DNA of 64,000 nucleotides from Naegleria gruberi (lineage: Eukaryota), in assembly GCA_000004985.1 (NCBI GenBank), contig GG738859.1. The stretch is one strand, 5' to 3'. The notes under the pieces were generated by a model. It was not told the origin of the DNA, did not search any database, and worked only from the letters and a program-made list of their open reading frames with translations. A program made the position numbers and the translations under genes. The first letter of the stretch is position 1. Every line of letters begins with the position of its first letter. Shown piece by piece: positions 1-64,000 of this stretch.

Positions 1-447
1 TTGAAGGTAATGGCAGTTAAATTTGATGATTTCCTATTTGGAAGACTCATGTCTGATTTAACACCATACCTGATACGTACACTGAAAGAACTCCATTCAC
101 AATTCGTAACAAAATACAAGAGGGAACCAAGCAAGTTAGATTACTTTAGAACAGAGGCAGAATTCAAGTATTTGAAATCAATTTTACAATTCTACTTTAC
201 TGTTCTCGATACATCAGACTACTTTAAGGAACATGTTAAACAAGCAGAACTTCAATCTGTCTCTGAAACGTTGAAATCATTGTACCTTTCTGAGGATATC
301 CCAAGTGATTTCTTATCACTCAGTGAGAGGATTGTTTACATGTTATCTTTGGAGCCACTTGAAAGGCCAGAACCAGAAGTGCAACCTGAAGATAATGAGG
401 TATTGATTGAGGATGCTAAATATGACTCGAAGGATGATGTGGAATGA
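1..447 (+). CDS. 3' end of a protein-coding gene; the start lies off-window. Hypothetical protein.
   Basis: Open frame runs from the window edge to TGA at 445-447. The ORF-track 'M' at position 1 is a TTG, so this is a C-terminal fragment. No recognisable motif in ...FDDFLFGRLMSDLTPYLIRTLKELH... Confidence 0.45.
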   Translation: MKVMAVKFDDFLFGRLMSDLTPYLIRTLKELHSQFVTKYKREPSKLDYFRTEAEFKYLKSILQFYFTVLDTSDYFKEHVKQAELQSVSETLKSLYLSEDIPSDFLSLSERIVYMLSLEPLERPEPEVQPEDNEVLIEDAKYDSKDDVE

Positions 448-532
448 AATAATAATTGGTTGACAAATAAATCCAATCATGGACCAGTTTATTCCGTTCT
501 AACATTCACTCGATATAATGCTTAGCAATAAA

Positions 533-3040
533 TTATTCTGTACAATTTTCCTTAGCCTCAGTTTCTAAGATATCTAAAATCTCAGCATAAAACTCATCAT
601 CGAATTCGTCCTCAATTTTATCCTCTTCAATTTCCTCGGCACTTTCTATAGTATCATCTTGTGGCACAGGGAAGAGAGCGTCGTCTGTCATAGTTAATCC
701 CATAGTGAGATAGCTTACGAGTGAAGATACTACAGATTGGCTCATATCTTGTTTGATTGATAGAGCTCTGGACAATGCAATATCGTCGGCCTCAGTATCA
801 CAAGTCTCAATATCGTCAGAACTAGAAAGAGAATTTTTGGTGAATTTAGGGTATCTGTGCATTTCGTTAATATTCAAATAACTTGGAATATTCAACCTTG
901 TCTTGTGTAGCATACTCAATAAATAGGGTAAAACATCTGCAAGAGTCTCTTTCAAATTGAATAAATGTGAAAAAGTGGAAACATCTTCAAAAGGTAAAAA
1001 ACCTAGATAAGCCTTTTTCACCATTGACTCGTCACTATCCTGATTTTTTACAAGTAATAATAGCTGTTTAAGCTTTTCTTCTCGCTCTTTAAATACTGAC
1101 TTGACTAACTTGGGTGCCAAAACTGACTTTAAACCCTTAGCATCAGGTATGTGACCTTGGTGATAGTAAAGAACTGCTCTACTTGTTGTCAAAAACTGAT
1201 ACTCATTGAAAGTGGTAGTTTGTTGTGTATCCTCATAGGTGTTACTCATTTTTCTTCCAAATGAACTATCTGATAAGGAGAAGGCATCTAGTGATTTGCT
1301 CAATGCTGTAATATCTTTACAAAAATATGGAGAGTTGGATTGAACATAATTTGTTAAAGTTTGCTCTGGAATATTTTTCTCGGATTTGTAAACATTGAGT
1401 ACATCCTTTTCCAAATTAAATTCCAAAATTCCAGTGTTTTTATCTCTTTTTCCATACAGTACTCTAGCTGCTGCGTGATGAATGGTTGTACCAATATCCA
1501 TATGAATATTGAAAGTTTTAGATTGTTGTTCCTTAGCTTTCTTATTCTTAGATTTTTTTTTGATTGAATCAGCTATCTTCTTTGCTTGTTTTTCAACTTT
1601 CTTTAACTTGTCTGATTTTACAGGAGATGAAAATAAATCCATCTTTCCATTTTTCACTCCCAACACGAAATATTCCAATTGATTGATGGCATGTCTCAAA
1701 TCTCCATTTGATCCTGAAACAATGATATTAAAGTCTTCTTCACTAACTTTGCTGAAGCACTTCTCCTTTCTTGATATGTTTTTCAAGATGGGAGTAATAA
1801 TCGTCTTTGGTGGCTTTGTAATCTTGACTACAGTACAACTTTCTCTAAACTCTTTTGGATAATTTACAAGGAGATCATAATCGGATGAAGAGGAATTTGT
1901 GTGGTCGTGCAACACAATAAATTTAACCAATCTCTTCCTCTTGTTAATTTCCAAATTTTGTAATAATGAAAGTCCATAGTGTAAAGCTTGAAACAGTTTC
2001 TCTTTTTGTTGCTTGGTATGTACAGGTGGAAGCTCTTCGATCACTATAATATCTACATTATATCCTCCAAGAGAGGTAGATGTTTTCTTTACATCTGAAT
2101 TTGTGTGCGATTGAACATATGAAATATCTAAATCGTTACTATTACTCGATAAATTGAGACTCTTTTTAACAATGGTTGTTCTTAAGAAATCTCTAAAACT
2201 GGAAATAACAGAGTTTGGATTTGGACCCTTGTTAAGGTCTTCAATCCAATTCTTTGTTTCGCCCATTTGATTGTCCTCAACTTGTTGTTCATCCTTGTTG
2301 ATCTTGTTTGGGTGATAGATATGTACTCTTCCAAATCCAAAATGTTTCTTAATCATCAAATAAACCATTGTTCTTTTGCCAGATCCTCCTGGCCCAATGA
2401 CAATACATGGCTTATTCTTGAAAGAAATATCCTTGGGATAACTACAAATCCAATCCTCAAAATCCGAAACAACATTAGGCTTTATCCATATCTCTGAAAT
2501 ATCTGTAGGAACATGCTTTTCACACCAACTCATTCCAGTGGGTGTCACTCGATTTTTAACTGCTTTTTTAGTTTCCATCACACTATCTTCATCATCTTCA
2601 TCAGAAATAACAATGGTATGTTTTTTCTTTTTTGGTGGGGTATATTCTTCAGGTTCTTCTTCCTCACTTTCGTCATCTATTACTTTAGAAAATTTTGAAG
2701 GTGATTTCTTTTTCCACTGTCTCGATGGTTTTTCTTCATCATCACAGCAAGATACACTGGGAGATGTTTTCTCTAATTTTTTCCTTGTAGAGGAATTAGA
2801 AGATGAATTTGATGACAATTGTGAAGGGGAAGAGGCATATTGGCTATTCGATGAATCTACATCCGATTGACTACACACAAGATTAAGTGATTTTTTCCCA
2901 GAATTTGATGATTGTTTTCTTTTCCGCGAAGTTGTTGTTTTATGATCCGATTCTTCTACATCCAAACTCGATGGATCACTCCTTCTTCGTGATGAAGACG
3001 ATGATGAGGCCTTCTTTTTCCAGGCTCCTTTTGAACTCAT
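533..3040 (-). CDS. RAD17/Rad24-like checkpoint clamp-loader subunit (RFC-like AAA+ ATPase)
   Basis: Walker A IVIGPGGSGKRT. RFC/Rad17-type sensor motif SGSNGDLRHAINQLEY (compare SSGDIRSAINSLQF in Rad17). N-terminal WCEKHVP...ISEIWIKPNVVSDFEDW resembles the W-x-x-KY-x-P RFC-box region. Serine/lysine-rich N-terminus. True ATG at 3040 (aaaaaATGagttca); the ORF-track start at 3136 is an alternative codon. Stop TAA at 533-535. Confidence 0.7.
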   Translation of the reverse strand: MSSKGAWKKKASSSSSSRRRSDPSSLDVEESDHKTTTSRKRKQSSNSGKKSLNLVCSQSDVDSSNSQYASSPSQLSSNSSSNSSTRKKLEKTSPSVSCCDDEEKPSRQWKKKSPSKFSKVIDDESEEEEPEEYTPPKKKKHTIVISDEDDEDSVMETKKAVKNRVTPTGMSWCEKHVPTDISEIWIKPNVVSDFEDWICSYPKDISFKNKPCIVIGPGGSGKRTMVYLMIKKHFGFGRVHIYHPNKINKDEQQVEDNQMGETKNWIEDLNKGPNPNSVISSFRDFLRTTIVKKSLNLSSNSNDLDISYVQSHTNSDVKKTSTSLGGYNVDIIVIEELPPVHTKQQKEKLFQALHYGLSLLQNLEINKRKRLVKFIVLHDHTNSSSSDYDLLVNYPKEFRESCTVVKITKPPKTIITPILKNISRKEKCFSKVSEEDFNIIVSGSNGDLRHAINQLEYFVLGVKNGKMDLFSSPVKSDKLKKVEKQAKKIADSIKKKSKNKKAKEQQSKTFNIHMDIGTTIHHAAARVLYGKRDKNTGILEFNLEKDVLNVYKSEKNIPEQTLTNYVQSNSPYFCKDITALSKSLDAFSLSDSSFGRKMSNTYEDTQQTTTFNEYQFLTTSRAVLYYHQGHIPDAKGLKSVLAPKLVKSVFKEREEKLKQLLLLVKNQDSDESMVKKAYLGFLPFEDVSTFSHLFNLKETLADVLPYLLSMLHKTRLNIPSYLNINEMHRYPKFTKNSLSSSDDIETCDTEADDIALSRALSIKQDMSQSVVSSLVSYLTMGLTMTDDALFPVPQDDTIESAEEIEEDKIEDEFDDEFYAEILDILETEAKENCTE

Positions 3041-3355
3041 TTTTTTGATAATTTGCTTTCCAGAATCTAGAAGAAATGGAATTTGGCGCCAAAAAACACC
3101 AACAACAATTTTTGTTCTCGAAAATATTAAGAACATTTTAGTTTGTCCAATACCTTAACCGAAACGAAAAACTAGAATTTTATTTTCATCTCCTCACTTG
3201 GCTTTAGAAGTGAACTTGGAAAACCTTCTCTCCCTCAATAGCAATTAATTGAATTTATAGATGGTCCATCACAGCATATCGTTCATCATAAAAAATATTA
3301 AAAAAAATTGTATTACTACAAGGTGGAGCCTTACTCAATAACAACAAAAAGGAAA

Positions 3356-3895
3356 ATGAACATTAATTACGCTGCTAACGAAGCCCTCAGACCATTGTTC
3401 AATGCTGTCGATTTGGACAAGTCAGGAAAGATTACTCACAACGAATTACAAAAGGTTTTGACCATGCCTGGAAGCGAACTTCAAGGTGGTTCTTTCAGCG
3501 AAAGATGTGCTAAGAGACTGGTTAAAATGTTTGATAGAAACGGAAATGGTTCTGTCGATTTTGAAGAATACTCGGCACTCCATCAATATCTTATTCAAAT
3601 GAAGGCTGGCTTTGAAAGTGTTGATACAAACAAATCAGGAAAGGTTGAATTTAACGAAGTTACCATTACATTATCTCGTGTCGGATTCAATTTTTCACCA
3701 CAAATTGTTCAAAAGTTGTTCAAATTATTTGATTTCCAAAATAAGGGATCTTTGGATTTTGATGGTTATATTGAATTGTGTGCTTTCTTGGGTTTGATGA
3801 GAGCTCAATTTATTCCACGTGATGCTAACTACTCTGGACAAGCCATGTTCACTTGGGAACAATTCATTCAAGCCTGTATGGAAGCCTATATGTAA
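3356..3895 (+). CDS. Penta-EF-hand Ca2+-binding protein (ALG-2/PDCD6/peflin-like)
   Basis: Four canonical EF loops: DLDKSGKITHNE, DRNGNGSVDFEE, DTNKSGKVEFNE, DFQNKGSLDFDG. C-terminal tail ...RDANYSGQAMFTWEQFIQACM resembles the ALG-2 fifth pairing EF-hand. ATG at 3356 with an A-rich context. Confidence 0.75.
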   Translation: MNINYAANEALRPLFNAVDLDKSGKITHNELQKVLTMPGSELQGGSFSERCAKRLVKMFDRNGNGSVDFEEYSALHQYLIQMKAGFESVDTNKSGKVEFNEVTITLSRVGFNFSPQIVQKLFKLFDFQNKGSLDFDGYIELCAFLGLMRAQFIPRDANYSGQAMFTWEQFIQACMEAYM

Positions 3896-3928
3896 ATTTG
3901 AATAACATAACTTTCATTTATTAGATAA

Positions 3929-5419
3929 TTATTCTGTGGCATTCTTTGCAGGAACTCTTTTAATGACTCTCTTGATAACCTTCTTTCCTGGTGTTGTGGT
4001 AGTTGAATTATTTGACGAATCTTGGATTGTTGATGAAGAGTTGGTGGAAGTAGGTTGTTGCTCTTGAGGTGGTGGAATTTTTGGCGTTGGAGAGCTGTCT
4101 CCATCAGAGTCATTGGAAGTAGGTCTGTATCTGTCTTCTTCAGAAAATTTTCTTTCCAAGAGTGGAGAAGATTGAATAGGAGAGGATTTTGCAATGATTG
4201 CCTCTCTGTGTCTTCTTCTACCACCATCGCTGTCTGTATTATCATCTCCAGATGGAATATAGTGACGACTGCCAAGTGAGTCATCATTATCTTCCAAATA
4301 TCTGCGTCTAGTATCATCAACTGGAGAATAGGAATTATCTGTTTGTGAAAGTCTGGCTCCTCTTCCAGAACTCGAATCAGATGAATCGTTATTGTCTTCT
4401 GTTTTTCTAAATGATTTGACTTGTTTCTTTTCAGTTGACTTTGTTCTCAAACTCTCTGTCACAACACTTGTCGATCCAGAAGCATACTGTTCCACATACT
4501 TTTCACACCACTTGAATTTAACAGGAGCCCTTGGAGATGTCACCTCATCCTTCATTTGTCTCGAAGAGTATGTAATGAGGAGTGAGTTAAAACTTGGTAT
4601 CGATTCCTTAATATCCACTCCATTATACATTAGTGATTTATCGAGTGCTGTATAAACTGACAATAATTGCAACTCACTCTCAAATTGCAAGTAATATTCC
4701 ACATTCATTCCTTGTAAATTTTCACTCAAAATTTGAAGAACAGATCTCTGTTTGCTATTATTATTATTCTGACTTGGATTCAAAACAATGGATATTTCTG
4801 TTTTTTCAATAGTCAAAGGACATAGATCAGTCATTTTCTTATCCTTGAAAATACATAATGCATATTCACCTCCATTTTGTCTATGATAGAGAATACACAT
4901 TGATAGTGGTACAATTGAGCATTTAGAATCTCTTTGAAGAATAATCTGTTCAACTTTTGGAAGGTAGAATCTCACTTGTTCCTTCTTTTTAGCAATAACA
5001 AATGCTTTGGAGAATTTTCGGAATTTGATAGATTGTTTCTCAATGTCCTCATAATTGATTTTTGGATTGTAGAGATCTTCCTCTTCTATTAAATTGTTGT
5101 CATTTACAATATTGTTAATGATGATGATGGTGAAGATTGTACAGTAGTGGATGATGGTAAAGAGGAGGAGCTGTTATTATTATTTGATGGTTGAGTGGTG
5201 GATGTATTATTTGTAGATGATGAATTGTTGGAAGCAGTGTTAGGAGAATTGGAAGTTGTTGGTATTGTTATTGATATTATTGGTTGATGAAACTACTGAA
5301 GGTGATGGATTGTTTGTTGGTTGCTCATCGCTTGGTGTTGTTGGTTGTTGTGTTTGAGCATTGTTGGCTTTGTTGACTGTCCTGATTGGTATCTTTCTGG
5401 TAATCACAACTTTGGACAT
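3929..5419 (-). CDS. Hypothetical protein with a PH-like N-terminal region and a Ser/Asp-rich C-terminus. Proposed 2-exon model: join(3929..5170,5297..5419).
   Basis: Long open frame 3929..5170. There is no in-frame ATG before the globular region (..FRKFSKAFVIAKKKEQVRFYLPKVEQIIL..). An upstream in-frame exon starts aaaaaaATGtccaaa at 5419 (MSKVVITRK...NPSPS). It would join via a candidate 126-nt AT-rich intron (forward 5171..5296). On the coding strand the intron is GTAGTT...AATAACAG and contains stops. Phase 0 on both sides. Confidence 0.35.
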
Positions 5420-5532
5420 TTTTTTGATGGGAAGATTGATGACAGTATTGACAATTAGAGCATTTCTTTTATTACACAGAAGTAAGGTTAGCTTCACTCA
5501 TTTCATCTTTGAGATTAATTCATAGATTAATT

Positions 5533-6096
5533 TTACGAATTATTATTGAATTTCTTTTGTAAATCATCCAATCTCTTACCAATATCTGAGTAAATTGAAT
5601 TTGGATTTCTGAATCCATAATCCTTCAAAAAGCAACCAAAGCCATAAACTGAGTAACTGTATGAATATCTATATCTGTACACTTTTGTTGCACCCAAAGG
5701 TTTATAAAACACATCAATGGCAGGTATCGAAACAATATTCCTCTCATAACAAACTTTTGGTGTAATCGAACAGTCAACCTCCACAAAATTGGCATCATCT
5801 TTATAATGTGGTGCAATTTCTCTAATCTTTTTTTTCAAATATTCACAAGTATACTTGTATGGAGCTGTAAAAGCAGCAGCAACTGGTTTTCCCTGATTAA
5901 TTATTTCATCAAAATGCTCCTCACTCTGAATGACTGTAACATTTCCTCTCGGAAGAGGATGATCCGTTGTTTTATAATATTTCCATAGCAAAAATTCTCT
6001 CCATTCCAATGGTTCATTCTGTTCTTGTTTTTTCTTTATGTTTTGAATTGTTGAATAACTCCAAAAAACATCCTTCTCACTTTCATTATTAGACAT
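5533..6096 (-). CDS. Thioredoxin-fold protein without a CxxC motif, phosducin-like (PhLP/TXNDC9-type)
   Basis: The thioredoxin-fold spacing pattern is present: VTVIQSEEHFDEIINQGKPVAAAFTAPYKYTCEYLKKKIREIAP..FVEVDCSITPKVCYERNIVSIPAIDVFYKPLG. It aligns position-for-position with PhLP3 ...[57 protein letters not shown]. True ATG at 6096 (aaaaATGtct). Confidence 0.4.
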   Translation of the reverse strand: MSNNESEKDVFWSYSTIQNIKKKQEQNEPLEWREFLLWKYYKTTDHPLPRGNVTVIQSEEHFDEIINQGKPVAAAFTAPYKYTCEYLKKKIREIAPHYKDDANFVEVDCSITPKVCYERNIVSIPAIDVFYKPLGATKVYRYRYSYSYSVYGFGCFLKDYGFRNPNSIYSDIGKRLDDLQKKFNNNS

Positions 6097-6409
6097 TTTT
6101 TTAAAATTGGAAAAATCAAATAATTTGATATCGATATTTCTTTTTAATTGTTGTTATTATTATTAAATACTAATATTGGTTTACTTATTTTAATCAACTT
6201 GATTGTTGATATGGCTATCTTGAATTTGAGGTAACGCTTATTGGAATAGTGTGAAAAACCACAACATTGAATTGGATGGCATATTTTTTGAGTCAAGACG
6301 AGATTTAATGGCTTTGCACCCCTATCGTTTTATAATATAGTATAGTGTGTTTGATTTTAATCTTCCCGCCAAAATACAGTACTGAATTTGAAAAACAACT
6401 ACAAAAATA

Positions 6410-7786
6410 ATGGCTGAACATGATAGCAGTTTGATGGAGGATAGCTCAATGTTGGATCCCGAGAGCACTTCCAATATTAATGATTATTCAAATATGAGAT
6501 CATCTTTTGAGGAGGGATCCTATGCTGAGGAAGATCCTCTTGCACAAGATGGAAGAGTTATGGAAGAGGAAGATGACGAATTAACTGATGACGATGATTC
6601 TGAAGAAAGACATGAAGGAGAATTTACATCAGAGACACAAGGAAATAGTACACTGAATATATCTACAGAATTTGAAACAATTGATGAGGATGCTCACTAT
6701 GTTGATGAGGAAGATTCGGAGGATGATGAGGACTTGGACGACCCTCGAGCAAGAGAGGCCAGATTACTGTACCTTAAAAAACAAAAGTACATTGAAAAGT
6801 ATGCAGATGAATTGAAAAAAAGAGAGACAATCTATTCAAAACACAGAAAAGCTCAAAAAAGATTGGCTGAAATATTTAGAGTAACAAAAGGAGCAGAAAG
6901 GTTTGCTAACACTGCTCCTTCTTCGGAAGTCGAAGAAAGATATGCAAAGTATGTGGCAGAACATAAGGAATTAAGAGATGAAATGGAAGAATTGAGGCGA
7001 AAAAATGCTGTTCAGCTGAATGAGATGAGAATAAGATTGGAGGAAAGAGAAACCAATGCATCTGAATTACAAAACTCTTTTAGAGAATTCAAAAGAAGCA
7101 TGGCTCTTAGTGCTGTAGATAGTAGAACTGGTAAGAAAATTCCATCAAACTCAATAGAACAGTACATAGACAGAGACAGACAAAAGGATGACATGATAAG
7201 AGAAATCAGAACAACCTTTATTGAACTGAAAAATACAAAAGACTCTTTAGAAAAGCTCATAAAGAGTAGAGAAGAATTCTCAGAAGGTCTTCACTTGATG
7301 GACTATGAACAACTGAAAATGGAAAACTCAACCCTAATGGAAAAGTTGAGAGAAAAGAGAGACAACCTTAAGAAATCAAGAGAAAAACAAACTACAACTG
7401 TCCACATTTTAACTCACGTTAAAGAAAAATTACAATATGTACAGACTGAAAATTCAGAATTGCAAAAGAAGTTGGACAAACTAAACATCAACCTTACCGA
7501 GTATAAAGACATGCTTACTAGAATCAAAAAGGAGCGAGACATGTTAAAAAAACAAAACATGGAAATGAGAGAAAAGGAGCCTCTAGTTGGAACTGACTCT
7601 TTACTCCTTGACTATCAAAGTAGAAAGGACGAACTAGATATGTTAAAAGATCAAGTTATGGAGCTGAAGAATACCTATAACAGACTGATACTGAAAACAA
7701 AGAGTTACAACAAACAAACAGAAGCATTTGAAAAGAGAAATGCTCCAAAAGTCACAACCTATACTCTTCCAGATATTCACAAATAA
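6410..7786 (+). CDS. Cilia/flagella-associated coiled-coil protein, CCDC113/CCDC96-like (DUF4201 type)
   Basis: Acidic N-terminus followed by about 350 aa of heptad coiled coil. ..SEGLHLMDYEQLKMENSTLMEKLREKR.. resembles the conserved ..IDFEQLKIEN.. core of the CCDC113/CCDC96 family. ATG at 6410 (aaaataATGgct). Confidence 0.45.
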   Translation: MAEHDSSLMEDSSMLDPESTSNINDYSNMRSSFEEGSYAEEDPLAQDGRVMEEEDDELTDDDDSEERHEGEFTSETQGNSTLNISTEFETIDEDAHYVDEEDSEDDEDLDDPRAREARLLYLKKQKYIEKYADELKKRETIYSKHRKAQKRLAEIFRVTKGAERFANTAPSSEVEERYAKYVAEHKELRDEMEELRRKNAVQLNEMRIRLEERETNASELQNSFREFKRSMALSAVDSRTGKKIPSNSIEQYIDRDRQKDDMIREIRTTFIELKNTKDSLEKLIKSREEFSEGLHLMDYEQLKMENSTLMEKLREKRDNLKKSREKQTTTVHILTHVKEKLQYVQTENSELQKKLDKLNINLTEYKDMLTRIKKERDMLKKQNMEMREKEPLVGTDSLLLDYQSRKDELDMLKDQVMELKNTYNRLILKTKSYNKQTEAFEKRNAPKVTTYTLPDIHK

Positions 7787-7927
7787 TAAATTTATAAATA
7801 ATTCTCATCATTTCTTGTCACGTTGCAAATATATTTGCTCTCAGGCGATTCTCAACCATGTTACTGTACCAACCATTTTGTTATTCGGAGAGTGGATCGA
7901 TATTTTATGCTTTTCCAAGACAAAAAA

Positions 7928-10683
7928 ATGAGTGTAAGCGCAGAGTGGGTCCAACTCGGAAAGGGTAAGAAGGGAGTACCAGTGTACTACCGAAAGAAAG
8001 AAATATACACTATGGAATGGGGAGATGATAATATTAATCTCTCCGAATGTCTGATCGCTGCTGCAAATTTTGGTGGACCTATTGGTAGGTGTAAAATTTT
8101 TATTATTTAATATTTAACGATTTTTTCAAAATATTACCATCGTCATCATAATTAAAAAACTCTCTGCAGCTCTCACAAGGGATCCTAAAAAGTTATTAAG
8201 ATTTAGAGGAACTGATTCAAAACAATATGTACATGTATTTTCAAGTTCAGGAAAAAGAATTTCAAAATTTGAGGTAGGTTATTTAGTTTGAGTTTTTTGA
8301 GATCAATTTTATAAGTGGAATACACAATTAAACAAATCACTCCTTTATATGGGATGGACACAAGAGGAATCCTTGATTTGTGTAACAGAGTAAGTGGCTC
8401 CTGAACTTATGAAATTTAAACCTGTATAAATAGTGAGGCTCACGTATTCATTTTCGATATTTTTGGAAAACAATTACAACAATTCCCATTCCCAGAGGAA
8501 GTTAAAAGTGCTGGAATTTTAAAAGTTAAACATTGGGAAACTGGTATTGCTATTCTTACAAGAGATTTTAATGTTTGGGTAATTTCGGATTTGGAATTTA
8601 TTGATTGTCAACAATTAGCTTCTCTAGGTAGGTAAAACATTTCAAATTTGTATGTGATAGATTTTTAATAGATGTTCCACTTGAATTCAATGATGAAAAG
8701 GAAATTGGAATGTGTATCTTACAACCAAATATTGCAACAAGTGGAGATTTGGAAGTAATTATCAGTGTACCTCAAGCAAGAACTGTTTATGTTGTAACTT
8801 CTGAGGAATGTAATAATTTAGGACTCGATAATGGTCCATTTCCTAAAATTTGTGCCTCTCCTTCCGGAGAAGCTTTAGCCACCTTTAATGAATCTGGATC
8901 ATTGTGGGTTGTTAAATCCGATTTTACTGAAAACCATGCAGAATTTGATACAAGATCATCAAGTACACCATCACAAGTAGCTTGGTGCGGTGAGGATAGT
9001 GTTTGTTTATATTGGGAACCTGAACAAGTTAATAATAGAGAAGGAAATGTATCTTTACTTTTAATGATTGGACCAAATGGTGACTATAGCACATTCACCT
9101 ATGATAGTCCAATTCACCTTGTGACAGAAATTGATGGTGTCAGAGTTATTACCAATGATTCCTGTGAATTTTTGCAAAGAGTACCAGAAGCAAACTTTGA
9201 TATTTTCAAAATTGGTTCTCTTACTCCATCAGCCATGCTCTATGATGCCTACATTGAATTTGAAAAGAAGAATGCCTCATCAATCAATAATATTAGATCT
9301 ATTAAGAATTCGCTAAGAGGAGCCGTTAATGCTTGTCTTGAGGCTGCTGCAAATGAATTTGATACATCCCTTCAAAAATCCCTTTTACGTGCTGCTTCAT
9401 ATGGTAAATCCTTTTGTGATGAATTTGAACATTCCGAGTTTGTTAATACTTGTAAAATTCTTAGAGTTATGAATGCTGTCAGAGATTCGAATATTGGTAT
9501 TCCAATCACTTTGGATCAATACAAGAGATTAACACCAAAAGTTTTAATAGATAGACTTGTGAATAGAATGCAACATTTGGTAGCCTATAGAATTTGTACC
9601 TACCTCAAGATCAAACCAAACAATGTACTTGTTCACTGGGCTTGTTCCAAAGTACTGTCTAATGAAGATGATCATGTAATATTGGATTCCATTGATAAGA
9701 AGCTTTCTGAATGTGAAGGTGTTCCATTTTCTACTGTAGCTTCAACTGCCTACAGTGTAGGTAAGAAGAACTTAGCTATTCAACTCTTGGAAAGAGAAGA
9801 AAGAGCTAGCGAACAAGTTCCACTCCTTTTAAATATGAATGAAACTAAGAATGCTCTCAGAAAAGCCATTATCAGTGGTGAAACTGATCTTGTCTATTTG
9901 GTACTTCTTCACATGAAGAAAAACATGGAAGTATCAAGCTTCTTCTCTGTAATTAATGAAAAGGGATTCAGAGTTGCTAGAAATCTTCTAGTAACATATT
10001 GTAAGGAGAGAGATATTGATTTCCTTAAAATTTTCTTCCATGCTTTGGATAAACAAGAGGAAGCAGCTGCTATGAATGTATTTGAATCATTCTCATTTGA
10101 AGGGGAACCAGCAGCTCACAAGAAGCTCCTACTCCAAGCTAAAGAACTCTATAATAAGAAGAAGGATTACCAATTGGACAGTAAACTTTGTGAAGAACAA
10201 GTTAAATTGCTCCAAATGCAAAGAGAGTTTGATAACGCATTGGGAAGACAATTATTTACAGGACTTTCTGTTAGTGAAACTATCTATCAATGTCTCCTTA
10301 ATGGTAACAAACAAGCAAAGAAAGTCAAGAAGGAATTCCAAGTTTCTGATAAAAAGTTTTGGTGGTTAAAGATTGCTGCCTTCTCCAAGTTGGGCAAGTG
10401 GAATAAGATGGAAAAATTCTCCAAGAAAAAGTCACCAATAGGATACAGACCTTTTGTTGAGGCATGCTTACAACAAAAGAATACAGTAGAAGCCCACAAG
10501 TACATTCCAAAAGTAACAGATCCATGGGAAAAGATTGAACTTTATGTAGAATTATTGTCTTTCAAGGAAGCCATCGAAACTGCTTTCGCACACAAGAATA
10601 CTGACATGCTTAGATGGATTAGAACCAAGACAAACCACTCTCAAACCAAGTTAACAATTGATGATTTACTTTCTAAACTCTAA
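7928..10683 (+). CDS. VPS16: VPS16 (HOPS/CORVET subunit). Five exons: 7928..8084, 8170..8273, 8316..8389, 8434..8627, 8672..10683.
   Basis: Exon 1 MSVSAEWVQLGKGKKGVPVYYRKKEIYTMEWGD..LSECLIAAANFGGPI matches human VPS16 WNPLGD..FYRKYELYSMDW..LRDCLVAAAPYGGPI. The long last exon contains [63 protein letters not shown] (human [63 protein letters not shown]) and C-terminal KKFWWLKIAAFSKLGKWNKMEKFSKKKSPIGYRPFVEAC (human [40 protein letters not shown]). Introns are 85, 42, 44 and 44 nt with GTAGGT/GTAAGT donors and AG acceptors; phases checked. An alternative for the last intron (8579..8670, GTAATT donor) also keeps frame. Confidence 0.8.
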
Positions 10684-12557
10684 ATAAACCTATTTCCATA
10701 AAAAGGTTGATAAATAGCTAACTTGAATCCATATTTCAAACCACATTCTGTCAACAGTTCTGTATCTAATTGGCTACCGTTTCCATACAAAATTAACCTT
10801 TCCAAATTAACCAAGACTGTTGCAAGTTTGATAAATTCTTCATTTGATACCATACCCAATGCTAATGTTGTTAGATTCTTCAGCCCAATTACTTGTTCAA
10901 ACACATCAGTACAGCTGGTTTGTGAAATGTATAATTCTCTTAGTTTCTTGAATTGTTTCAAGTTTTTGATATAATTTAAATTATTCAAATTGGACATAGT
11001 AAGGGTATTTAACTTTTCCAATTTTTCCAATCCATCAATAGTTTCCACCTTTGTATTCGAAATATATAATTCTTGTAAGTTTATCAAATCTGAGAGTGAA
11101 CTAATGTTTGCAAAATTGTTATTAGCCAAACGTAAATCCTTCAATTTTGTCAAATGTTTTATCTCATCAATGTTATCTATTAGGTTTGATGACAATGCCA
11201 ATGTCTCTAAATTTTCTAATCTACATAAAAAACGAAATCCCATAGTTCCTATTTGGTTTCGTGATAAGTTTAAAACTCTTAATTGTTTTAATTTGGAGAT
11301 TGAATGGACAACCGTGTCAGTTAGTTTAGAGTCTTGTATGACTAGTTGAGTTAGTTTTGTTAGACTACTTAGTCCTTCCAAGTCAATTAAATTACATGAA
11401 AAACAATTAAGTGAATTCAAATTTTGTGGTAATTTACATTCAATCTCGAAATGTGTAATATTTAAATCTTGCAATTTATCTAAACTATTTAAATATCGAT
11501 AATCCATAGTTGTCAGATTATACAAGCGAATATTTAATTTCTTTAAATTAATTAAACTTGCAAAGAAATCAAAATTACAATTTCTAATATCTAATTCAGT
11601 TAGATTTGTTAGTTGAGATAAACTATTAAAATTAGCCACTTGATACTTGTACAATTGGTTGATATCAAGCTTTTTTAATTGTTTAATTTTGGAAATTAGT
11701 TCAACTTCTTTAAGCTCAGCCATTGTGTCAATCATAATTAATTCTGCTAATTTTGGTAACTTTGCAATGTACTTGATACTACTTTTATCAACAGAAGTCC
11801 AAGATAAATTTAAATGTTCTAACAATTTTAATTTCAAAATATCCTCCTTAATTTCATCAATATTTTTACAAGTTTCCAAATTTAAATGGACCAAGCTACT
11901 GAGATTATTACATATTAATTTGAGTTCTTCATTCCCTATTAGAGAATTAGCCAATTTCAACCTCTTAATATTTTTAAATTTGAATATAACTTTTAAATGT
12001 CCAATTTCAAATTTAGATTGAAAAGTTGGAACATTAATTTGTTTACTTATTAAATTAATATATTTAGTAGCAATTAATTTCCATTTCTTTGATAAGGCCA
12101 TTAACTTGAAAATAAGCTCCTGATTCAAATGTATCAATATATGATGAATAATAATATCAGTTGATAATTTTTCAATTCTAATTCTTGGTAACTTGTACGA
12201 TTGTTGTTTAATAAGATTAACCAAGTTTAAATTGGTAGGTGATTTCTTATCACTGGTCGATTTTTTAGTTCGGATGCCACTTCTGCTAGGAGAGGAAGTA
12301 GTACTCTTGCTTTTGGTGGTAGACAATAAACTCGATGAGGATTTGTTCAATAATTTAGACTTTGATGTTGTTGTAGTGGTTAGAGTAGTTTTTGTTATTG
12401 TTGTAGAGGTTGTACTTCCAATTGAGGAGGACCTGGCCCTCAAAGGAGTAGTGGCACGAGATGTCCCACCACCAGTAGTATCAGTTTTCTTGCTTGTAGA
12501 TGGGGTCCTATTCCGAGTGGTGATATTAGTACTTCTTGATGGTGAGGAGCTAAACAT
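10680..12557 (-). CDS. F-box / leucine-rich-repeat protein (FBXL-type SCF substrate adaptor) with a Ser/Thr-rich N-terminus
   Basis: F-box-like LSTDIIIHHILIHLNQELIFKLMALSKKWKLIATKYINL. About 18 LRRs of the L-x-x-L-x-L-x-x-N/C type follow (LNLETCKNIDEI.., LDIRNCNFDF.., LNLSRNQIGTMG..). True ATG at 12557. Its TAG stop (10680-10682) overlaps the VPS16 TAA (10681-10683). Confidence 0.6.
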   Translation of the reverse strand: MFSSSPSRSTNITTRNRTPSTSKKTDTTGGGTSRATTPLRARSSSIGSTTSTTITKTTLTTTTTSKSKLLNKSSSSLLSTTKSKSTTSSPSRSGIRTKKSTSDKKSPTNLNLVNLIKQQSYKLPRIRIEKLSTDIIIHHILIHLNQELIFKLMALSKKWKLIATKYINLISKQINVPTFQSKFEIGHLKVIFKFKNIKRLKLANSLIGNEELKLICNNLSSLVHLNLETCKNIDEIKEDILKLKLLEHLNLSWTSVDKSSIKYIAKLPKLAELIMIDTMAELKEVELISKIKQLKKLDINQLYKYQVANFNSLSQLTNLTELDIRNCNFDFFASLINLKKLNIRLYNLTTMDYRYLNSLDKLQDLNITHFEIECKLPQNLNSLNCFSCNLIDLEGLSSLTKLTQLVIQDSKLTDTVVHSISKLKQLRVLNLSRNQIGTMGFRFLCRLENLETLALSSNLIDNIDEIKHLTKLKDLRLANNNFANISSLSDLINLQELYISNTKVETIDGLEKLEKLNTLTMSNLNNLNYIKNLKQFKKLRELYISQTSCTDVFEQVIGLKNLTTLALGMVSNEEFIKLATVLVNLERLILYGNGSQLDTELLTECGLKYGFKLAIYQPFYGNRFI

Positions 12558-12819
12558 GATTAATCATTTTTTTGAACTTTTACTTCCCGCCACTACTTTT
12601 AATTACAATCTTACATTTTAAATGATAATTGAATATTCTATACAATCCATAGCATGTATTCAATTCATAAAAACATCATATATTCTAATAGCATTAATTA
12701 ATAATCTAAAATATAATTTATGCATAAAAATTCAAACTTGGAAAAATTTTGTGCATTAAATGTTGTAAAAATTGCAAAAAAAATATTCGTAGTAGTGGAG
12801 GCCTTTTTTCATTTTAGCG

Positions 12820-14346
12820 ATGTACAAGAAAATCATCAGCGCTTCAACGAAGACCCTTTCTTCTTCGGTTACAGCCCAACAATCATCATTAAATACCAAC
12901 ACATCATCTTTGGTTATTTCAACAACATTAACACAAAAGAGATATAAAAAGTCTTCAAAGGACCAAAAATCAAAGGATGCCAAGTGGATGAGACAAGCTG
13001 GTGTCTTTAGGTACAAGAAACCAAAGTATCAATTACAAAAGATGAACATTGATAACTTCCCTGTATACAACACTTCTTTCGCTGCTACCGACGAATTGAG
13101 AGAAACATATCAATGGTTAGGAACACTCTACAATGATGAAAAACTCATAAAAGAAGGTATTACCGAATTAAAACCATTGTCAGAAAATTCCTTTGCCAAG
13201 TTTGCAAAGAGCCATACTTTCGAAGAAGTAGCAAATATGACTGCTGGTGATATTGAAAAACAACTTGACAATCCTTCTTGGGACGCTTTTGAATTCCACC
13301 TTTCCCTTGATGCTGATCAACAAGATGATTTGGCTTTCAATTTGTCCAATACATTATTACCATCATTAATCGCTACACCAAGAGAAACATTGCTTCCTCA
13401 TGTCTCTGATATGGAACCAGATTTTACAAATGACTTTTCTAAATTACCTAAAAACCCAGCCGATAGAAAAGTTGTTGAAGGACGACTTGTAACAAATGAA
13501 TACTTGAAGCAAATTCACGAACGTTTCGGACAAGAAGGTGATTCTCCAGAGGATACTTTCTCCACTTTGTGTTTATATGAAGAAGCACTTTCATATGAAC
13601 AATCAGAATATAATCACGAAAAGGAATTGGCTGAAAAGGTCAGAGAACAAGATTTTGTTCTTAAACATGTTTCCAAGGCTGATTTGGGTAGAATGTTTGA
13701 ACTTCACAAGAAGGATCCTGCCTATTGGACTGGTGAAAAGTTGGCACTTGAATTCGGAATAACTCGTGAACAAGCTTGGTCTTCTTTGATTTTACAAGAA
13801 TGGCAAGAAGCTGAAGAAACTGGCAAACCATTCAGATATGATAAGGCTAAGATTGTTTTCAATGACGAAATCAGAAAGGCTACTAAGAGAGAAAAGGAAG
13901 AATCCATGCCAAATGAAGTTACTAAGATTTTGACTAAACAAATTACTGAAGAAGAAGCATATAGACGATTTTTGGAAGAATCATCGAAACCAATTGAAAC
14001 TGCCTCAGATGATAATTTACCAGATTATATCAAATATCCATTCCAAGAACCTGTTGTTGGTGAACAAGAACAAAAACAAGTCAAGATTATTGATAAGGAA
14101 GTTGAAAATAATACTGGATTCGGTTCTGATGTTGCAAGATACAAGTTATATGTTGCTGAAATGAAGAAGAAGTTTGAAAATGAAAGTGATAGAAGATTCA
14201 TGGTTTCTGAAGAAGATGGTTCATTAAGAACAATGTCACAATCTGAACTTGCTTTCATGCATCGTCATGGTACATTCCCTAAGACTAGAGAAGGTCTTGG
14301 TGGTAAGGAAAAGAGAAAGAACGAAAGAAGAAAGAGAAGATTCTAA
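12820..14346 (+). CDS. Hypothetical protein with a mitochondrial-presequence-like N-terminus and a basic C-terminal tail
   Basis: The N-terminus MYKKIISASTKTLSSSVTAQQSS.. is rich in Ser/Thr/basic residues and lacks acidic residues. C-terminus ...GGKEKRKNERRKRRF. No confident family match. A mitochondrial ribosomal protein is possible but unsupported. Confidence 0.4.
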   Translation: MYKKIISASTKTLSSSVTAQQSSLNTNTSSLVISTTLTQKRYKKSSKDQKSKDAKWMRQAGVFRYKKPKYQLQKMNIDNFPVYNTSFAATDELRETYQWLGTLYNDEKLIKEGITELKPLSENSFAKFAKSHTFEEVANMTAGDIEKQLDNPSWDAFEFHLSLDADQQDDLAFNLSNTLLPSLIATPRETLLPHVSDMEPDFTNDFSKLPKNPADRKVVEGRLVTNEYLKQIHERFGQEGDSPEDTFSTLCLYEEALSYEQSEYNHEKELAEKVREQDFVLKHVSKADLGRMFELHKKDPAYWTGEKLALEFGITREQAWSSLILQEWQEAEETGKPFRYDKAKIVFNDEIRKATKREKEESMPNEVTKILTKQITEEEAYRRFLEESSKPIETASDDNLPDYIKYPFQEPVVGEQEQKQVKIIDKEVENNTGFGSDVARYKLYVAEMKKKFENESDRRFMVSEEDGSLRTMSQSELAFMHRHGTFPKTREGLGGKEKRKNERRKRRF

Positions 14347-14833
14347 GTTTATTAACAAAGATATATTATAGTTATAAAAAAAATATTTGCTTTTTGAAAT
14401 GTTTACCTTTACTTGAAAATTGTTACTGCACAATAGAGAACTCATTATTAAGATTCAAGATGAGAAAATTTATAATTCAATTTAATGCTTCCGAGGTTTG
14501 TTGATTGACTGAATCAGTAAACTGTAAAATTCAATTATGAACGCGAAACAATAGAAAGTCCACACGATGCAATTGCTACCGAAAGAACAATAGGCTTGGA
14601 AATTACAAAAAAAAGCTAAAAATATGCTATCGGGATCCAGCAAGGATGAAGATGTTGTGATGAAGGAAGCCACTAGTTCTTCTTCCGTGATTCATAAACT
14701 CTTGGTTGGAGAGGATCAAATCAAACACTTGTTGTCTATTGGATTATTTGGTAATAGAAGTCTATTCAAAATGATGGTTCATGCGTAAGTTTTAAAGCCT
14801 TCTTTGCATAGGCTTCAACAACATCATCATACA

Positions 14834-17068
14834 ATGATCAAAAGTTATTTTCATCAATCAATGAATGGATGTCTTTTACATGATTGTACAAACTCTTACT
14901 GTAAACGAAATACTCCTCTTAATGATACGGAGGCAGCCAAACTTTCTGTTGAATATGCAAAGAAAGCCTTCGACAAGACAAATCCACAATTCTTTTTATG
15001 TAATACTATTAATCCTGTTCTTCCTCACTTTTCTCCAACACTCGGTATGTTTTTATTAAAGGCTTTCATCATCTAATATTGAAAGATTTATGTGTTCAGG
15101 AGGAATGCATTAGAATGATAATGGATGATGCTATTAAAACTAGTGACTATTCAATACTTTTGGAAATCATCAAGAGAGTATTTTGTAATGATGCTTCACT
15201 TTCTTATAGTTTTCAAACTCGTGATTCGTTCACTAAACAAGCAAATTATACTCTAGATAATGATTCAGTACAACGTGTTTACAAACTTATTATGAACTCT
15301 GTAAGTATTACTACTTTCTTTTTATTAATTATAGAAATTAGAGAAATGATGTGGTTATTAATTGTCTTGCTTCTTCGATCGATGAACTCGGAAAGAGATT
15401 TTATAATCATATTGAAAGAGTATCAAATGTAAATTTCATAATTACACTCCTTCAGTGTCCTCTAATGATGGAACCATCATCTCACAAATCACTTTCTCAT
15501 CTAATGCAAGGTATTCTCAAACTTCCAGCAAATTTACTTAAAAGATTGAAGGAGCTATTGGCACTAACACCTAAAGAAATATTGTCAGGATTTATCAACA
15601 TTTTCCAACAATTTATCACAGTTCAATTATATTCGAGAGGGTACATTGATGAAGAAATTTCCTATGCCACTAAAGTTTTGGGAATTATCAGTAAGTATGA
15701 AGATCAATATATTCTAACACGATCAATTTATCAGATACTTCAAATGAATTAAAGCCATTCAATCAAAAGGTTGACTATAGGGAATTTTATAATGATGCTG
15801 TTAATAATATTGTGGATATCAAGGAGGATTATGTTCGTTGGATTAAAGCTCTCAAGACACAGGATAAGGGATTTGATTGTTTTAACTTTTGTGAATATCC
15901 ATATGTTATTGACCCTAATTTTAAGAGTAAGATTTTACAATTGGATGCTGAAATTCAACAAAACAAGGAGCTCCGTAATGCCTTTATTTCTTCACTATTC
16001 AGACAACCAACATCTTTGTTTTGTATCCTTAAAGTTGATAGACATAATTTACTTCAAACAGCTCTCAATGAAATTATGAATAGAGCTGATGATTTGAAGA
16101 AACAATTGCGTGTCAAATTCATTGGAGAGGAAGGTATCGATGAGGGTGGTGTCAGAAAGGAATTTTTCCAACTTGTTCTCAAAGAAATTTTCGATGTCAA
16201 TTACGGCATGTTTGTCTATGATGAACAGCAAAGAACATTTTGGTTTAATATGAATTCCTTTGAGACCGAAGATAATTTCAAGCTTATTGGTATTGTTATC
16301 GGTTTGGCAATCTACAATAGTATTATTTTGGACATTCACTTCCCTCGAATTGTCTATAAGAAAATGCTGGGATTGAAACCTAACCTTGAAGATCTCAAAG
16401 AGACATTCCCAGATTTGGGCAGAGGTATGCAACAATTGCTAGAATTTGATGGTGATGTTGAGGATGTATTTTGCCGAACATTCCAACTTGAAACTGATGT
16501 CTTTGGTCAAATTGTTACTCATGACTTGAAGCCAAATGGTGGTGATATTCCAGTAACAAATCAAAACAGAGAAGAATATGTCCAATTGTTTATTGAATGG
16601 AAACTTGAAAAATCAATTCGAACACAATTTAATTCATTCATTGAAGGATTCAAGATGGTCTGCAGTGATCAAACAATTTTGGATTTGTTCAGAGCTGAAG
16701 AACTTGAATTGTTAATTTGTGGTAGCCCAGTTTTGGACTTTGAAGCTTTGGAACGTACTACCAAGTATGCAGATGGTTATGATAAAGATCATCCACTTAT
16801 TAAGGATTTCTGGGATATTGTCCACCACTTTAGTGAAGAAGACAAGAAGAAATTCCTCATGTTTTGTACAGGAAGTGACAGAGTGCCAATTAAAGGATTG
16901 GGTGAATTAGGTTTTGTTATTGTAAAGAATGGTGATGATGATAGAAGATTACCAACAGCTCACACTTGTTTCAACCACTTGCTGCTACCAAAGTATTCCA
17001 CAAAGGAAAATATGAAAGAAAGATTATTGTCAGCCATCAATAATTGTATGGGCTTTGGATTGCAATAA
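14834..17068 (+). CDS. HECT E3 ubiquitin ligase, UBE3A/E6AP-like, with an N-terminal AZUL zinc finger. Four exons: 14834..15044, 15086..15300, 15342..15690, 15735..17068.
   Basis: N-terminus MIKSYFHQSMNGCLLHDCTNSYCKRNTPLNDTEAAKLSVEYAKK matches the human E6AP AZUL region [47 protein letters not shown]. Exon 2 ECIRMIMDDAIKTSDYSILLEIIKRVFCNDASLSYSF matches [37 protein letters not shown]. Exon 3 ..FQQFITVQL.. matches ..FQQLITYKV... HECT domain: LRVKFIGEEGIDEGGVRKEFFQLVLKEIFDVNYGMFVYDEQ..(E6AP [41 protein letters not shown]) through to ..RLPTAHTCFNHLLLPKYSTKENMKERLLSAINNCMGFGLQ*. Introns are 41, 41 and 44 nt (GTATGT/GTAAGT donors); phases verified. A possible extra upstream coding exon is discussed in the findings. 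Confidence 0.8.
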
Positions 17069-17136
17069 ACATTATTTATTCTAGCTTATAACGTTCAGAC
17101 ATAAATGAATCAATTTTCTGTTGGCACTTTATTATT

Positions 17137-18474
17137 TCATTCACCCTCTACTTGCTTTACCATTTGGGAATCATAGCAATACAATCTACATAGTGATTGA
17201 AGAGAAATAGATTGTCTGCAAATTGGGCATTTTGGTTCCTTACTATTCGAAACGCATTCAGTAATGCAATCCCAACAATATAAATGTCCACACATAGTAG
17301 CTGTTGTCTTGACTCGTCGTTCCAAACAAAGACAACATTTAAATTCAGTTTCAGTTCTTCCATCAATATATTCCTCAATATACGAAACACCATCAAGAGT
17401 TATTGATTCATTATTGTCACATTTTTTTTCCTCCTTCTTTTTTGAGATATGCTGCACAACGGCAGATTTAATAAATAAGAATGCAGAAATAACCTGTTGT
17501 ATCATTATCAGGAGTGAGAGCAAGAAAAAGTTTGGTCTCTTATAGGAATCTCCATCTGTTTTACCAGTATAAATCTGAAAAATTTGAAAATTAATTATTC
17601 CACTAAAGATAAAGTAACTTACATATCGAATGCCTGCTAACCTTTTAGACACTTGCAAGAATTTTCCATTGATATAGAACGAGACTAAATTGAATCTTAA
17701 AATAAATTGGACAAACTCTTTCAACATGCTAATGTAATATCTCATATTTTCAGAGATACCATTAGGACTAAAATAATGGCTCAACCAATGACTTGTACCT
17801 CTATCGAACAAATAAGGAACAATTAATTCATATAATACAAATAATAATCTCGTAGAGGATGTTGATTTGACTATATATAAAGTTTTTGGAGAGAATTTGT
17901 TAGAATTTGTTGAATTAACCTGTTGTGGTGGTTTGGTTTTTTCTTTGAGTTGCACCTGAAGTAAATCACAATATTCCTCTCCCAATGTTGATTGTCCTGT
18001 ACAAGTAGTGGTTCCATAATAAATTAAATTACAAACGAGTTGAATTTCTCTTTCAAATCTAATGGTAAAACGTTGTCCAAAAAACCAATTACACAACTCT
18101 TTTAAATTATTGAACATTACATGATTACTGTAAAATTCATCCTTCTGTAAAGATCTCACAATATCAGGCTGTCCCGAAAATGGAAATCCAAAAGTTAATA
18201 TTCTCGTTGGATAATTAAATGTATTTTGATTTCTAGATGCTGTTGATTCATTATTCCGATTATTACTACTATTTGTATTAGATGATCTATTCTTTGACTT
18301 TCTCTCTGCACTTGTTCCATTACTCCTCTCCGAAGAAGAAGATCCAGCACTATTTATCGATGATTGTGCCAATCCTCCTTCATTATTCCGATTATTTGAT
18401 GTTGCTCCACCACTCAAGTTATTTCTTTGATTCGATGAAGAGGATGATGGCACTGATTGTATTGTTTGTTGCAT
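17137..18474 (-). CDS. PEX10: Peroxin PEX10 (RING-finger peroxisomal import ubiquitin ligase). Two exons: join(17137..17573,17622..18474).
   Basis: Pex2/Pex10/Pex12 N-terminal region: ..PDIVRSLQKDEFY..LIYYGTTTCTGQSTLGEEYCDLLQV matches human PEX10 [36 protein letters not shown]. C-terminal C3HC4 RING: CCLCLERRVKTTATMCGHLYCWDCITEC....CPICRQ. A canonical 48-nt intron (GTAAGTTACTTT...ATTTTTCAG; forward 17574..17621) lies in frame inside the ORF. Its 16 spurious residues are VSYFIFSGIINFQIFQ. ATG at 18474. Confidence 0.75.
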   Translation of the reverse strand: MQQTIQSVPSSSSSNQRNNLSGGATSNNRNNEGGLAQSSINSAGSSSSERSNGTSAERKSKNRSSNTNSSNNRNNESTASRNQNTFNYPTRILTFGFPFSGQPDIVRSLQKDEFYSNHVMFNNLKELCNWFFGQRFTIRFEREIQLVCNLIYYGTTTCTGQSTLGEEYCDLLQVQLKEKTKPPQQVNSTNSNKFSPKTLYIVKSTSSTRLLFVLYELIVPYLFDRGTSHWLSHYFSPNGISENMRYYISMLKEFVQFILRFNLVSFYINGKFLQVSKRLAGIRYVSYFIFSGIINFQIFQIYTGKTDGDSYKRPNFFLLSLLIMIQQVISAFLFIKSAVVQHISKKKEEKKCDNNESITLDGVSYIEEYIDGRTETEFKCCLCLERRVKTTATMCGHLYCWDCITECVSNSKEPKCPICRQSISLQSLCRLYCYDSQMVKQVEGE

Positions 18475-18643
18475 TTTTTTCTAATTAATTAGCAAAGACC
18501 TTTGCATTAAATAGAAGCAACAATCAATGATATTAGAGAATTAATGATAAAATCAATAATGCAACAATGAAGAATAAGATTTTGATCATTACTTTAATAT
18601 ATTTTGAAAAGAAGAATAAATTTCAAGAAGACAATTTAGAAAA

Positions 18644-19411
18644 ATGAGTGGACGAGGAGTTGCCTTTGAGGATGAGGATCGTGGTGTTGGTATTGGTACA
18701 AATTCTCTGTTGGATAATTATTCTTCTTCATCGATGGGAGTCGGAAATGATGATAATCAATTGATGAATGAACAACAACAACAACAACAGGAAAATAATT
18801 ATTCAAATGTTGGCAATAACGCGAAAAGTTTTCTAGGCTCTGATGAAGATGATGATGACGGATTTTATGATAGTTTATTCTATGAAGATATTGAATCAAG
18901 ATTGTGGGAGAATGATTCGTCCTATCTGATTGCTGTCTCTCCCAAGATTTTCGAGAATAGTCGAATAAGAATGAAAGTCATCTTGGGATATAGAGTACAA
19001 TCTGTGGTTCATGCTCTTCCGAGTCCAAACTCTATGGATGGCAGTGCAGTGGCTGGTCATTTGCTTCCCTATGATAGATATAATAGAAGGAGACTCTATC
19101 AATCCTACTATAATAGAGATAGAATTGAGAGGATGAGTCCAGAGGAATTTAATCAACTTCCCGAATATCAACAAAGAAGGATACTCAAGGAGAGATTTCT
19201 CAATAAGAGAATGGAACAGAGAAGAGGATTGAAGGATTCACTTAGTGAGAATATGTATGGTCCATCATCATCGTCGAATGGTAATTATTCAAATTCATCC
19301 CTGGGTAATTTCATGTATTGGGCTACTAGGAATTTGGATCAATTGGGATGGAAAAGTTTATTGGGTGTTGTTGCCTTTGTATTTGGATTGTATAGGACTG
19401 TTTCACCTTGA
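18644..19411 (+). CDS. Hypothetical protein with a C-terminal transmembrane segment and poly-Q/N tracts
   Basis: ATG at 18644 (aaaaATGagt). Contains a (CAA)n-encoded Q run. Single hydrophobic segment LLGVVAFVFGLYRTV at the C-terminus, suggesting a tail-anchored topology. No family match. Confidence 0.4.
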   Translation: MSGRGVAFEDEDRGVGIGTNSLLDNYSSSSMGVGNDDNQLMNEQQQQQQENNYSNVGNNAKSFLGSDEDDDDGFYDSLFYEDIESRLWENDSSYLIAVSPKIFENSRIRMKVILGYRVQSVVHALPSPNSMDGSAVAGHLLPYDRYNRRRLYQSYYNRDRIERMSPEEFNQLPEYQQRRILKERFLNKRMEQRRGLKDSLSENMYGPSSSSNGNYSNSSLGNFMYWATRNLDQLGWKSLLGVVAFVFGLYRTVSP

Positions 19412-19523
19412 TGCAGATCACATTTTGGAAATTCTCAAAATCATCTCAATAGAAATATAACTGAGAGTGATTAATTGGATTTAAGCAATCTGAGATACAA
19501 TCAAATCAGATTGTGAATTACTT

Positions 19524-20630
19524 TTATTCGTCAAGTAATTCAATAGTACTGCCACCATCACAAAGGCAGAATGCAGGACATAGTATAGGAGCATGTGGAA
19601 TATCCTTAAAAGCAATACCATAATTAGTTCCATTTACAATGAATGAAATATTTCCATCTTTTAATTCACATTCAATAATGGACCCATCAATAATACGTGA
19701 ATTTACATATACATCTCTACCATCACGTCTTTGAGAATATAAATTACCATTAGCACAATATAAATAATAGCCACATTTCGAGAAACTATGGTCTAAATCT
19801 AAAGATTTAGGAGCAAAACCTATCATTGCATCCTGACACGAACATATAAGCTTAACTTTGAATGAATTTGTTGGTGTTTGCATTGCTAAAACACATGAAT
19901 CAAAATTACAGCTTTTTCCAAGTTTTCTAGCTATTGTTGGAGAATCTAATTGAATTTTAGATGAACAGTATTCCTTATCAAATTGCACATAATCCAAATA
20001 ATCAATTCCATCATATTTTGATTTTAATAATTTAATTCCCCTTCTTGGCAATATATCAAATATAGGTGTAATTTGATAAAATACAACTTCTTCAATAAAA
20101 TTATCCAAATCATTATTACTTAGATTTTCAATCTTTTGTTTGATGTCAATTCCTCTCAAATAGTTCAATACTAATTGAAAATGCTCACTCGGTCTATCAA
20201 TAAAATAAGCAATATCATATAGAGAATTGTTATTAGAAAGTGGAACAATAATTGGATCGAAATGATTATTAAAATAACCAGTAAAAAAGGTGTCATTCAC
20301 ACTTTTCAATGTTGCTAAACTGGTTGTAAATATTTTCCCACCAATATTTAAATTAACAACTTGTTGATCATTATCAAGACTTGGACGTCCAGATAATTCA
20401 CTAAATAACTGCCTAATCCTTCTTTCCTCCTCTTTTAATAATTCTTCTTGTTTGATTAGTTTGGCTTCTCTTTCGGAGAGTTGTTGCTCTTTTACTTCCA
20501 ATAATTGTTGTAATTGTGAAAGACTTTCCAATTGTTGTTGATCGATCAATAGTGGTGGAGTATTGTTGGCATTCTCTTCTTCTACTTTTTCAGAATTGGA
20601 AGGCCATAGAAAGTTCAATAATCTAAACAT
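19524..20630 (-). CDS. BTB/POZ (T1-type, KCTD-like) domain protein with an N-terminal coiled coil
   Basis: VVNLNIGGKIFTTSLATLKSVNDTFFTGYF....LYDIAYFIDRPSEHFQLVLNYLR matches the KCTD/T1 BTB signature (V-x-LNVGG-x-x-F-x-T-x-x-TL...FFIDRDG..F..IL.YLR). True ATG at 20630 (aaaaaaaATGttt). Confidence 0.6.
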   Translation of the reverse strand: MFRLLNFLWPSNSEKVEEENANNTPPLLIDQQQLESLSQLQQLLEVKEQQLSEREAKLIKQEELLKEEERRIRQLFSELSGRPSLDNDQQVVNLNIGGKIFTTSLATLKSVNDTFFTGYFNNHFDPIIVPLSNNNSLYDIAYFIDRPSEHFQLVLNYLRGIDIKQKIENLSNNDLDNFIEEVVFYQITPIFDILPRRGIKLLKSKYDGIDYLDYVQFDKEYCSSKIQLDSPTIARKLGKSCNFDSCVLAMQTPTNSFKVKLICSCQDAMIGFAPKSLDLDHSFSKCGYYLYCANGNLYSQRRDGRDVYVNSRIIDGSIIECELKDGNISFIVNGTNYGIAFKDIPHAPILCPAFCLCDGGSTIELLDE

Positions 20631-20749
20631 TTTTTTTTTAATATTATTTAACTTATTGTAATGAATATATTAATATTGCTATTATCAATTTTGTATTATA
20701 TTTTTACAATGGAAATTATTAAACCTATCATCCTTAACAATCAAAAAAA

Positions 20750-22229
20750 ATGTCTTGTATTTTTGTATTTCTCGGGCAAGCTGGAAATCAAGTCGGGAAC
20801 GAGTTTATTAAATTGCTGAATGGAGAGTGAGTATTAACAAGAATTGATGATAGAGTCGTGATGATGATATTAATTATTATTCCATGATACTTGATGTATA
20901 ATATAATTGTATTATTCAATAGAAAGATATCTAAAAAGTCTAAGGGATTTTTTGATACCTATTTCAATACAACCTATTCAAAGGCAAGGGTAGTAATGGT
21001 TGATGCCGAGCCAAAGGTTATTAAATCAATTTTAGATGAAGAAAAGAAATCAAAATTATCAATTTATAATCCAAAGAATGTTGTATACTCGGAGGTAAGT
21101 AAATTCTTAATGGTGATGATGATAATAATTCTAAAACAATTAGAGTGGATGTGGTAATAATTGGGCTCTTGGATATAATTTTAAAGGAAAAGTTAAGAAT
21201 TTGACTAGTAATATTGCTCTCTCTGAAACAGAATCGCTATTGGAGGAAACAATGGAAAGAATTAGAAGAGAAATTGAGTGTTGTGACATTGTGCAGTCAA
21301 TATTCGTGTTTCACTCTATGGGTGGAGGTACTGGTAGTGGTTTTGGATCCAGAGTTGTTGAGGAAATAAGGAACAAGTATCCGAATTATTACGTTTTTAC
21401 AGTTTCAATTGCTCCATTTCAACATGGAGACACACCACTCCAACACTACAATTGCCTGCTCACTTTGAATCATATCCATGAACATTCTGATGGTGTTTTC
21501 CTGTTTGTGAATGATGATATTCTGAGGTCAATTACTAAAAATGCAAAAAGAAATAATGCTGGTCACTCAACTTTATTGGATGTGAGCTATTCAGTTTCAG
21601 ATATTAATAAGTACATCTCGTCATGCCTATGTGGAATGCTTCTTCCTATATATAATAAGGACTCCAAATCACATACTCCCTTCGATGCTTTCTCACTTGT
21701 GAATCAGGTTATTCCCCTTAAGGATACTAATTTTGTGGAATTACATACCAGTGCTCTCATCACCCATAATGCAGCACAATTTACATCATGGCAATATATT
21801 GCTGAAGATTTGACTAAACATGTCCCAATTTATGATATTGGACATGCAAATATTAGAACAATATTCTCAAAGACATTTATAAGAGGTGGCTTACAAACAT
21901 CACACGATCTGAATATTGTCAAATCAGTACTTCAAAAGCAAGCATTCTCTCCTGTGGATTGGATGTACGATAGAAAGGAGGAATTCAACAATGTAGTTTC
22001 CAGTGAGGAAGCCCTCAAAAGTTACAAACTTCCATACTCTCTAACTGTTTGTGCCAATAGAACAAGTTTCATGGAGCTTTTCAACAGGGTTTTGACCAAG
22101 TCATACACCATGTTACAATCCGGAGCATACATTAATTGGTATGAAAGACATGGATTGGAAAGGGAAGATTTTGATAATGCCATTTGCAATTTACAAAGTG
22201 TTGTTGATCACTATGTAGAATTGATGTAG
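20750..22229 (+). CDS. Delta-tubulin (centriole triplet-microtubule tubulin). Three exons: 20750..20826, 20923..21094, 21144..22229.
   Basis: Exon 1 MSCIFVFLGQAGNQVGNEFIKLLNGE carries the tubulin N-terminal GQ[AC]GNQ[IV]G motif. Exon 2 ..ARVVMVDAEPKVIKSIL matches delta-tubulin ..ARAVLVDMEPKVINQML. Exon 3 begins SGCGNNWALGYNFKG (delta: SGNNWAYGYSVHG) and contains FVFHSMGGGTGSGFGS (tubulin GGGTGSG). Introns are 96 and 49 nt (GTGAGT/GTAAGT donors). Total about 444 aa. Confidence 0.75.
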
Positions 22230-22705
22230 TGTAGATTGATCCTTTTGAGAATCAAATTAATTCAGCGATGAGGAAGTGGATCAATACTGAAAAGAATTAA
22301 TTCATTTAGATGGAAATAATAATTTAATACTTTACAAAATATGATTTGAATTCGGAATGAAGAATCAACGTTGAAATCCTCACACAATGTTACTGCTTGC
22401 TCTCAAGTTAGCTGAAATACAAGCAAAACAGACATACAGCATTAATGTCATGCATTATTTTTGAATTACTTCCAAAAATCCTCATTTGCAAATTTCAAAT
22501 CAATTCAAATACCAAATAAATCAAGTTTCGATTTTGAAATAAGGACAAGATTACTAGAATTTACAGTGACGTTGTAAATCAGCTCTTTCTGAATAGGGTA
22601 AATAGCCTCCAAGAGGTAAATTAATGATTGATGATTCCACAACGCATTGACAATATTTAATGATAAAGTTGCTACTCAATTCTCAAAAAGAAACAAGCAA
22701 AAAAC

Positions 22706-24079
22706 ATGAGTGACGATACATTGAGATTTGTAGACGAAACCAAACAAACTCAAGACACCTACTCCTACCTCAAGCCAATCGGTATTCGAAAGCTAAGAAA
22801 ACAAATCAACACTAAAGAATTCAAAAAGAATTACTTTGTCATTGACACTAGAAAGGAACAACCACTCGTTGTCCACTACGATCCAAACCATGTAAAAACT
22901 CCTCAATCTGCAGGTGGTAACTCCACTTCAGGAAGTAGTAGTTCAACTTCATCTGCTCCATTCATGAATAGCAATAATCAATCCCATCATGATAATCAGA
23001 CATTTCCTTCTTCATCACACCCTCCAAACAAATCATTAAGCTATCAACAATCAGGTAAACGTGTACAATTTTCTCAGAGAAATTCAATTTCACAACCCTA
23101 TCCAGCAACTCATCAACAATTTATGATGATGAATGGTGCTGAGAGTGATAGTTTGGTAGGTAATAATGGACAATCTGGTTCATTGTCTCAATTGATGGGT
23201 CAACCATGTGCAAGTAGAGAAATGAATCATCTCAATTCGAGAAGAACTTTATCAATGCCTGAGTTTTTGGCCCATTATTCACCTCCAACTGAGCTTGAAA
23301 ATTGTGATGAGACGAGTGGTCAATTGTTTGATGATCATCCACAAAATGAATCTCATCCATTAGATCAAGACTATTTGATGCAAACTGGTGGTAATAATGA
23401 GAATTCCATATCACCCATCTATAGAAAATCATCCATTGATTGCCAATTTACTCCAATTGACCAACAAATGATGGATGGTTATGCTCCATTCCTAACTCCT
23501 CACTCGATGAGTCCAGAAGATGAACAGCAAATTATTCAGCAGAATAATCAAACTGAAATTCATTCCCACCAACAATCCATTCAACATCATCAATTATTGA
23601 ACAAACACTTTTCCATGAATGATATTGGAAAGTTGACGATTCTCAATGGATTAGTCGAAAGTGGTCTATGCTACAATAACGATACTGTCAATATTCTAGA
23701 GACATTACAAATGGCCTGTAATGCTCATCATCAACAATCCCTAATGCTCAATATGCAATGTCAGCAAGATCAAATTCCACACCAAGAAGCAATGGATGAA
23801 CAACATGACGATTCCATGCAACAAGAAGAAGAAGAATCAGATTGTGATAGTAGTTCAGTTGCCAATACAGCTATCAGAAATAATAATTCATTTAATGATG
23901 GCAATATATCCTCAGAGCAACTGCATCATGATGAGATGAGCTCTCAAGAGAAATGCAACGTTTCTGAGAATAATCAACCACAAGAGGCTTCTTTAGAGGA
24001 ATATTCAGATTTACTGATTAATGATAATGAATTATTCGAGAATAACATCTTCTCTGATGAATATCTGTATGAAGAATAA
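22706..24079 (+). CDS. Hypothetical low-complexity (Q/S/N/H-rich) protein
   Basis: ATG at 22706 (aaaacATGagt). 457-aa open frame, no recognisable domain. Acidic C-terminus. Confidence 0.4.
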   Translation: MSDDTLRFVDETKQTQDTYSYLKPIGIRKLRKQINTKEFKKNYFVIDTRKEQPLVVHYDPNHVKTPQSAGGNSTSGSSSSTSSAPFMNSNNQSHHDNQTFPSSSHPPNKSLSYQQSGKRVQFSQRNSISQPYPATHQQFMMMNGAESDSLVGNNGQSGSLSQLMGQPCASREMNHLNSRRTLSMPEFLAHYSPPTELENCDETSGQLFDDHPQNESHPLDQDYLMQTGGNNENSISPIYRKSSIDCQFTPIDQQMMDGYAPFLTPHSMSPEDEQQIIQQNNQTEIHSHQQSIQHHQLLNKHFSMNDIGKLTILNGLVESGLCYNNDTVNILETLQMACNAHHQQSLMLNMQCQQDQIPHQEAMDEQHDDSMQQEEEESDCDSSSVANTAIRNNNSFNDGNISSEQLHHDEMSSQEKCNVSENNQPQEASLEEYSDLLINDNELFENNIFSDEYLYEE

Positions 24080-24112
24080 ACATCTTTTACACACTTTCTG
24101 ATATTCGAAAGT

Positions 24113-24330
24113 TTATGGCAAACCAGGCCAATTGTCAACATACTGAATCTTAAAATCTGGCCAATTATCAACAATTTGAATCTTGAAATCAGGGAAACTT
24201 GTTACAATTTGCCACTTTCCAGGTTTATCAGGCCAGTTGGAAACTTTTTAAACCTTAAGATCAGGCCAATTATTAACAACTTGAACTTTGTAATCTGGGA
24301 AGCTATCGACGATTTGAATCTTTCCATAGA
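24113..24330. repeat. Tandem repeat, about 6.5 copies of a 33-nt unit (consensus approximately CCAATTATCAACAATTTGAATCTTAAAATCTGG), with one 39-nt variant copy
   Basis: Direct reading: the units ...ccaattgtcaacatactgaatcttaaaatctgg / ccaattatcaacaatttgaatcttgaaatcagg / ...ccagttggaaactttttaaaccttaagatcagg / ccaattattaacaacttgaactttgtaatctggg... recur at 33-nt spacing. Confidence 0.7.
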
Positions 24331-24361
24331 TTTTAGCAATTTTATCTTTAGCAATGGTCAT
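24248..24361 (-). CDS. Mini-ORF (37 aa) encoding 11-residue [FW]PD[YFL]K[VI]Q[VI]V[DN][NS] repeats. The repeat reading frame continues another 44 codons past the TAA, to 24113, so this may be a pseudogene or a read-through gene.
   Basis: ATG at 24361 with an A-rich context (acaaaATGacc). Translation: MTIAKDKIAKIYGKIQIVDSFPDYKVQVVNNWPDLKV*KVSNWPDKPGKWQIVTSFPDFKIQIVDNWPDFKIQYVDNWPGLP*. The periodicity is unbroken across the first TAA. Confidence 0.3.
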   Translation of the reverse strand: MTIAKDKIAKIYGKIQIVDSFPDYKVQVVNNWPDLKV

Positions 24362-24724
24362 TTTGTTTAATTGATTGTTTTTTTTGTTTGAGATCAAGTT
24401 TCTTGGTGGTTATTCAGAGATTTATTGGAATATTTTGAGGTGTTTCATGGATTGTTATCTTCCTCAGGACCATAAATGTTAGTTCTGACAAGTTGTGTGG
24501 GCTTTTAGAACACGAGTCCTTGATTTCATCGTAGTTGAATAGCAGCTTATTTCACATACGGTACAAAAATTCAAAGTCTAGCTTGAGAATGCAAGCTTCT
24601 TTGGTTATCGGAAACCTTTCGGTTAACTATAGATCAATAAAATCAGGCAAAATATTTGCGTATGTATTAGATTAATAATTTATGTTGTGAATAGTTATAT
24701 TTACAAATTTAAATGCAAAATGTC

Positions 24725-25936
24725 CTATTTTGCATACTCTTCTCTCAGTGTACCCATCATCATGTCTATTATTCTATTGGAAATACCATAGTTCACATAG
24801 TCACCTCCCTCTTCAAAGTGATGAATAAAGTGATGTGATTTGAGTGTCTTCCAGTAATCTGAATTGACATAGTAAGAAATTGGATTCAAGAGTGATGATT
24901 TCATATTAGTTTGATGGTGCAACCAATAATGATGCATATCATAAAAGAGGTAACCAGTAAATGCACCAGCAATTAATAAATTGCTATAGGAAGGCAGTAT
25001 AAACTTGACAAGTAAATAGACAGGTGCAGATAGAACACACATCAATGTTGGAGGAACGACCAATCTGTCCTTATCCATTGGAACCTTATGATGGAAACCA
25101 TGAAGTAAGAAGTGAGCAATGTTTGTCAAGTAGTAACCCATTTTGCCTAGTGAATCCCAGTGGAATAAGAATTTGTGAAAGAGAATTTCAATACCAAACC
25201 AAGCTAAAAATCCAGTGACATATCCCAGAAACATGATAGAGAGTTGTGAATTGTGTATTTGTGAGGAAATATAGAGATTGTAGATAATGAATGGGATCCA
25301 AATGAGGGGTACCACATACCATGGAGTAAGAGACAATGGTTCTAATAGCCCACTTTGAAATAATGGAACTGGTTCTTTAAAGTAAACAGGAGATGTGTTG
25401 TGAACCCAGTGGAAATAATCCTTTCCCATCAAACCTACTTGATGACACAGTGGTTGTTGATAATTGGCAGGATCATTGGCGTCTTGAGTCAGTGTGGTAG
25501 CTGTTTCAGAGCTTAATGTTGATTTATAATTAGGTAAATAATCACTGGCCTTTCCAACAAGATACTGATTGAGCATTGAGAAGGCATTCTTTGAGTGTTT
25601 GTGAATTGAAACATCACTCATTACTTGAGTAACATCCTGTCCAAGGTAATCCTCAATTATATCAAAGCCACCTGGATGAACATCAACAAACTCTGTCATA
25701 TCATAAATATGATCGTTTACAATAAGCCACTTTGCAGGTAATCTCTTTTCTTCGGAGGCAGCAGTTGAGGTTGAAGCGTTTGACTTGAGCAAGTTTGAGT
25801 TGGAGGTGTTGGTGCCAGGACGTTGCCCACCACTTGCAATTGTTGTTGTTGATGAGGAGGAGGAGGTACTCAATACAGGTTGATGTACACCAAAGGCAAT
25901 AGCAGTTGCATTGCTATGAGCATTCACGCTTATCAT
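24725..25936 (-). CDS. Fatty acid 2-hydroxylase (FA2H/Scs7-like): N-terminal cytochrome b5 domain fused to a fatty-acid hydroxylase (sterol desaturase superfamily) domain
   Basis: Cytochrome b5 haem-binding motif HPGG (..DVHPGGFDIIEDYLGQDVT..). Multi-pass membrane region with His boxes HKFLFHWD / HHKVPMD / HHYWLHH / HHFIHHF. ATG at 25936. Confidence 0.75.
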   Translation of the reverse strand: MISVNAHSNATAIAFGVHQPVLSTSSSSSTTTIASGGQRPGTNTSNSNLLKSNASTSTAASEEKRLPAKWLIVNDHIYDMTEFVDVHPGGFDIIEDYLGQDVTQVMSDVSIHKHSKNAFSMLNQYLVGKASDYLPNYKSTLSSETATTLTQDANDPANYQQPLCHQVGLMGKDYFHWVHNTSPVYFKEPVPLFQSGLLEPLSLTPWYVVPLIWIPFIIYNLYISSQIHNSQLSIMFLGYVTGFLAWFGIEILFHKFLFHWDSLGKMGYYLTNIAHFLLHGFHHKVPMDKDRLVVPPTLMCVLSAPVYLLVKFILPSYSNLLIAGAFTGYLFYDMHHYWLHHQTNMKSSLLNPISYYVNSDYWKTLKSHHFIHHFEEGGDYVNYGISNRIIDMMMGTLREEYAK

Positions 25937-26828
25937 ATTTGTCTATTGTGATAGATTATGGTTAGTAATGTGACGTGGTATTGAGAGTGTTTTTTTTAAT
26001 AATTGAGAAAACTAAATAGATTAATGCTCCCACAACGGAATGAAATCGAAATGATTTAAATCTGTAACAACATCATGTTGGATGTTATTAATTGGTTGCT
26101 GAGGTGTTTTGTTGGAGAACGTTCTTTCTTCTCACATGTGTCGGCAATGTGTGCTAGGGGGAGGTGATATCGTAGCACTTTAAATTCCTCCACCATTGGC
26201 GCTATATTGGGTGGATTTTTATATGGCTGTTTGTTTGGTTGGTTATTTGATAGAGTGAGAGGATACTAGTATCTGAATTTCATTGCACCAAATATGAAAC
26301 TCAACCATTCTCTGATTGATTGTAAAGTGAAATTCTCTAGTTGAAATGGATAAGGAAGAAGAAATGGATCTTTATGAGAAACAACTTCTAATAATCAAAT
26401 CACCATTGTATTAACCTATTCCTTTGAATTACGGAAATCAAAACATTGAATTGAATGGCTGAGTAAGGAATTGCAACGGATATTTGTTAATTAAAATGAG
26501 CGCTGTGGTTTTACTTCGCCCGCTCAATGATCGGAATTTGCGTGCTTAATACTCAAGCGCCTCGGAAATTCTGATGAAAATCTGTCACTTCAATTATATG
26601 ATTGTCCTTTCATGATTCTAATAAAGTCTTAAACTTTCTAATTGAATTTAAGTGATTGTCAACAAATGAGTAACGGTACAATTTTCAAATTTAAAAAATT
26701 AAATAGCAATAATATTTCTCAATATTTTCTAATGGATTAGTTTGGAAATACAAATGCAATCCAATTTTTATTAATGAAAGCACAAACCATTTATTTCCTA
26801 AACAATTTGAAAATAAAATATAAAAAAA

Positions 26829-27974
26829 ATGCCACCAAAAAAGAAGACAACACCATCATCTGATCCCTATGATGATCCTCTCTTCCTTCAGGTTATTGCC
26901 GATGTTGAGAGGAAGAGAAAGCGTATGATGGCAAGAATGAAGGGTGATGACGATGATGATGGAGATGTGTTTCGTATTACTCGTGTTGTGACGGAAAATC
27001 CTGATGGAACAAGAAGTGCAAGAAATGTTTTTTACGACCCGAATGATGAATATGCTGATGATGATGATGATGACGATGATGAAATAAGCATTCCCTCATC
27101 GAGAAGTTCTTCATCTAGGAAATCATCTTCAAAATCTTCTACTAGCAGAGCAGCAACAACCTCTTCTAGCAGTAGAGCATCCACTGCATCATCAAGTAGT
27201 AATTTAAGTAGTGCACTTAGTGCAATTATGGGAGGTTCTACTTCTCGTTCTAACTCTAATGCACCTGCTGTTGTGCCTCCTGAAGATGTTGGAATTTATA
27301 CAGAATATGGTTATCAATCAACTAGAGAAGCACTTGATGAACAAATAACGTCAACTAGAGCCTACAGAGCTCTCTATCAAGTTAAAGCAGTTATTACTTC
27401 TCCAACTACGAAAAATGTTGTGTATAGAGAATTTGTCATCTCTGCCACAATTTTATTCAAGAATCTCAACGAGTTGCTTTGTCTTTTGTTTGGTTGGTCA
27501 ACTGTTGAAAATTATCATTTTACATATGAAAAGGATGGAGAAACAAAGCAAATCTTGAAAAGAGCTGGTAAAAATAGTCAAGGTGTAAGCAGTACAAAAT
27601 TCTGCCAAGTTTGTCCATATCCAGGAGATTCCTGTGTTTGGTATCCAAATGCTACCACCCAAGTTAGCCTAACTGTCGATGTTATTAATTTAGATGGACA
27701 AGTGGAATCCGTTCCAAGATGTGTTGGATTAAATGGTAAAATTGATTTGGACACTGGTAAACAAGGTACCCTTAATGAAACTGAAACCAATATTGATAGA
27801 GTAAATTCAAAGCTCAAAGGAAAGAGATTTGCAGCCAATTCAGCTAGTAATAACACCAAGAAGAAGGGCATAAAAATGTTAGTCCCTAGAGACACTACCC
27901 AGTCAGAAATTAATCAAATAGCCAATAATGTTTATAGATCTAAATTATTTACACCTGACAGAACTAAATTCTAA
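26829..27974 (+). CDS. Hypothetical protein with poly-Asp and Ser-rich low-complexity N-terminal half and a Cys-containing globular C-terminal half
   Basis: ATG at 26829 (aaaaaaaATGcca). (GAT)n-encoded Asp runs. No family recognised. Confidence 0.4.
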   Translation: MPPKKKTTPSSDPYDDPLFLQVIADVERKRKRMMARMKGDDDDDGDVFRITRVVTENPDGTRSARNVFYDPNDEYADDDDDDDDEISIPSSRSSSSRKSSSKSSTSRAATTSSSSRASTASSSSNLSSALSAIMGGSTSRSNSNAPAVVPPEDVGIYTEYGYQSTREALDEQITSTRAYRALYQVKAVITSPTTKNVVYREFVISATILFKNLNELLCLLFGWSTVENYHFTYEKDGETKQILKRAGKNSQGVSSTKFCQVCPYPGDSCVWYPNATTQVSLTVDVINLDGQVESVPRCVGLNGKIDLDTGKQGTLNETETNIDRVNSKLKGKRFAANSASNNTKKKGIKMLVPRDTTQSEINQIANNVYRSKLFTPDRTKF

Positions 27975-28103
27975 GCAAACACTTAATATTATTGATTCTG
28001 CTTTTTAATATACTGCCTCTTCAATAAATATTATTAACACTAACTAAAATTTAAATATTATTAAATTCTCATTGTAAAATTAAATTACAAATTTCAAAAA
28101 AAA

Positions 28104-29372
28104 ATGTCTACAGCACAGAGTTGTAATTTTTCATACAAAATTCCCTATTTTGAAACACCAAGTGAAGGATCAACACACTTTAATGTTGGTCTCTGCATTG
28201 GAAAACAATTTAAAGATCAAATCAATGAATATTTGACACGATCCGATCTTCCCTTCCAATCAATTTATTTACCCTATGTATTATCAAAGAAAGATGATCA
28301 AGATGAGTCAAGAAGAATTGAAAAAGAGGCACAATCAACATCTTCCGAAGGTGATCATTATGCACTGTTGAGACCTTGGATTCAACTTGTTGATGAGCAC
28401 TTTCCGAAATATGTTCAGGAAATTCGTGGATTAGCTGCAGGTTCAGAGCAACCATTCGAGTGGCTCTTCATGTTGAACATGTTGAATGAATTGAGGGGTA
28501 AAATATTGCACGATGAAAGATTGAAGGATAAAAAGACGACAAAAGTTGGAGGATGCTCTGAAGTGTTTGTCTGTTGTAAAACCAGTGAAATGGAAAGGGC
28601 ATTGATGGCTCACAATGAAGATGCTGATAAGAGTATGGGCGAATATTCATATATTGTGAAGAGTAATTATTTGGAGGAGAATGGATCTGTTGTTAGGAGT
28701 ATGGTTGCCTATCATTATCCTGGAACAATTGGAGGAAATACTTTTGGATGGAATGAATATTTGGTTTTTGGAACGAATGGAAAATCACCAAAGAAAACCC
28801 TCACAGAATCTTGTGGAATACCAAGATGTTTCATTAATAGATATGTGTACGAATCAAAGAGTATTGAGGAGGTTCACACAAGGTTGGAAGAATATGCCCT
28901 TCTTAGTTCATCAGGATTTTCCACCAATGTTTCAACTCGATTTATTGTTAAGGATGACGTGAATGATTTTTATCAAATGGCTAATATTGAGTTGGCTCCT
29001 TCTCTTGATGGTAAAGAAAAGCAAGTTTCTAAATATTCTATTCCAATTAAGAGAAATAATTCAGATCAACCTCACTATGTACATGTCAATCATTATTTGC
29101 ACTTGATGAATATTCCAGAGGAGGAAGTCCCAAGCTCCAGGCACAGATATGCAAGAGCAATGTGTCATTCCAATATAATATCAGAGAATGAAATTATTCA
29201 ATTGTTGGGAGATACAGAGGACAAGGAATATCCAATCTTTAGAACAAGCAATCACCCAGATAAGGGAAAGACTTTGGCTACCTTTATTGTCAATATAATT
29301 GAACAAACTGTTAATATCTATGTTGGCAATCCAATTCACACACCTCCACTTTATACAATGACATTGTTTTAA
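28104..29372 (+). CDS. Putative Ntn-hydrolase of the peptidase C45 / acyl-CoA:6-aminopenicillanic-acid acyltransferase-like family
   Basis: An internal Gly-Cys (..KTTKVGGCSEVFVC..) follows a propeptide of about 148 residues, as at the self-cleaving G|C nucleophile site of C45/AAT enzymes. The overall length (422 aa) and downstream His/Arg-containing segments are compatible. This is a weak assignment from pattern memory only. Confidence 0.3.
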   Translation: MSTAQSCNFSYKIPYFETPSEGSTHFNVGLCIGKQFKDQINEYLTRSDLPFQSIYLPYVLSKKDDQDESRRIEKEAQSTSSEGDHYALLRPWIQLVDEHFPKYVQEIRGLAAGSEQPFEWLFMLNMLNELRGKILHDERLKDKKTTKVGGCSEVFVCCKTSEMERALMAHNEDADKSMGEYSYIVKSNYLEENGSVVRSMVAYHYPGTIGGNTFGWNEYLVFGTNGKSPKKTLTESCGIPRCFINRYVYESKSIEEVHTRLEEYALLSSSGFSTNVSTRFIVKDDVNDFYQMANIELAPSLDGKEKQVSKYSIPIKRNNSDQPHYVHVNHYLHLMNIPEEEVPSSRHRYARAMCHSNIISENEIIQLLGDTEDKEYPIFRTSNHPDKGKTLATFIVNIIEQTVNIYVGNPIHTPPLYTMTLF

Positions 29373-29379
29373 TAACATG

Positions 29380-31317
29380 TTAATCAGCTTTATTTTTCAT
29401 TATTTGTCCATTCATTGTTAAACATTTGGCACGTATTGGTGAAATTGTTTTAGAGATGGATTGTTGAGAGAGTTTAGAATTGGAGGTTTGGGAAATTTCC
29501 ATCTTGATTTCCAAACAACCAAGAATTAAGGCATTGTACATGAACGTTTTCTTATCCTTTTGAGAGGTATTTACAAGGTTGGAAAGGAAGAAATCTCTAG
29601 TATTGGCATCACCAAAATACATACAACCACATTCTGAAAGCTTAGTAAGAGTGTTAGTAATCTTGGTAATTTTCATAATCTTCAATCCCCAAGTGTTATC
29701 AATTACGTCCATACTAGAGTTATCGTAACCTTCAGATTTTACACAGACAACATATTCACTCCTTTGAGAATCATAAAAGTTTGTAGCAAGCATATTGAGC
29801 TCCTTTCCATTAGAACCACTGAATCTGCTGAATAATGAAGAACCACTACTACTTGGAACATTTAGAATTTCATCGTAACAATAAAACTGACGATTTCCTC
29901 CATGTACATTAAAGTGAGGGTCTAACAAATCAGTTCCAAGTTGATTGTCCTTACTCTTCTTTTTCTTTGAAATAATAAAGTGGTTCTTTTCCAACATTTG
30001 GAATACTTCATGATGAGTGAATGGAAGATAACTGTGATATTTCCAGATTGAGGTCTTATCTAGTGGGAGATCATGATGAATTTTTCTATTTACATTCTTG
30101 GAGATCATTGAAAATGTGAATGTCCCTCCATTTCTTGACAAGTAATCCTTGTGTACATGGTTTGGAATACACTTGTTGGAATTGATTGCCTCCATATTTG
30201 AAGGAATGGTATATACAATATCCCAATCCGGTGAATCAGCCATTAATGAGTTCATATAGTTCATGTGTTCTTCAGAGAGGAAGAGTGATGATTTCATTTC
30301 AGCAAGAGATTTGAATAATGATTCTCTTTCAGACCTTACTGGTATAGCCAACATGTTGAGAAATTCTGAAACGTTTCTATTCGATAAGAGGAAGATATTA
30401 TCCTTGGATTTTCTTCTATGTGATCTATTTTCAAAGTGGTGGTGATGATTGAAACTGACTCCACTTGTTGAAGTAGCTGTACTGTTAGTATCAGCTGATT
30501 CTTCCTCATCATCTTCATCTGAATTGTGATTGGTAATAGCAAATGAATTTCCTTCCCGTTCTCCATCCAATTTCGAAGTATCTTTGAGTGTTGAATATTC
30601 CGTATCAGTATGTCTTGAACTTAGTGATGATTCGTCTGAAAGTTTAATGTCTAGAATGGCATTAGAATCTGTACTTCCAATAAATGTCGAATCATCTATA
30701 CTCGATTGAGTTGCAGAATATGAATTAGCAGGTGAGTGTGCTGCAGCTCTTCCCAAAATCAAATTATTAAAATGGTCAGAATGAATGCTCAACGTTGTTG
30801 AACTCTCAGTATTTCTAGGAGATGTCAAATAAGAATTACTCTTCTTAATACTCCTCAATCGATTGATAATGTGCAATTTGAAAGCATCAGTTCTAATAAA
30901 CCTTGGAAAGGCATCATGTTTCAAAAAGCATTCAATCTCCCACTTCTTCTCAGCATATAACAAGTTATCATAATAAGATGGATTATGTTTCATTTGCAAA
31001 TACAATGAGAGAAGAGGAATATATCTACCATCACTATCACTTTCCAGAAAGTGTTTAAACAAGGACAATATCGTTTGTTGAGCATAAACTGAGGATGAAT
31101 CATTGGCCTCCATCGTCGATGCACTCAAACAACTCTCCATATCAAATGAGTAGTGTTTGAAAATTGATCGTTCCTCCTTCGTTACCTTCTTTCCAGTATG
31201 ATGAGAAATATTAGCCTCTCCTCCCTGTTGTTGCTGTATCTGATTCATTTTCAGTGAGAGTACTTGTTGGTGATTAATACCATTCACTGATGATGCACTT
31301 GATGCTGTAGAGGTCAT
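29380..31317 (-). CDS. RGS-domain protein with a START/Bet-v1-like C-terminal half (paralog of the 34249..36174 gene)
   Basis: RGS-like helix pattern near the N-terminus: ..SLFKHFLESDSDGRYIPLLSLYLQMKHNPSYYDNLLYAEKKWEIECFLKHDAFPRFIRTDAFK.. Acidic/Ser-rich linker. C-terminal region ..SEYVVCVKSEGYD..WGLKIMKITKITNTLTKLSECGCMYFGD.. has alternating beta-like segments. ATG at 31317. Confidence 0.5.
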   Translation of the reverse strand: MTSTASSASSVNGINHQQVLSLKMNQIQQQQGGEANISHHTGKKVTKEERSIFKHYSFDMESCLSASTMEANDSSSVYAQQTILSLFKHFLESDSDGRYIPLLSLYLQMKHNPSYYDNLLYAEKKWEIECFLKHDAFPRFIRTDAFKLHIINRLRSIKKSNSYLTSPRNTESSTTLSIHSDHFNNLILGRAAAHSPANSYSATQSSIDDSTFIGSTDSNAILDIKLSDESSLSSRHTDTEYSTLKDTSKLDGEREGNSFAITNHNSDEDDEEESADTNSTATSTSGVSFNHHHHFENRSHRRKSKDNIFLLSNRNVSEFLNMLAIPVRSERESLFKSLAEMKSSLFLSEEHMNYMNSLMADSPDWDIVYTIPSNMEAINSNKCIPNHVHKDYLSRNGGTFTFSMISKNVNRKIHHDLPLDKTSIWKYHSYLPFTHHEVFQMLEKNHFIISKKKKSKDNQLGTDLLDPHFNVHGGNRQFYCYDEILNVPSSSGSSLFSRFSGSNGKELNMLATNFYDSQRSEYVVCVKSEGYDNSSMDVIDNTWGLKIMKITKITNTLTKLSECGCMYFGDANTRDFFLSNLVNTSQKDKKTFMYNALILGCLEIKMEISQTSNSKLSQQSISKTISPIRAKCLTMNGQIMKNKAD

Positions 31318-31961
31318 TTTGCTATTGGAGTAATTTTCAAAGGCTTTGTTTTCGCGGTTTTTTTTTAATATTTTGTTAGTAGATGTTGAATTTGTCTCTT
31401 TAAAGCTGTTAGATAACTTGGAGTTTTGTTAATAATGCAGCATGAATGGTGTTGAAATACTTCATGAGCATGAAATGTTTCGTGTAGTCCAATTATGTCC
31501 ATAGAAAGACAAGTCTTGATTGAAATGGATAAGGTGAAAGCATCATGAACAGCAAGTGAATCGCTCGAATAATTAAAATAGAAAGTATCGAATTGGTTTA
31601 ATACCTATCTCTAGAGAGGGAGAGAAGCAGAACTACAGTTATTCGGCAGAGAGAAACTATTCGAAAGTTGTCAAGTACTATTTAAGAGTTGATGTAAATT
31701 CTTTCTGAAGTGTCTTATCCATTGTCCTTAAATTCAATTATTGGTTCGCACCTTATTCGAACAGTAACAATTTCGAATTAATCCTTCGACAAAGATCATA
31801 AAAAGTCTATGTGAACGATTGGTAGAGCTTGGTTGATGAGAAAACTAAGGAAAGGTTGGTGACAAACAATAATGCACAACTGTAGAGTAGAACATGTTCA
31901 GTAAGAGAGATAGAGTTTAACAAAGAAGAAATTTGACAAATTCTAGAAAACCGTGACCAAT

Positions 31962-33017
31962 TTATTGCTCTGGTTTGTTATACAACAAACACGAAAGAGA
32001 AGGCAATACATTTGCTGGTTGTGGCTTGGCATACAAGTCAAGTGTTGATCTTTCTGGAGGAGTTGTCAATAATGCAGAAAGAGGTGGCAATGTTTCAAAT
32101 GGCTTTTCAAAGATTCCTCCAAATGGAGGAGGAGCAATTCTTGAAACACATTGTTGGATTGGACTTGGAACCTTTGTTGGTTCTGGGAATTGCTTTTGAG
32201 AACAAGTTGAATTTGAGAGTGGTGAATGACAATAGGGACCGATATTATCATAACATGGTCTTCCGCTTACACCATCAAACCTTTGCTCTGGTGATGATAC
32301 TCTTGAATAGTTTGGAGGAGAATAAGGACCATTATATGGAGTAGGATCAACAGGAGGAGATGTTATCATATTATTCTGAGTTGAACATCTCTGATATTGA
32401 TGTGTGTAAGGCACAAAACCTCTTGGTGCATTGTTATCAACGTTGGAATGTTGATAACTTGGTTGAATGACATTGTGGTAACTTTGAGAACCAGCATTGT
32501 AGACATTAGTAGCATAGTGTTGTTGAGACAAGACAGAAGGCTGTTGCGGAGGTGTTTGAATAGGTTGGAAAACGACACTGGATTGTTCCATGATGGGTTT
32601 AGATAACAATACATTGGAAACATCCACCATTTGCTTCTTTCTCTTCTTCTTTGTAATTCCTCTTTGTGGATCAACCTTGTTCTTCTTTGGCTCTTCCTTC
32701 TTCAAGAACCAATGTGAAAGATGGTGTTCGCCAACCTTTCTTGATTGTACAGAAGTACTGTTCTTGCCCAATGATCCACTAGCTTCAGAGTCTAGTAAAC
32801 AATTTGATCCACCAACTTGATTGTTGGATGATCCACTACTATTGTTATCATCAACCACTTTTTGCTTTCTTTCCTTCTTTTGGGGAGTTGCAGCACTAAC
32901 ACTGTTTTCAATGCTCGAAAAGATTTTAACCTTCGGATCCTTTACAAAGAAATTAAAGGATTTTGTTGATTGATATTCGTCAGTTGTGCTTAATTGTTGT
33001 GCTGTACCACCACTCAT
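31962..33017 (-). CDS. Hypothetical Pro/Gln/Ser-rich protein with a basic KKKRKK patch (possible nuclear protein)
   Basis: ATG at 33017. ..RGITKKKRKKQMVD.. resembles a nuclear localisation signal. Long P/Q/S/Y-rich low-complexity C-terminal half. No domain recognised. Confidence 0.35.
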   Translation of the reverse strand: MSGGTAQQLSTTDEYQSTKSFNFFVKDPKVKIFSSIENSVSAATPQKKERKQKVVDDNNSSGSSNNQVGGSNCLLDSEASGSLGKNSTSVQSRKVGEHHLSHWFLKKEEPKKNKVDPQRGITKKKRKKQMVDVSNVLLSKPIMEQSSVVFQPIQTPPQQPSVLSQQHYATNVYNAGSQSYHNVIQPSYQHSNVDNNAPRGFVPYTHQYQRCSTQNNMITSPPVDPTPYNGPYSPPNYSRVSSPEQRFDGVSGRPCYDNIGPYCHSPLSNSTCSQKQFPEPTKVPSPIQQCVSRIAPPPFGGIFEKPFETLPPLSALLTTPPERSTLDLYAKPQPANVLPSLSCLLYNKPEQ

Positions 33018-34248
33018 TTAGATGACAATAAATTTGGAGGTTTATCTTTGCAATACCAGAGAGTCTTCTCAGAATAATAATGATAATACAATATGAATAG
33101 TTTGAATAATTCAATTGTTGTTGTTGTTATGTGTTATACAAGTAGGATTAAATTTCTATACCGCAAGCAAAAATACTCAACGCGCAATGCTGAATTGCTT
33201 CTTGAATATCAGATATTAGGTACAGAGGTTTAAAAATATTTTTTTTTAAATAATATCAGATGCAGAAAAGAGCGAAGATGGTGGCGATGAATGTATTCAA
33301 TTATCGGAGATGGTAGCCATAAAAGAACGATGAGTAACGACTTGGTTAAAAATGCGAACCTTTAACGCCATTTTTAAATTGTCATTTCTTCGCTTATGCA
33401 TCAACAAAACCAACTAAGGCACCACTACCTTAGATGAACCTCTCAGTAAACAGCCTTATAGTTTACAAAATGATGAAGGATTCTCTTTAGGGGTTATTAA
33501 ACCGAACTCTATCACCAAACAGCTATATATCTAAAAAAGTCAATTGGCTGTTAATGCAGATAAAGGTCTAAAAGGAATTGTTAATTAAAATGTTGAACTT
33601 TACAAAAAAACCAAACATGACTGTGTTCAAACAGTGTGCATGGCTTTATTTGTTTTCGTTCACTTTCCAACAAAACTTTGTTATTTCATGAAAACCGACA
33701 CAATCAAAAACACATACGTATTTAAAAGGAATCTTTGTTAATAGATTCGAAATATGGCTGTCATCCAAATGGAATCTCTAACTACAGTAGAATGGATACT
33801 ATTACTTTAACCGCGCCCAAACTACAATTAAATTATTAAACTCGTCCTTAAAGAACAGATTCGTTATTGATTCATTTATTATAATGTTTTATCTGTTTTA
33901 GATATGCTATTTTCCTTAGGGGTGTCTCCGAAGCGAAATCACAAACGTCTTGACCGATATGTCTATAATTTTTAAAATTGTTTAGCAAGACAACCAAAAT
34001 CACAGTGAGGCGGATTTTAAAACTTTTCAAAAAAAACCATCGAAACTCTTCTCTCAACTCAGAAGGCAGACAACCACAACTTTCAACAGCTATTTGTTGC
34101 CCGACTCAAAGTGGATAAATTCAAAGTCTAAGATCTGAAAGGTTCATCATCACCATCATTATCAAAACACTGAATTATATTGTTTGCATTGGAGTTTAAA
34201 CATTGGATATTTAAATATTATTGATACTATTATCAAAGAAACACTGAG

Positions 34249-36174
34249 ATGAAACCCTTGTCGTCTTCCTCAACTTGTACAACAACAAGAAAACCATTAC
34301 GGGAGGTGGTTTTTATGGATGAAAGTAAATTACCATCATTGGATTTGCCATCTATCGTGATGATCGGAGGAGATTCATCTTCCATTGATGGAGTTTCTTC
34401 ATCATCCAATTCTTCATCACCTAATCAACCAATGATTGTATTGAGTCATACGGATAATCGTCATCAGAGAATTACCTCTATGCAATTTAATTCAATGAAG
34501 GCTATTCAGGAGCATATGGGTATTTTAGAAGATGATGGAGAGGATGAAGATTCGAATACAGATTCATCAACTAATAGTAGTATTACTAGTAGTCAGGGAC
34601 AAACCGCAATTAGTACAAAATCAAATAATATTCATTCAACATCATCTCCGAGTAGATATGAAAGCAGTCTTTCACCACCATCCTCACCACAAACATCATC
34701 CTCACCTAAAATGTCATCTCCACTGACAGGTTTATTAAAATTGGCATTGAGAAAGAAGAATTCAAAATCTACCTCACCATCCACTTCAAGTGATAATGTT
34801 TCCAATTCTTCGTCAATGAGTACGAGCACATCATTATCAGAAAAGAAAAAGAAAAAGAAGGAGAATCATCACAAAATTGATCTCAATGACTATCTCTTTA
34901 CATACGAGAAGGTCATTAGTAATGGAGAAACAAGTCAACTCTTTCTCAAGTTTTTGACAATGAAGAAAACTTCTGAAAGCTTACTTTTCGTACTGAAATT
35001 TAGAGAACTGAAATCAGCATTTAAGTCAATAAGCGATCAAGCCAGTGACAAGCAGGAACAATATAGAAATACTCTGAAAACAATCGAGGAATTATACAAG
35101 TGCTTCTTTGCATTTGATTCTTCTATGGAATTGAATTTACCACTCAATTTACATGAGCCAACCACAAAGATAATGGAAGAATACGAATCCAAGAGAGAAA
35201 AACTTGCAGATGATGAAATTGTTTCAATCATTTCTAATATTTTGAGCGAGTTTAAAAAAATCGAGAGCTATTTAAATTTGAATTTGAAAGAGTGTCAATT
35301 TTTGGAATTTTTGGAATGGGAAAAGTTTAGAAAATTTATTACCAATAAGGGGTCGATACATTTAGCAGAGATTGCAGAAATGAAACCTTTCTCTCATACA
35401 TCATTTGTTGAAAGTTTAGTGACAGAAATGAGCAAACCAAGAATTACTGTCAAACAAGCAAAACAGATCAAACATCTAGTGGTAAAGAACACATCTATAT
35501 GGACACCAATTATAACAGAATCCAATTATATAGTGTCATTATCCAACAATCAATACTTACTAGGCGAGGAAGAGTCAAACTCTTCTAATAAGGGTGTTTA
35601 TTTTTTCAAGTATGAGATTACATTCCCATATCCAAAACAAGCTGTCATCAACACACTTCTCAGCTCAAAGCTCAGATTCAAGTTTGATAAGAATACTAAA
35701 ATGCTTTCAAAGATTGATTATTTCCCTAAAGAAGATAACGAAAATCTGGCAACTTGCATCTCACAAGAGGTTTATGATTTTCCTTTCCCTTTCCAATCAA
35801 GAGAAATGGTTCTTGCCTGTGCTGTATTCAATGATTTGACCGATAATTCAACCATGTTATGTCTGAGGTCGTGTGAAAGTGATAAAGCTGTCAAGCTCAA
35901 AAAAACTGTCAAGGCAAAGAATGTTGGCTGTTGGATTTTCCAAGATTTGAATGGAACTCACACTAGATATATACAATTCGTTGGAGCTGATTTCAAAGGT
36001 TTTCTACCACCAAAACTAGTTAAATCAAACGTTGCTAAACGTGCCAAGTATTACTATGCAGATAGTTTGAAAATGTTCGAACATCCAGAAGACGATTTCA
36101 AGGAGCCACAGGATGATCCTCTTTATTCTGGTTTTATGGATACACTCAAGGAAAATGGTGGGTTATCTATTTGA
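34249..36174 (+). CDS. RGS-domain protein with a START/Bet-v1-like C-terminal half (paralog of the 29380..31317 gene)
   Basis: After a Ser-rich N-terminus: DLNDYLFTYEKVISNGETSQLFLKFLTMKKTSESLLFVLKFRELK..EELYKCFFAF (RGS-like). C-terminus ..FPFQSREMVLACAVFNDLTDNSTMLCLRSCESDKAVKLKKTVKAKNVGCWIFQDLNGTHTRYIQFVGADFKGFLPPKLVKSNVAKRA.. is START-like. ATG at 34249. Confidence 0.5.
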   Translation: MKPLSSSSTCTTTRKPLREVVFMDESKLPSLDLPSIVMIGGDSSSIDGVSSSSNSSSPNQPMIVLSHTDNRHQRITSMQFNSMKAIQEHMGILEDDGEDEDSNTDSSTNSSITSSQGQTAISTKSNNIHSTSSPSRYESSLSPPSSPQTSSSPKMSSPLTGLLKLALRKKNSKSTSPSTSSDNVSNSSSMSTSTSLSEKKKKKKENHHKIDLNDYLFTYEKVISNGETSQLFLKFLTMKKTSESLLFVLKFRELKSAFKSISDQASDKQEQYRNTLKTIEELYKCFFAFDSSMELNLPLNLHEPTTKIMEEYESKREKLADDEIVSIISNILSEFKKIESYLNLNLKECQFLEFLEWEKFRKFITNKGSIHLAEIAEMKPFSHTSFVESLVTEMSKPRITVKQAKQIKHLVVKNTSIWTPIITESNYIVSLSNNQYLLGEEESNSSNKGVYFFKYEITFPYPKQAVINTLLSSKLRFKFDKNTKMLSKIDYFPKEDNENLATCISQEVYDFPFPFQSREMVLACAVFNDLTDNSTMLCLRSCESDKAVKLKKTVKAKNVGCWIFQDLNGTHTRYIQFVGADFKGFLPPKLVKSNVAKRAKYYYADSLKMFEHPEDDFKEPQDDPLYSGFMDTLKENGGLSI

Positions 36175-36768
36175 AAATATTTTAAATAGTGCTGAAATAG
36201 CACAAATGAATAGCATTATATCAAGGATTGTTAAACGAGTTGTAGTTGATAGGAGAATGTTTCATTTCTCAAGAGTATTAAAGAATTCTGCCCATCAGTT
36301 GCATCAATTTGTTCTTCATCTTTCTCACCTCTAGCTAGAGAACATCATTTGAAATTGTCACTCTTAAAATTTCAAATATTTAACAGTTTCTTCATTTGAG
36401 TTTTACAGGGTTACTATTGTTCCTTTCATTTTTAAATAAATCTTAATTATTCCTTTTACAATTAGAAAAGGTTCACTCATATTTGAAATAGATCTATTCG
36501 AATGTGAAAATTAACCATTAATTTAAATAATTATCTCTAATTTACAATGAAACAAATTTTGGATAATGTTTACATTTCGGCTCAATGCTCATCTAGACTT
36601 GGAATAGAGAGGTAATAAAAGAAATCTTCGTGGCCTTTTTCTTCGTTTCTTTACCAGCATCATCTGTCAATCACCATTTAAAAAAAATTCCCTTGCTAGA
36701 GGACACAAAAACTCGAGTACTTGCCAACTCCTTTCCACTACACACCCTCAGCTACTTCTAGACTTTAA

Positions 36769-37743
36769 ATGACTGATCAATCTGTTGACGATTTTGAACT
36801 TTCTGATGATAATTCTTTAAAGATTATTGTTGTTGGTAGGTTTGTGAATGATGAAATATTTGTATTCAAATAACAACCAATAACTAATAACAAAATATTT
36901 AAAAATTAGGTGATGCGAGTGTTGGTAAAACATGCATGTTAATTTCATACAGGTAAGATATTTGGAATTTTTCATATTTAAATTCTTGATTATCCACCAC
37001 ACTTCAACATTATAATGAATGACATGTGTCATCATTGTGCTTTTTAACAACAAATATCATCAACAGTAATAACGAATTTCCAACAGAGTATAACCCTACA
37101 GTATTTGGTTAGTAGTCATTCAAATAATTATAATATTCATAATTCTTTTCTAATTCAATAACAACTTTGATGAATTTTTGAATATACAGACAATTATACA
37201 GCTAACGTAGTTTACAAGGAAAAAACTGTCACATTGGGATTATGGGATACTGCTGGTACTGACGAAGTAAGTAAACATGGTGATGTTCCGTGCCTTTTAA
37301 CATTTGAATAGTATGATCAATTGAGACCGTTATCTTATCCCGACACTCACATTTTTGTTATTGTATTTGATTTAACTAATAAGGATTCACTTGAATCAGT
37401 TACGAAGAAGTGGGTTCCTGAAATTAAAGAACACACTAAAGATAGACCAGGTGGTGTACCATTCATCATTGTTGGAAACAAATTGGACTTGAGAAATGAC
37501 CCAAAGGAAAAGGATAAATGTGTTCCAAGGTGAGTTGATTTTCAATTACAATAATCTAATTGAGATTGTAGATCTGATGGTGAAAAAGTTAAAACAAAGA
37601 CTGGAGCTGCTCGTCTCTTAGAATGTAGTGCCAAGACTCAAGAAGGACTGAAAGATGTATTTGAACAATGCATAGAAGTTGTCATAGAAAACTACATGAA
37701 AAAGAAGAAGGGAGGAAAGAAGGATAAATGTACACTCCAATAA
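36769..37743 (+). CDS. Rho/Rac-family small GTPase with a polybasic tail and CaaX box. Six exons: 36769..36835, 36910..36952, 37067..37107, 37190..37266, 37312..37529, 37572..37743.
   Basis: Spliced product: MTDQSVDDFELSDDNSLKIIVVGDASVGKTCMLISYSNNEFPTEYNPTVFDNYTANVVYKEKTVTLGLWDTAGTDEYDQLRPLSYPDTHIFVIVFDLTNKDSLESVTKKWVPEIKEHTKDRPGGVPFIIVGNKLDLRND...LECSAKTQEGLKDVFEQCIEVVIENYMKKKKGGKKDKCTLQ*. Carries the G1-G5 motifs, the Rho insert context and a C-terminal CTLQ. Introns are 74, 114, 82, 45 and 42 nt (GTAGGT, GTAAGA, GTTAGT, GTAAGT, GTGAGT donors). All phases verified by hand. Confidence 0.8.
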
Positions 37744-37800
37744 CTCATATTTTTGTAATTTGATTTTACCAATCTTTTTACAGGGAGGTAAAATATTGTA

Positions 37801-39525
37801 TTAATGTAACTGTTGCATACGCTTTTTTAACATTATAACCTGTTCACTCGTTGATAAATTCAGTGAGGTATCGAAATCATTAATTATGGAATTATTTGTT
37901 GGTTTAACATTATCTACACTTCTTACATCTCCTTGCTGTTTCAACAAATTGATTTGGGATCTCATATAATCAAACATTTTACATTCTGATTGATGGGTAA
38001 GTGTACGAATTCTTTCGTCCATCAATCGATAATTTTCTTTTGCAACTCGTTGTTCAATCTTGGTCAGGGAATTCTTAATTTTAGTTCCAACCTTTTCATA
38101 GAATTTAGTTTTAAATTCCTCAACTTCTTTTTTCACAACTGTTTCAATATTGCCTTCCAAGAATGCCACCTTTTTTCTTAATTCTTCAATTTCCTTTTCC
38201 ATAGATTCCATCTTCTTATCGTTGGTATTTACATCTTTGAATCCACCTAGGGATGTTCTCGTTCTAGTTGGCCTGTTAATCTCATTGACTTTTTCAGACA
38301 GCTCCTCCAAGTTCTTTCTTGTTTTATGAACTGCAGCATCTTTGAGTTTAGCTCTTTGTCGTCTCTCTTCGAGGATTAGATTTTCCTTATTAACTTGTTG
38401 ATCTTTCTTTGCTATTGTAGCCGAAGCAGGTCTAGTAGTGGCGGTTCCTAGAGACTTTTTCTTTTCCTCAACCTGGGCACGGGTGGTAGTAATGATTGCG
38501 GATTGAATTTGATTAGAGACATCTTTGAGAGGGGAGGTTTTCGTTGATGGTTGTGATTCCCTCTTGGTAACCACTTCTTTCTTTGGAGAGATGAGGTGTG
38601 GCTTTTCAATCTCTGATTTTTTAAAGTTTGGAAGGGATGCAGCTAGAGGGTTGCTTCTTGCTGTGGATGATTTCTTAAATGTTGGAATAGATACAAGGGG
38701 AGAACTAGAGATTTCTTTAAGTGAAACATTACTGTAATTTAGCATTACTGTTCCATTATTATAATTATCAAAATTAAATAAACCTGATTCATTGGAACTG
38801 ATATTAAACATGAGGTCGTCATATTTGGCGCTTAATTCTTTGGATAATTCGTCTGTTGTGAAAGAAGCTGGGTTAAATGATGGCATTTCAATTGTACAAG
38901 CCTTTGCACTTTTAATGGGTGAGAATGAAGTTGGAGATTTGGTTGGCGATTCTCTGAGGCAGTCATTAATGGATCTGATTTCAGTATTTTCAGGTACTGA
39001 GGATGGCATATCTCTGAGAATGAATATCTTATTAAGGTAAACTCGATTTCCTCCAAAAGTTTCACTAACCGAGAATTTAAAGAAGGAAAAATCTGCTGGT
39101 ATTGATTGAATAGAAAAAAGATGAAGTGAAGTATTTTCCTCAGCTCTTAGACTTGACCAATGAATAAAAGGACCATCCCTACTTCGTGAAATGAAGAGTT
39201 TAATTTTCTTTGGATTGAAAACATATCTCTTCTTGCAATACCATCCAACACACGAGACTGGATACGAGTGCAAAGGCACTTGAATTGTACAGTCTTGTGG
39301 AAGTCCAACATCGGTGATCCAAATTTCATCCTCTTCATCATCGGCCAATATACTGTTACATGGGTAGTCCTCCTGTTCTGTTGTTCGGGAAACAATGCAA
39401 GCACCCTTAATTTTTGAGCAGAGGTTAGTCTCGTGCTTGAACATTTTTTTTAAATTTCTGATAAACTGATTTTTGTATTTTTTTGGCGGGCTCATTAAGG
39501 GCGCAAATTTTCCTTCAATGCTCAC
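37801..39525 (-). CDS. Hypothetical protein: N-terminal beta-rich globular domain, Ser/Thr/Pro-rich linker and a C-terminal coiled coil of about 170 aa. The 5' end is unresolved.
   Basis: The ORF-track start at 39525 is a GTG that sits immediately after a TTTTCAG acceptor, so the first exon is probably missing. The first in-frame ATG is at 39495 (MSPPKKYKNQ..). A candidate 35-nt 5' exon lies at 39564..39598 (ATGaggaat...ctaag|GTAAAA). It only keeps frame with the weaker acceptor gtgtgag|c, giving a 43-nt intron. The gene is transcribed divergently from the kinesin-13 gene, 270 bp away. Confidence 0.45.
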   Translation of the reverse strand: MSIEGKFAPLMSPPKKYKNQFIRNLKKMFKHETNLCSKIKGACIVSRTTEQEDYPCNSILADDEEDEIWITDVGLPQDCTIQVPLHSYPVSCVGWYCKKRYVFNPKKIKLFISRSRDGPFIHWSSLRAEENTSLHLFSIQSIPADFSFFKFSVSETFGGNRVYLNKIFILRDMPSSVPENTEIRSINDCLRESPTKSPTSFSPIKSAKACTIEMPSFNPASFTTDELSKELSAKYDDLMFNISSNESGLFNFDNYNNGTVMLNYSNVSLKEISSSPLVSIPTFKKSSTARSNPLAASLPNFKKSEIEKPHLISPKKEVVTKRESQPSTKTSPLKDVSNQIQSAIITTTRAQVEEKKKSLGTATTRPASATIAKKDQQVNKENLILEERRQRAKLKDAAVHKTRKNLEELSEKVNEINRPTRTRTSLGGFKDVNTNDKKMESMEKEIEELRKKVAFLEGNIETVVKKEVEEFKTKFYEKVGTKIKNSLTKIEQRVAKENYRLMDERIRTLTHQSECKMFDYMRSQINLLKQQGDVRSVDNVKPTNNSIINDFDTSLNLSTSEQVIMLKKRMQQLH

Positions 39526-39794
39526 ACCCTGAAAACCAAAACTATGAACAATGTTAATTTTACCTTAGATTATAATGATTGTTGAATAAATTCCTCATTA
39601 ATATATTAAATAAATGGCCACTATATTTTATCAGTCATGATAACTGAAGCTAACTGCTGAAACATGATACAATTTTGTATGCTTGAATAGTTTCCCGCCA
39701 AATTGTAATTACTTGGCGCCTTCCACCAATACAAACTTTAAAAAAAAGCAAAAAATACCATCATCAAGGAACCACCAACAGAGAAACCGCAAAA

Positions 39795-41261
39795 ATGGGC
39801 CAGAATATGGATAAAAGATCATACAGAAGAGAACATGCCGAACTCTACATGAAATTAATTCAACACTATAGGAACGGAATGGTGGAAGATATGGCTGTGT
39901 CTCCTTCTTCAGAAAAATCTGATGAGGTTGTTAAGGTTTACATAAGAAAAAGACCAACATTTGAGAGGGAAGTTAATGCAGGAGAATATGATGTTGTTAC
40001 ATGTAGGCCTCATGAAATTATTGTTCACGATTGTAGAATGCACCCGTCAATGAAACCCTCATTGGCATATGTTGAATCCTTTAAATTCCCTTATCCTAAC
40101 ACCGAAGTTTTCGGAGAGAAGTCGACCACAGATGAACTTTACAAGTCTGCAGTCAAGCCACTGATACAGTTTGTTGCCGCTGGTAATGTTGGTACTATGT
40201 TCTGTTTTGGACAAACAGGAAGTGGTAAAACCTACACTATTACAGGATTGGTTAAAATGATGTCACAAGAATTATTTTCCCTTATTGCTAAATTACCTGG
40301 TACATACAGCGTTACTGCAACCTGCATTGAACTTATTGGAGAAAACTGTTTTGACTTGCTTAGTGACCATCAAGAAGTTCAATTGAGAGATGGTAAAACT
40401 GGTGATGTTGTTATTTGTGGTAACAAATTGTGTGCCCTTACAAGTGGATCCGAATTGAATGAATTATATAACTATGCTGCTGGATTGAGAGAAACACACG
40501 CCACCAAGGTCAACTCAAACTCATCACGATCTCACTACATTTGTAGAGTGTACATTGAAAATGCTGAAACAGGCAAACAGTATGCCAGACTTACTTTATG
40601 TGATTTGGCAGGTTCCGAAAGAAATAACGACTCGAATGAACATGATGCAGAAAGACTAAAGGAAACTGCTCAAATTAACAGCTCTCTCATGGCTTTGAAA
40701 GAAGTTATTAGATGTGTTGCATTGAATAAGGAAGGTGATAAAGTTCATATTCCATACAGAGGATCAAAGCTTACAAGATTACTGAAGGATTGTTTCGATC
40801 TCGAAGAAAAGAAAAAGAGACCACACACTGTTGTCATTGCTACAGTTTCACCACTCTCATGTGATTCAGAGCACACAACTGGTACCTTGAAACACACCTG
40901 TATCATGATGAGTAATGAAGTTAGTCAAGATGGAGAAAAGATTGTCGTCCAAGATGTTTTAGGTTCAGATCCTTATCAGAAGAGAGCCAATGTATTGAAA
41001 CCAATTGCCAAGATGACATACGAAGAAGTTATAGAATGGATTGGTACTGTTCAAAAAGGAAAGTTCAAGAAACATATTCACAAATTCCCATCAACGATGG
41101 ATGGTAAAGCTCTTGCCAGATTCCCTGATAAGAGATTACAACAAATTCTCGAAAGTGATTTACTCGGTAATGATTTGAGAAAAGAAATTATGAATTATAC
41201 AGACAAGATTAGTCAACAAAAGAAGCAATTTGCTGAAGACAATAGAAAATCTACCAAATAA
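39795..41261 (+). CDS. Kinesin motor protein, kinesin-13 (MCAK/KIF2-like) family; motor-domain-only, 488 aa
   Basis: VKVYIRKRPTFEREVNAGEYDVVTC.. matches the kinesin-13 neck/motor start IxVxVRKRP. P-loop FCFGQTGSGKTYTITG. Switch I SSRSHY. Switch II LCDLAGSER, followed by ..ETAQINSSLMALKEVIRCVA (kinesin-13 ..[20 protein letters not shown]). ATG at 39795 (aaaaATGggc). Confidence 0.75.
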   Translation: MGQNMDKRSYRREHAELYMKLIQHYRNGMVEDMAVSPSSEKSDEVVKVYIRKRPTFEREVNAGEYDVVTCRPHEIIVHDCRMHPSMKPSLAYVESFKFPYPNTEVFGEKSTTDELYKSAVKPLIQFVAAGNVGTMFCFGQTGSGKTYTITGLVKMMSQELFSLIAKLPGTYSVTATCIELIGENCFDLLSDHQEVQLRDGKTGDVVICGNKLCALTSGSELNELYNYAAGLRETHATKVNSNSSRSHYICRVYIENAETGKQYARLTLCDLAGSERNNDSNEHDAERLKETAQINSSLMALKEVIRCVALNKEGDKVHIPYRGSKLTRLLKDCFDLEEKKKRPHTVVIATVSPLSCDSEHTTGTLKHTCIMMSNEVSQDGEKIVVQDVLGSDPYQKRANVLKPIAKMTYEEVIEWIGTVQKGKFKKHIHKFPSTMDGKALARFPDKRLQQILESDLLGNDLRKEIMNYTDKISQQKKQFAEDNRKSTK

Positions 41262-41300
41262 CAACCTAACTAATTTATTAAACAATGTATATACAAATTT

Positions 41301-43424
41301 CTATTCCCTTATGTCTTCTGAATAGGTTGGGCATGGTGATCCAGGCATTTCTTTGGTCATTTCTGAAACATCCAAATCATCTACTGGTCCTAACAAGGCA
41401 TCTACAATGGTAGAAACGACAGGTTTCACTGGAATATGACTAAACTCATGAATGAACATGTCATAGGTTGAAGCTGGTTTTCCTTGTTGGGTATCTGCTG
41501 CTCTCTCATCTATGAATATTTTGGTTGGTGCTTCTCTTGATTCATTATATTGCTTGACAAGTTCAAATGCCTCTCTATTACTAACAATGCTACTCTTGTC
41601 AATTTCCAAATCTTGTTGAACTGTCTCAACAACATCCCTCACAATGAACTCACCAAAGTTAATAGATCTCAGTAATGCAAGAGCCATTGATACAAATGCC
41701 AATTGATTGAAAAACTCAAACATTGCAATACTATTGTACATGTACAAATTAGATAGAATAAAGCAAGAAGCTGTTGGAATAAAAGCAGCATTTCTATTCT
41801 TGCAAAATACCATACTAATCATTGGAACGTACAGGAAATTCAAGAGTTGATAAAAGAGCCACATCTTTTCACCTCTCACAATGTGATTCTGTTCGACATG
41901 CATTCGATCTGAATTATCCAAGAACATGTAGTAGAGAGAAAGTGATTCGAAACTGAGGGCAGAAACCAGGAAAATGATAAATGAAATGGAATTAGCATAT
42001 GGAAGACACATCATGATTAGCAATGTGAAAGCAACCGAAACGATTGCGTGTGAAATATACGAAACATATGGATTATCCAACATGAATGGATTAGTTTCTT
42101 CCAGTTGTGTTTGAGAAAAGTCAATACCATTCACTAACCAAATAACAAACTCTCTAGTTTTGTAAACTGTACTCAAGTACACATCTCTGTAAAGGAAATT
42201 CAACAAGGTTTTAGCTTGTCTAATAATGGAAATGCCAGTAAACCAATCTTGAAAATTCTTGGATGAGAATTTCATAGAAATTGGTTGAGCACTTGCACTT
42301 TTCAATGGATTAATTCCTTCATTATGATGGGTGACAGTTACTTGAGGTGAAATAATTGGTGCTTGTCTGATTGTCTCTAGATTTGGGGTCACTTCTTCCA
42401 CCTTTCCAGTTACTATTCTAGAATTATTCAAGGATCTATGCCTATCAAATTCAGTCTTTGGAATTTCATATTCCTTAATTGGAAATTGAACAGTTTGTTG
42501 AGATCCAAACCAAAAATTGGCAAGATTTGAAATATCCTGTTTAAATTCAGGTAAATTAATTCTATTCAATGCCATTAATTGACCAATAACATTTCTCTGA
42601 GGGAAATATTTTGAAATTTCATTGTAAACATCAACTTTTCCAATTCTACCACCTGAATCAATGCAATTCTTACTCACATCAACAGAATTGATTTCATGAT
42701 TGAAAACTTTCAAATATTCTTCTTCAAGGGAGGATTTGGAAGATACGTTGGAATCGAATATGATTGGACTAAAGAAATGGAGAGCATCTTTGAAAACTAA
42801 TCGATCAAAGATTAGATATTTACAAGAAACTGGAAATGAGGGAGAATTAACGGATTCAATCAATGGATTTGGAGGTTCACCAACGAATAATTGTTCATCT
42901 ATTTTTGGATATCTCAACAAGTAATTGTAAAAAATTGAATAATTACTAAATTTGTTTGATTTCTTATTTGGGAAAATTCTAAACTTGGAATGCACACGTT
43001 TAATCTTGCTAACTAAATAATCAATCATCTTCAATTGCTCTTCAATAATTGGAGAGTTGGAACATTTTTCCCGAACCATTTCATTCAATTTTTCAGAAAT
43101 TTCCAGATATTTCCCATGACTGAGATAAAACTTGTTGAATGTTGACTGTGAAAGTGGGTGTGAGAGTGAGAGATGTGGAGGTTTCTTTAGATAGGTTAAT
43201 CTTTTCAAAGATATTCTGGCCAATTCGGTTTTTGCAAGTTGGGATAAACAGTTTGTTGCTCTACTTTCGAATAGATTTAATTGTTGAGTTTGATGAAGAG
43301 AAGGACTTGCATTGAGTGTGGTAACACATATTGTACCTGTTGCTAGGACTTGGAGGGTGGTGAAGGAAACTATTAGAATGAGGGAAACAAGAAAGATTGA
43401 AATGAAGGTGTAAATGCAAGACAT
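41301..43424 (-). CDS. Multi-pass membrane protein with a signal peptide and a large (about 430 aa) N-terminal ectodomain
   Basis: N-terminal hydrophobic MSCIYTFISIFLVSLILIVSFTTLQVLA. At least five hydrophobic helices in the C-terminal third (YVSYISHAIVSVAFTLLIMMCL, ISFIIFLVSALSFESLSLYYMFL, WLFYQLLNFLYVPMISMVFC, AFIPTASCFILSNLYMYNSIAMF, LAFVSMALALL). No family recognised. ATG at 43424 (aaaaaaaATGtct). Confidence 0.5.
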   Translation of the reverse strand: MSCIYTFISIFLVSLILIVSFTTLQVLATGTICVTTLNASPSLHQTQQLNLFESRATNCLSQLAKTELARISLKRLTYLKKPPHLSLSHPLSQSTFNKFYLSHGKYLEISEKLNEMVREKCSNSPIIEEQLKMIDYLVSKIKRVHSKFRIFPNKKSNKFSNYSIFYNYLLRYPKIDEQLFVGEPPNPLIESVNSPSFPVSCKYLIFDRLVFKDALHFFSPIIFDSNVSSKSSLEEEYLKVFNHEINSVDVSKNCIDSGGRIGKVDVYNEISKYFPQRNVIGQLMALNRINLPEFKQDISNLANFWFGSQQTVQFPIKEYEIPKTEFDRHRSLNNSRIVTGKVEEVTPNLETIRQAPIISPQVTVTHHNEGINPLKSASAQPISMKFSSKNFQDWFTGISIIRQAKTLLNFLYRDVYLSTVYKTREFVIWLVNGIDFSQTQLEETNPFMLDNPYVSYISHAIVSVAFTLLIMMCLPYANSISFIIFLVSALSFESLSLYYMFLDNSDRMHVEQNHIVRGEKMWLFYQLLNFLYVPMISMVFCKNRNAAFIPTASCFILSNLYMYNSIAMFEFFNQLAFVSMALALLRSINFGEFIVRDVVETVQQDLEIDKSSIVSNREAFELVKQYNESREAPTKIFIDERAADTQQGKPASTYDMFIHEFSHIPVKPVVSTIVDALLGPVDDLDVSEMTKEMPGSPCPTYSEDIRE

Positions 43425-43478
43425 TTTTTTTCAACCTTTCCAAATTTGAGTAAAATTTAAAAATGTAAAGATACTATT

Positions 43479-46385
43479 TTAGTTAATATTAATTTGGATG
43501 ATTTCGTTCTTGTCAGTTTCGAAAGGTTCCAGAACGACGTTCACTTGTGAATCAATAATATCTGGTAATATTGATAGAGTTGACTTGACTAATCTTCCCT
43601 TTTCCAAATCTGACATCCATTTAAAGTATAAATTATTTGGCTGTTTCGTATTTTCTCTTCTTGTTTGTTGTGAAATCAATAGAGAATGACATGCCTTTCT
43701 AAGATTTTCAATATTTACAAATGGTAAATGAACAACCATCTTGGAATAGTGATAGAATGGATCTTTCAATGAATTTTTCAATCCTTCATCATTTGGATCA
43801 ATATCTAAATCTTCCTCAATCGTATGATTACTCTTCTTATGGTACAAATCATAAATTGTCGAGGTGTGAGATGAGATCAATTGGGAGAGAACTTGTTTTT
43901 CCTGATCGGTGTGAAGACACTCGTGCACGAGTTTGATTTTGTGGAGTGGGATCACTGCAAGTAAGCTTTCAATTGGATTCAGAGGAAGTCCCTTGTGGAA
44001 GGTTATTTCTGTGAAGAGTTCTTTCAAATTTACAAAATCACTAGCTGCAGGAGCATAATGGAAGTTATAGGAATATTCCCAAGATGGCACTCCAAAGTAG
44101 TAATAATAAAAGGTCCAGTACATTGCCTTGAGGTATTCCTTGACAAGTTCTCTCACTTGAGGACCTCCACCTTTTGAGGAGCTATCATAAGTGATATTGA
44201 GCTTTCTACTATAATAATTAACTTTCCACTTTTCCATATCAACATAGGGTGGAGGTGGCATTCCTTCTTTTTTCTTGAGTGAAATGCTAGATGTCAATAC
44301 TTTGAATTTCTTGACTCTTTCCTCCTCTTGATGGAATTCAAAGCTCAAATTATGTGTCTTTTGCTTGTAATCTTTCTTTTTGTAATTTTTCTTTGAAACC
44401 TTTACAAGTTTGCTTCCAGTCTTGGTTGATACATTTCCAAATACTACTAATTGTTCTACTGAGGTTTGCATGGATGTGTTGACTTGATTCTCAATAATAA
44501 TTGAGAGTTTGCTCACATTTTGGAAAGCACTGAGTTTCAATTTGAGTTCACATCCACTTGCTTGAATGGATTCTATTAAATCTTTTCCTTTGAATTCTTG
44601 ATTTATCTTGTGAGAGTCTATTGAAACAAAATCTACAGTTTGATTAATAAATAATTTGATGGAAATTCCTTCCAAATCTTTTGGTGTAGAATTATTGATA
44701 CGAATTAGTAAGCTGCACAGACTGAGAGGTTGTTTAAATGGAATGTCGAACATTATTTCAGAGTCGATATTACTCTTAGCAATATAGGTACTTGTGAATT
44801 TTCCTGAAACGCTAGCAGTGATGGAAGAGAGCATGAGGAACCTCTTCATTTCAATATCTGAATTTAGAGCGAGTGACTTGTCTAAATCAATCATTGCCAA
44901 TAGATTTTTAAAATGTTCAGTATTGACAACGGATTTAACAACCTCGAGATCATTATCATTTTGGTGACCGGCTTTAGGTTTGCTTTCTTCTTCACTTGCT
45001 GTTGTGGTGGTACTGGCCTGCTCTTTAGCTTTGGTCCTCTCCTCTATTGATTTCTTCTCATTGATCAATTGAAGCTCCTTCTTGAGTCTGTTTGTGAGAA
45101 CTCTCACCTCAAGACGACCAATTACTTGCATGAAAGTTTCTAATCTTTCCAAATTGATGAGTTCTGAAGGATTTGAAGAGTTGGTAATGTAGCATCCCTT
45201 AAAGACAGTTGAAAATAGAGTTCTATAAACTTTGAAGAGGTAACCAAGTGCATTTTCGTCCTTTCCAATATCTAGAGTTGGAAGTGAAGAAATAAAGTCA
45301 TTTCCACAAACAAACAACATGAGAATGAAATCATCAATCACTCTATTCAAATCAAATTCAATACTAGAATTCAAATCTTGTCTCATATATTTTTCAATTA
45401 ATTTTCTAACAAGAGAAATTTCCACCAAATGAAACTTGTGATCAAATCTGTCCTTGTCAACTGTTCTACTCGAAGAATTTGATTTCTTTTTAAAGTTTCT
45501 TCTAACTTTCCATCTAGAATACACTTGATTAAAAGAATCAGACACTGAAGGCATCCAATCTCTTAACACATAAATATCCTCCTCATGAGTAACTAGAGAA
45601 AGTAATATCAAATCACTATCCATACCATAAATCATGAATTTTTCACTCTTTCTATTTGGAATTTGTTGAACTTTTCTAATATGACTCATAATCTTGTGTT
45701 CTCCCTCACCAAACACACTCGAATCTGAAAAGATAATATTCTCAATATTTCTCCAATTTGGATCATCTTGTAATTTCCTCTTGATGAAAAACTGCAAATG
45801 TTCAGATAATTCCTTCATAAAACTAGTTCCACTCGTAATGGAAATTGAATCAAACAATGATTCATCCTCCTTCTTCTTTCTATTTTCCTCTCCGTGATGA
45901 AGATCATGTTGTTCTCCGTGATGATTTCCATGCTGATGGTGATGATGATGTCTCTTTGGTAAGCCAGAGTGATTATTGAATGAAACCCATCTTCTCTCAC
46001 GTTGCTGATTAATCTTGGCACATGGTGCTGATCCATCGAGAGCAAACATCAATGTCTTGGATGGTCTAAACCGATAGATTACCTCCTCCAAATATAACAG
46101 AATGGAAAAGATGAATTTTTCCATCGTCATCGGAATTTCCACTTCTTCATTATTTGATGAAGATGAAGAGGATGAAGAAGAGGACGATGATACTAGACGT
46201 TCCAATAATTTAGTTTGTAAATTAGTGTCCTTGAAGGTATGTATTATTCCATTCATATCAAGATAGAGATGATCAATAGTCATTGTTGTATTGGATGAAG
46301 AGGATGCTGATGAGGATGGAATGATTTCCTTGATCATCTCTGGACATTCACTCAACAGAAATGAAAAGAGAAACGGAACACCCAT
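43479..46385 (-). CDS. XRN-family 5'-3' exoribonuclease, divergent paralog (968 aa)
   Basis: N-terminus MGVPFLFSFLLSECPEM (XRN MGVP-x-FF-x-WL). LYLDMNGIIH. ..FALDGSAPCAKINQQRERRW (XRN AIDGVAPRAKMNQQRSRRF). SDSSVFGEGEHKIM. YGMDSDLILL. Catalytic acidic residues are present. Inserted 15-residue poly-Ser and His-rich (RHHHHHQHGNHHGEQHDLHHGE) tracts. ATG at 46385. Confidence 0.65.
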   Translation of the reverse strand: MGVPFLFSFLLSECPEMIKEIIPSSSASSSSNTTMTIDHLYLDMNGIIHTFKDTNLQTKLLERLVSSSSSSSSSSSSNNEEVEIPMTMEKFIFSILLYLEEVIYRFRPSKTLMFALDGSAPCAKINQQRERRWVSFNNHSGLPKRHHHHHQHGNHHGEQHDLHHGEENRKKKEDESLFDSISITSGTSFMKELSEHLQFFIKRKLQDDPNWRNIENIIFSDSSVFGEGEHKIMSHIRKVQQIPNRKSEKFMIYGMDSDLILLSLVTHEEDIYVLRDWMPSVSDSFNQVYSRWKVRRNFKKKSNSSSRTVDKDRFDHKFHLVEISLVRKLIEKYMRQDLNSSIEFDLNRVIDDFILMLFVCGNDFISSLPTLDIGKDENALGYLFKVYRTLFSTVFKGCYITNSSNPSELINLERLETFMQVIGRLEVRVLTNRLKKELQLINEKKSIEERTKAKEQASTTTTASEEESKPKAGHQNDNDLEVVKSVVNTEHFKNLLAMIDLDKSLALNSDIEMKRFLMLSSITASVSGKFTSTYIAKSNIDSEIMFDIPFKQPLSLCSLLIRINNSTPKDLEGISIKLFINQTVDFVSIDSHKINQEFKGKDLIESIQASGCELKLKLSAFQNVSKLSIIIENQVNTSMQTSVEQLVVFGNVSTKTGSKLVKVSKKNYKKKDYKQKTHNLSFEFHQEEERVKKFKVLTSSISLKKKEGMPPPPYVDMEKWKVNYYSRKLNITYDSSSKGGGPQVRELVKEYLKAMYWTFYYYYFGVPSWEYSYNFHYAPAASDFVNLKELFTEITFHKGLPLNPIESLLAVIPLHKIKLVHECLHTDQEKQVLSQLISSHTSTIYDLYHKKSNHTIEEDLDIDPNDEGLKNSLKDPFYHYSKMVVHLPFVNIENLRKACHSLLISQQTRRENTKQPNNLYFKWMSDLEKGRLVKSTLSILPDIIDSQVNVVLEPFETDKNEIIQININ

Positions 46386-46873
46386 CTTGTGCTATTTTTT
46401 TTTGTAAACTTTTTCATTTTAATCAAAAATTAACTGTTGTTTATCAATGATTGGTTGTTGAAATGATTGAGATATGGACTGGAACTGGATTGTTTCTCGG
46501 TTGGAAAGAAAAGACATCAAATCTTTTGAACAATAATGTGTTCCAGGGTTTTTCTATCAAAACCTGCAGTATTAATTAAAAAGAAACTTAAAGCTAAGAT
46601 CAAGGAAATAGAATTTCTTTAGAACATGGTTCTAAGCTATGAAACATTATTTCCTTACCAAACGTAAATACATCATTGAATAAGAAATCACAATCTCCTT
46701 AGTAATTTATTAGAGTGAGAATAATGCAGATTTGTGTAAATGAATTAAGCTTGAGCATGTCATAACACCAGATTACATTATTTATCCTTATAAATATCTA
46801 TTGTTGGTACAAATGTGGAAAAGTGATTACATTTATGGACTTATTTTAATTACCGCCCACAACCCAAAAAAAA

Positions 46874-49000
46874 ATGCAACAACTGGATATCACCTCGGGT
46901 CCTGTCTCTAATTTGTCCCACCTCATTCAATTCATCAGCAATTGTGACGAAATCATCAACCGAAACCCAAAACCACTTCATTATGAAGAATTGCCAAAAC
47001 CACAAAATTGCAATTTTGACTTTTTATTAATTGGTTCGAGAGCATTAAATCATTATTGGAGCACAGAGAGATGGCCCATCACCACCTCGTCAGACGAATC
47101 TATTCGAAACTCCACATGGACACGTACCATTATCAAGAAATGGTCCGAGGAGAGATTTAACAGAAAATCCGATTGGGATTTAATATGTATGAATAGGGAG
47201 GCACTTGTTAAATTGTTAAAATCCAAAGAATTTAAACAAGTTTCCATTAATTATATTCTCCATTACAATTTGAAAGTAAGAGATTGTGAAAGTGATAGTT
47301 GGAATGGATCGAATAGAAATTTTGTTGATTGGTTTTTGGATGGTGGTCAACCTAGGAGATGGATTGAGTTTTCTGTTCGATTGGAACAATTTGATGGTGA
47401 AATTATTGAAATTGAGTATTGTACTGATAGATATCATTTGATGAAATATTTAGAACTTTCGAATAATGTAGTCGATAGGGAGGAAGTGGAGAAACTTCCG
47501 TTGGGTTTGAAGGATTCTTCATGTGGAATTGCTCCATTACAATTATTGGAAATTATCAAGAAATCACATTTACAATTCAATATTATGAGTGAAAATTGGT
47601 TGAAACACATATTCGATACTGAACTAATTCACTTTATTCTTCCAAAATCTGATCAATATCAAGAAGAATCACTTTCAGATTCAATGAATAATTTTATTGG
47701 ACTTGTACATTACGATCGTCTCACTAAAAGAATTGTGAAATCCTTACAAGATGATGACAATGACAGTTTGTCCACCAAATTGGAAAAGTACATGTTTCAC
47801 AAATATAGAAATGATGAAGAGGATGTGGATAAAGTGATTAGTCCAGTAAATGAGGAAATGCTATTCAGTGCATTTGGAGTTTCGGCTATTTTTAAAGAAC
47901 CTTTTTTGTTGAAAAATAATTTTCAATCACTGAGTTATATTGCACAACAAGTTGCTGCATATTTACTGTCGTCAGTTACGCATGCTATTGAAGATTCGAA
48001 TGAATTGGAGAAATTGGTATTCGAATCGGTGAGAAATGCTATTGAATATAATTTTGATAACTTTCTCTATTCGATTATTAGGGATAACTTTATGAAGATT
48101 GCTGAAATGGTTTACAAAATGTTGAACAAACCTCAAGTTTTCAAAGAATTATTCGAAACTAGAGTTGAAATGAAAGATTTCAGATTTGAAAATACTCCAA
48201 TTGACTTTGAAAACGACAATGTGAAGGAAGTTTCAAATATGGAAGGCGCCACTCTCTCAAATCAATATCTTCCTATAGAAATTATTATGAAAATAGCATC
48301 ATACATTCCAAAGGCTCACGATTTCGCCAATCTAATGAGATTAGACAAGAGTTGGAATCATCTATTCGAATCTAATGATGTTTGGAAGTACCTTTACTTT
48401 TGCAGATATCCAACACCAGCTCACTACTCTTTCAAAAATGATAATTTCAAAGTGCACGATTGGAAACATTTTGTTCTCTCCAGATCCAACCTGGAAAGAG
48501 TTCAGTTTCCAACACAAAATGCATTAGATTGTCTTTCCAATGTGTTCAAATCAAAATTTATTGGGCAATCAACATTTTTTAAACAATTTGTTAATGATTT
48601 CTTTAACAATACGTATATTGCCGCCAAGATTTTCAAAGACGATACTGTGAACGAGTATAAAACCTTAAAGGCCTCCTTGATAACTTACTGGCCTCGTCAA
48701 CCTCCTCTCAAATATGAAATGGAAATTGTTTTAGATGTGGCCGTATACAGATCTGGGGATAGCAAAGGGAGTGGAAGAAGAGATACAGTTAGTGGAACAT
48801 TGTGTGGCTCAGGATATGAATACTTTTCAGATCCTGTAAAAAAGTCCAAATTCAGTATTCCACAAAATTTCATTGGCAAGTATTATCTGGAAAATATGAA
48901 ACCTGATCAATATGCTCCTCTCTTTACTACCTTACTGGCACTTGGTATGGGAAATGATTCCATTGTTCTTTGGGTATTGGGATTCGAGTGGTGCCGTTAG
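46874..49000 (+). CDS. F-box protein (708 aa) with a large N-terminal domain of unknown function
   Basis: F-box near residue 470: LPIEIIMKIASYIPKAHDFANLMRLDKSWNHLFESNDVWKYLYF. ATG at 46874 (aaaaaaaaATGcaa). Confidence 0.55.
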   Translation: MQQLDITSGPVSNLSHLIQFISNCDEIINRNPKPLHYEELPKPQNCNFDFLLIGSRALNHYWSTERWPITTSSDESIRNSTWTRTIIKKWSEERFNRKSDWDLICMNREALVKLLKSKEFKQVSINYILHYNLKVRDCESDSWNGSNRNFVDWFLDGGQPRRWIEFSVRLEQFDGEIIEIEYCTDRYHLMKYLELSNNVVDREEVEKLPLGLKDSSCGIAPLQLLEIIKKSHLQFNIMSENWLKHIFDTELIHFILPKSDQYQEESLSDSMNNFIGLVHYDRLTKRIVKSLQDDDNDSLSTKLEKYMFHKYRNDEEDVDKVISPVNEEMLFSAFGVSAIFKEPFLLKNNFQSLSYIAQQVAAYLLSSVTHAIEDSNELEKLVFESVRNAIEYNFDNFLYSIIRDNFMKIAEMVYKMLNKPQVFKELFETRVEMKDFRFENTPIDFENDNVKEVSNMEGATLSNQYLPIEIIMKIASYIPKAHDFANLMRLDKSWNHLFESNDVWKYLYFCRYPTPAHYSFKNDNFKVHDWKHFVLSRSNLERVQFPTQNALDCLSNVFKSKFIGQSTFFKQFVNDFFNNTYIAAKIFKDDTVNEYKTLKASLITYWPRQPPLKYEMEIVLDVAVYRSGDSKGSGRRDTVSGTLCGSGYEYFSDPVKKSKFSIPQNFIGKYYLENMKPDQYAPLFTTLLALGMGNDSIVLWVLGFEWCR

Positions 49001-49035
49001 AATGGCAATAGTGGTTACAGTTCAAAAATTAAACT

Positions 49036-52000
49036 TTACTTCTTTACAGTAAACTTGCTCAACAAGGCCTTGAATTTGGCATTTGTACTTTCCTTCAACT
49101 TGTTCTTGCTGGCATCAACAGCAGCTTCTGGAGCAGGAGTTGATTCAGTTGTGGTAGATGAGCTAGCTCCTGTTGTTGCTGGCTTGCCTCCCTTATTCTT
49201 CTTTTGTCTCTTTCTCTTCTTCTTGGTCTTGCTTTCTGCGGAGGCTGCAGCGGCTGTGGTGGTAGCAGTTGACTCACTTGTTGCTGTTGTTTCAGTGGCT
49301 GCTGAGCTTGAGGCCTCTGTTGATGAAGATGCTTCCTTCTTTTCTTCAGTCTTGGTTTCAACCTTGGCTTCTTGTTTTGTTGACTTGTTCTTCTTCTTCT
49401 TCTTTTTGGCTGGACCTTCATTGCTATCTTCAGAAGTTCTCTTTTTTTCAGCAGTAACCTTGGCCTTAGCCTCAGCAATCTCAGCTCTCTTGTTACGTGC
49501 GACTCTGGCTCTGATTGGTTTTCTTTCAGTGGAGATAGACTTTTCTTCATCCTGCATTTCGTTTGATTCCTCTGTGGTAGATTCCTTCTTTTGGTGTGGA
49601 GTCTTTTGGGAATTATCCCTCTTAGAAGCCTTACTTGGTCTATTTGATTTGTAATCTTCGTTACGATTAGGAGCTCTCTTTGATCCTTGAGTGGTCTTTC
49701 TTGGGAACTTGATTCTGAAATTGTTACTCAAATTGCTCAAATCTTGATCTTCAGACATACTGACAAATCCTCCTACTTGCTTGAATGTACCGAGCTGTCT
49801 AGTGAGTGTGGAAACCAACTTGGCTTTAGGAATTGAATTTGTTGTGACAAATTTGTAAGCATCTTGAATTGGTACTGTAGGTGTACTGAACTTGTAAGCA
49901 GCGACTGATGCCTTTAATTCGCTTGCAACTACTTCACTTCCGAAAACCATTTCATTTGTATCAATCTTTGAGAAAACTCCAGAGAGAAGGGTATCATCAC
50001 CTTTGAATTTTTCTTCCTTTTCAACCTTATCTTCGAGTGTAGAAAGCTTCTTGTTAACTTCTGAATCAACTGCTGTATAAATAACATCGATACCAAACTT
50101 GTTCTTTCTCGATTCTTCTTCAGATAAGAGTGGATCAATTTCCTTAGTGATATTTTTAACCAAATCAAGATCGATGGAAGGTAATAATGATACAGCCTTA
50201 TAAACAATACCAGAAAAGTTACCATCCTTTTCGAATTCCTTTGGGAAGAACTTATCCAACTTTGGATTATTAAGAATGTCAGTGTATGTCTTTGGCAAAC
50301 AAGCTTCCATACTTTCCTTTGGAAGAATGGAGATAAGTTGTTGGTAAGCTGTTAATGGTTCACCCTTTTCAAAAGTAGTAATATCCTTAATGTATTCATC
50401 ATTAATTTCATCATAACAATCCAAAATATCACACATGACAGGAGCATAATGTTCAGGATATCTCCAATACCAAGATGGTGGATCATTGTAGGAATAGTAA
50501 TTGAAAGCCCAAACAATACCACGAAGATATTCTTTAACTAGTGTTTTTCTGAAAAGCAAAGAGGAATCTCCAAATTTCTTATGATAGTATTCTTGATGGA
50601 TTTCATCTGTATATTTCAAAATAATTGAAGTATTAATTTCGTGAATTACTTCTGCAGGATTATAAAAGCAAGCCTTGATCAATTGTTCTGGTTCCTTTAA
50701 TGATCTCAAGTTCTTTTTCTTATGGTTTTTGAAATATTCACGTAAAATCTTGAATACTACCTCAAATGGTTTGTGTGAGGCATTGTTTTTAGAAATTGTC
50801 TTCATCATTTTATCAAATTTGTGCAATTTAAGATTGGAACCAGAATAACAACCTTTCATATCCTCAATGAAAGAAGGTTGTTGATAAATATCTTCTTGTC
50901 TTTGATAATGTCTAATAGTAGAATGATATAATTTAGCAAACATTCCAATTACAGATTCTTCTCTAATTGACTGCATAGCCTTAATCATATTTTTAATATT
51001 GATCATAGAACTATTTGTATAATCGACAAGATAGTGAGGTCTTGGATCAAAATTATCCCCAAGACCAGATTCTTCCATACATTGTAATAAATATTTGGCA
51101 TATGAGTACATGATAATAGAAGCAGCATGGTTGTGCATGACTAGTGAAGGAACGTTTGGCAAAAAGTCATTACCAACAAACATCAAAAGCAGCACAACAT
51201 CTGAAACAAAGTTGGCATTAGACCAATCAATATTTTGTGATTTCGATGATGTGTCTAATTCTGCAATTGAAGAATAGATAACTCTAGCAAAGTGTCTACC
51301 CAATTCAGAAATGTTAAACAATTCTTTGTCTCTCTTATTCATTCTAACATTTTCCGAATCTCTGTAACTGAAAATCTTTGGAAGTCCAATTAAGGATGTC
51401 AACATGATCAAGTCAGCATCCAAACCGTGTACTACATGAAGCATTTCAGAGAATTCCTTACTGTTAATTGCCTTTTCTCTCTTCATATAACTCAAAATTT
51501 TGTGTTCACCTTCTCCAGGAACACTACTGTCACTCACTATCACCTTAATATGTGGGAATTCAGTAGCAATCAATTTAGCAGCTTGGTGAACTGTACTCAT
51601 GCATTTCATCATGAAAGGTGTACCTGGTGAAATTACATTGTGATCCCAGTGATTCTTTTTAGCTTCCATCCTTGCAATAGCAGAGTCCAATAACTTTTCT
51701 CTTTGCTGAATTTTATCCACTTCACTTTCTTTGATTTCCTTAGTCAATTCGTCCTTTTCCTTTGTAATCTCTGATTGAATTCTTCCAATAAATTTAAGTT
51801 TTTGTTCATTTTCACTAATTGCAACAAATCTACGATGACGTTGTTGTTCTTGTTTGGCTGCTGGAGCAACACCATCAACAGCAATATAAAACAAATTATT
51901 AGGTTGCACTGTTCTGGCCAATTGTAACAATTCAGCAGTTATTCGTTTCATCATGTCATCTTCATTCTCAGGTTTCTTTCCTGTTTGAGGATGGCAACAG

Positions 52001-52179
52001 GGGTGAATCAGACCATTCAAATCAATATAGAAATTATCTACACGTTGTTTTAATATATCCTGTACCAGTATTGATTGCTTATTAATTGGATAGACAATTT
52101 TATCATCAGCAGCATCCTTCTTGTCATTGGTGTCGATAACATTAGTTACCAACCAATAAATAAATCCCGGTACACCCAT
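49036..52179 (-). CDS. XRN-family 5'-3' exoribonuclease (XRN2/Rat1-sized, 1047 aa) with a Lys/Glu/Ala/Ser/Thr-rich C-terminal tail
   Basis: MGVPGFIYWL.. FYIDLNGLIHPC. IAVDGVAPAAKQEQQRHRRF. SDSSVPGEGEHKILSYM. HGLDADLIMLTSL. The conserved XRN core is present throughout. The last 200 residues or so are a low-complexity basic/acidic tail that opens spurious ORFs in other frames (49055..49654 +, 49095..49550 -). ATG at 52179. Confidence 0.75.
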   Translation of the reverse strand: MGVPGFIYWLVTNVIDTNDKKDAADDKIVYPINKQSILVQDILKQRVDNFYIDLNGLIHPCCHPQTGKKPENEDDMMKRITAELLQLARTVQPNNLFYIAVDGVAPAAKQEQQRHRRFVAISENEQKLKFIGRIQSEITKEKDELTKEIKESEVDKIQQREKLLDSAIARMEAKKNHWDHNVISPGTPFMMKCMSTVHQAAKLIATEFPHIKVIVSDSSVPGEGEHKILSYMKREKAINSKEFSEMLHVVHGLDADLIMLTSLIGLPKIFSYRDSENVRMNKRDKELFNISELGRHFARVIYSSIAELDTSSKSQNIDWSNANFVSDVVLLLMFVGNDFLPNVPSLVMHNHAASIIMYSYAKYLLQCMEESGLGDNFDPRPHYLVDYTNSSMINIKNMIKAMQSIREESVIGMFAKLYHSTIRHYQRQEDIYQQPSFIEDMKGCYSGSNLKLHKFDKMMKTISKNNASHKPFEVVFKILREYFKNHKKKNLRSLKEPEQLIKACFYNPAEVIHEINTSIILKYTDEIHQEYYHKKFGDSSLLFRKTLVKEYLRGIVWAFNYYSYNDPPSWYWRYPEHYAPVMCDILDCYDEINDEYIKDITTFEKGEPLTAYQQLISILPKESMEACLPKTYTDILNNPKLDKFFPKEFEKDGNFSGIVYKAVSLLPSIDLDLVKNITKEIDPLLSEEESRKNKFGIDVIYTAVDSEVNKKLSTLEDKVEKEEKFKGDDTLLSGVFSKIDTNEMVFGSEVVASELKASVAAYKFSTPTVPIQDAYKFVTTNSIPKAKLVSTLTRQLGTFKQVGGFVSMSEDQDLSNLSNNFRIKFPRKTTQGSKRAPNRNEDYKSNRPSKASKRDNSQKTPHQKKESTTEESNEMQDEEKSISTERKPIRARVARNKRAEIAEAKAKVTAEKKRTSEDSNEGPAKKKKKKNKSTKQEAKVETKTEEKKEASSSTEASSSAATETTATSESTATTTAAAASAESKTKKKRKRQKKNKGGKPATTGASSSTTTESTPAPEAAVDASKNKLKESTNAKFKALLSKFTVKK

Positions 52180-52789
52180 TTTACTACTATAATAATACTC
52201 GAGTATAAAGTTGTTGTTTTTGAAATGTTGTTGTTAGTAAAAATTGTCAAATAGGCCTATTTGATTCTCCCTTTTAAATAGAAATTAAAAGGGTCGATGA
52301 GAAATTCGGGTTTTGCCAATTTTTTTTTAAAGATTCAACAATTATTGCGAGTTGTTTTATTTTCAAGAAGGGAATTGATGATATCTTTTGTTGATGCTGT
52401 GTTGTGTTGTGAAGGTAAATCCAGATGTTGAAAGTATTTGCTGAACCTGAATAAAAAATGCTTGATATTAATAGAGGAAGAAATTATTAAATATTATTAA
52501 TATTGGTTTGGATGTTGATTTGGATGATTGGAAAATAATATATTCAGAATGGTTTAATAATGACCACCAATACTATATAATTCAACAATGTGAAATAGTA
52601 ATCATCTTATTGCAGCAACACAATTGTTCGCATTCTTCTACATACACAAATATATTTCAACCCTTACAAAAATTCCATCCAATCATCCTCTTCTCCAAAC
52701 AATGACTGAATATGCGAGCCCCTTCCAATCCCCACAAGAACAAACTTCGATTAATTATTTAAAAAAAACTCTTTCTTGATCGAATTGAA

Positions 52790-53773
52790 ATGCCACCCTC
52801 TTCAAACAACAACAAGAGCAAGCCATCTTCTTCGGAAAGACAAGAGGAAGAAGAGGATAATCACAACAATAACATGTTTTGGCAGGAGACGAAGGAGCAA
52901 ACAGTCACCTCCAGTGAAACCTTCTCTACAGTACAAGATGGAATTAAAAAGCAAAGCAAGACAAAAAAGAAGAAGACCAACAAGAACAGTTTCTCTCATG
53001 CACTTATAACCCAACAAGACTTGGATCTGCTTGCAACTGGATTTAATATCCAAACAACAACAACAACTGATACATCATCATCTTCATCAACCATTCCATC
53101 ATTGCCTCCTCCATCAGAGGCCAATATGATAGAACAAATGGTGGAACCACCAATTGATAATATTCAAACACTCCCTTCAATTCCTGAAGAGGTTTCCATT
53201 GATTCAGATGTAGAAATGGACCTATTTGAAAATCAACAAGCTTCTGAAGAAATTCAAGAAGACATAATTATTGGATTGCTCTCTTTTGAAAATCCAAACA
53301 TTGATATACTCAATACTAACTCTGGTAAAATTCCAAACCTAACTCTTGGCGATGGAAATCTTTTCAATTACTTGGGACACTTCACTAACTATGGAATTGA
53401 ACCTGAATTCCATTCTCAAACACATGAAGTAATGAATGATTTAACAGATGTTGAGGAATTACCAGCCCTCCCTTACGCTCTGTCTTGTTATGATGAAGAA
53501 ACTTGCTTAGAGAAACCAATTGAAGAGAACAAGGAGTCTGCAAATCTAATTGATGTTATTTGTGTACCTAAATCTATACTGGATTTAGTTGCAGAGATTA
53601 TAATTAAAACCTCCTCACCAGCATTCACCCTCCCAATTGAAAGTGAAATTATCAGAGAAAAGGAAGATAGTGATGATGAAGATGAAGATGATTCCCATCC
53701 TTCTAGATCTTTTTCACTTTTCAATCCATACTACAAGGATCATGATGATTATGACTATTTCAGACAAAATTAA
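52790..53773 (+). CDS. Hypothetical acidic, Ser/Asn-rich protein
   Basis: ATG at 52790. 327-aa open frame. N-terminal N/S/E/K low complexity and a C-terminal acidic stretch (SDDEDEDDS). No domain recognised. Confidence 0.4.
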   Translation: MPPSSNNNKSKPSSSERQEEEEDNHNNNMFWQETKEQTVTSSETFSTVQDGIKKQSKTKKKKTNKNSFSHALITQQDLDLLATGFNIQTTTTTDTSSSSSTIPSLPPPSEANMIEQMVEPPIDNIQTLPSIPEEVSIDSDVEMDLFENQQASEEIQEDIIIGLLSFENPNIDILNTNSGKIPNLTLGDGNLFNYLGHFTNYGIEPEFHSQTHEVMNDLTDVEELPALPYALSCYDEETCLEKPIEENKESANLIDVICVPKSILDLVAEIIIKTSSPAFTLPIESEIIREKEDSDDEDEDDSHPSRSFSLFNPYYKDHDDYDYFRQN

Positions 53774-54134
53774 GTTTTTGAGTTTGAAATAACTTGATCA
53801 TTGCTGAACTCTGTAAATACTGATTATTGTAACATTATAAAAACCTCAAAGGTTAATTTTAGCTTTTTTGTTGCACTTTTTCTCTCTAATGATGATCAAG
53901 CTTGATCTGGGAAAGTTGTTGAGGCAATTTTTTTTAAATTGTGTTCTTCCAGTAACAAGACGAGTTTTTTTGTTTCTACTTTCTTGTGGAATTCATTGGG
54001 TCAATTTTTTGTTTTACAAGACATGAACTAATTTGACAATAGAATCAACACAGGGATTTGATTATTCGAATAATGACTTAACAAACCTAAGCATCTTGGA
54101 TTAATTTATTATTAATTTTAATAATACAAAAAAA

Positions 54135-54860
54135 ATGAAGAGAAGAGAGGGAGCAACTTCATCATCTGATGACGACGATGAGTTACCAGATTATTCCCAG
54201 TGGTCATTTGAAAGACCATCGGGTAAGTTGGATGAAGAAATTGGTAGAGTTTTGAATGGAGAGCAGGCAAGTACGGAAGATGAAGATGATGATTTGCCAG
54301 ATTATTCAAATTGGAAATCAACAACATTGGAATCATCAAACAATAATAATAGGAAACAAACAACCTACAAGGAATTATCACCACAAATTATTGACGAAGA
54401 AGATAATATTGTCAAAAAATCATTTCCTATTGATGAAAAGGAAGAAGAATTACCACAAAAACTTCAACAATCACTTTCTAAAATTAAAAAGACAATGAAT
54501 GAGGAAGATGAATTTTCTTTCATTCCAAAACAAAAGAAAAAATCAAGTGGTGATTCAACAAGCAAGAAGAATTCTTTAAAGGATGTGAAAAAGAACAAAT
54601 TTGATTTTTCTGACATTTTGTTTGATTTGGATAGTGAGGAAGAATCTTCAGATGAGGAACCTCTCTCTTATGATGAATGGAAGCAAAAACAAGAGATGAA
54701 ATTGAAAAACAAGAGTCCACTAGACATGCTTGAATCTCTGAAAAAAATGTCTGATACCATCTCACCAATTGATAAACCCCTCAATCCTCAAATGACAGAT
54801 ATGGAACATAAATTAATGTTGGAATGGATGTTCCCTTTGTGTAAATTCAAGCAAAAATAA
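54135..54860 (+). CDS. Hypothetical acidic protein with a duplicated DDD(D)(E)LPDYSxW motif
   Basis: ATG at 54135 (aaaaaaATGaag). Two copies of SSDDDDELPDYSQWS / EDEDDDLPDYSNWKS. Lys/Glu/Ser-rich. The stop at 54858-54860 lies 1 nt from the stop of the convergent Furry gene. Confidence 0.4.
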   Translation: MKRREGATSSSDDDDELPDYSQWSFERPSGKLDEEIGRVLNGEQASTEDEDDDLPDYSNWKSTTLESSNNNNRKQTTYKELSPQIIDEEDNIVKKSFPIDEKEEELPQKLQQSLSKIKKTMNEEDEFSFIPKQKKKSSGDSTSKKNSLKDVKKNKFDFSDILFDLDSEEESSDEEPLSYDEWKQKQEMKLKNKSPLDMLESLKKMSDTISPIDKPLNPQMTDMEHKLMLEWMFPLCKFKQK

Positions 54861-54861
54861 T

Positions 54862-57800
54862 TTATTGGAACTTTCTAAAAAGAGATCCAGAACCAGTTGA
54901 TATGGAAGTTGTTCGTCTTCTTGCGGAACCAATTTTGAGTTGTGGAGAAGATGGGTTCTTTTCATAAGGAATGGAAGCAACAGCATACGGAGATACTGGA
55001 GGTTTAGTATCTGCAGTAACCAATTGAAGAGTTTGTAATAAAAGTTCATCCAATCTTTTGCCTTCCTCTTCTTCACTTGTGGTTTCCAAATCGAAAGTCA
55101 TCTTGTATTTACTTGCAGTGGAGAGTAGGTCACTATCAGTTGCTTGATCATCATATTCTGTAGATGCTTCCATACTGTCTTCCGTGATTGTTTCATCGTC
55201 TGACATGTCAAAATCGAGATGATCATCTTGGCCTGTAGGAATTGGTATTTCTGGATAGGAAATCTTGATTGTTGTAGGAGAAGATGGTTCAGGAGTTGTG
55301 TGAATAGCTTCTACCAGTTCAAGCAAGTTAATTTCCTCTTCATGAACTGATTGTACACTGTACTTGTAAATACTTTGAATAACATCAATGCATTGCTTAA
55401 TACCATTACCTGCTTGATATCCAAAGACATGACCTGGCTTGACAACTCCAGTCTTGTGTTGTAAACTATCTGTTACGCTCTTTTGGTAGTGCATGATTTG
55501 AATGGTTTCCTTTGTCTTTTCTCCACTGTTTTTGACAGTAACGTCAAGAACTCGTGTTGCTTCATACCACAATGGACCTTTAAGCATTTCAATAATAGTT
55601 GCAATAAAACCTGCCTTCTTTCCAATATTGGATTTGGACACATTAGCATGCAGTAAGAAGGAATGAAGTATTGACAAGATTGACTTTTGATAGAATTTTG
55701 GACCAAACTGAAGCATTTCAATGAAAAAGTCAAATACCTCCTTCTCAAACTTTGGGAAGAATGCTTCACAAAATGGTCTTCTCAGATCCAATAGGAATTT
55801 TTCAGAAGTAGTATAATAACCTTTAGAGTATCTAGAAAATACCTTTGCAATTCGTTGGAGGGAAGCATTTTCACAAACTTCAACAATAGCTGATGCAATG
55901 GACCAACATTTGAATCTGTTCATATCATCAATGTGAGAGCACAGACGTGGAAGTAAGCCAATCATATTCTTCATGATAAATCTAGAATAAGGACCAACAT
56001 CTCCCATTAAATCACAATCAATCTTGAAGAAAATGGAAGTCAATTCAATAGTAAGTGGTTCAGAGAATGGACTCAATAATCCTTTCAAAATTAAATCTTG
56101 AATATCACTTGAAGCAGAAAGAGCATCTGGTCTACTGGCAATTATAACGTTTCTAATGGCATCATTGCTAATATCTACTCTTCTCAATACTTCAGTAAAC
56201 AATCTTAGAGCATAAACATAGATATGAGTCACGTCACTGTGCAATAAAGCAGTTGACAACCAAAATATTTGTGGGAAAAGTACTAATCTATTTCTATCCA
56301 TATTCTTTACAATTACTCTCAAAGTTTCAATAATTTCAACAACAATGGCAATCTTTGTAGTCTCAACAGAACTTTGTTGTGTAGCAACCTTAGCCAACTC
56401 TACAGTAAGGTTTCTCATATCGAACGAGTCACCTGAGTGCAATTCCTCCAAGTACTTCTTAAGGTCTTGAATAATATTGACAAAATCATTGGTTCTCAAC
56501 TCTGGTCTGAGTGTTCTATAGATTTGATATGATCTTACCACATTGTGAATTGAACTACTTCTAGTTGCCCATACAAGGGACTGGTATCCCCAATCACTCT
56601 TGATTTCATGTTCATTCTTCAAAATAAATACCACTCTCTCAACAAGAGAGGTGAGTTGTTTAACATTATCACTAACTGGGTTAATACTTGGCTTATCGTC
56701 AACTGCCTTTTCTGGAGAGAAGACCTCAACCTCATCCTCGAAATTAGAGAAGAATATATTGGTGGTATTATTCGCAATTTGATTGAGATTGGTCTCATCT
56801 ATTGTTATATTGTCTCTAGTCCACAAATATTCATCAGTTTTACAATCCAAAAGGAAGTGGATGAGATTTTTGGCTTCCAAGAGATGTTCATTTTGTTCCA
56901 AGGTTCCTCCATTGTGTGGTAATTGTTTTACAACTAGACTGTGAATCAAATGAACCAATAATAATTTGGAATTATAAGAAACAAGCTTGATCTTATGGTC
57001 CATTCTAATGAACATGTATTGTAAAAGGAGAGGCAAATGTTGTCTGAATACATATGCATGATCATAGGCCACCTCACTCAATAAAATTAACACAATATCT
57101 GATCTAACGAGTGGAGGAATTGCGTTTCGGTTAGAACTTTGTCTCTGTGTTAAAACAGCAAAACTCTCAATATTTGGTGAGATTTCACGATAATGTTTGG
57201 AAAGTGGTATATCATCTCTAGATTTCTCAATATACTCGATAACAAGAGAATCCACAACTTGTTGAGGTCCAGCACAGGCACAAAAATAGGTAATTTTTTG
57301 TGAGATGGCAAACAGAATCTTACAATTGGTTGCATCAATGGAGAATAAGGTACCTCTCTCGGTGAGGTAAATCATTACCTTTCTAATATTTGAAGAGTCA
57401 CCAGACAGTCTTACCCACATTGCTTTACATTCTTCAGGGAATTGTTGAGCGTAAGTCTTGGTAATGTCAAATAAGATGTCCAATATTCTACGACTCTCAG
57501 TCATCTTGGAGTATTTAGAATCGTCTGGAGTGGTTGCTCCTCTGAAGGAATTCAAAATTTGAGATTCGTCAAGGTTCAAGAAAGGAATCCATTCTATAAG
57601 AGATTTCAAAAGAGCTCTTTGATCAGTTGGTAATAAGAAAGCCAATCTTGAATAAACCTCTTCGAGTACTCCATAGGCGTATTGTGGATGATCTAAAGCT
57701 AACTTGGCTGCTAAACAAACTTGATTATTAAAGTATTGATCCTCAAGTCCGTTAGAGATGTAGTATGGATAGTTTCCACTTTCAGAGTCAGCAGCAAAGA

Positions 57801-60800
57801 ATCTTTGACTAACAAAGTTAAGCAATCTGTAGGAAATGTTTCTGTTAGAAAGTCTTTCAGACACAGACTTGAAAACAATCAACGTTAAAATGACAGGGAT
57901 TGAGCAGAGCATTTCACATCTTTCAAACACATTACAAATAGCAACGAAATATCCTTTCGAAAGTCTCTTACTGCAATTGTAGCATTGATCAATGCAAATA
58001 TCTAACAAGTTGGGATTTGATAACAGTGCATTCTCGATAGCTTCAATACCAATTCTTCTGTAGACAAGAGATCTGGAGCAGAGAATTTCATCAATCCACT
58101 TCAAGATGGTAATACCAAGTGATTCAATTTCAGTATTTTCTGGAGGTAGTGTTGTTGTTGGTGGTGGGTTATTAGTTCTCAAAACAGAATCTAAAATAGA
58201 CAAGGAGGATCTGAGAGAACTTCTTCCTTCCCTTATAACAACAGTGCTAGTATCGTCATCTGCAGTATCTTCATCCTCAGCATTTTCATCATTAATCTTT
58301 GGATTTCTCTTGTTTTCCATTCTAGTTGAGGCGCTCCACTGTCTTAAAAGTTCCATATTACTCTCAAAGAATTCTCCCAATAACAAACCAGCAACAGCAC
58401 CACATGATCTATACTTCATTCTTGTAGTCTTCTTCTTGAAGATGCTTCCCATGTTTCTCTTTTCCTCTGGATCTTTGAGCTTTTCTATTGTTTGAGAAAG
58501 ACTTGCCAATTCTTCTTCTTCTCTCTTGATACTAGATCTGCCATAACCTGTCCATTGAATGGCAAATAACATTAACTCCTTTCTCAAGTTCTTATCAAAG
58601 GTTCTATAGCCAGGTTTTGGCGCATAATAGTACAATTTTCTAGAAATGTTATCTATAACAATAAAGAGATGATGCCTCAATGACTGTAAATCAATATTGT
58701 ACATATTTCCTGGCTGTTTGCTGTACTGAATTTGTTCTTCAATAAATTGGAGGAACTTTTCCTTGATAAATTCATTTTCTTTGAGTGTAGTGTCTTTAAT
58801 ATTGCTTGATAAACGTGAGTAGACTCTTGATATTTGAACTCTGAGGGAGTCTTTCTTTTTCTTATTCTTCTTTTGCTTGTCCATAATGTAGGCCTCATTC
58901 TCCAAAACCTTGATACTATCCAGAAGAATTTCGAGTAAATCATCAGGAACGGCACCCAGAGCATTCACTGCAGCTGTTGATTGTTTTTCATAATTTGACT
59001 TGAGATGTGGATAAATCATCGCATATAAATCTTTTGCTGAAGAAATTCTTGGTGTTGTTCGTATGATAGTTGCCTTAGTGAGAGGCTCGTCTTCTTCCTT
59101 TTGTCTGAATAGATTCTTTCTGGCCATAGAGCAAGCCAAGTTTACAAAGTGACTCCACAATTCAACAATTCTCTGAATTTCACTTGTGACTGTCATTCTT
59201 GTATAGACACTATCAAGCAAGTTGTTCAATCTCAATATTCTCTTTGTGATTTGATTGAGAGCAATGTGGGAAGTTGGTTGGCAATAAATAGATAAATCTT
59301 TTCCTATTAAACGTAACATGTCAGTAAGGAAATCAGAGAAGGAAAGATTAGGGTCTGCTATGAATTTCTCAAAGCTTTCAGGAGGGCTTGTTTCCTCGCC
59401 TTTCCAAATATTTTGAATGTGTCTTAGACCAGATTCTTCAATAAGATCAGCAACTGTTGATGTGTCTGTGTATCTCTTTTTTTCGCTCTCAAGTATTTTC
59501 AAGGTAATTGTTCTCACAAGAGTAAATATTTTCAAGCTGGATACTCTAATATATGGATTCAAGTTACAGAGTAAAACAACACCAACAGCTTCTATTGGTG
59601 ATGGATCAAAGTAACTGGAAATAGGTTGATCTAGACCTTCTGACTTGAGTTTTCCAAAAACTGTTGGAAGTTTCATTCCAGATGGAGTGTCTGTTTCTGG
59701 ATTATTAAGGTTGGAAATCCACTTCTCCAACAAGAATAAAAACTTTTTCAAAACTGACTTGAGTAAATCAGATCTAAAATCATCAATAGCCATAATCATT
59801 TCTGCAAAGGAGTGTACAAGGACTGGTCTTAAATCAGTATGATAATCTAAAAGTTGTAACATGGTCTCCCAAGATACATCTCTAATGTCACCATATTGAT
59901 GGACAACAAATCTACACAACATATCACAAAGTTCCTTCTTGGTAAACTCACTTGGCAAAATACGAGGAATACATGAGATAGCAGTAACAGCAACTCTTAA
60001 ACTAGCATACTTGTCTTTGGATAAATTTTCGTGCAAAGGTTTAGTATGGTTGGATTGCAAAAAGTTTCCATAAACCTGCATACATTGTTTTAGGATTGCA
60101 CTCAACTTGGAAGAAATTTCCTCTTGATATTGATACAAACCTACAGCATCTAAAAGCTTGTCAGTCTTTGCCAAAAAGTTTGTTCCATAAAAAGAAGATG
60201 CCTTTGAAGCAAAACTAGCACTCAAAGTTCTATAGCTGGAGAAAGGAGAAGACATTCTCACTGATTGAGTAAAATCCTTCTCCAAATCATCAGCTTCTGT
60301 TTCATTGCTTGATCTACTTTGAGTTCTATCCAAAAGTTTGTGAACCCAAGGGAACTCTGATGTTTTTTCATCAGTTCCAAGAATGGAGGAAATTTTCTTC
60401 ATATCATTCACCTCAGCAATAGCTAAAAATGCTCGAAGTGCCAAGTAGACTGTTTCAGGAAGACAACTTGAACTACTGTCCAAATCTAAATTCTTAATGA
60501 CCATATTTTTCATTGCATAGTCCATTCTGTTGTTTGCTACCATTACAATTACATCAACTGTGGCATCATAAATGTTGTCCAAGGCTGGTATTGATGGTGG
60601 CACTTTCTTTCCACTCAATAATAAAGCAATTGTTTTTGATAATATCTCAATTACTGTCGATTGGTCAGACTCGTTAGCAATTTTCAAATAGTAACCAAGG
60701 GTATGAAGTAAGCAATCCAATCCCATTAATTTGGTTCCCTTATCCTTGCATAACCTGAAAATATCTGTTAAAAATTCTTTGAAGGGAGCAATAAATACTG

Positions 60801-62468
60801 CTTTTGGATTTAAACACAAAACAGCTGCTCTAAAAGGAAAAGCTGTGTTCAAGTAAGATGCCTTTCTACACATTTTCTTTGCTATTGAAAGCAGGTTTTT
60901 CAAACCAGCAAGCCAATCTCGATAATCAATACCATTCTTGTACTCAAATTCAGCAAGTGGAGAAAGCATGTTGGCAAGAGATTCTGCAAATGCTCTCTTG
61001 ATTTCTGACTTTTTGGCTTTCCCAAAAAAGTCTGTCATTTTCTTCATCAAATCTACACTCTCGTTAACTTCTGCTGGTTTAGATAATCTAATTTTTAAAT
61101 ATTTTAAAGATCTAATAAAACTAGCAGCTTCATACTTATATTCTAATCTAGCACTAGCTTGTTCCAAAAAATTATCAGAAATCTTTTGGAACCACTTCAC
61201 TGACATTAAACCAATAATCTCAGCAAAGAGGTCAAGAACCTTCTTCTTACTTTCCTGAAGTGATTCCAATCCTGTAGTAATATTTACATGAGCTTTCTTA
61301 AATCTATCCATACATAAAAATTCAACTTGTTCACAATTTTTGATAGAAAGTTCTGGTTGTCTGTAGGAACCTAATGTCAAAAGCACAGTCAAAGAAAGAA
61401 TATAGTCAGCTGCCAATTCTTTTCTTTCTGTGAAATTAGAATAGAGGATTTCTTGCTTGGTGAGTGCTGTTTTTTTAGGTACATTTATCAGCTTGTCTCT
61501 TATACGTTCCTTTACCATTTTGGTAGGTGTACAATCAAGGTGTACTCTCCAATCAATAAGTGCTTCTATCATTGAATTTAAATGATGTTTAGAAATAGCA
61601 GAGAATGCAGAAAGTAATTGTTCAAATGATTGACTTGAAAATGGTGAATATGATTCCGATTTTCTATTTGATGACTCGGTTGATGTCATTCTACTATCCA
61701 TAGAAATCATGGATGCTGATGAAAGAGGTGGTGAACTGAATATTTCAGATGATCTACTAGTATTTACAGTTACATCTCTTAGTATTATAGAACCCCTAGA
61801 AGATCCTTCAAATGTTGAAAGGTCATTATATTGCATATCAATCGCTGAAATCAATTCATTATATCCATTTGTAGAATGACTTGTGTTATTCCAATTTGTT
61901 GTAGCTCTTGGAGCTGCATGATTAAACATCCTAGAATCCACAATTAAAGTTACGTTATCATTCACCTTCTAAATAATAATAAATTAATACATTATTTTAC
62001 AAAAATTTAACATACATTTTCATAGGCAAATTCGTCTATAATTTTAGATGCTTGTTCCTTAAACTCTTGGAAAAATAATAACAAAACATATTCTGTTGTG
62101 TCCATGTTATTTGACAAGTTGAAAGGTTCTTCATTATTAATACTTTGACTAGTTTTGATATCCAATTTAGTAGAAGTGATTGGCATTGTTAAATTTTGTA
62201 AAACTGATGTGACGCCAATATTAGGTGTCACTGACATTGGGGTGGTAAAGTTATTTACGGGAGTTGAATTTACAGAATTTAGTCCTTTTTGATTTGTTGG
62301 TGTTATTGGAGTTACTTCAATAATTGGATTTGGTAAATCCAATGTACGTTGTTGGGGTGTTGTTGAAGGTTGGAAATCATTGATAGAATCAACACTTGAC
62401 ATTGATGAAGAGTCATCAGAACCCAAATCCATATGATTTGATTCTGTTGGTGATACTTGTCGATCCAT
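54862..62468 (-). CDS. Furry/Mor2/Tao3/SAX-2 homolog (cell-morphogenesis scaffold of the NDR-kinase pathway), about 2519 aa. Two exons: join(54862..61968,62016..62468).
   Basis: Exon 1 ends ..TTEYVLLLFFQEFKEQASKIIDEFAYEN, which matches human FRY ..[23 protein letters not shown]... Exon 2 has ..LIDWRVHL.. (FRY LFDWY), ..RKELAADYILSLTVLLTLGSYRQP.. (FRY [22 protein letters not shown]) and ..LFAEIIGLMSVKWF.. (FRY LYAEVIGVLAQAKF). The 47-nt intron (GTATGTTAAATTTTT...ATTATTATTTAG; forward 61969..62015) joins in phase 0. The ORF track had split the gene into a 153-aa ORF plus a 2367-aa ORF that starts at a GTG. Long helical-repeat protein throughout. Confidence 0.7.
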
Positions 62469-63033
62469 TATTGAAAACTACTTCGTCTATATAAATAAAT
62501 TAAAATTTAAACGTAAAATCTGATGTTGGTGGTAGTATTTGCCGTTGTTTAGTAATAGGAAATATATTAAAAACACAAATATTGTCCAACAATATACTAT
62601 TATTGCTGCTACAAAAACTATTACTATTGTATAAATTCCAAAAAACTCGATCGTGAATCCTCGCTATATTGTGTGATGAAGAGATGATGCAAGTATCACA
62701 CACTCTTGATACGACAAAACACTGAAACAAATGTGTGCCGATCTACTAGCTGGAGAGGTGATTTTTTTGATGTTTGTTATTGTTGTCTTGTCTTGGTTTG
62801 AAAAATTCGACTGTTGGTGTCTATTCGCATCTGCTATAATTCACTATTGGAGAGAATGGTGTAAGCTCTCTGAAGTAAATAAACGGTTCAATCAGTTAAA
62901 TCTGTTTTTCAATTCCTTGATGGTGTATCATAATCCAAACCTTGTTGTTGGGTTGGTGTGATTTGATGAAGGTGTAGAAAATTGTTATTGTTGTGAAGGA
63001 AAAATAAAAACACATTCAAAAAAAGGCTTAAAA

Positions 63034-64000
63034 ATGCTCTCCAACAATAATCACCGTGGTAATAATATTGGTGGTGATGAAAGTGATGGAAGTGATGACG
63101 AATTTCCATCAAGAGCAGCATCAAATTATGTGGGTGGAGATTTTTATGATGAATTTGGTAATTATAGAGGAGCCGAGTTGAGTAGTGATGAGGAAGATCT
63201 TGATAATACACAAAATAGAGGCATCATTTCTATTGATGATTCATCAATATCTAAGCCTTCATCAGTGGTTCTCCATGAAGATAAAGAATATTATCCAACA
63301 GCTGAGGAAATTTATGGTGAAGGTGTGGATGTGATGGTAGAAGATGAAGATCGTCAACCATTGGAAAAGCCTATCATTGAACCTGTTAAAAGCACAACAT
63401 GGAATTTAGTAGAGAAGGAATACAACGAAGCTCAACCTGTAAATTTCTCATGGGAATACCTTTTAGAATTAATGAAAATTCCTAGCAGCATTAGAAATAT
63501 TTCTATTGTTGGTCATTTACATCACGGAAAAACATCATTTGTTGATCAATTAGTTCGTTTCACACACAACAATTATAGGGATTATCAACTTGACAAGGAT
63601 TTAAATTATACTGATATTCGTCCAGATGAACATCGTAGAGGATTGAGCATCAAATCATCACCAATGACTCTCTTGCTCGAGAGTACCAAACAAAAATCTT
63701 ACCTGGTAAATATTATGGACACTCCTGGTCATATTAACTTTTCTGATGAATTAACTGCATCAATGAGAATTTCCGATGGTATTGTTCTTGTAGTTGATGC
63801 TCTTGAAGGAGTAATGTCAAATACTGTGGAAATTATCAAACAAGCAGTACAAGAAAGATTACCAATTGTATTACTTATCAATAAGTTGGACAGATTAATT
63901 TTGGAACTCAAATTACCTCCAAATGATACATACCACAAACTAAAACACACAATTTCAGAGGTGAATAATATTTTAAAGAATACAATTCATGATGAATCCC
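63034..64000 (+). CDS. U5 snRNP 116-kDa GTPase Snu114/EFTUD2, 5' portion; the gene continues past the window end
   Basis: Acidic N-terminal domain [48 protein letters not shown] (human EFTUD2 [45 protein letters not shown]). G-domain [92 protein letters not shown] (human [34 protein letters not shown]). ATG at 63034 (aaaaATGctc). Confidence 0.8.
   Translation, partial: [322 protein letters not shown]

Follow-up and report, generated by a model that had tools for sequence, protein, structure and literature searches.

The amoeba Naegleria gruberi probably carries a small gene of the bacterial PF19647 / Q9PR55 family that was acquired by transfer, became adapted to its new host, and was then stopped by a single C-to-T change. 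The gene occupies 24113..24361 on the minus strand of the window, by which we mean the whole 64,000-nt stretch of N. gruberi contig GG738859.1 that was analyzed, and it consists of two half-frames on either side of one in-frame TAA at 24248-24250. Read through that codon, the sequence matches bacterial proteins from end to end, and its closest relative of known structure is a 7_1-knotted protein from Ureaplasma.

Reading frame, repeat units, and family membership

With the TAA at codon 38 read through, the gene comprises 82 sense codons and a terminal stop and encodes no signal peptide; its coding sequence is of the bacterial PF19647 / Q9PR55 type. The start ATG is at 24359-24361. Codons 1-37 (24251..24361, minus strand; MTIAKDKIAKIYGKIQIVDSFPDYKVQVVNNWPDLKV) would provide the first two strands and half of the third strand of the family fold, and translation would end with them if the TAA is real. 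The TAA itself (24248..24250, minus strand) lies in a column that holds Gln in most homologs. Beyond it, codons 39-82 (24116..24247, minus strand; KVSNWPDKPGKWQIVTSFPDFKIQIVDNWPDFKIQYVDNWPGLP) continue in frame and undecayed through strands 3b-6 and a C-terminal NWPGLP. The terminal TAA (24113..24115, minus strand) is the true stop of the gene and coincides with the C-terminus of the bacterial proteins (...FPG-L/V-P). In the ORF listing, the locus is represented by a truncated ORF at 24248..24397 on the minus strand. The original prediction had already read the locus on this strand with the same internal TAA, and the sequence is exactly as it described. It had also preferred this reading to a plus-strand ORF at 24176..24370, a choice borne out by the homology, all of which is on the minus strand; the plus-strand ORF is an antisense shadow.

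Six turns of the form [SN][FW]P[DG] begin at residues 20, 31, 42, 55, 66, and 77, with spacings of 11, 11, 13, 11, and 11. Loop 1 (residues 20-23; 24293..24304) and loop 4 (residues 55-58; 24188..24199) have the ancestral form SFPD. Loop 2 (residues 31-34; 24260..24271) is NWPD, a lineage-specific replacement of Ser-Phe by Asn-Trp, and loop 5 (residues 66-69; 24155..24166) is NWPD as well. Loop 3 (residues 42-45; 24227..24238), also NWPD, is followed by a family-wide KPGKW insertion that brings its unit to 13 residues, and the C-terminal turn (residues 77-80; 24122..24133) is NWPG, where bacteria have SFPG. All six are on the minus strand. An 11-residue period had been described as running unbroken across the internal stop. 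The repeat does continue across it, but the period is not strictly unbroken because of a two-residue insertion (KPGK) in the third unit. In the DNA itself the repeat shows only weakly: TRF reported 2.0 copies of a 33-nt unit (24126-24190, 84% matches), and a repeat search of the window returned a pair of 98-nt repeats with 74% identity, 105 nt apart. The periodicity is essentially a property of the protein.

We searched a database of 5.8 billion sequences (clustered proteins) with the 82-aa read-through product, placing Gln at the TAA, and obtained 621 protein matches with a best E of 8.6e-34 and identities of 56-76% over 85-100% of the query. Among the best 120 of these 621, lengths ran from 107 to 143 aa, all carried the label PF19647.5, and the named sources were Verrucomicrobiales or Pirellulaceae. 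The alignment to 120 bacterial homologs (55-76% identity) was collinear from residue 1 to residue 82, with the C-terminus ...PG-L/V-P common to both, and local tblastn segments against bacterial copies reached identities of 79-80%. A profile search of 1.84 billion representatives yielded 1,501 clusters at 50% identity. Relatives were present in the genomes of at least 572 bacterial species from many phyla (including Verrucomicrobiota, Planctomycetota, Pseudomonas, Spirochaetia, Leptospira, Bacteroidales, and Myxococcales), as well as on 13 IMG/VR contigs.

By these sequence comparisons, the read-through product is a member of the PF19647 / Q9PR55 SFPD-repeat family, a family that the original prediction had not recognized. 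The PF19647 label, whose Pfam name we take to be DUF6150, comes solely from a precomputed column of the protein search. A Pfam-A hmmscan gave no PF19647 match for the read-through product, nor for three bacterial members (P0003, P0010, and P0002). An NCBIfam hmmscan likewise returned no family match, bacterial members included, and a literature search for DUF6150 or PF19647 returned none either. We also surveyed gene neighborhoods at 93 loci (80 genomic and 13 viral), where no neighbor family recurred beyond lineage-specific synteny and at most six loci shared one.

The Naegleria copy has the same 13-residue third unit (PDKPGKW) and the same internal two-fold 35-residue symmetry as the bacterial PF19647 proteins. 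It departs from them in four respects. First, the bacterial genes are intact, whereas in Naegleria the TAA at codon 38 keeps the whole domain from lying in one uninterrupted frame. Second, a hydrophobic leader or lipobox stands at the N-terminus of the bacterial proteins, whereas the Naegleria copy begins at the mature domain. Third, the bacterial members examined nearly always have Ser-Phe in their turns and in no case Asn-Trp, whereas four of the Naegleria turns are Asn-Trp. Fourth, codon usage differs. No N. gruberi protein was found among the best 120 of the 621 matches, look-ups of the 37-aa and 49-aa products gave no record, and the gene appears to be unannotated.

Relation to the knotted protein Q9PR55

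A phmmer search of PDB sequences with the read-through product gave one real match, UU089.1 (8iwa_A, E 4e-11), in which query residues 14-75 aligned with residues 26-88 of the chain. UU089.1 is the Ureaplasma protein Q9PR55, the one family member with a solved structure, represented by PDB entries 8IWA, 8IWB, 8IWC, 8JRM, and 8W68. Q9PR55 is an 89-residue monomer in which residues 15-89 form a six-stranded beta-barrel with a 7_1 knot; each loop contains a conserved SFPD tetrapeptide, with the Phe side chains radiating outward in a star shape (PMC10840475). The protein withstands both ClpXP and 7.2 M urea, and no function is known for it (PMC10840475). Its knotted core consists of residues 27-83, and a 5_1 knot has been predicted for a homolog, P73136 of Synechocystis (PMC9278004). 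On that published description, P73136 can be likened to the Naegleria copy as a protein of the same family (PMC9278004). The difference between the 5_1 knot of P73136 and the 7_1 knot of Q9PR55 suggests that the number of windings, and so the type of knot, varies with the number of strand units.

Q9PR55 and the Naegleria copy have a repeat grammar in common, namely beta-strand units joined by x-aromatic-P-D turns, but they are only ~45% identical. The Naegleria copy has an extra C-terminal turn (NWPGLP) and uses Asn-Trp in four turns where Q9PR55 uses Ser-Phe. Unlike Q9PR55, it is encoded in a eukaryotic nucleus and has a stop midway through the would-be knotted core: in the phmmer alignment, codon 38 maps near Q9PR55 residue 50, in the middle of that core. 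When we looked for the SFPD tetrapeptide in every loop, the Naegleria copy had six turns at the right spacing with P-D/G kept, of which two were SFPD and four were NWPD or NWPG. The aromatic and polar character of the turns is retained, but the exact motif is not.

Structural models of bacterial members are consistent with this relationship. An AlphaFold2 (AF2) model of a Verrucomicrobial homolog (P0003; 120 sequences) contained six five-residue strands with core pLDDT of ~88-95; three of the five AF2 models for this protein were poor (pLDDT 44-52). The model of a bacterial relative with 74% identity superposed on Q9PR55 at 2.1 Å over 64 residues, and Q9PR55 was its only PDB match.

In an intact 82-aa product, each unit of ~11 residues would form one five-residue beta-strand (K-[IV]-Q-[IV]-V) followed by a tight [S/N][F/W]-P-D turn. 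The six strands would then close into a tiny beta-barrel with the chain wound as a torus knot (7_1 in Q9PR55, 5_1 predicted elsewhere), and the aromatic residues of the turns would point outward. The beta-solenoid or beta-hairpin architecture suggested in the original prediction would give way to the family fold, a six-stranded beta-barrel torus knot (PMC10840475). Our working guess is that members of the family may serve as hyperstable, protease-resistant scaffolds that show a ring of aromatic side chains for binding.

Genomic setting and probable bacterial ancestry

Six of the long ORFs in the window match annotated N. gruberi NEG-M proteins exactly, on a scaffold of 530,355 bp. Within it, the mini-gene is physically integrated between two N. 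gruberi genes. A predicted protein of 457 aa, convergent with the mini-gene (22706..24079, plus strand), ends 34 bp from the mini-gene stop, and a cytochrome-b5 fatty-acid hydroxylase gene (FA2H; 24725..25936, minus strand) has its stop 363 bp upstream of the mini-gene ATG. A tubulin-family gene with two short introns lies nearby, and these neighbors are all of an ordinary eukaryotic kind. Similarity to bacterial loci is confined to the mini-gene, and the flanks have no match. A repeat search around the gene revealed no convincing flanking repeats or mobile-element signatures, and Rfam identified no RNA family within 23000-25500.

The base composition and codon usage of the mini-gene are those of its surroundings. 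Its GC content is 34.1% and its GC3 is 30.1%, compared with 34.8% and 29.4% for host genes. Its codon index, computed against the genes of the window, is 0.777, within the host range (0.69-0.80) and above that of bacterial copies (0.30-0.63). At the DNA level, no bacterial copy is more than 73.6% identical to it. A hydrophobic N-terminal leader, with a lipobox in some cases, is present in 114 of 116 bacterial homologs and missing from the Naegleria copy. The Naegleria ORF begins 12 residues before the first core Gly, and upstream the frame is closed and hydrophilic.

Gene order at the site (FA2H, convergent gene, tubulin) is kept in N. fowleri, in N. lovaniensis, and on a heterolobosean contig; it is not kept at the FA2H locus of Willaertia magna. 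With the 82-aa sequence as a query, tblastn found nothing at the three syntenic sites or beside the Willaertia FA2H gene. The lack of a copy at these four loci points to a lineage-specific horizontal transfer. The simplest history that the sequences suggest would be a transfer from a bacterium to Naegleria in the N. gruberi lineage, followed by long constraint. The highest identities occur in Burkholderiales, Spirochaetia, Verrucomicrobiales, and Planctomycetota alike and do not single out a donor, and the ~75 alignable, highly conserved positions give no phylogenetic resolution. The N-terminal IAK[IV]YGK resembles that of Verrucomicrobiales members, which is only a hint at the donor. Neither the bacterial origin nor the eukaryotic chromosomal setting featured in the original prediction.

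The gene encodes only the mature domain of a small, secreted bacterial family, and it may long have served Naegleria as a functional gene, its product probably cytosolic. Other bacterial genes were reportedly acquired horizontally by N. gruberi, as described in the 2010 genome paper. Like those, the mini-gene is a single bacterial-type gene among eukaryotic genes, with host-ameliorated composition and a patchy distribution among relatives; it differs from them in that it appears unannotated, is very small, and contains a premature stop.

The Asn-Trp turns set the Naegleria copy apart from the rest of the family. We tabulated the residue pair that precedes P-[DG] in 266 family proteins. This pair was almost always Ser-Phe, followed by Ala-Phe, His-Phe, or Asn-Phe. 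Trp occurred in it in a single protein (as Ser-Trp), and none of the 266 had an Asn-Trp turn. Asn-Trp turns were likewise missing from 80 metagenome loci, which had been fetched partly with Naegleria-specific patterns (e.g., QVVNNWPD and NWPDFKIQ). Changing Phe (TTC) to Trp (TGG) requires two transversions towards G, in an AT-rich genome. Four homologous swaps in an otherwise preserved protein look like the result of selection, or of selection together with short-tract conversion, and not of decay. The resulting SF/NW/NW-SF/NW/NW pattern tracks the 35-residue symmetry, which is family-wide. We asked whether the swaps could have arisen by gene conversion from one half to the other and found no support for this: half-to-half DNA identity in Naegleria (73.7%) is within the bacterial range (0.52-0.79), with 6 of 77 bacterial copies equal or higher. 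Because the symmetry is family-wide and the identity falls in this range, gene conversion cannot be shown.

The in-frame stop and the state of the gene

In 93 of 120 homologs the column of the internal stop holds Gln; 17 have Lys, and the remaining 10 have Arg, Leu, Glu, or Met. Four of the five other Gln codons in the Naegleria gene are CAA. A single C>T transition from CAA to TAA would therefore explain the stop. Outside this codon, the gene is well preserved. It retains 40 of the 48 columns that are conserved at ≥90% in the bacterial set, and the eight that changed are exactly S31N, F32W, S42N, F43W, S66N, F67W, S77N, and F78W. Against a profile of 120 bacterial cores, the read-through product scored 144.3 bits (bacterial range, 142-161), which rose to 157.6 bits with Ser-Phe restored. 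Alignment and profile comparison revealed no frameshift, second premature stop, or downstream decay in the gene; the part after the stop scored 77.9 bits over 44 aa, compared with 55.8 bits over 37 aa for the part before it. Viewed as a pseudogene, the locus has one disabling mutation, the premature TAA, and signs of relaxed constraint are absent. A pseudogene in this state would have to be very young.

We lean toward a real and very recent nonsense mutation that produced a newborn pseudogene or a null allele. The change from CAA to TAA would then have to be very recent. A real stop would be expected to abolish the fold, because only 2.5 of the six strands would be made; there is no Met in frame downstream of the TAA for a restart. 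An AF2 model of the 37-mer contained no strands (pLDDT 66, pTM 0.16), which is weak evidence. We looked for orthologs with or without the stop in several ways. Exact look-up of the 37-aa, 49-aa, and antisense 64-aa products retrieved none, and JGI metagenomes contained no match to a DNA pattern with N at the stop position. Look-ups and homolog searches with three neighbors (FA2H, the 457-aa ORF, and a 381-aa ORF) led to no orthologous locus in either state. The one further N. gruberi-like contig that turned up, in ENA, is 99.0-99.5% identical to the window and stops short of the gene, at window position 28231.

It is also possible, though we give it distinctly less credence than a real mutation, that the gene is intact and functional and that the TAA is a base-call or assembly error, or an allele of one haplotype or laboratory strain, with CAA in other copies. 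The lone defect is one C>T at one codon, with none of the further lesions of a decaying gene; every conserved column is kept apart from the Asn-Trp swaps, and codon usage is at the top of the host range. Moreover, the public data include a second N. gruberi-like genome that differs by 0.5-1%, so allelic or strain variation is real. However, the sequence gives no sign that the base is unreliable, no ortholog with all 82 aa intact was found among the 5.8 billion clustered proteins, and the JGI metagenome search came back empty whichever base was allowed there. A true nonsense mutation of recent date would look just the same. Recent truncation of a protein of about 82 aa and sequencing error had both been put forward in the original prediction, and both are in keeping with the end-to-end homologs, the Gln column at the TAA, and the match of the second TAA to the family C-terminus.

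It is improbable that the TAA is decoded, whether by programmed read-through, by a ciliate-like reassignment to Gln, or by removal within a 39-nt GT..AG mini-intron (codons 37-49). The stop aligns to Gln, as a code with TAA = Gln would give, and excising GTTTAAAAAG...GGAAAG (39 nt) leaves an open 69-aa repeat protein with the 11-residue register kept. Yet TAA is an ordinary terminator here: it closes 22 of the 30 long ORFs of the window, and the standard code leaves frames as long as 2,367 codons open. We rejected a code with TAA = Gln, as TAA is the commonest stop in the window and also the terminator of this very gene, at the homologous C-terminus. The same two observations count against the suggestion in the original prediction that the stop is read through, and the TAA is followed by A; TAA-A is among the least leaky termination contexts in eukaryotes. 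As for the mini-intron, its donor would be the noncanonical GTTTAA, compared with GTAAGT in the tubulin intron, and splicing would delete 13 residues that are present in all homologs.

Equally little of the evidence fits a third option of the original prediction, in which the functional product is a 37-aa N-terminal microprotein and the downstream repeats are its fossil, and we regard it as very improbable. The 37-codon ORF does start with ATG and has good codon usage. The supposed fossil, however, is undecayed, has more bits per residue than the N-terminal part, and ends in its own stop at the family C-terminus, and the 37-mer spans under half of the knotted core and was modeled with the low pLDDT and pTM given above. 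Finally, Naegleria is grown on or with bacteria and the family is otherwise bacterial, but there is hardly any chance that the sequence is not an amoeba gene (i.e., bacterial contamination, misassembly, or a noncoding satellite that resembles a repeat protein by chance), given that this 249-bp gene lies 34 bp and 363 bp from Naegleria genes inside a 530-kb scaffold, has host-like composition and codon usage unlike those of most bacterial copies, and is flanked by DNA without bacterial similarity, and that protein-level E-values of 1e-33 exclude chance. Protein-level homology of this order (E ~1e-33) also answers the satellite explanation, which the original prediction had named as a possible refutation.

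The Naegleria copy would stand alone among eukaryotes as a member of the 7_1-knot family, as far as the searches made can tell. To our knowledge, the Q9PR55 family has the most complex and the smallest protein knot known. A copy that survived transfer to a eukaryote is a natural experiment, in which the secretion signal was lost, host codon usage was adopted, and four turns were swapped while the other conserved positions were all kept. The Asn-Trp swaps bear on which residues the knot needs, notably on the published idea of a "phenylalanine linchpin," and the Naegleria copy is a second cellular context in which the function of the family can be sought. For the amoeba, a bacterivore, it adds another small, unannotated gene of bacterial origin, apparently caught as it was being inactivated. 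With a real stop, the locus would be no more than a pseudogene of very recent date, and its wider significance is modest. Its significance would be greater if the stop is allelic or erroneous and the gene is expressed. It is conceivable, and we put it forward only tentatively, that N. gruberi domesticated a bacterial torus-knotted mini-protein that became cytosolic by leader loss and took on Trp at four of its six outward-pointing turn aromatics, with Asn replacing Ser, under selection, with the TAA an allelic, laboratory-strain, or base-call variant of a gene that is functional in nature.

Internal symmetry of the knotted-protein family's domain

The domain of the knotted-protein family, represented in the window by the repeat gene (24113-24361, minus strand), has a two-fold internal symmetry of 35 residues. 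Its unit, GK[IW]Q.V.. followed by three turns (in the repeat gene, tetrapeptides of the form [S/N][F/W]-P-[D/G]), occurs twice over, and the two symmetric halves within the window correspond to 24124-24221 and 24229-24326. The same symmetry was found in all 77 of the bacterial copies examined and is family-wide. This distribution implies that a three-strand unit was anciently duplicated.

The strand opposite the repeat gene carries an open frame of 64 codons (24176-24370, plus strand). Among the 93 family loci, the opposite strand is also open in 19 bacterial loci, for approximately 180 codons in GC-rich bacteria. The plus-strand frame is no gene but an antisense shadow ORF that arises from the codon pattern of the repeat.

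Other genes of the window and a second genome

A divergent tubulin-family gene (20750-22229, plus strand; Pfam Tubulin, E = 1.6e-27) is readable only when two short GT..AG introns are removed. One spans 96 nt (20827-20922, plus strand) with the donor GTAAGT, while the other is 31 to 64 nt long and ends at 21143 on the same strand. These introns show that the N. gruberi genome has short spliceosomal introns. On the plus strand, 26829-27974 encodes a 381-aa protein with Asp-rich and Ser-rich runs, and an ATG-type trinucleotide array lies within its DNA at 27043-27082. The protein has a weak, sub-threshold match (E = 2e-5) to a protein domain of bacterial plasmids, PRiA4_ORF3, and may represent another gene with a bacterial-type domain. 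It is followed on the plus strand by a gene (28104-29372) whose 422-aa product belongs to the acyl-CoA:6-aminopenicillanic-acid acyltransferase family (AAT, PF03417; E = 4.6e-23).

A contig labeled "metagenome" (ENA ERZ929261/ERR1078381, PRJEB11402) shares 13 kb with the window at 99.0 to 99.5% identity, and therefore a second N. gruberi-like genome is present in public reads. Its equivalent in the window is 28231-41380; the mini-gene is outside its reach.

Copies and carriers of the family

The bacterial homologues P0001-P0120 carry PF19647.5 as a precomputed label. When homologues were searched with hmmscan against a copy of Pfam-A (E up to 10), there was no match to PF19647, the model being either absent there or filtered out. 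Some bacteria have two family copies approximately 1.5 kb apart (locus L068, 2435-2662 and 3998-4225), and other bacteria encode proteins of 181 to 273 aa that contain two tandem family domains (P0141, P0145, P0153, P0154, P0176, and P0275). Members are also encoded on 13 viral or proviral contigs from IMG/VR (L086-L098), with 38 to 68% identity to the query; the knotted-protein family therefore also moves on phage-like DNA.

Follow-up and report, generated by a model that had tools for sequence, protein, structure and literature searches.

Two divergently transcribed genes of Naegleria gruberi raise the question of whether their products combine RGS and START domains, and of whether their position reflects a functional unit. 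Both lie in the window, i.e., the whole stretch of 64,000 nt that was analysed (GCA_000004985.1 GG738859.1). Gene A (29380..31317, minus strand) is a single unbroken ORF of 645 aa that matches the deposited NAEGRDRAFT_79171 with 100% identity over its full length. Gene B (34249..36174, plus strand; 641 aa) has no differences from NAEGRDRAFT_65731 (UniProt D2VA42), whose database label is "predicted protein". The two ORFs are present at exactly the coordinates and strands given in a preliminary description of the locus, as are all the motifs quoted there (FKHFL and KWEIECFLKHDAFPRF in A, LFLKFL and SLLFVLKFRELK in B). We rejected the possibility that A or B is made of two genes mistakenly fused in a gene model, since the ORFs are unbroken and identical to the deposited models, and their layout is common to the orthologues. 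The central guess of the preliminary description, an RGS-type helical domain and a C-terminal START-type helix-grip domain in both proteins, holds, and this domain content is conserved in the sister species. Our preferred explanation, to which we give as a whole a probability of about 0.6, is that A and B are distinct, anciently diverged signalling proteins of Naegleria and Willaertia, with an RGS-type N-terminal domain and a START-type C-terminal domain.

Protein B consists of a Ser-rich N-terminus, an RGS domain and a START domain. We retrieved its homologues using the RGS and START part as a query, leaving out the low-complexity N-terminus. This provided orthologues in N. lovaniensis (C9374_006079, 825 aa) and N. 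fowleri (FDP41_000126, a truncated model), as well as an environmental sequence (P0007). The RGS domain (aa 219-363; 34903..35337, plus strand) matches the whole Pfam model PF00615 (profile positions 2-117) with 21.5 bits, and the C-terminal half matches the START model PF01852 with 19.6 bits (E 6e-4, profile positions 57-194 of 207). The latter match covers aa 464-603 (35638..36057, plus strand) of a domain that extends approximately from aa 405 to 616. These scores place B itself slightly below both cut-offs (23.9 and 22 bits, respectively). The RGS cut-off is passed in the family by P0007 (41 bits) and by the N. lovaniensis orthologue (P0014, 24.5 bits), and the START cut-off by the N. fowleri orthologue (P0006, 23.9 bits). 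P0014, at 21.2 bits, is 0.8 bit short of the latter, and carries the RGS and START matches together on a single polypeptide of 825 aa. START is the top Pfam match for the C-terminal part of B and of the N. fowleri and N. lovaniensis orthologues. Judged by these profile matches, B is a predicted RGS-START protein, with family members passing both the Pfam RGS and the Pfam START cut-offs. The structural data are less informative for B: the AF2 model, built from a 3-sequence alignment, has a mean pLDDT of 40.5, with values below 50 in the START region, and its fold matches come from the helical part only. A search of PDB sequences with the START profile of the B family did not find a START chain. 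The gain in annotation is that a protein deposited as "predicted protein" can be described as an RGS-START protein.

The RGS domain of B looks near full-length and, as far as alignments can tell, closer to canonical RGS domains than that of A. In the PDB, the sequences that it matches best belong to RGS proteins of the R4, RZ and R7 groups. It differs from these canonical domains by an insertion of about 30 residues ahead of the last helices and by its residues at three contact positions, with Ser at Asn88, Cys at Asp163 and Glu at Arg167. The equivalents of Glu87 and of the Asn128 loop are kept in the HMMER alignment, although it is HMMER alone that places an Asn at the Asn128 position, MAFFT giving a different register. 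All residue numbers used here (Glu87, Asn88, Asn128, Asp163, Arg167) refer to what we take to be the sequence of RGS4.

Protein A has an abbreviated RGS-like domain, a disordered linker and a cryptic START-fold domain, and the same layout is found in its orthologues from N. lovaniensis, N. fowleri, Willaertia magna (3 paralogues) and environmental contigs. Three Naegleria proteins of this family are named "RGS domain-containing" in UniRef. The RGS-like domain (aa 45-161; 30835..31185, minus strand) aligns collinearly with RGS4 and RGS17 across alpha1-alpha3 and alpha6-alpha9, the RGS17 sequence being a reconstruction from search output. Between these blocks, a gap of 43 columns corresponds to the absence of about 43 residues of the canonical domain, i.e., alpha4-alpha5 and the Asn loop, and takes out the Asn/Ser position of the loop of RGS4 and RGS17. 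AF2 predicts seven helices, while a complete RGS box has nine, so that by alignment and model alike A is without the nine-helix box and its alpha5-alpha6 Asn loop. This is the loop by which RGS domains touch the switch regions of G-alpha. The protein also has Arg/Tyr where RGS4 has Glu87/Asn88, and it retains the alpha7-alpha8 contact motif "D-x-F-P-R-F". Four members of the family, A, P0009, P0010 and P0011, match PF00615 with 14.7-15.9 bits, at profile positions ~84-117 only; another four (P0003, P0004, P0005 and P0008) have no match in a Pfam RGS search at E<=1, and no member reaches the cut-off of 23.9 bits. Since the Asn loop and alpha4-alpha5 are missing, canonical GAP activity of A appears doubtful, as does, for this protein, the putative link between lipid binding and GAP activity on G-alpha.

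The two proteins differ in their low-complexity regions. The acidic/Ser linker that had been described for both is present in A (aa 162-310; 30388..30834, minus strand), where it is rich in Ser, Thr and Asp (20%, 11% and 9%), has a pLDDT below 50 and no secondary structure in the AF2 model, and is variable in length and weakly conserved across orthologues. B instead has its Ser-rich low-complexity stretch (aa 1-205, 28% Ser) ahead of the RGS domain, which leads almost straight into the START region. Cytochrome bc1 subunit 6 was matched by A in the PDB sequence search, but these matches are compositional, arise from the acidic linker, and were rejected as spurious.

The START-type helix-grip domain of A (~aa 335-612; 29482..30315, minus strand) goes undetected by sequence profiles. 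A Pfam START search at E<=10 gave no match in A nor in the C-terminal halves of the three Willaertia proteins, START was not found when full-length members of the family were compared with Pfam, and no START chain came up in PDB sequence searches with the full profiles of A and B. The fold is seen in an AF2 model built from an 8-sequence alignment, of medium confidence (mean pLDDT 51.7, 50-80 in the START core). Among 48,164 PDB chains, the ten best fold matches of this model are all START domains (157-182 aligned residues), almost all those below them are other proteins of the Bet v1/SRPBCC fold, and Foldseek, an independent method, agrees on START. The top structural neighbours are classical lipid binders (STARD10, STARD4/5, StAR, MLN64, CERT, PCTP, ACOT11), with which A shares a full-size helix-grip fold of about 200 residues and, in structural alignments, merely 8-15% sequence identity; B belongs to the same Pfam family as these proteins. 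In the model, the predicted START fold of A is intact.

One could object that A is not an RGS-START protein at all, its RGS similarity being a remnant or a chance match and its START-like model an artefact of a shallow alignment. The low RGS scores, restricted to the last helices, the empty START search and the modest pLDDT all fit such an account. We nevertheless regard it as very unlikely, given the consistency of the ten best fold matches and of Foldseek, the collinearity with RGS4 and RGS17, and the UniRef names of the Naegleria proteins. Moreover, the N-terminal profile of A matches in the PDB only RGS proteins, the best of them canonical members of R4, RZ and R7, with the exception of one low-scoring homing endonuclease, I-MsoI, in which no stretch is significant on its own. 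For NAEGRDRAFT_79171 and its relatives, the gain in annotation is twofold: they contain a START fold hidden from profile searches, and the domain labelled "RGS" is truncated in them.

Are the two genes related, and does their arrangement matter? The preliminary description regarded them as a paralogous head-to-head pair in a G-protein-signalling neighbourhood. Extended into a paralogous divergent unit that works together with a nearby Rho-family GTPase, this proposal draws on the identical domain order and close lengths (645 and 641 aa) of the proteins. It also draws on collinear, although not significant, hhalign alignments of their START halves, and on the fact that each of the three Naegleria species has A and B in the same region of a chromosome, a situation that an ancient local duplication could explain. 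However, A and B are without detectable mutual sequence similarity: the best BLASTP E-value is 0.23, hhalign probabilities are 4%, 1.5% and 0.6%, and the profile of the C-terminal domain of A, searched against 1.84 billion representatives, retrieved 8 proteins that do not include B. The paralogy is thus not borne out.

The arrangement of the genes gives a similar picture. As described, one unrelated P/Q-rich gene (31962..33017, minus strand; 351 aa) stands between A and B; it has no family in a Pfam search, and tblastn detects conserved counterparts in N. fowleri and N. lovaniensis. The strands of A and B are indeed divergent, but it is with the P/Q-rich gene, and not with A, that B shares its divergent intergenic region (33018..34248). 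At 1231 bp, this region has the length announced for a 1.2-kb AT-rich gap, although its AT excess is slight (GC of 0.318 against 0.339 in the window). We searched it for ORFs longer than 61 aa, tRNAs and Rfam matches and found none, its sole repeat being a 33-bp tandem repeat. Synteny with N. fowleri and N. lovaniensis appears to break in this region. In these two species, the orthologues of A and B are co-directional, 21-25 kb apart and separated by about nine or ten genes. The order is coiled-coil(+), Rac(-), B(+), followed by RdRP, acyl-CoA dehydrogenase, flavodoxin reductase, GPS and NHL genes, and then by P/Q(+), Aquarius(-) and A(+), an Aquarius-type helicase gene thus standing between the P/Q-rich gene and A. 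The head-to-head orientation and the one-gene spacing are specific to N. gruberi among the three species.

The Rho-family GTPase reported downstream of B is real. The gene (36769..37743, plus strand) has several introns and encodes a Rac/Rho-family small GTPase with a C-terminal CTLQ CaaX box; its exons were taken from a three-frame translation and joined manually, and the product matches RacB, Rac1 and ARAC (E 1e-52 to 1e-50). The Rac gene stays beside B in all three species, which would suit a functional unit, but their relative orientation differs: they are divergent in N. fowleri and N. lovaniensis, and N. gruberi has B inverted with respect to Rac. The other flanking genes in N. gruberi (AAT-like, Cyt-b5/FA hydroxylase, tubulin, coiled-coil, kinesin, XRN and F-box) include no signalling gene. 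In addition, we roughly estimate that about one pair of RGS genes within two gene positions would be expected by chance, assuming ~80 or more RGS genes among the ~15,700 genes reportedly counted in the genome paper. With neither adjacency nor orientation of A and B conserved, the signalling neighbourhood is not supported, and we consider the paralogous unit very unlikely. The side-by-side position looks like an N. gruberi-specific rearrangement rather than a functional cluster. The divergent layout probably arose when about nine or ten genes were lost or moved elsewhere as a block and B was inverted, and would carry no regulatory meaning. The Rac gene sits beside B as a matter of ordinary synteny, a putative functional link between the two not being supported, and the arrangement as such has no special significance.

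If A and B are distinct RGS-START proteins, what might they do? Heterotrimeric G-protein signalling is restrained mainly by RGS proteins, and plants, like Naegleria, have self-activating G-alpha, with RGS as the entry point of the signal. The G-alpha subunits of Naegleria are self-activating, which makes the GAP the regulated step (PMC9283941). We suggest that B would be a G-alpha GTPase-activating protein by means of its near-full-length RGS domain, that its START domain would bind a membrane lipid or sterol, and that such binding would determine the place at which the GAP encounters its G-alpha, or whether it does so at all. Such coupling is plausible in B from its domain content. If the START domain binds lipids, it would offer a direct route from the lipid or sterol state of membranes to G-protein activity. 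As for A, the loss of alpha4-alpha5 and the Asn loop, with the "D-x-F-P-R-F" motif kept, favours a role as a G-alpha binder or scaffold with no catalytic activity, or else a departure from G-protein signalling. A bolder version, which we find quite unlikely, casts B as a soluble intracellular "receptor", in which a sterol or phospholipid in the START cavity would switch the GAP on or off and so gate heterotrimeric G-protein signalling with no transmembrane receptor involved, and A as a degenerate, GAP-dead decoy or scaffold built on the same plan. The A family is, in that reading, made of Naegleria and Willaertia proteins only, and their START domain has diverged beyond the reach of sequence profiles.

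The division of labour could also be the opposite, with START as the working part, in lipid transfer or sensing, and the RGS or RGS-like domain only docking onto G-alpha or another partner without GAP activity. Non-catalytic RGS-homology domains exist in GRKs, axin and sorting nexins, and the best fold matches of the helical domain of B include such domains (SNX13, the rgRGS of PDZ-RhoGEF, axin and GRK1). In both families, conservation is stronger in the START-fold half than in the other, A has lost the loop and the Glu87/Asn88 pair, and B is substituted at the three presumed contact positions. Yet B spans the whole RGS profile, its best PDB matches are to catalytically active proteins, its relative P0007 scores 41 bits with the RGS model, and lipid transfer by A or B is purely putative. 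We thus see this account as possible but unlikely, and retain a GAP role for B as the preferred reading.

The combination of RGS and START, which the preliminary description did not know as a described architecture, is not new. In their catalogue of multidomain RGS proteins of protists, de Mendoza et al. 2014 (PMC3971589) already name START as a domain that accompanies RGS in divergent taxa. Their survey lists architectures only, and the START domain of A, having no Pfam match, would escape such a Pfam-based survey. Our literature searches found no work joining RGS, START domain and Naegleria or Dictyostelium, only unrelated work co-mentioning "RGS domain" and "START domain", no mention of the locus tags NAEGRDRAFT_79171 and NAEGRDRAFT_65731, and no functional study of A, B or the RGS-START combination. 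Hence, the combination is real, already on record and moderately interesting, and A and B are further instances of it. RGS4, RGS17 and RGS6/7, among the best PDB sequence matches of both N-terminal domains, have no START domain. A parallel is provided by DLC1, DLC2 and DLC3 (STARD12/13/8), the SAM-RhoGAP-START proteins of animals, which have a GAP and a START domain in one protein, as proposed for B. They differ in acting through RhoGAP on small Rho GTPases, whereas RGS domains concern heterotrimeric G-alpha; no RhoGAP or SAM match was found in A or B with Pfam, and there is no sequence relationship outside the START fold. N. fowleri is a lethal pathogen whose sterol metabolism is under study as a drug target. 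The orthologues of A and B are two of the 79 non-7TM RGS proteins of this species, part of an expanded RGS family in Naegleria (PMC9283941).

The two genes at the centre of the locus are each a single uninterrupted ORF. The 645-aa product of gene A (NAEGRDRAFT_79171; 29380..31317 on the minus strand) matches the deposited protein, named 'RGS domain-containing protein' in UniRef, with 100% identity from end to end, and the 641-aa product of gene B (NAEGRDRAFT_65731/D2VA42; 34249..36174 on the plus strand) has the same sequence as a deposited 'predicted protein'. The preliminary description had assigned both an RGS domain and a START/Bet-v1-like C-terminal half, and the call of RGS plus START is right for both: the observation is real.

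In B, the entire Pfam RGS profile (positions 2-117) aligns to aa 219-363 with 21.5 bits, slightly below the cut-off of 23.9, and the C-terminal half, when scanned separately, matches START with 19.6 bits (E 6e-4, profile positions 57-194 of 207; cut-off 22). Using the RGS+START part of B as a query, we found three relatives. The environmental one, P0007, has an RGS match of 41 bits; the N. fowleri orthologue FDP41_000126, named 'START domain-containing' in UniRef, has a START match over the cut-off (23.9 bits); and in the N. lovaniensis orthologue C9374_006079 (825 aa), RGS (24.5 bits) and START (21.2 bits) are both matched within a single polypeptide. Judged from these profile scores of B and its relatives, B is an RGS-START protein at the family level, an identity that the 'predicted protein' NAEGRDRAFT_65731 gains as annotation. 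Its layout is not the one initially proposed, with an acidic/Ser linker between the domains: its low-complexity sequence rich in Ser (aa 1-205, 28% Ser) lies on the N-terminal side of the RGS domain, and no long linker separates RGS from START.

The RGS match of A reaches only 14.7 bits and is confined to aa 124-147, and its C-terminal half has no Pfam match, even at E<=10. When we searched 1.84 billion representative proteins with a profile built from the last 340 residues of A, we retrieved 8 proteins, namely three Naegleria orthologues, three Willaertia magna paralogues and environmental sequences; B was absent from these matches. A short RGS-like N-terminus is common to all full-length members of the family. 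The AlphaFold2 model built on the 8-sequence alignment has a pLDDT of ~70-87 across most of aa 45-161 and of 50-80 in the core of aa 310-580, where the predicted order is a helix, three strands, a helix, five long strands and C-terminal helices. Foldseek matched this model to STARD10 (E 1.7e-4, probability 1.0), which gives the START guess for A support at the level of the fold, from a model of medium confidence. For the NAEGRDRAFT_79171 family, a predicted START fold that sequence profiles miss, together with a truncated RGS, is a useful annotation point. The three W. magna paralogues (P0009, P0010 and P0011, respectively ABK040_011059, ABK040_011747 and ABK040_011097), versus one copy per Naegleria species, are without most of the acidic linker, and two of them lie on one 333-kb contig.

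We aligned both families with RGS17 (its sequence rebuilt from alignments) and RGS4, using the contact residues of the RGS4-Gi-alpha-1 complex (PDB 1AGR). The A family is alignable over alpha1-alpha3 ('FDxxxCL ... LFKxFL') and over the last helices ('EKKxEIExxLKxDAFPRFIR'), with a 43-column gap relative to RGS4 at alpha4-alpha5 and the Asn128 loop. In RGS4 numbering, it has Arg/Tyr at Glu87/Asn88 and keeps the equivalents of Asp163 and Arg167, while B keeps Glu at position 87 and has Ser, Cys and Glu at Asn88, Asp163 and Arg167. HMMER aligns an Asn of B ('ELNLP') to the RGS17 Ser/RGS4 Asn128 position; this assignment is tentative because MAFFT places the segment in another register. Our reading is that B may function as a GAP and that A probably does not; A may instead be a non-catalytic binder or scaffold.

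No comparison supports the idea that A and B are paralogous: the best BLASTP E value between them is 0.23, and hhalign probabilities between the family profiles are 4%, 1.5% and 0.6%. The START halves do give collinear hhalign alignments ('WKYHSYLPFTHHEVFQML' versus 'FKYEITFPYPKQAVINTL'), as is expected of any two START domains, of recent common ancestry or not. The two genes could conceivably derive from an ancient duplication of one RGS-START gene.

A and B are separated by a P/Q-rich ORF (31962..33017, minus strand, 351 aa) and by 1231 bp in which we found no sizeable ORF, no tRNA and no Rfam match, the only repeat being one 33-bp tandem array. This gap is indeed of 1.2 kb; it is only marginally richer in AT than the window as a whole (GC content 0.318 vs a mean of 0.339). 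In N. fowleri and N. lovaniensis, the order is coiled-coil (+), Rac (-) and B (+), followed by RdRP fragments, acyl-CoA dehydrogenase, flavodoxin/FAD reductase, a 363-aa gene, a GPS-domain gene and an NHL gene, then P/Q (+), Aquarius helicase (-) and A (+), and finally a 557/574-aa gene, Cyt-b5 and tubulin. The orthologues of A and B thus lie on the same strand, with 21-25 kb between them. The outer markers (coiled-coil, Rac, B ... P/Q, A, Cyt-b5, tubulin) are still present in N. gruberi, but B is inverted and both the intervening block of ~9 genes and the Aquarius helicase gene are absent. It follows that the divergent placement of the genes, almost next to each other, is a rearrangement specific to N. 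gruberi, with a breakpoint that coincides with the gap (33018-34248). The comparison suggests that a region that is otherwise collinear has undergone many small rearrangements. N. gruberi is also without the NOMO-like gene and the 486-aa gene that the two other species have between the kinesin and coiled-coil genes.

The spliced gene downstream of B (36769..37743) was correctly labelled a Rho-family GTPase, since the product of the joined exons hits RacB, Rac1 and plant ARAC proteins (E ~1e-52 to 1e-50). N. fowleri has 79 RGS proteins outside the 7TM class (PMC9283941). The further genes around A and B (AAT-like acyltransferase, Cyt-b5/fatty-acid hydroxylase, tubulin, kinesin, XRN exonuclease and F-box) show no relation to G-protein signalling. 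Taking ~15,700 genes for N. gruberi and the N. fowleri count of 79 RGS proteins, we roughly estimate that chance alone gives about one RGS pair at most two gene positions apart. As the flanking genes are unrelated to signalling and the layout is specific to N. gruberi, the proposed functional G-protein-signalling neighbourhood is not supported.

A passage in de Mendoza et al. (PMC3971589) names START among the domains found together with RGS in divergent taxa; on the strength of that passage the architecture is already catalogued, and not undescribed as had been thought. Our literature search found no paper on RGS-START proteins or on loci A and B. Both are new uncharacterised multidomain RGS/START-domain proteins, with full novelty of the architecture unsupported. 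Naegleria G-alpha subunits are self-activating, which makes GAP control the regulated step (PMC9283941). The START domain of B would bind a membrane lipid or sterol, and this binding could localise or gate the RGS GAP on one self-activating G-alpha; A would share the design, with an RGS-like module that is truncated and probably GAP-dead. In the main rival explanation, START does the work and the RGS-type domain is a mere docking module.

In the N. fowleri orthologue of B (FDP41_000126; positions 9482-10492 of the compared VFQX01000001.1 locus), a mid-RGS segment lies on the opposite strand (9851 to 9636). Its equivalent in the N. lovaniensis protein is aa 403-477, a stretch that contains 'NIELNLPLHLHEP'. 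Co-linear plus-strand pieces flank the segment, one ending at 9631 and the next beginning at 9980. The pattern reflects an inversion or an assembly error that affects at least 216 bp of a 348-bp unaligned interval, and it would account for the deposited model, a protein of 346 aa with START only. We detected no inverted repeat of more than 16 nt at the flanks. If the inversion is real, this orthologue has lost an intact RGS domain.

Convergent with gene A, and ending 7 bp from its stop codon, is a 422-aa gene (28104-29372, plus strand) with a strong match to Pfam AAT (acyl-CoA:6-aminopenicillanic acid acyltransferase/peptidase C45; 82.5 bits). Beside it lies a 381-aa ORF (26829-27974, plus strand) with a sub-threshold match to PRiA4_ORF3 (plasmid pRiA4b ORF-3-like; 24.8 bits, cut-off 26.6). 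By tblastn, neither has a counterpart at the syntenic loci of N. fowleri and N. lovaniensis, and the AAT gene may have been inserted or acquired in this lineage only. Finally, a PITH domain (85.5 bits) is inserted at aa 488-663 of the XRN-type 5'-3' exonuclease ORF (43479-46385, minus strand, 968 aa), with XRN_N on one side and, on the other, the part of the XRN helical domain that matches best; it slightly overlaps the latter.
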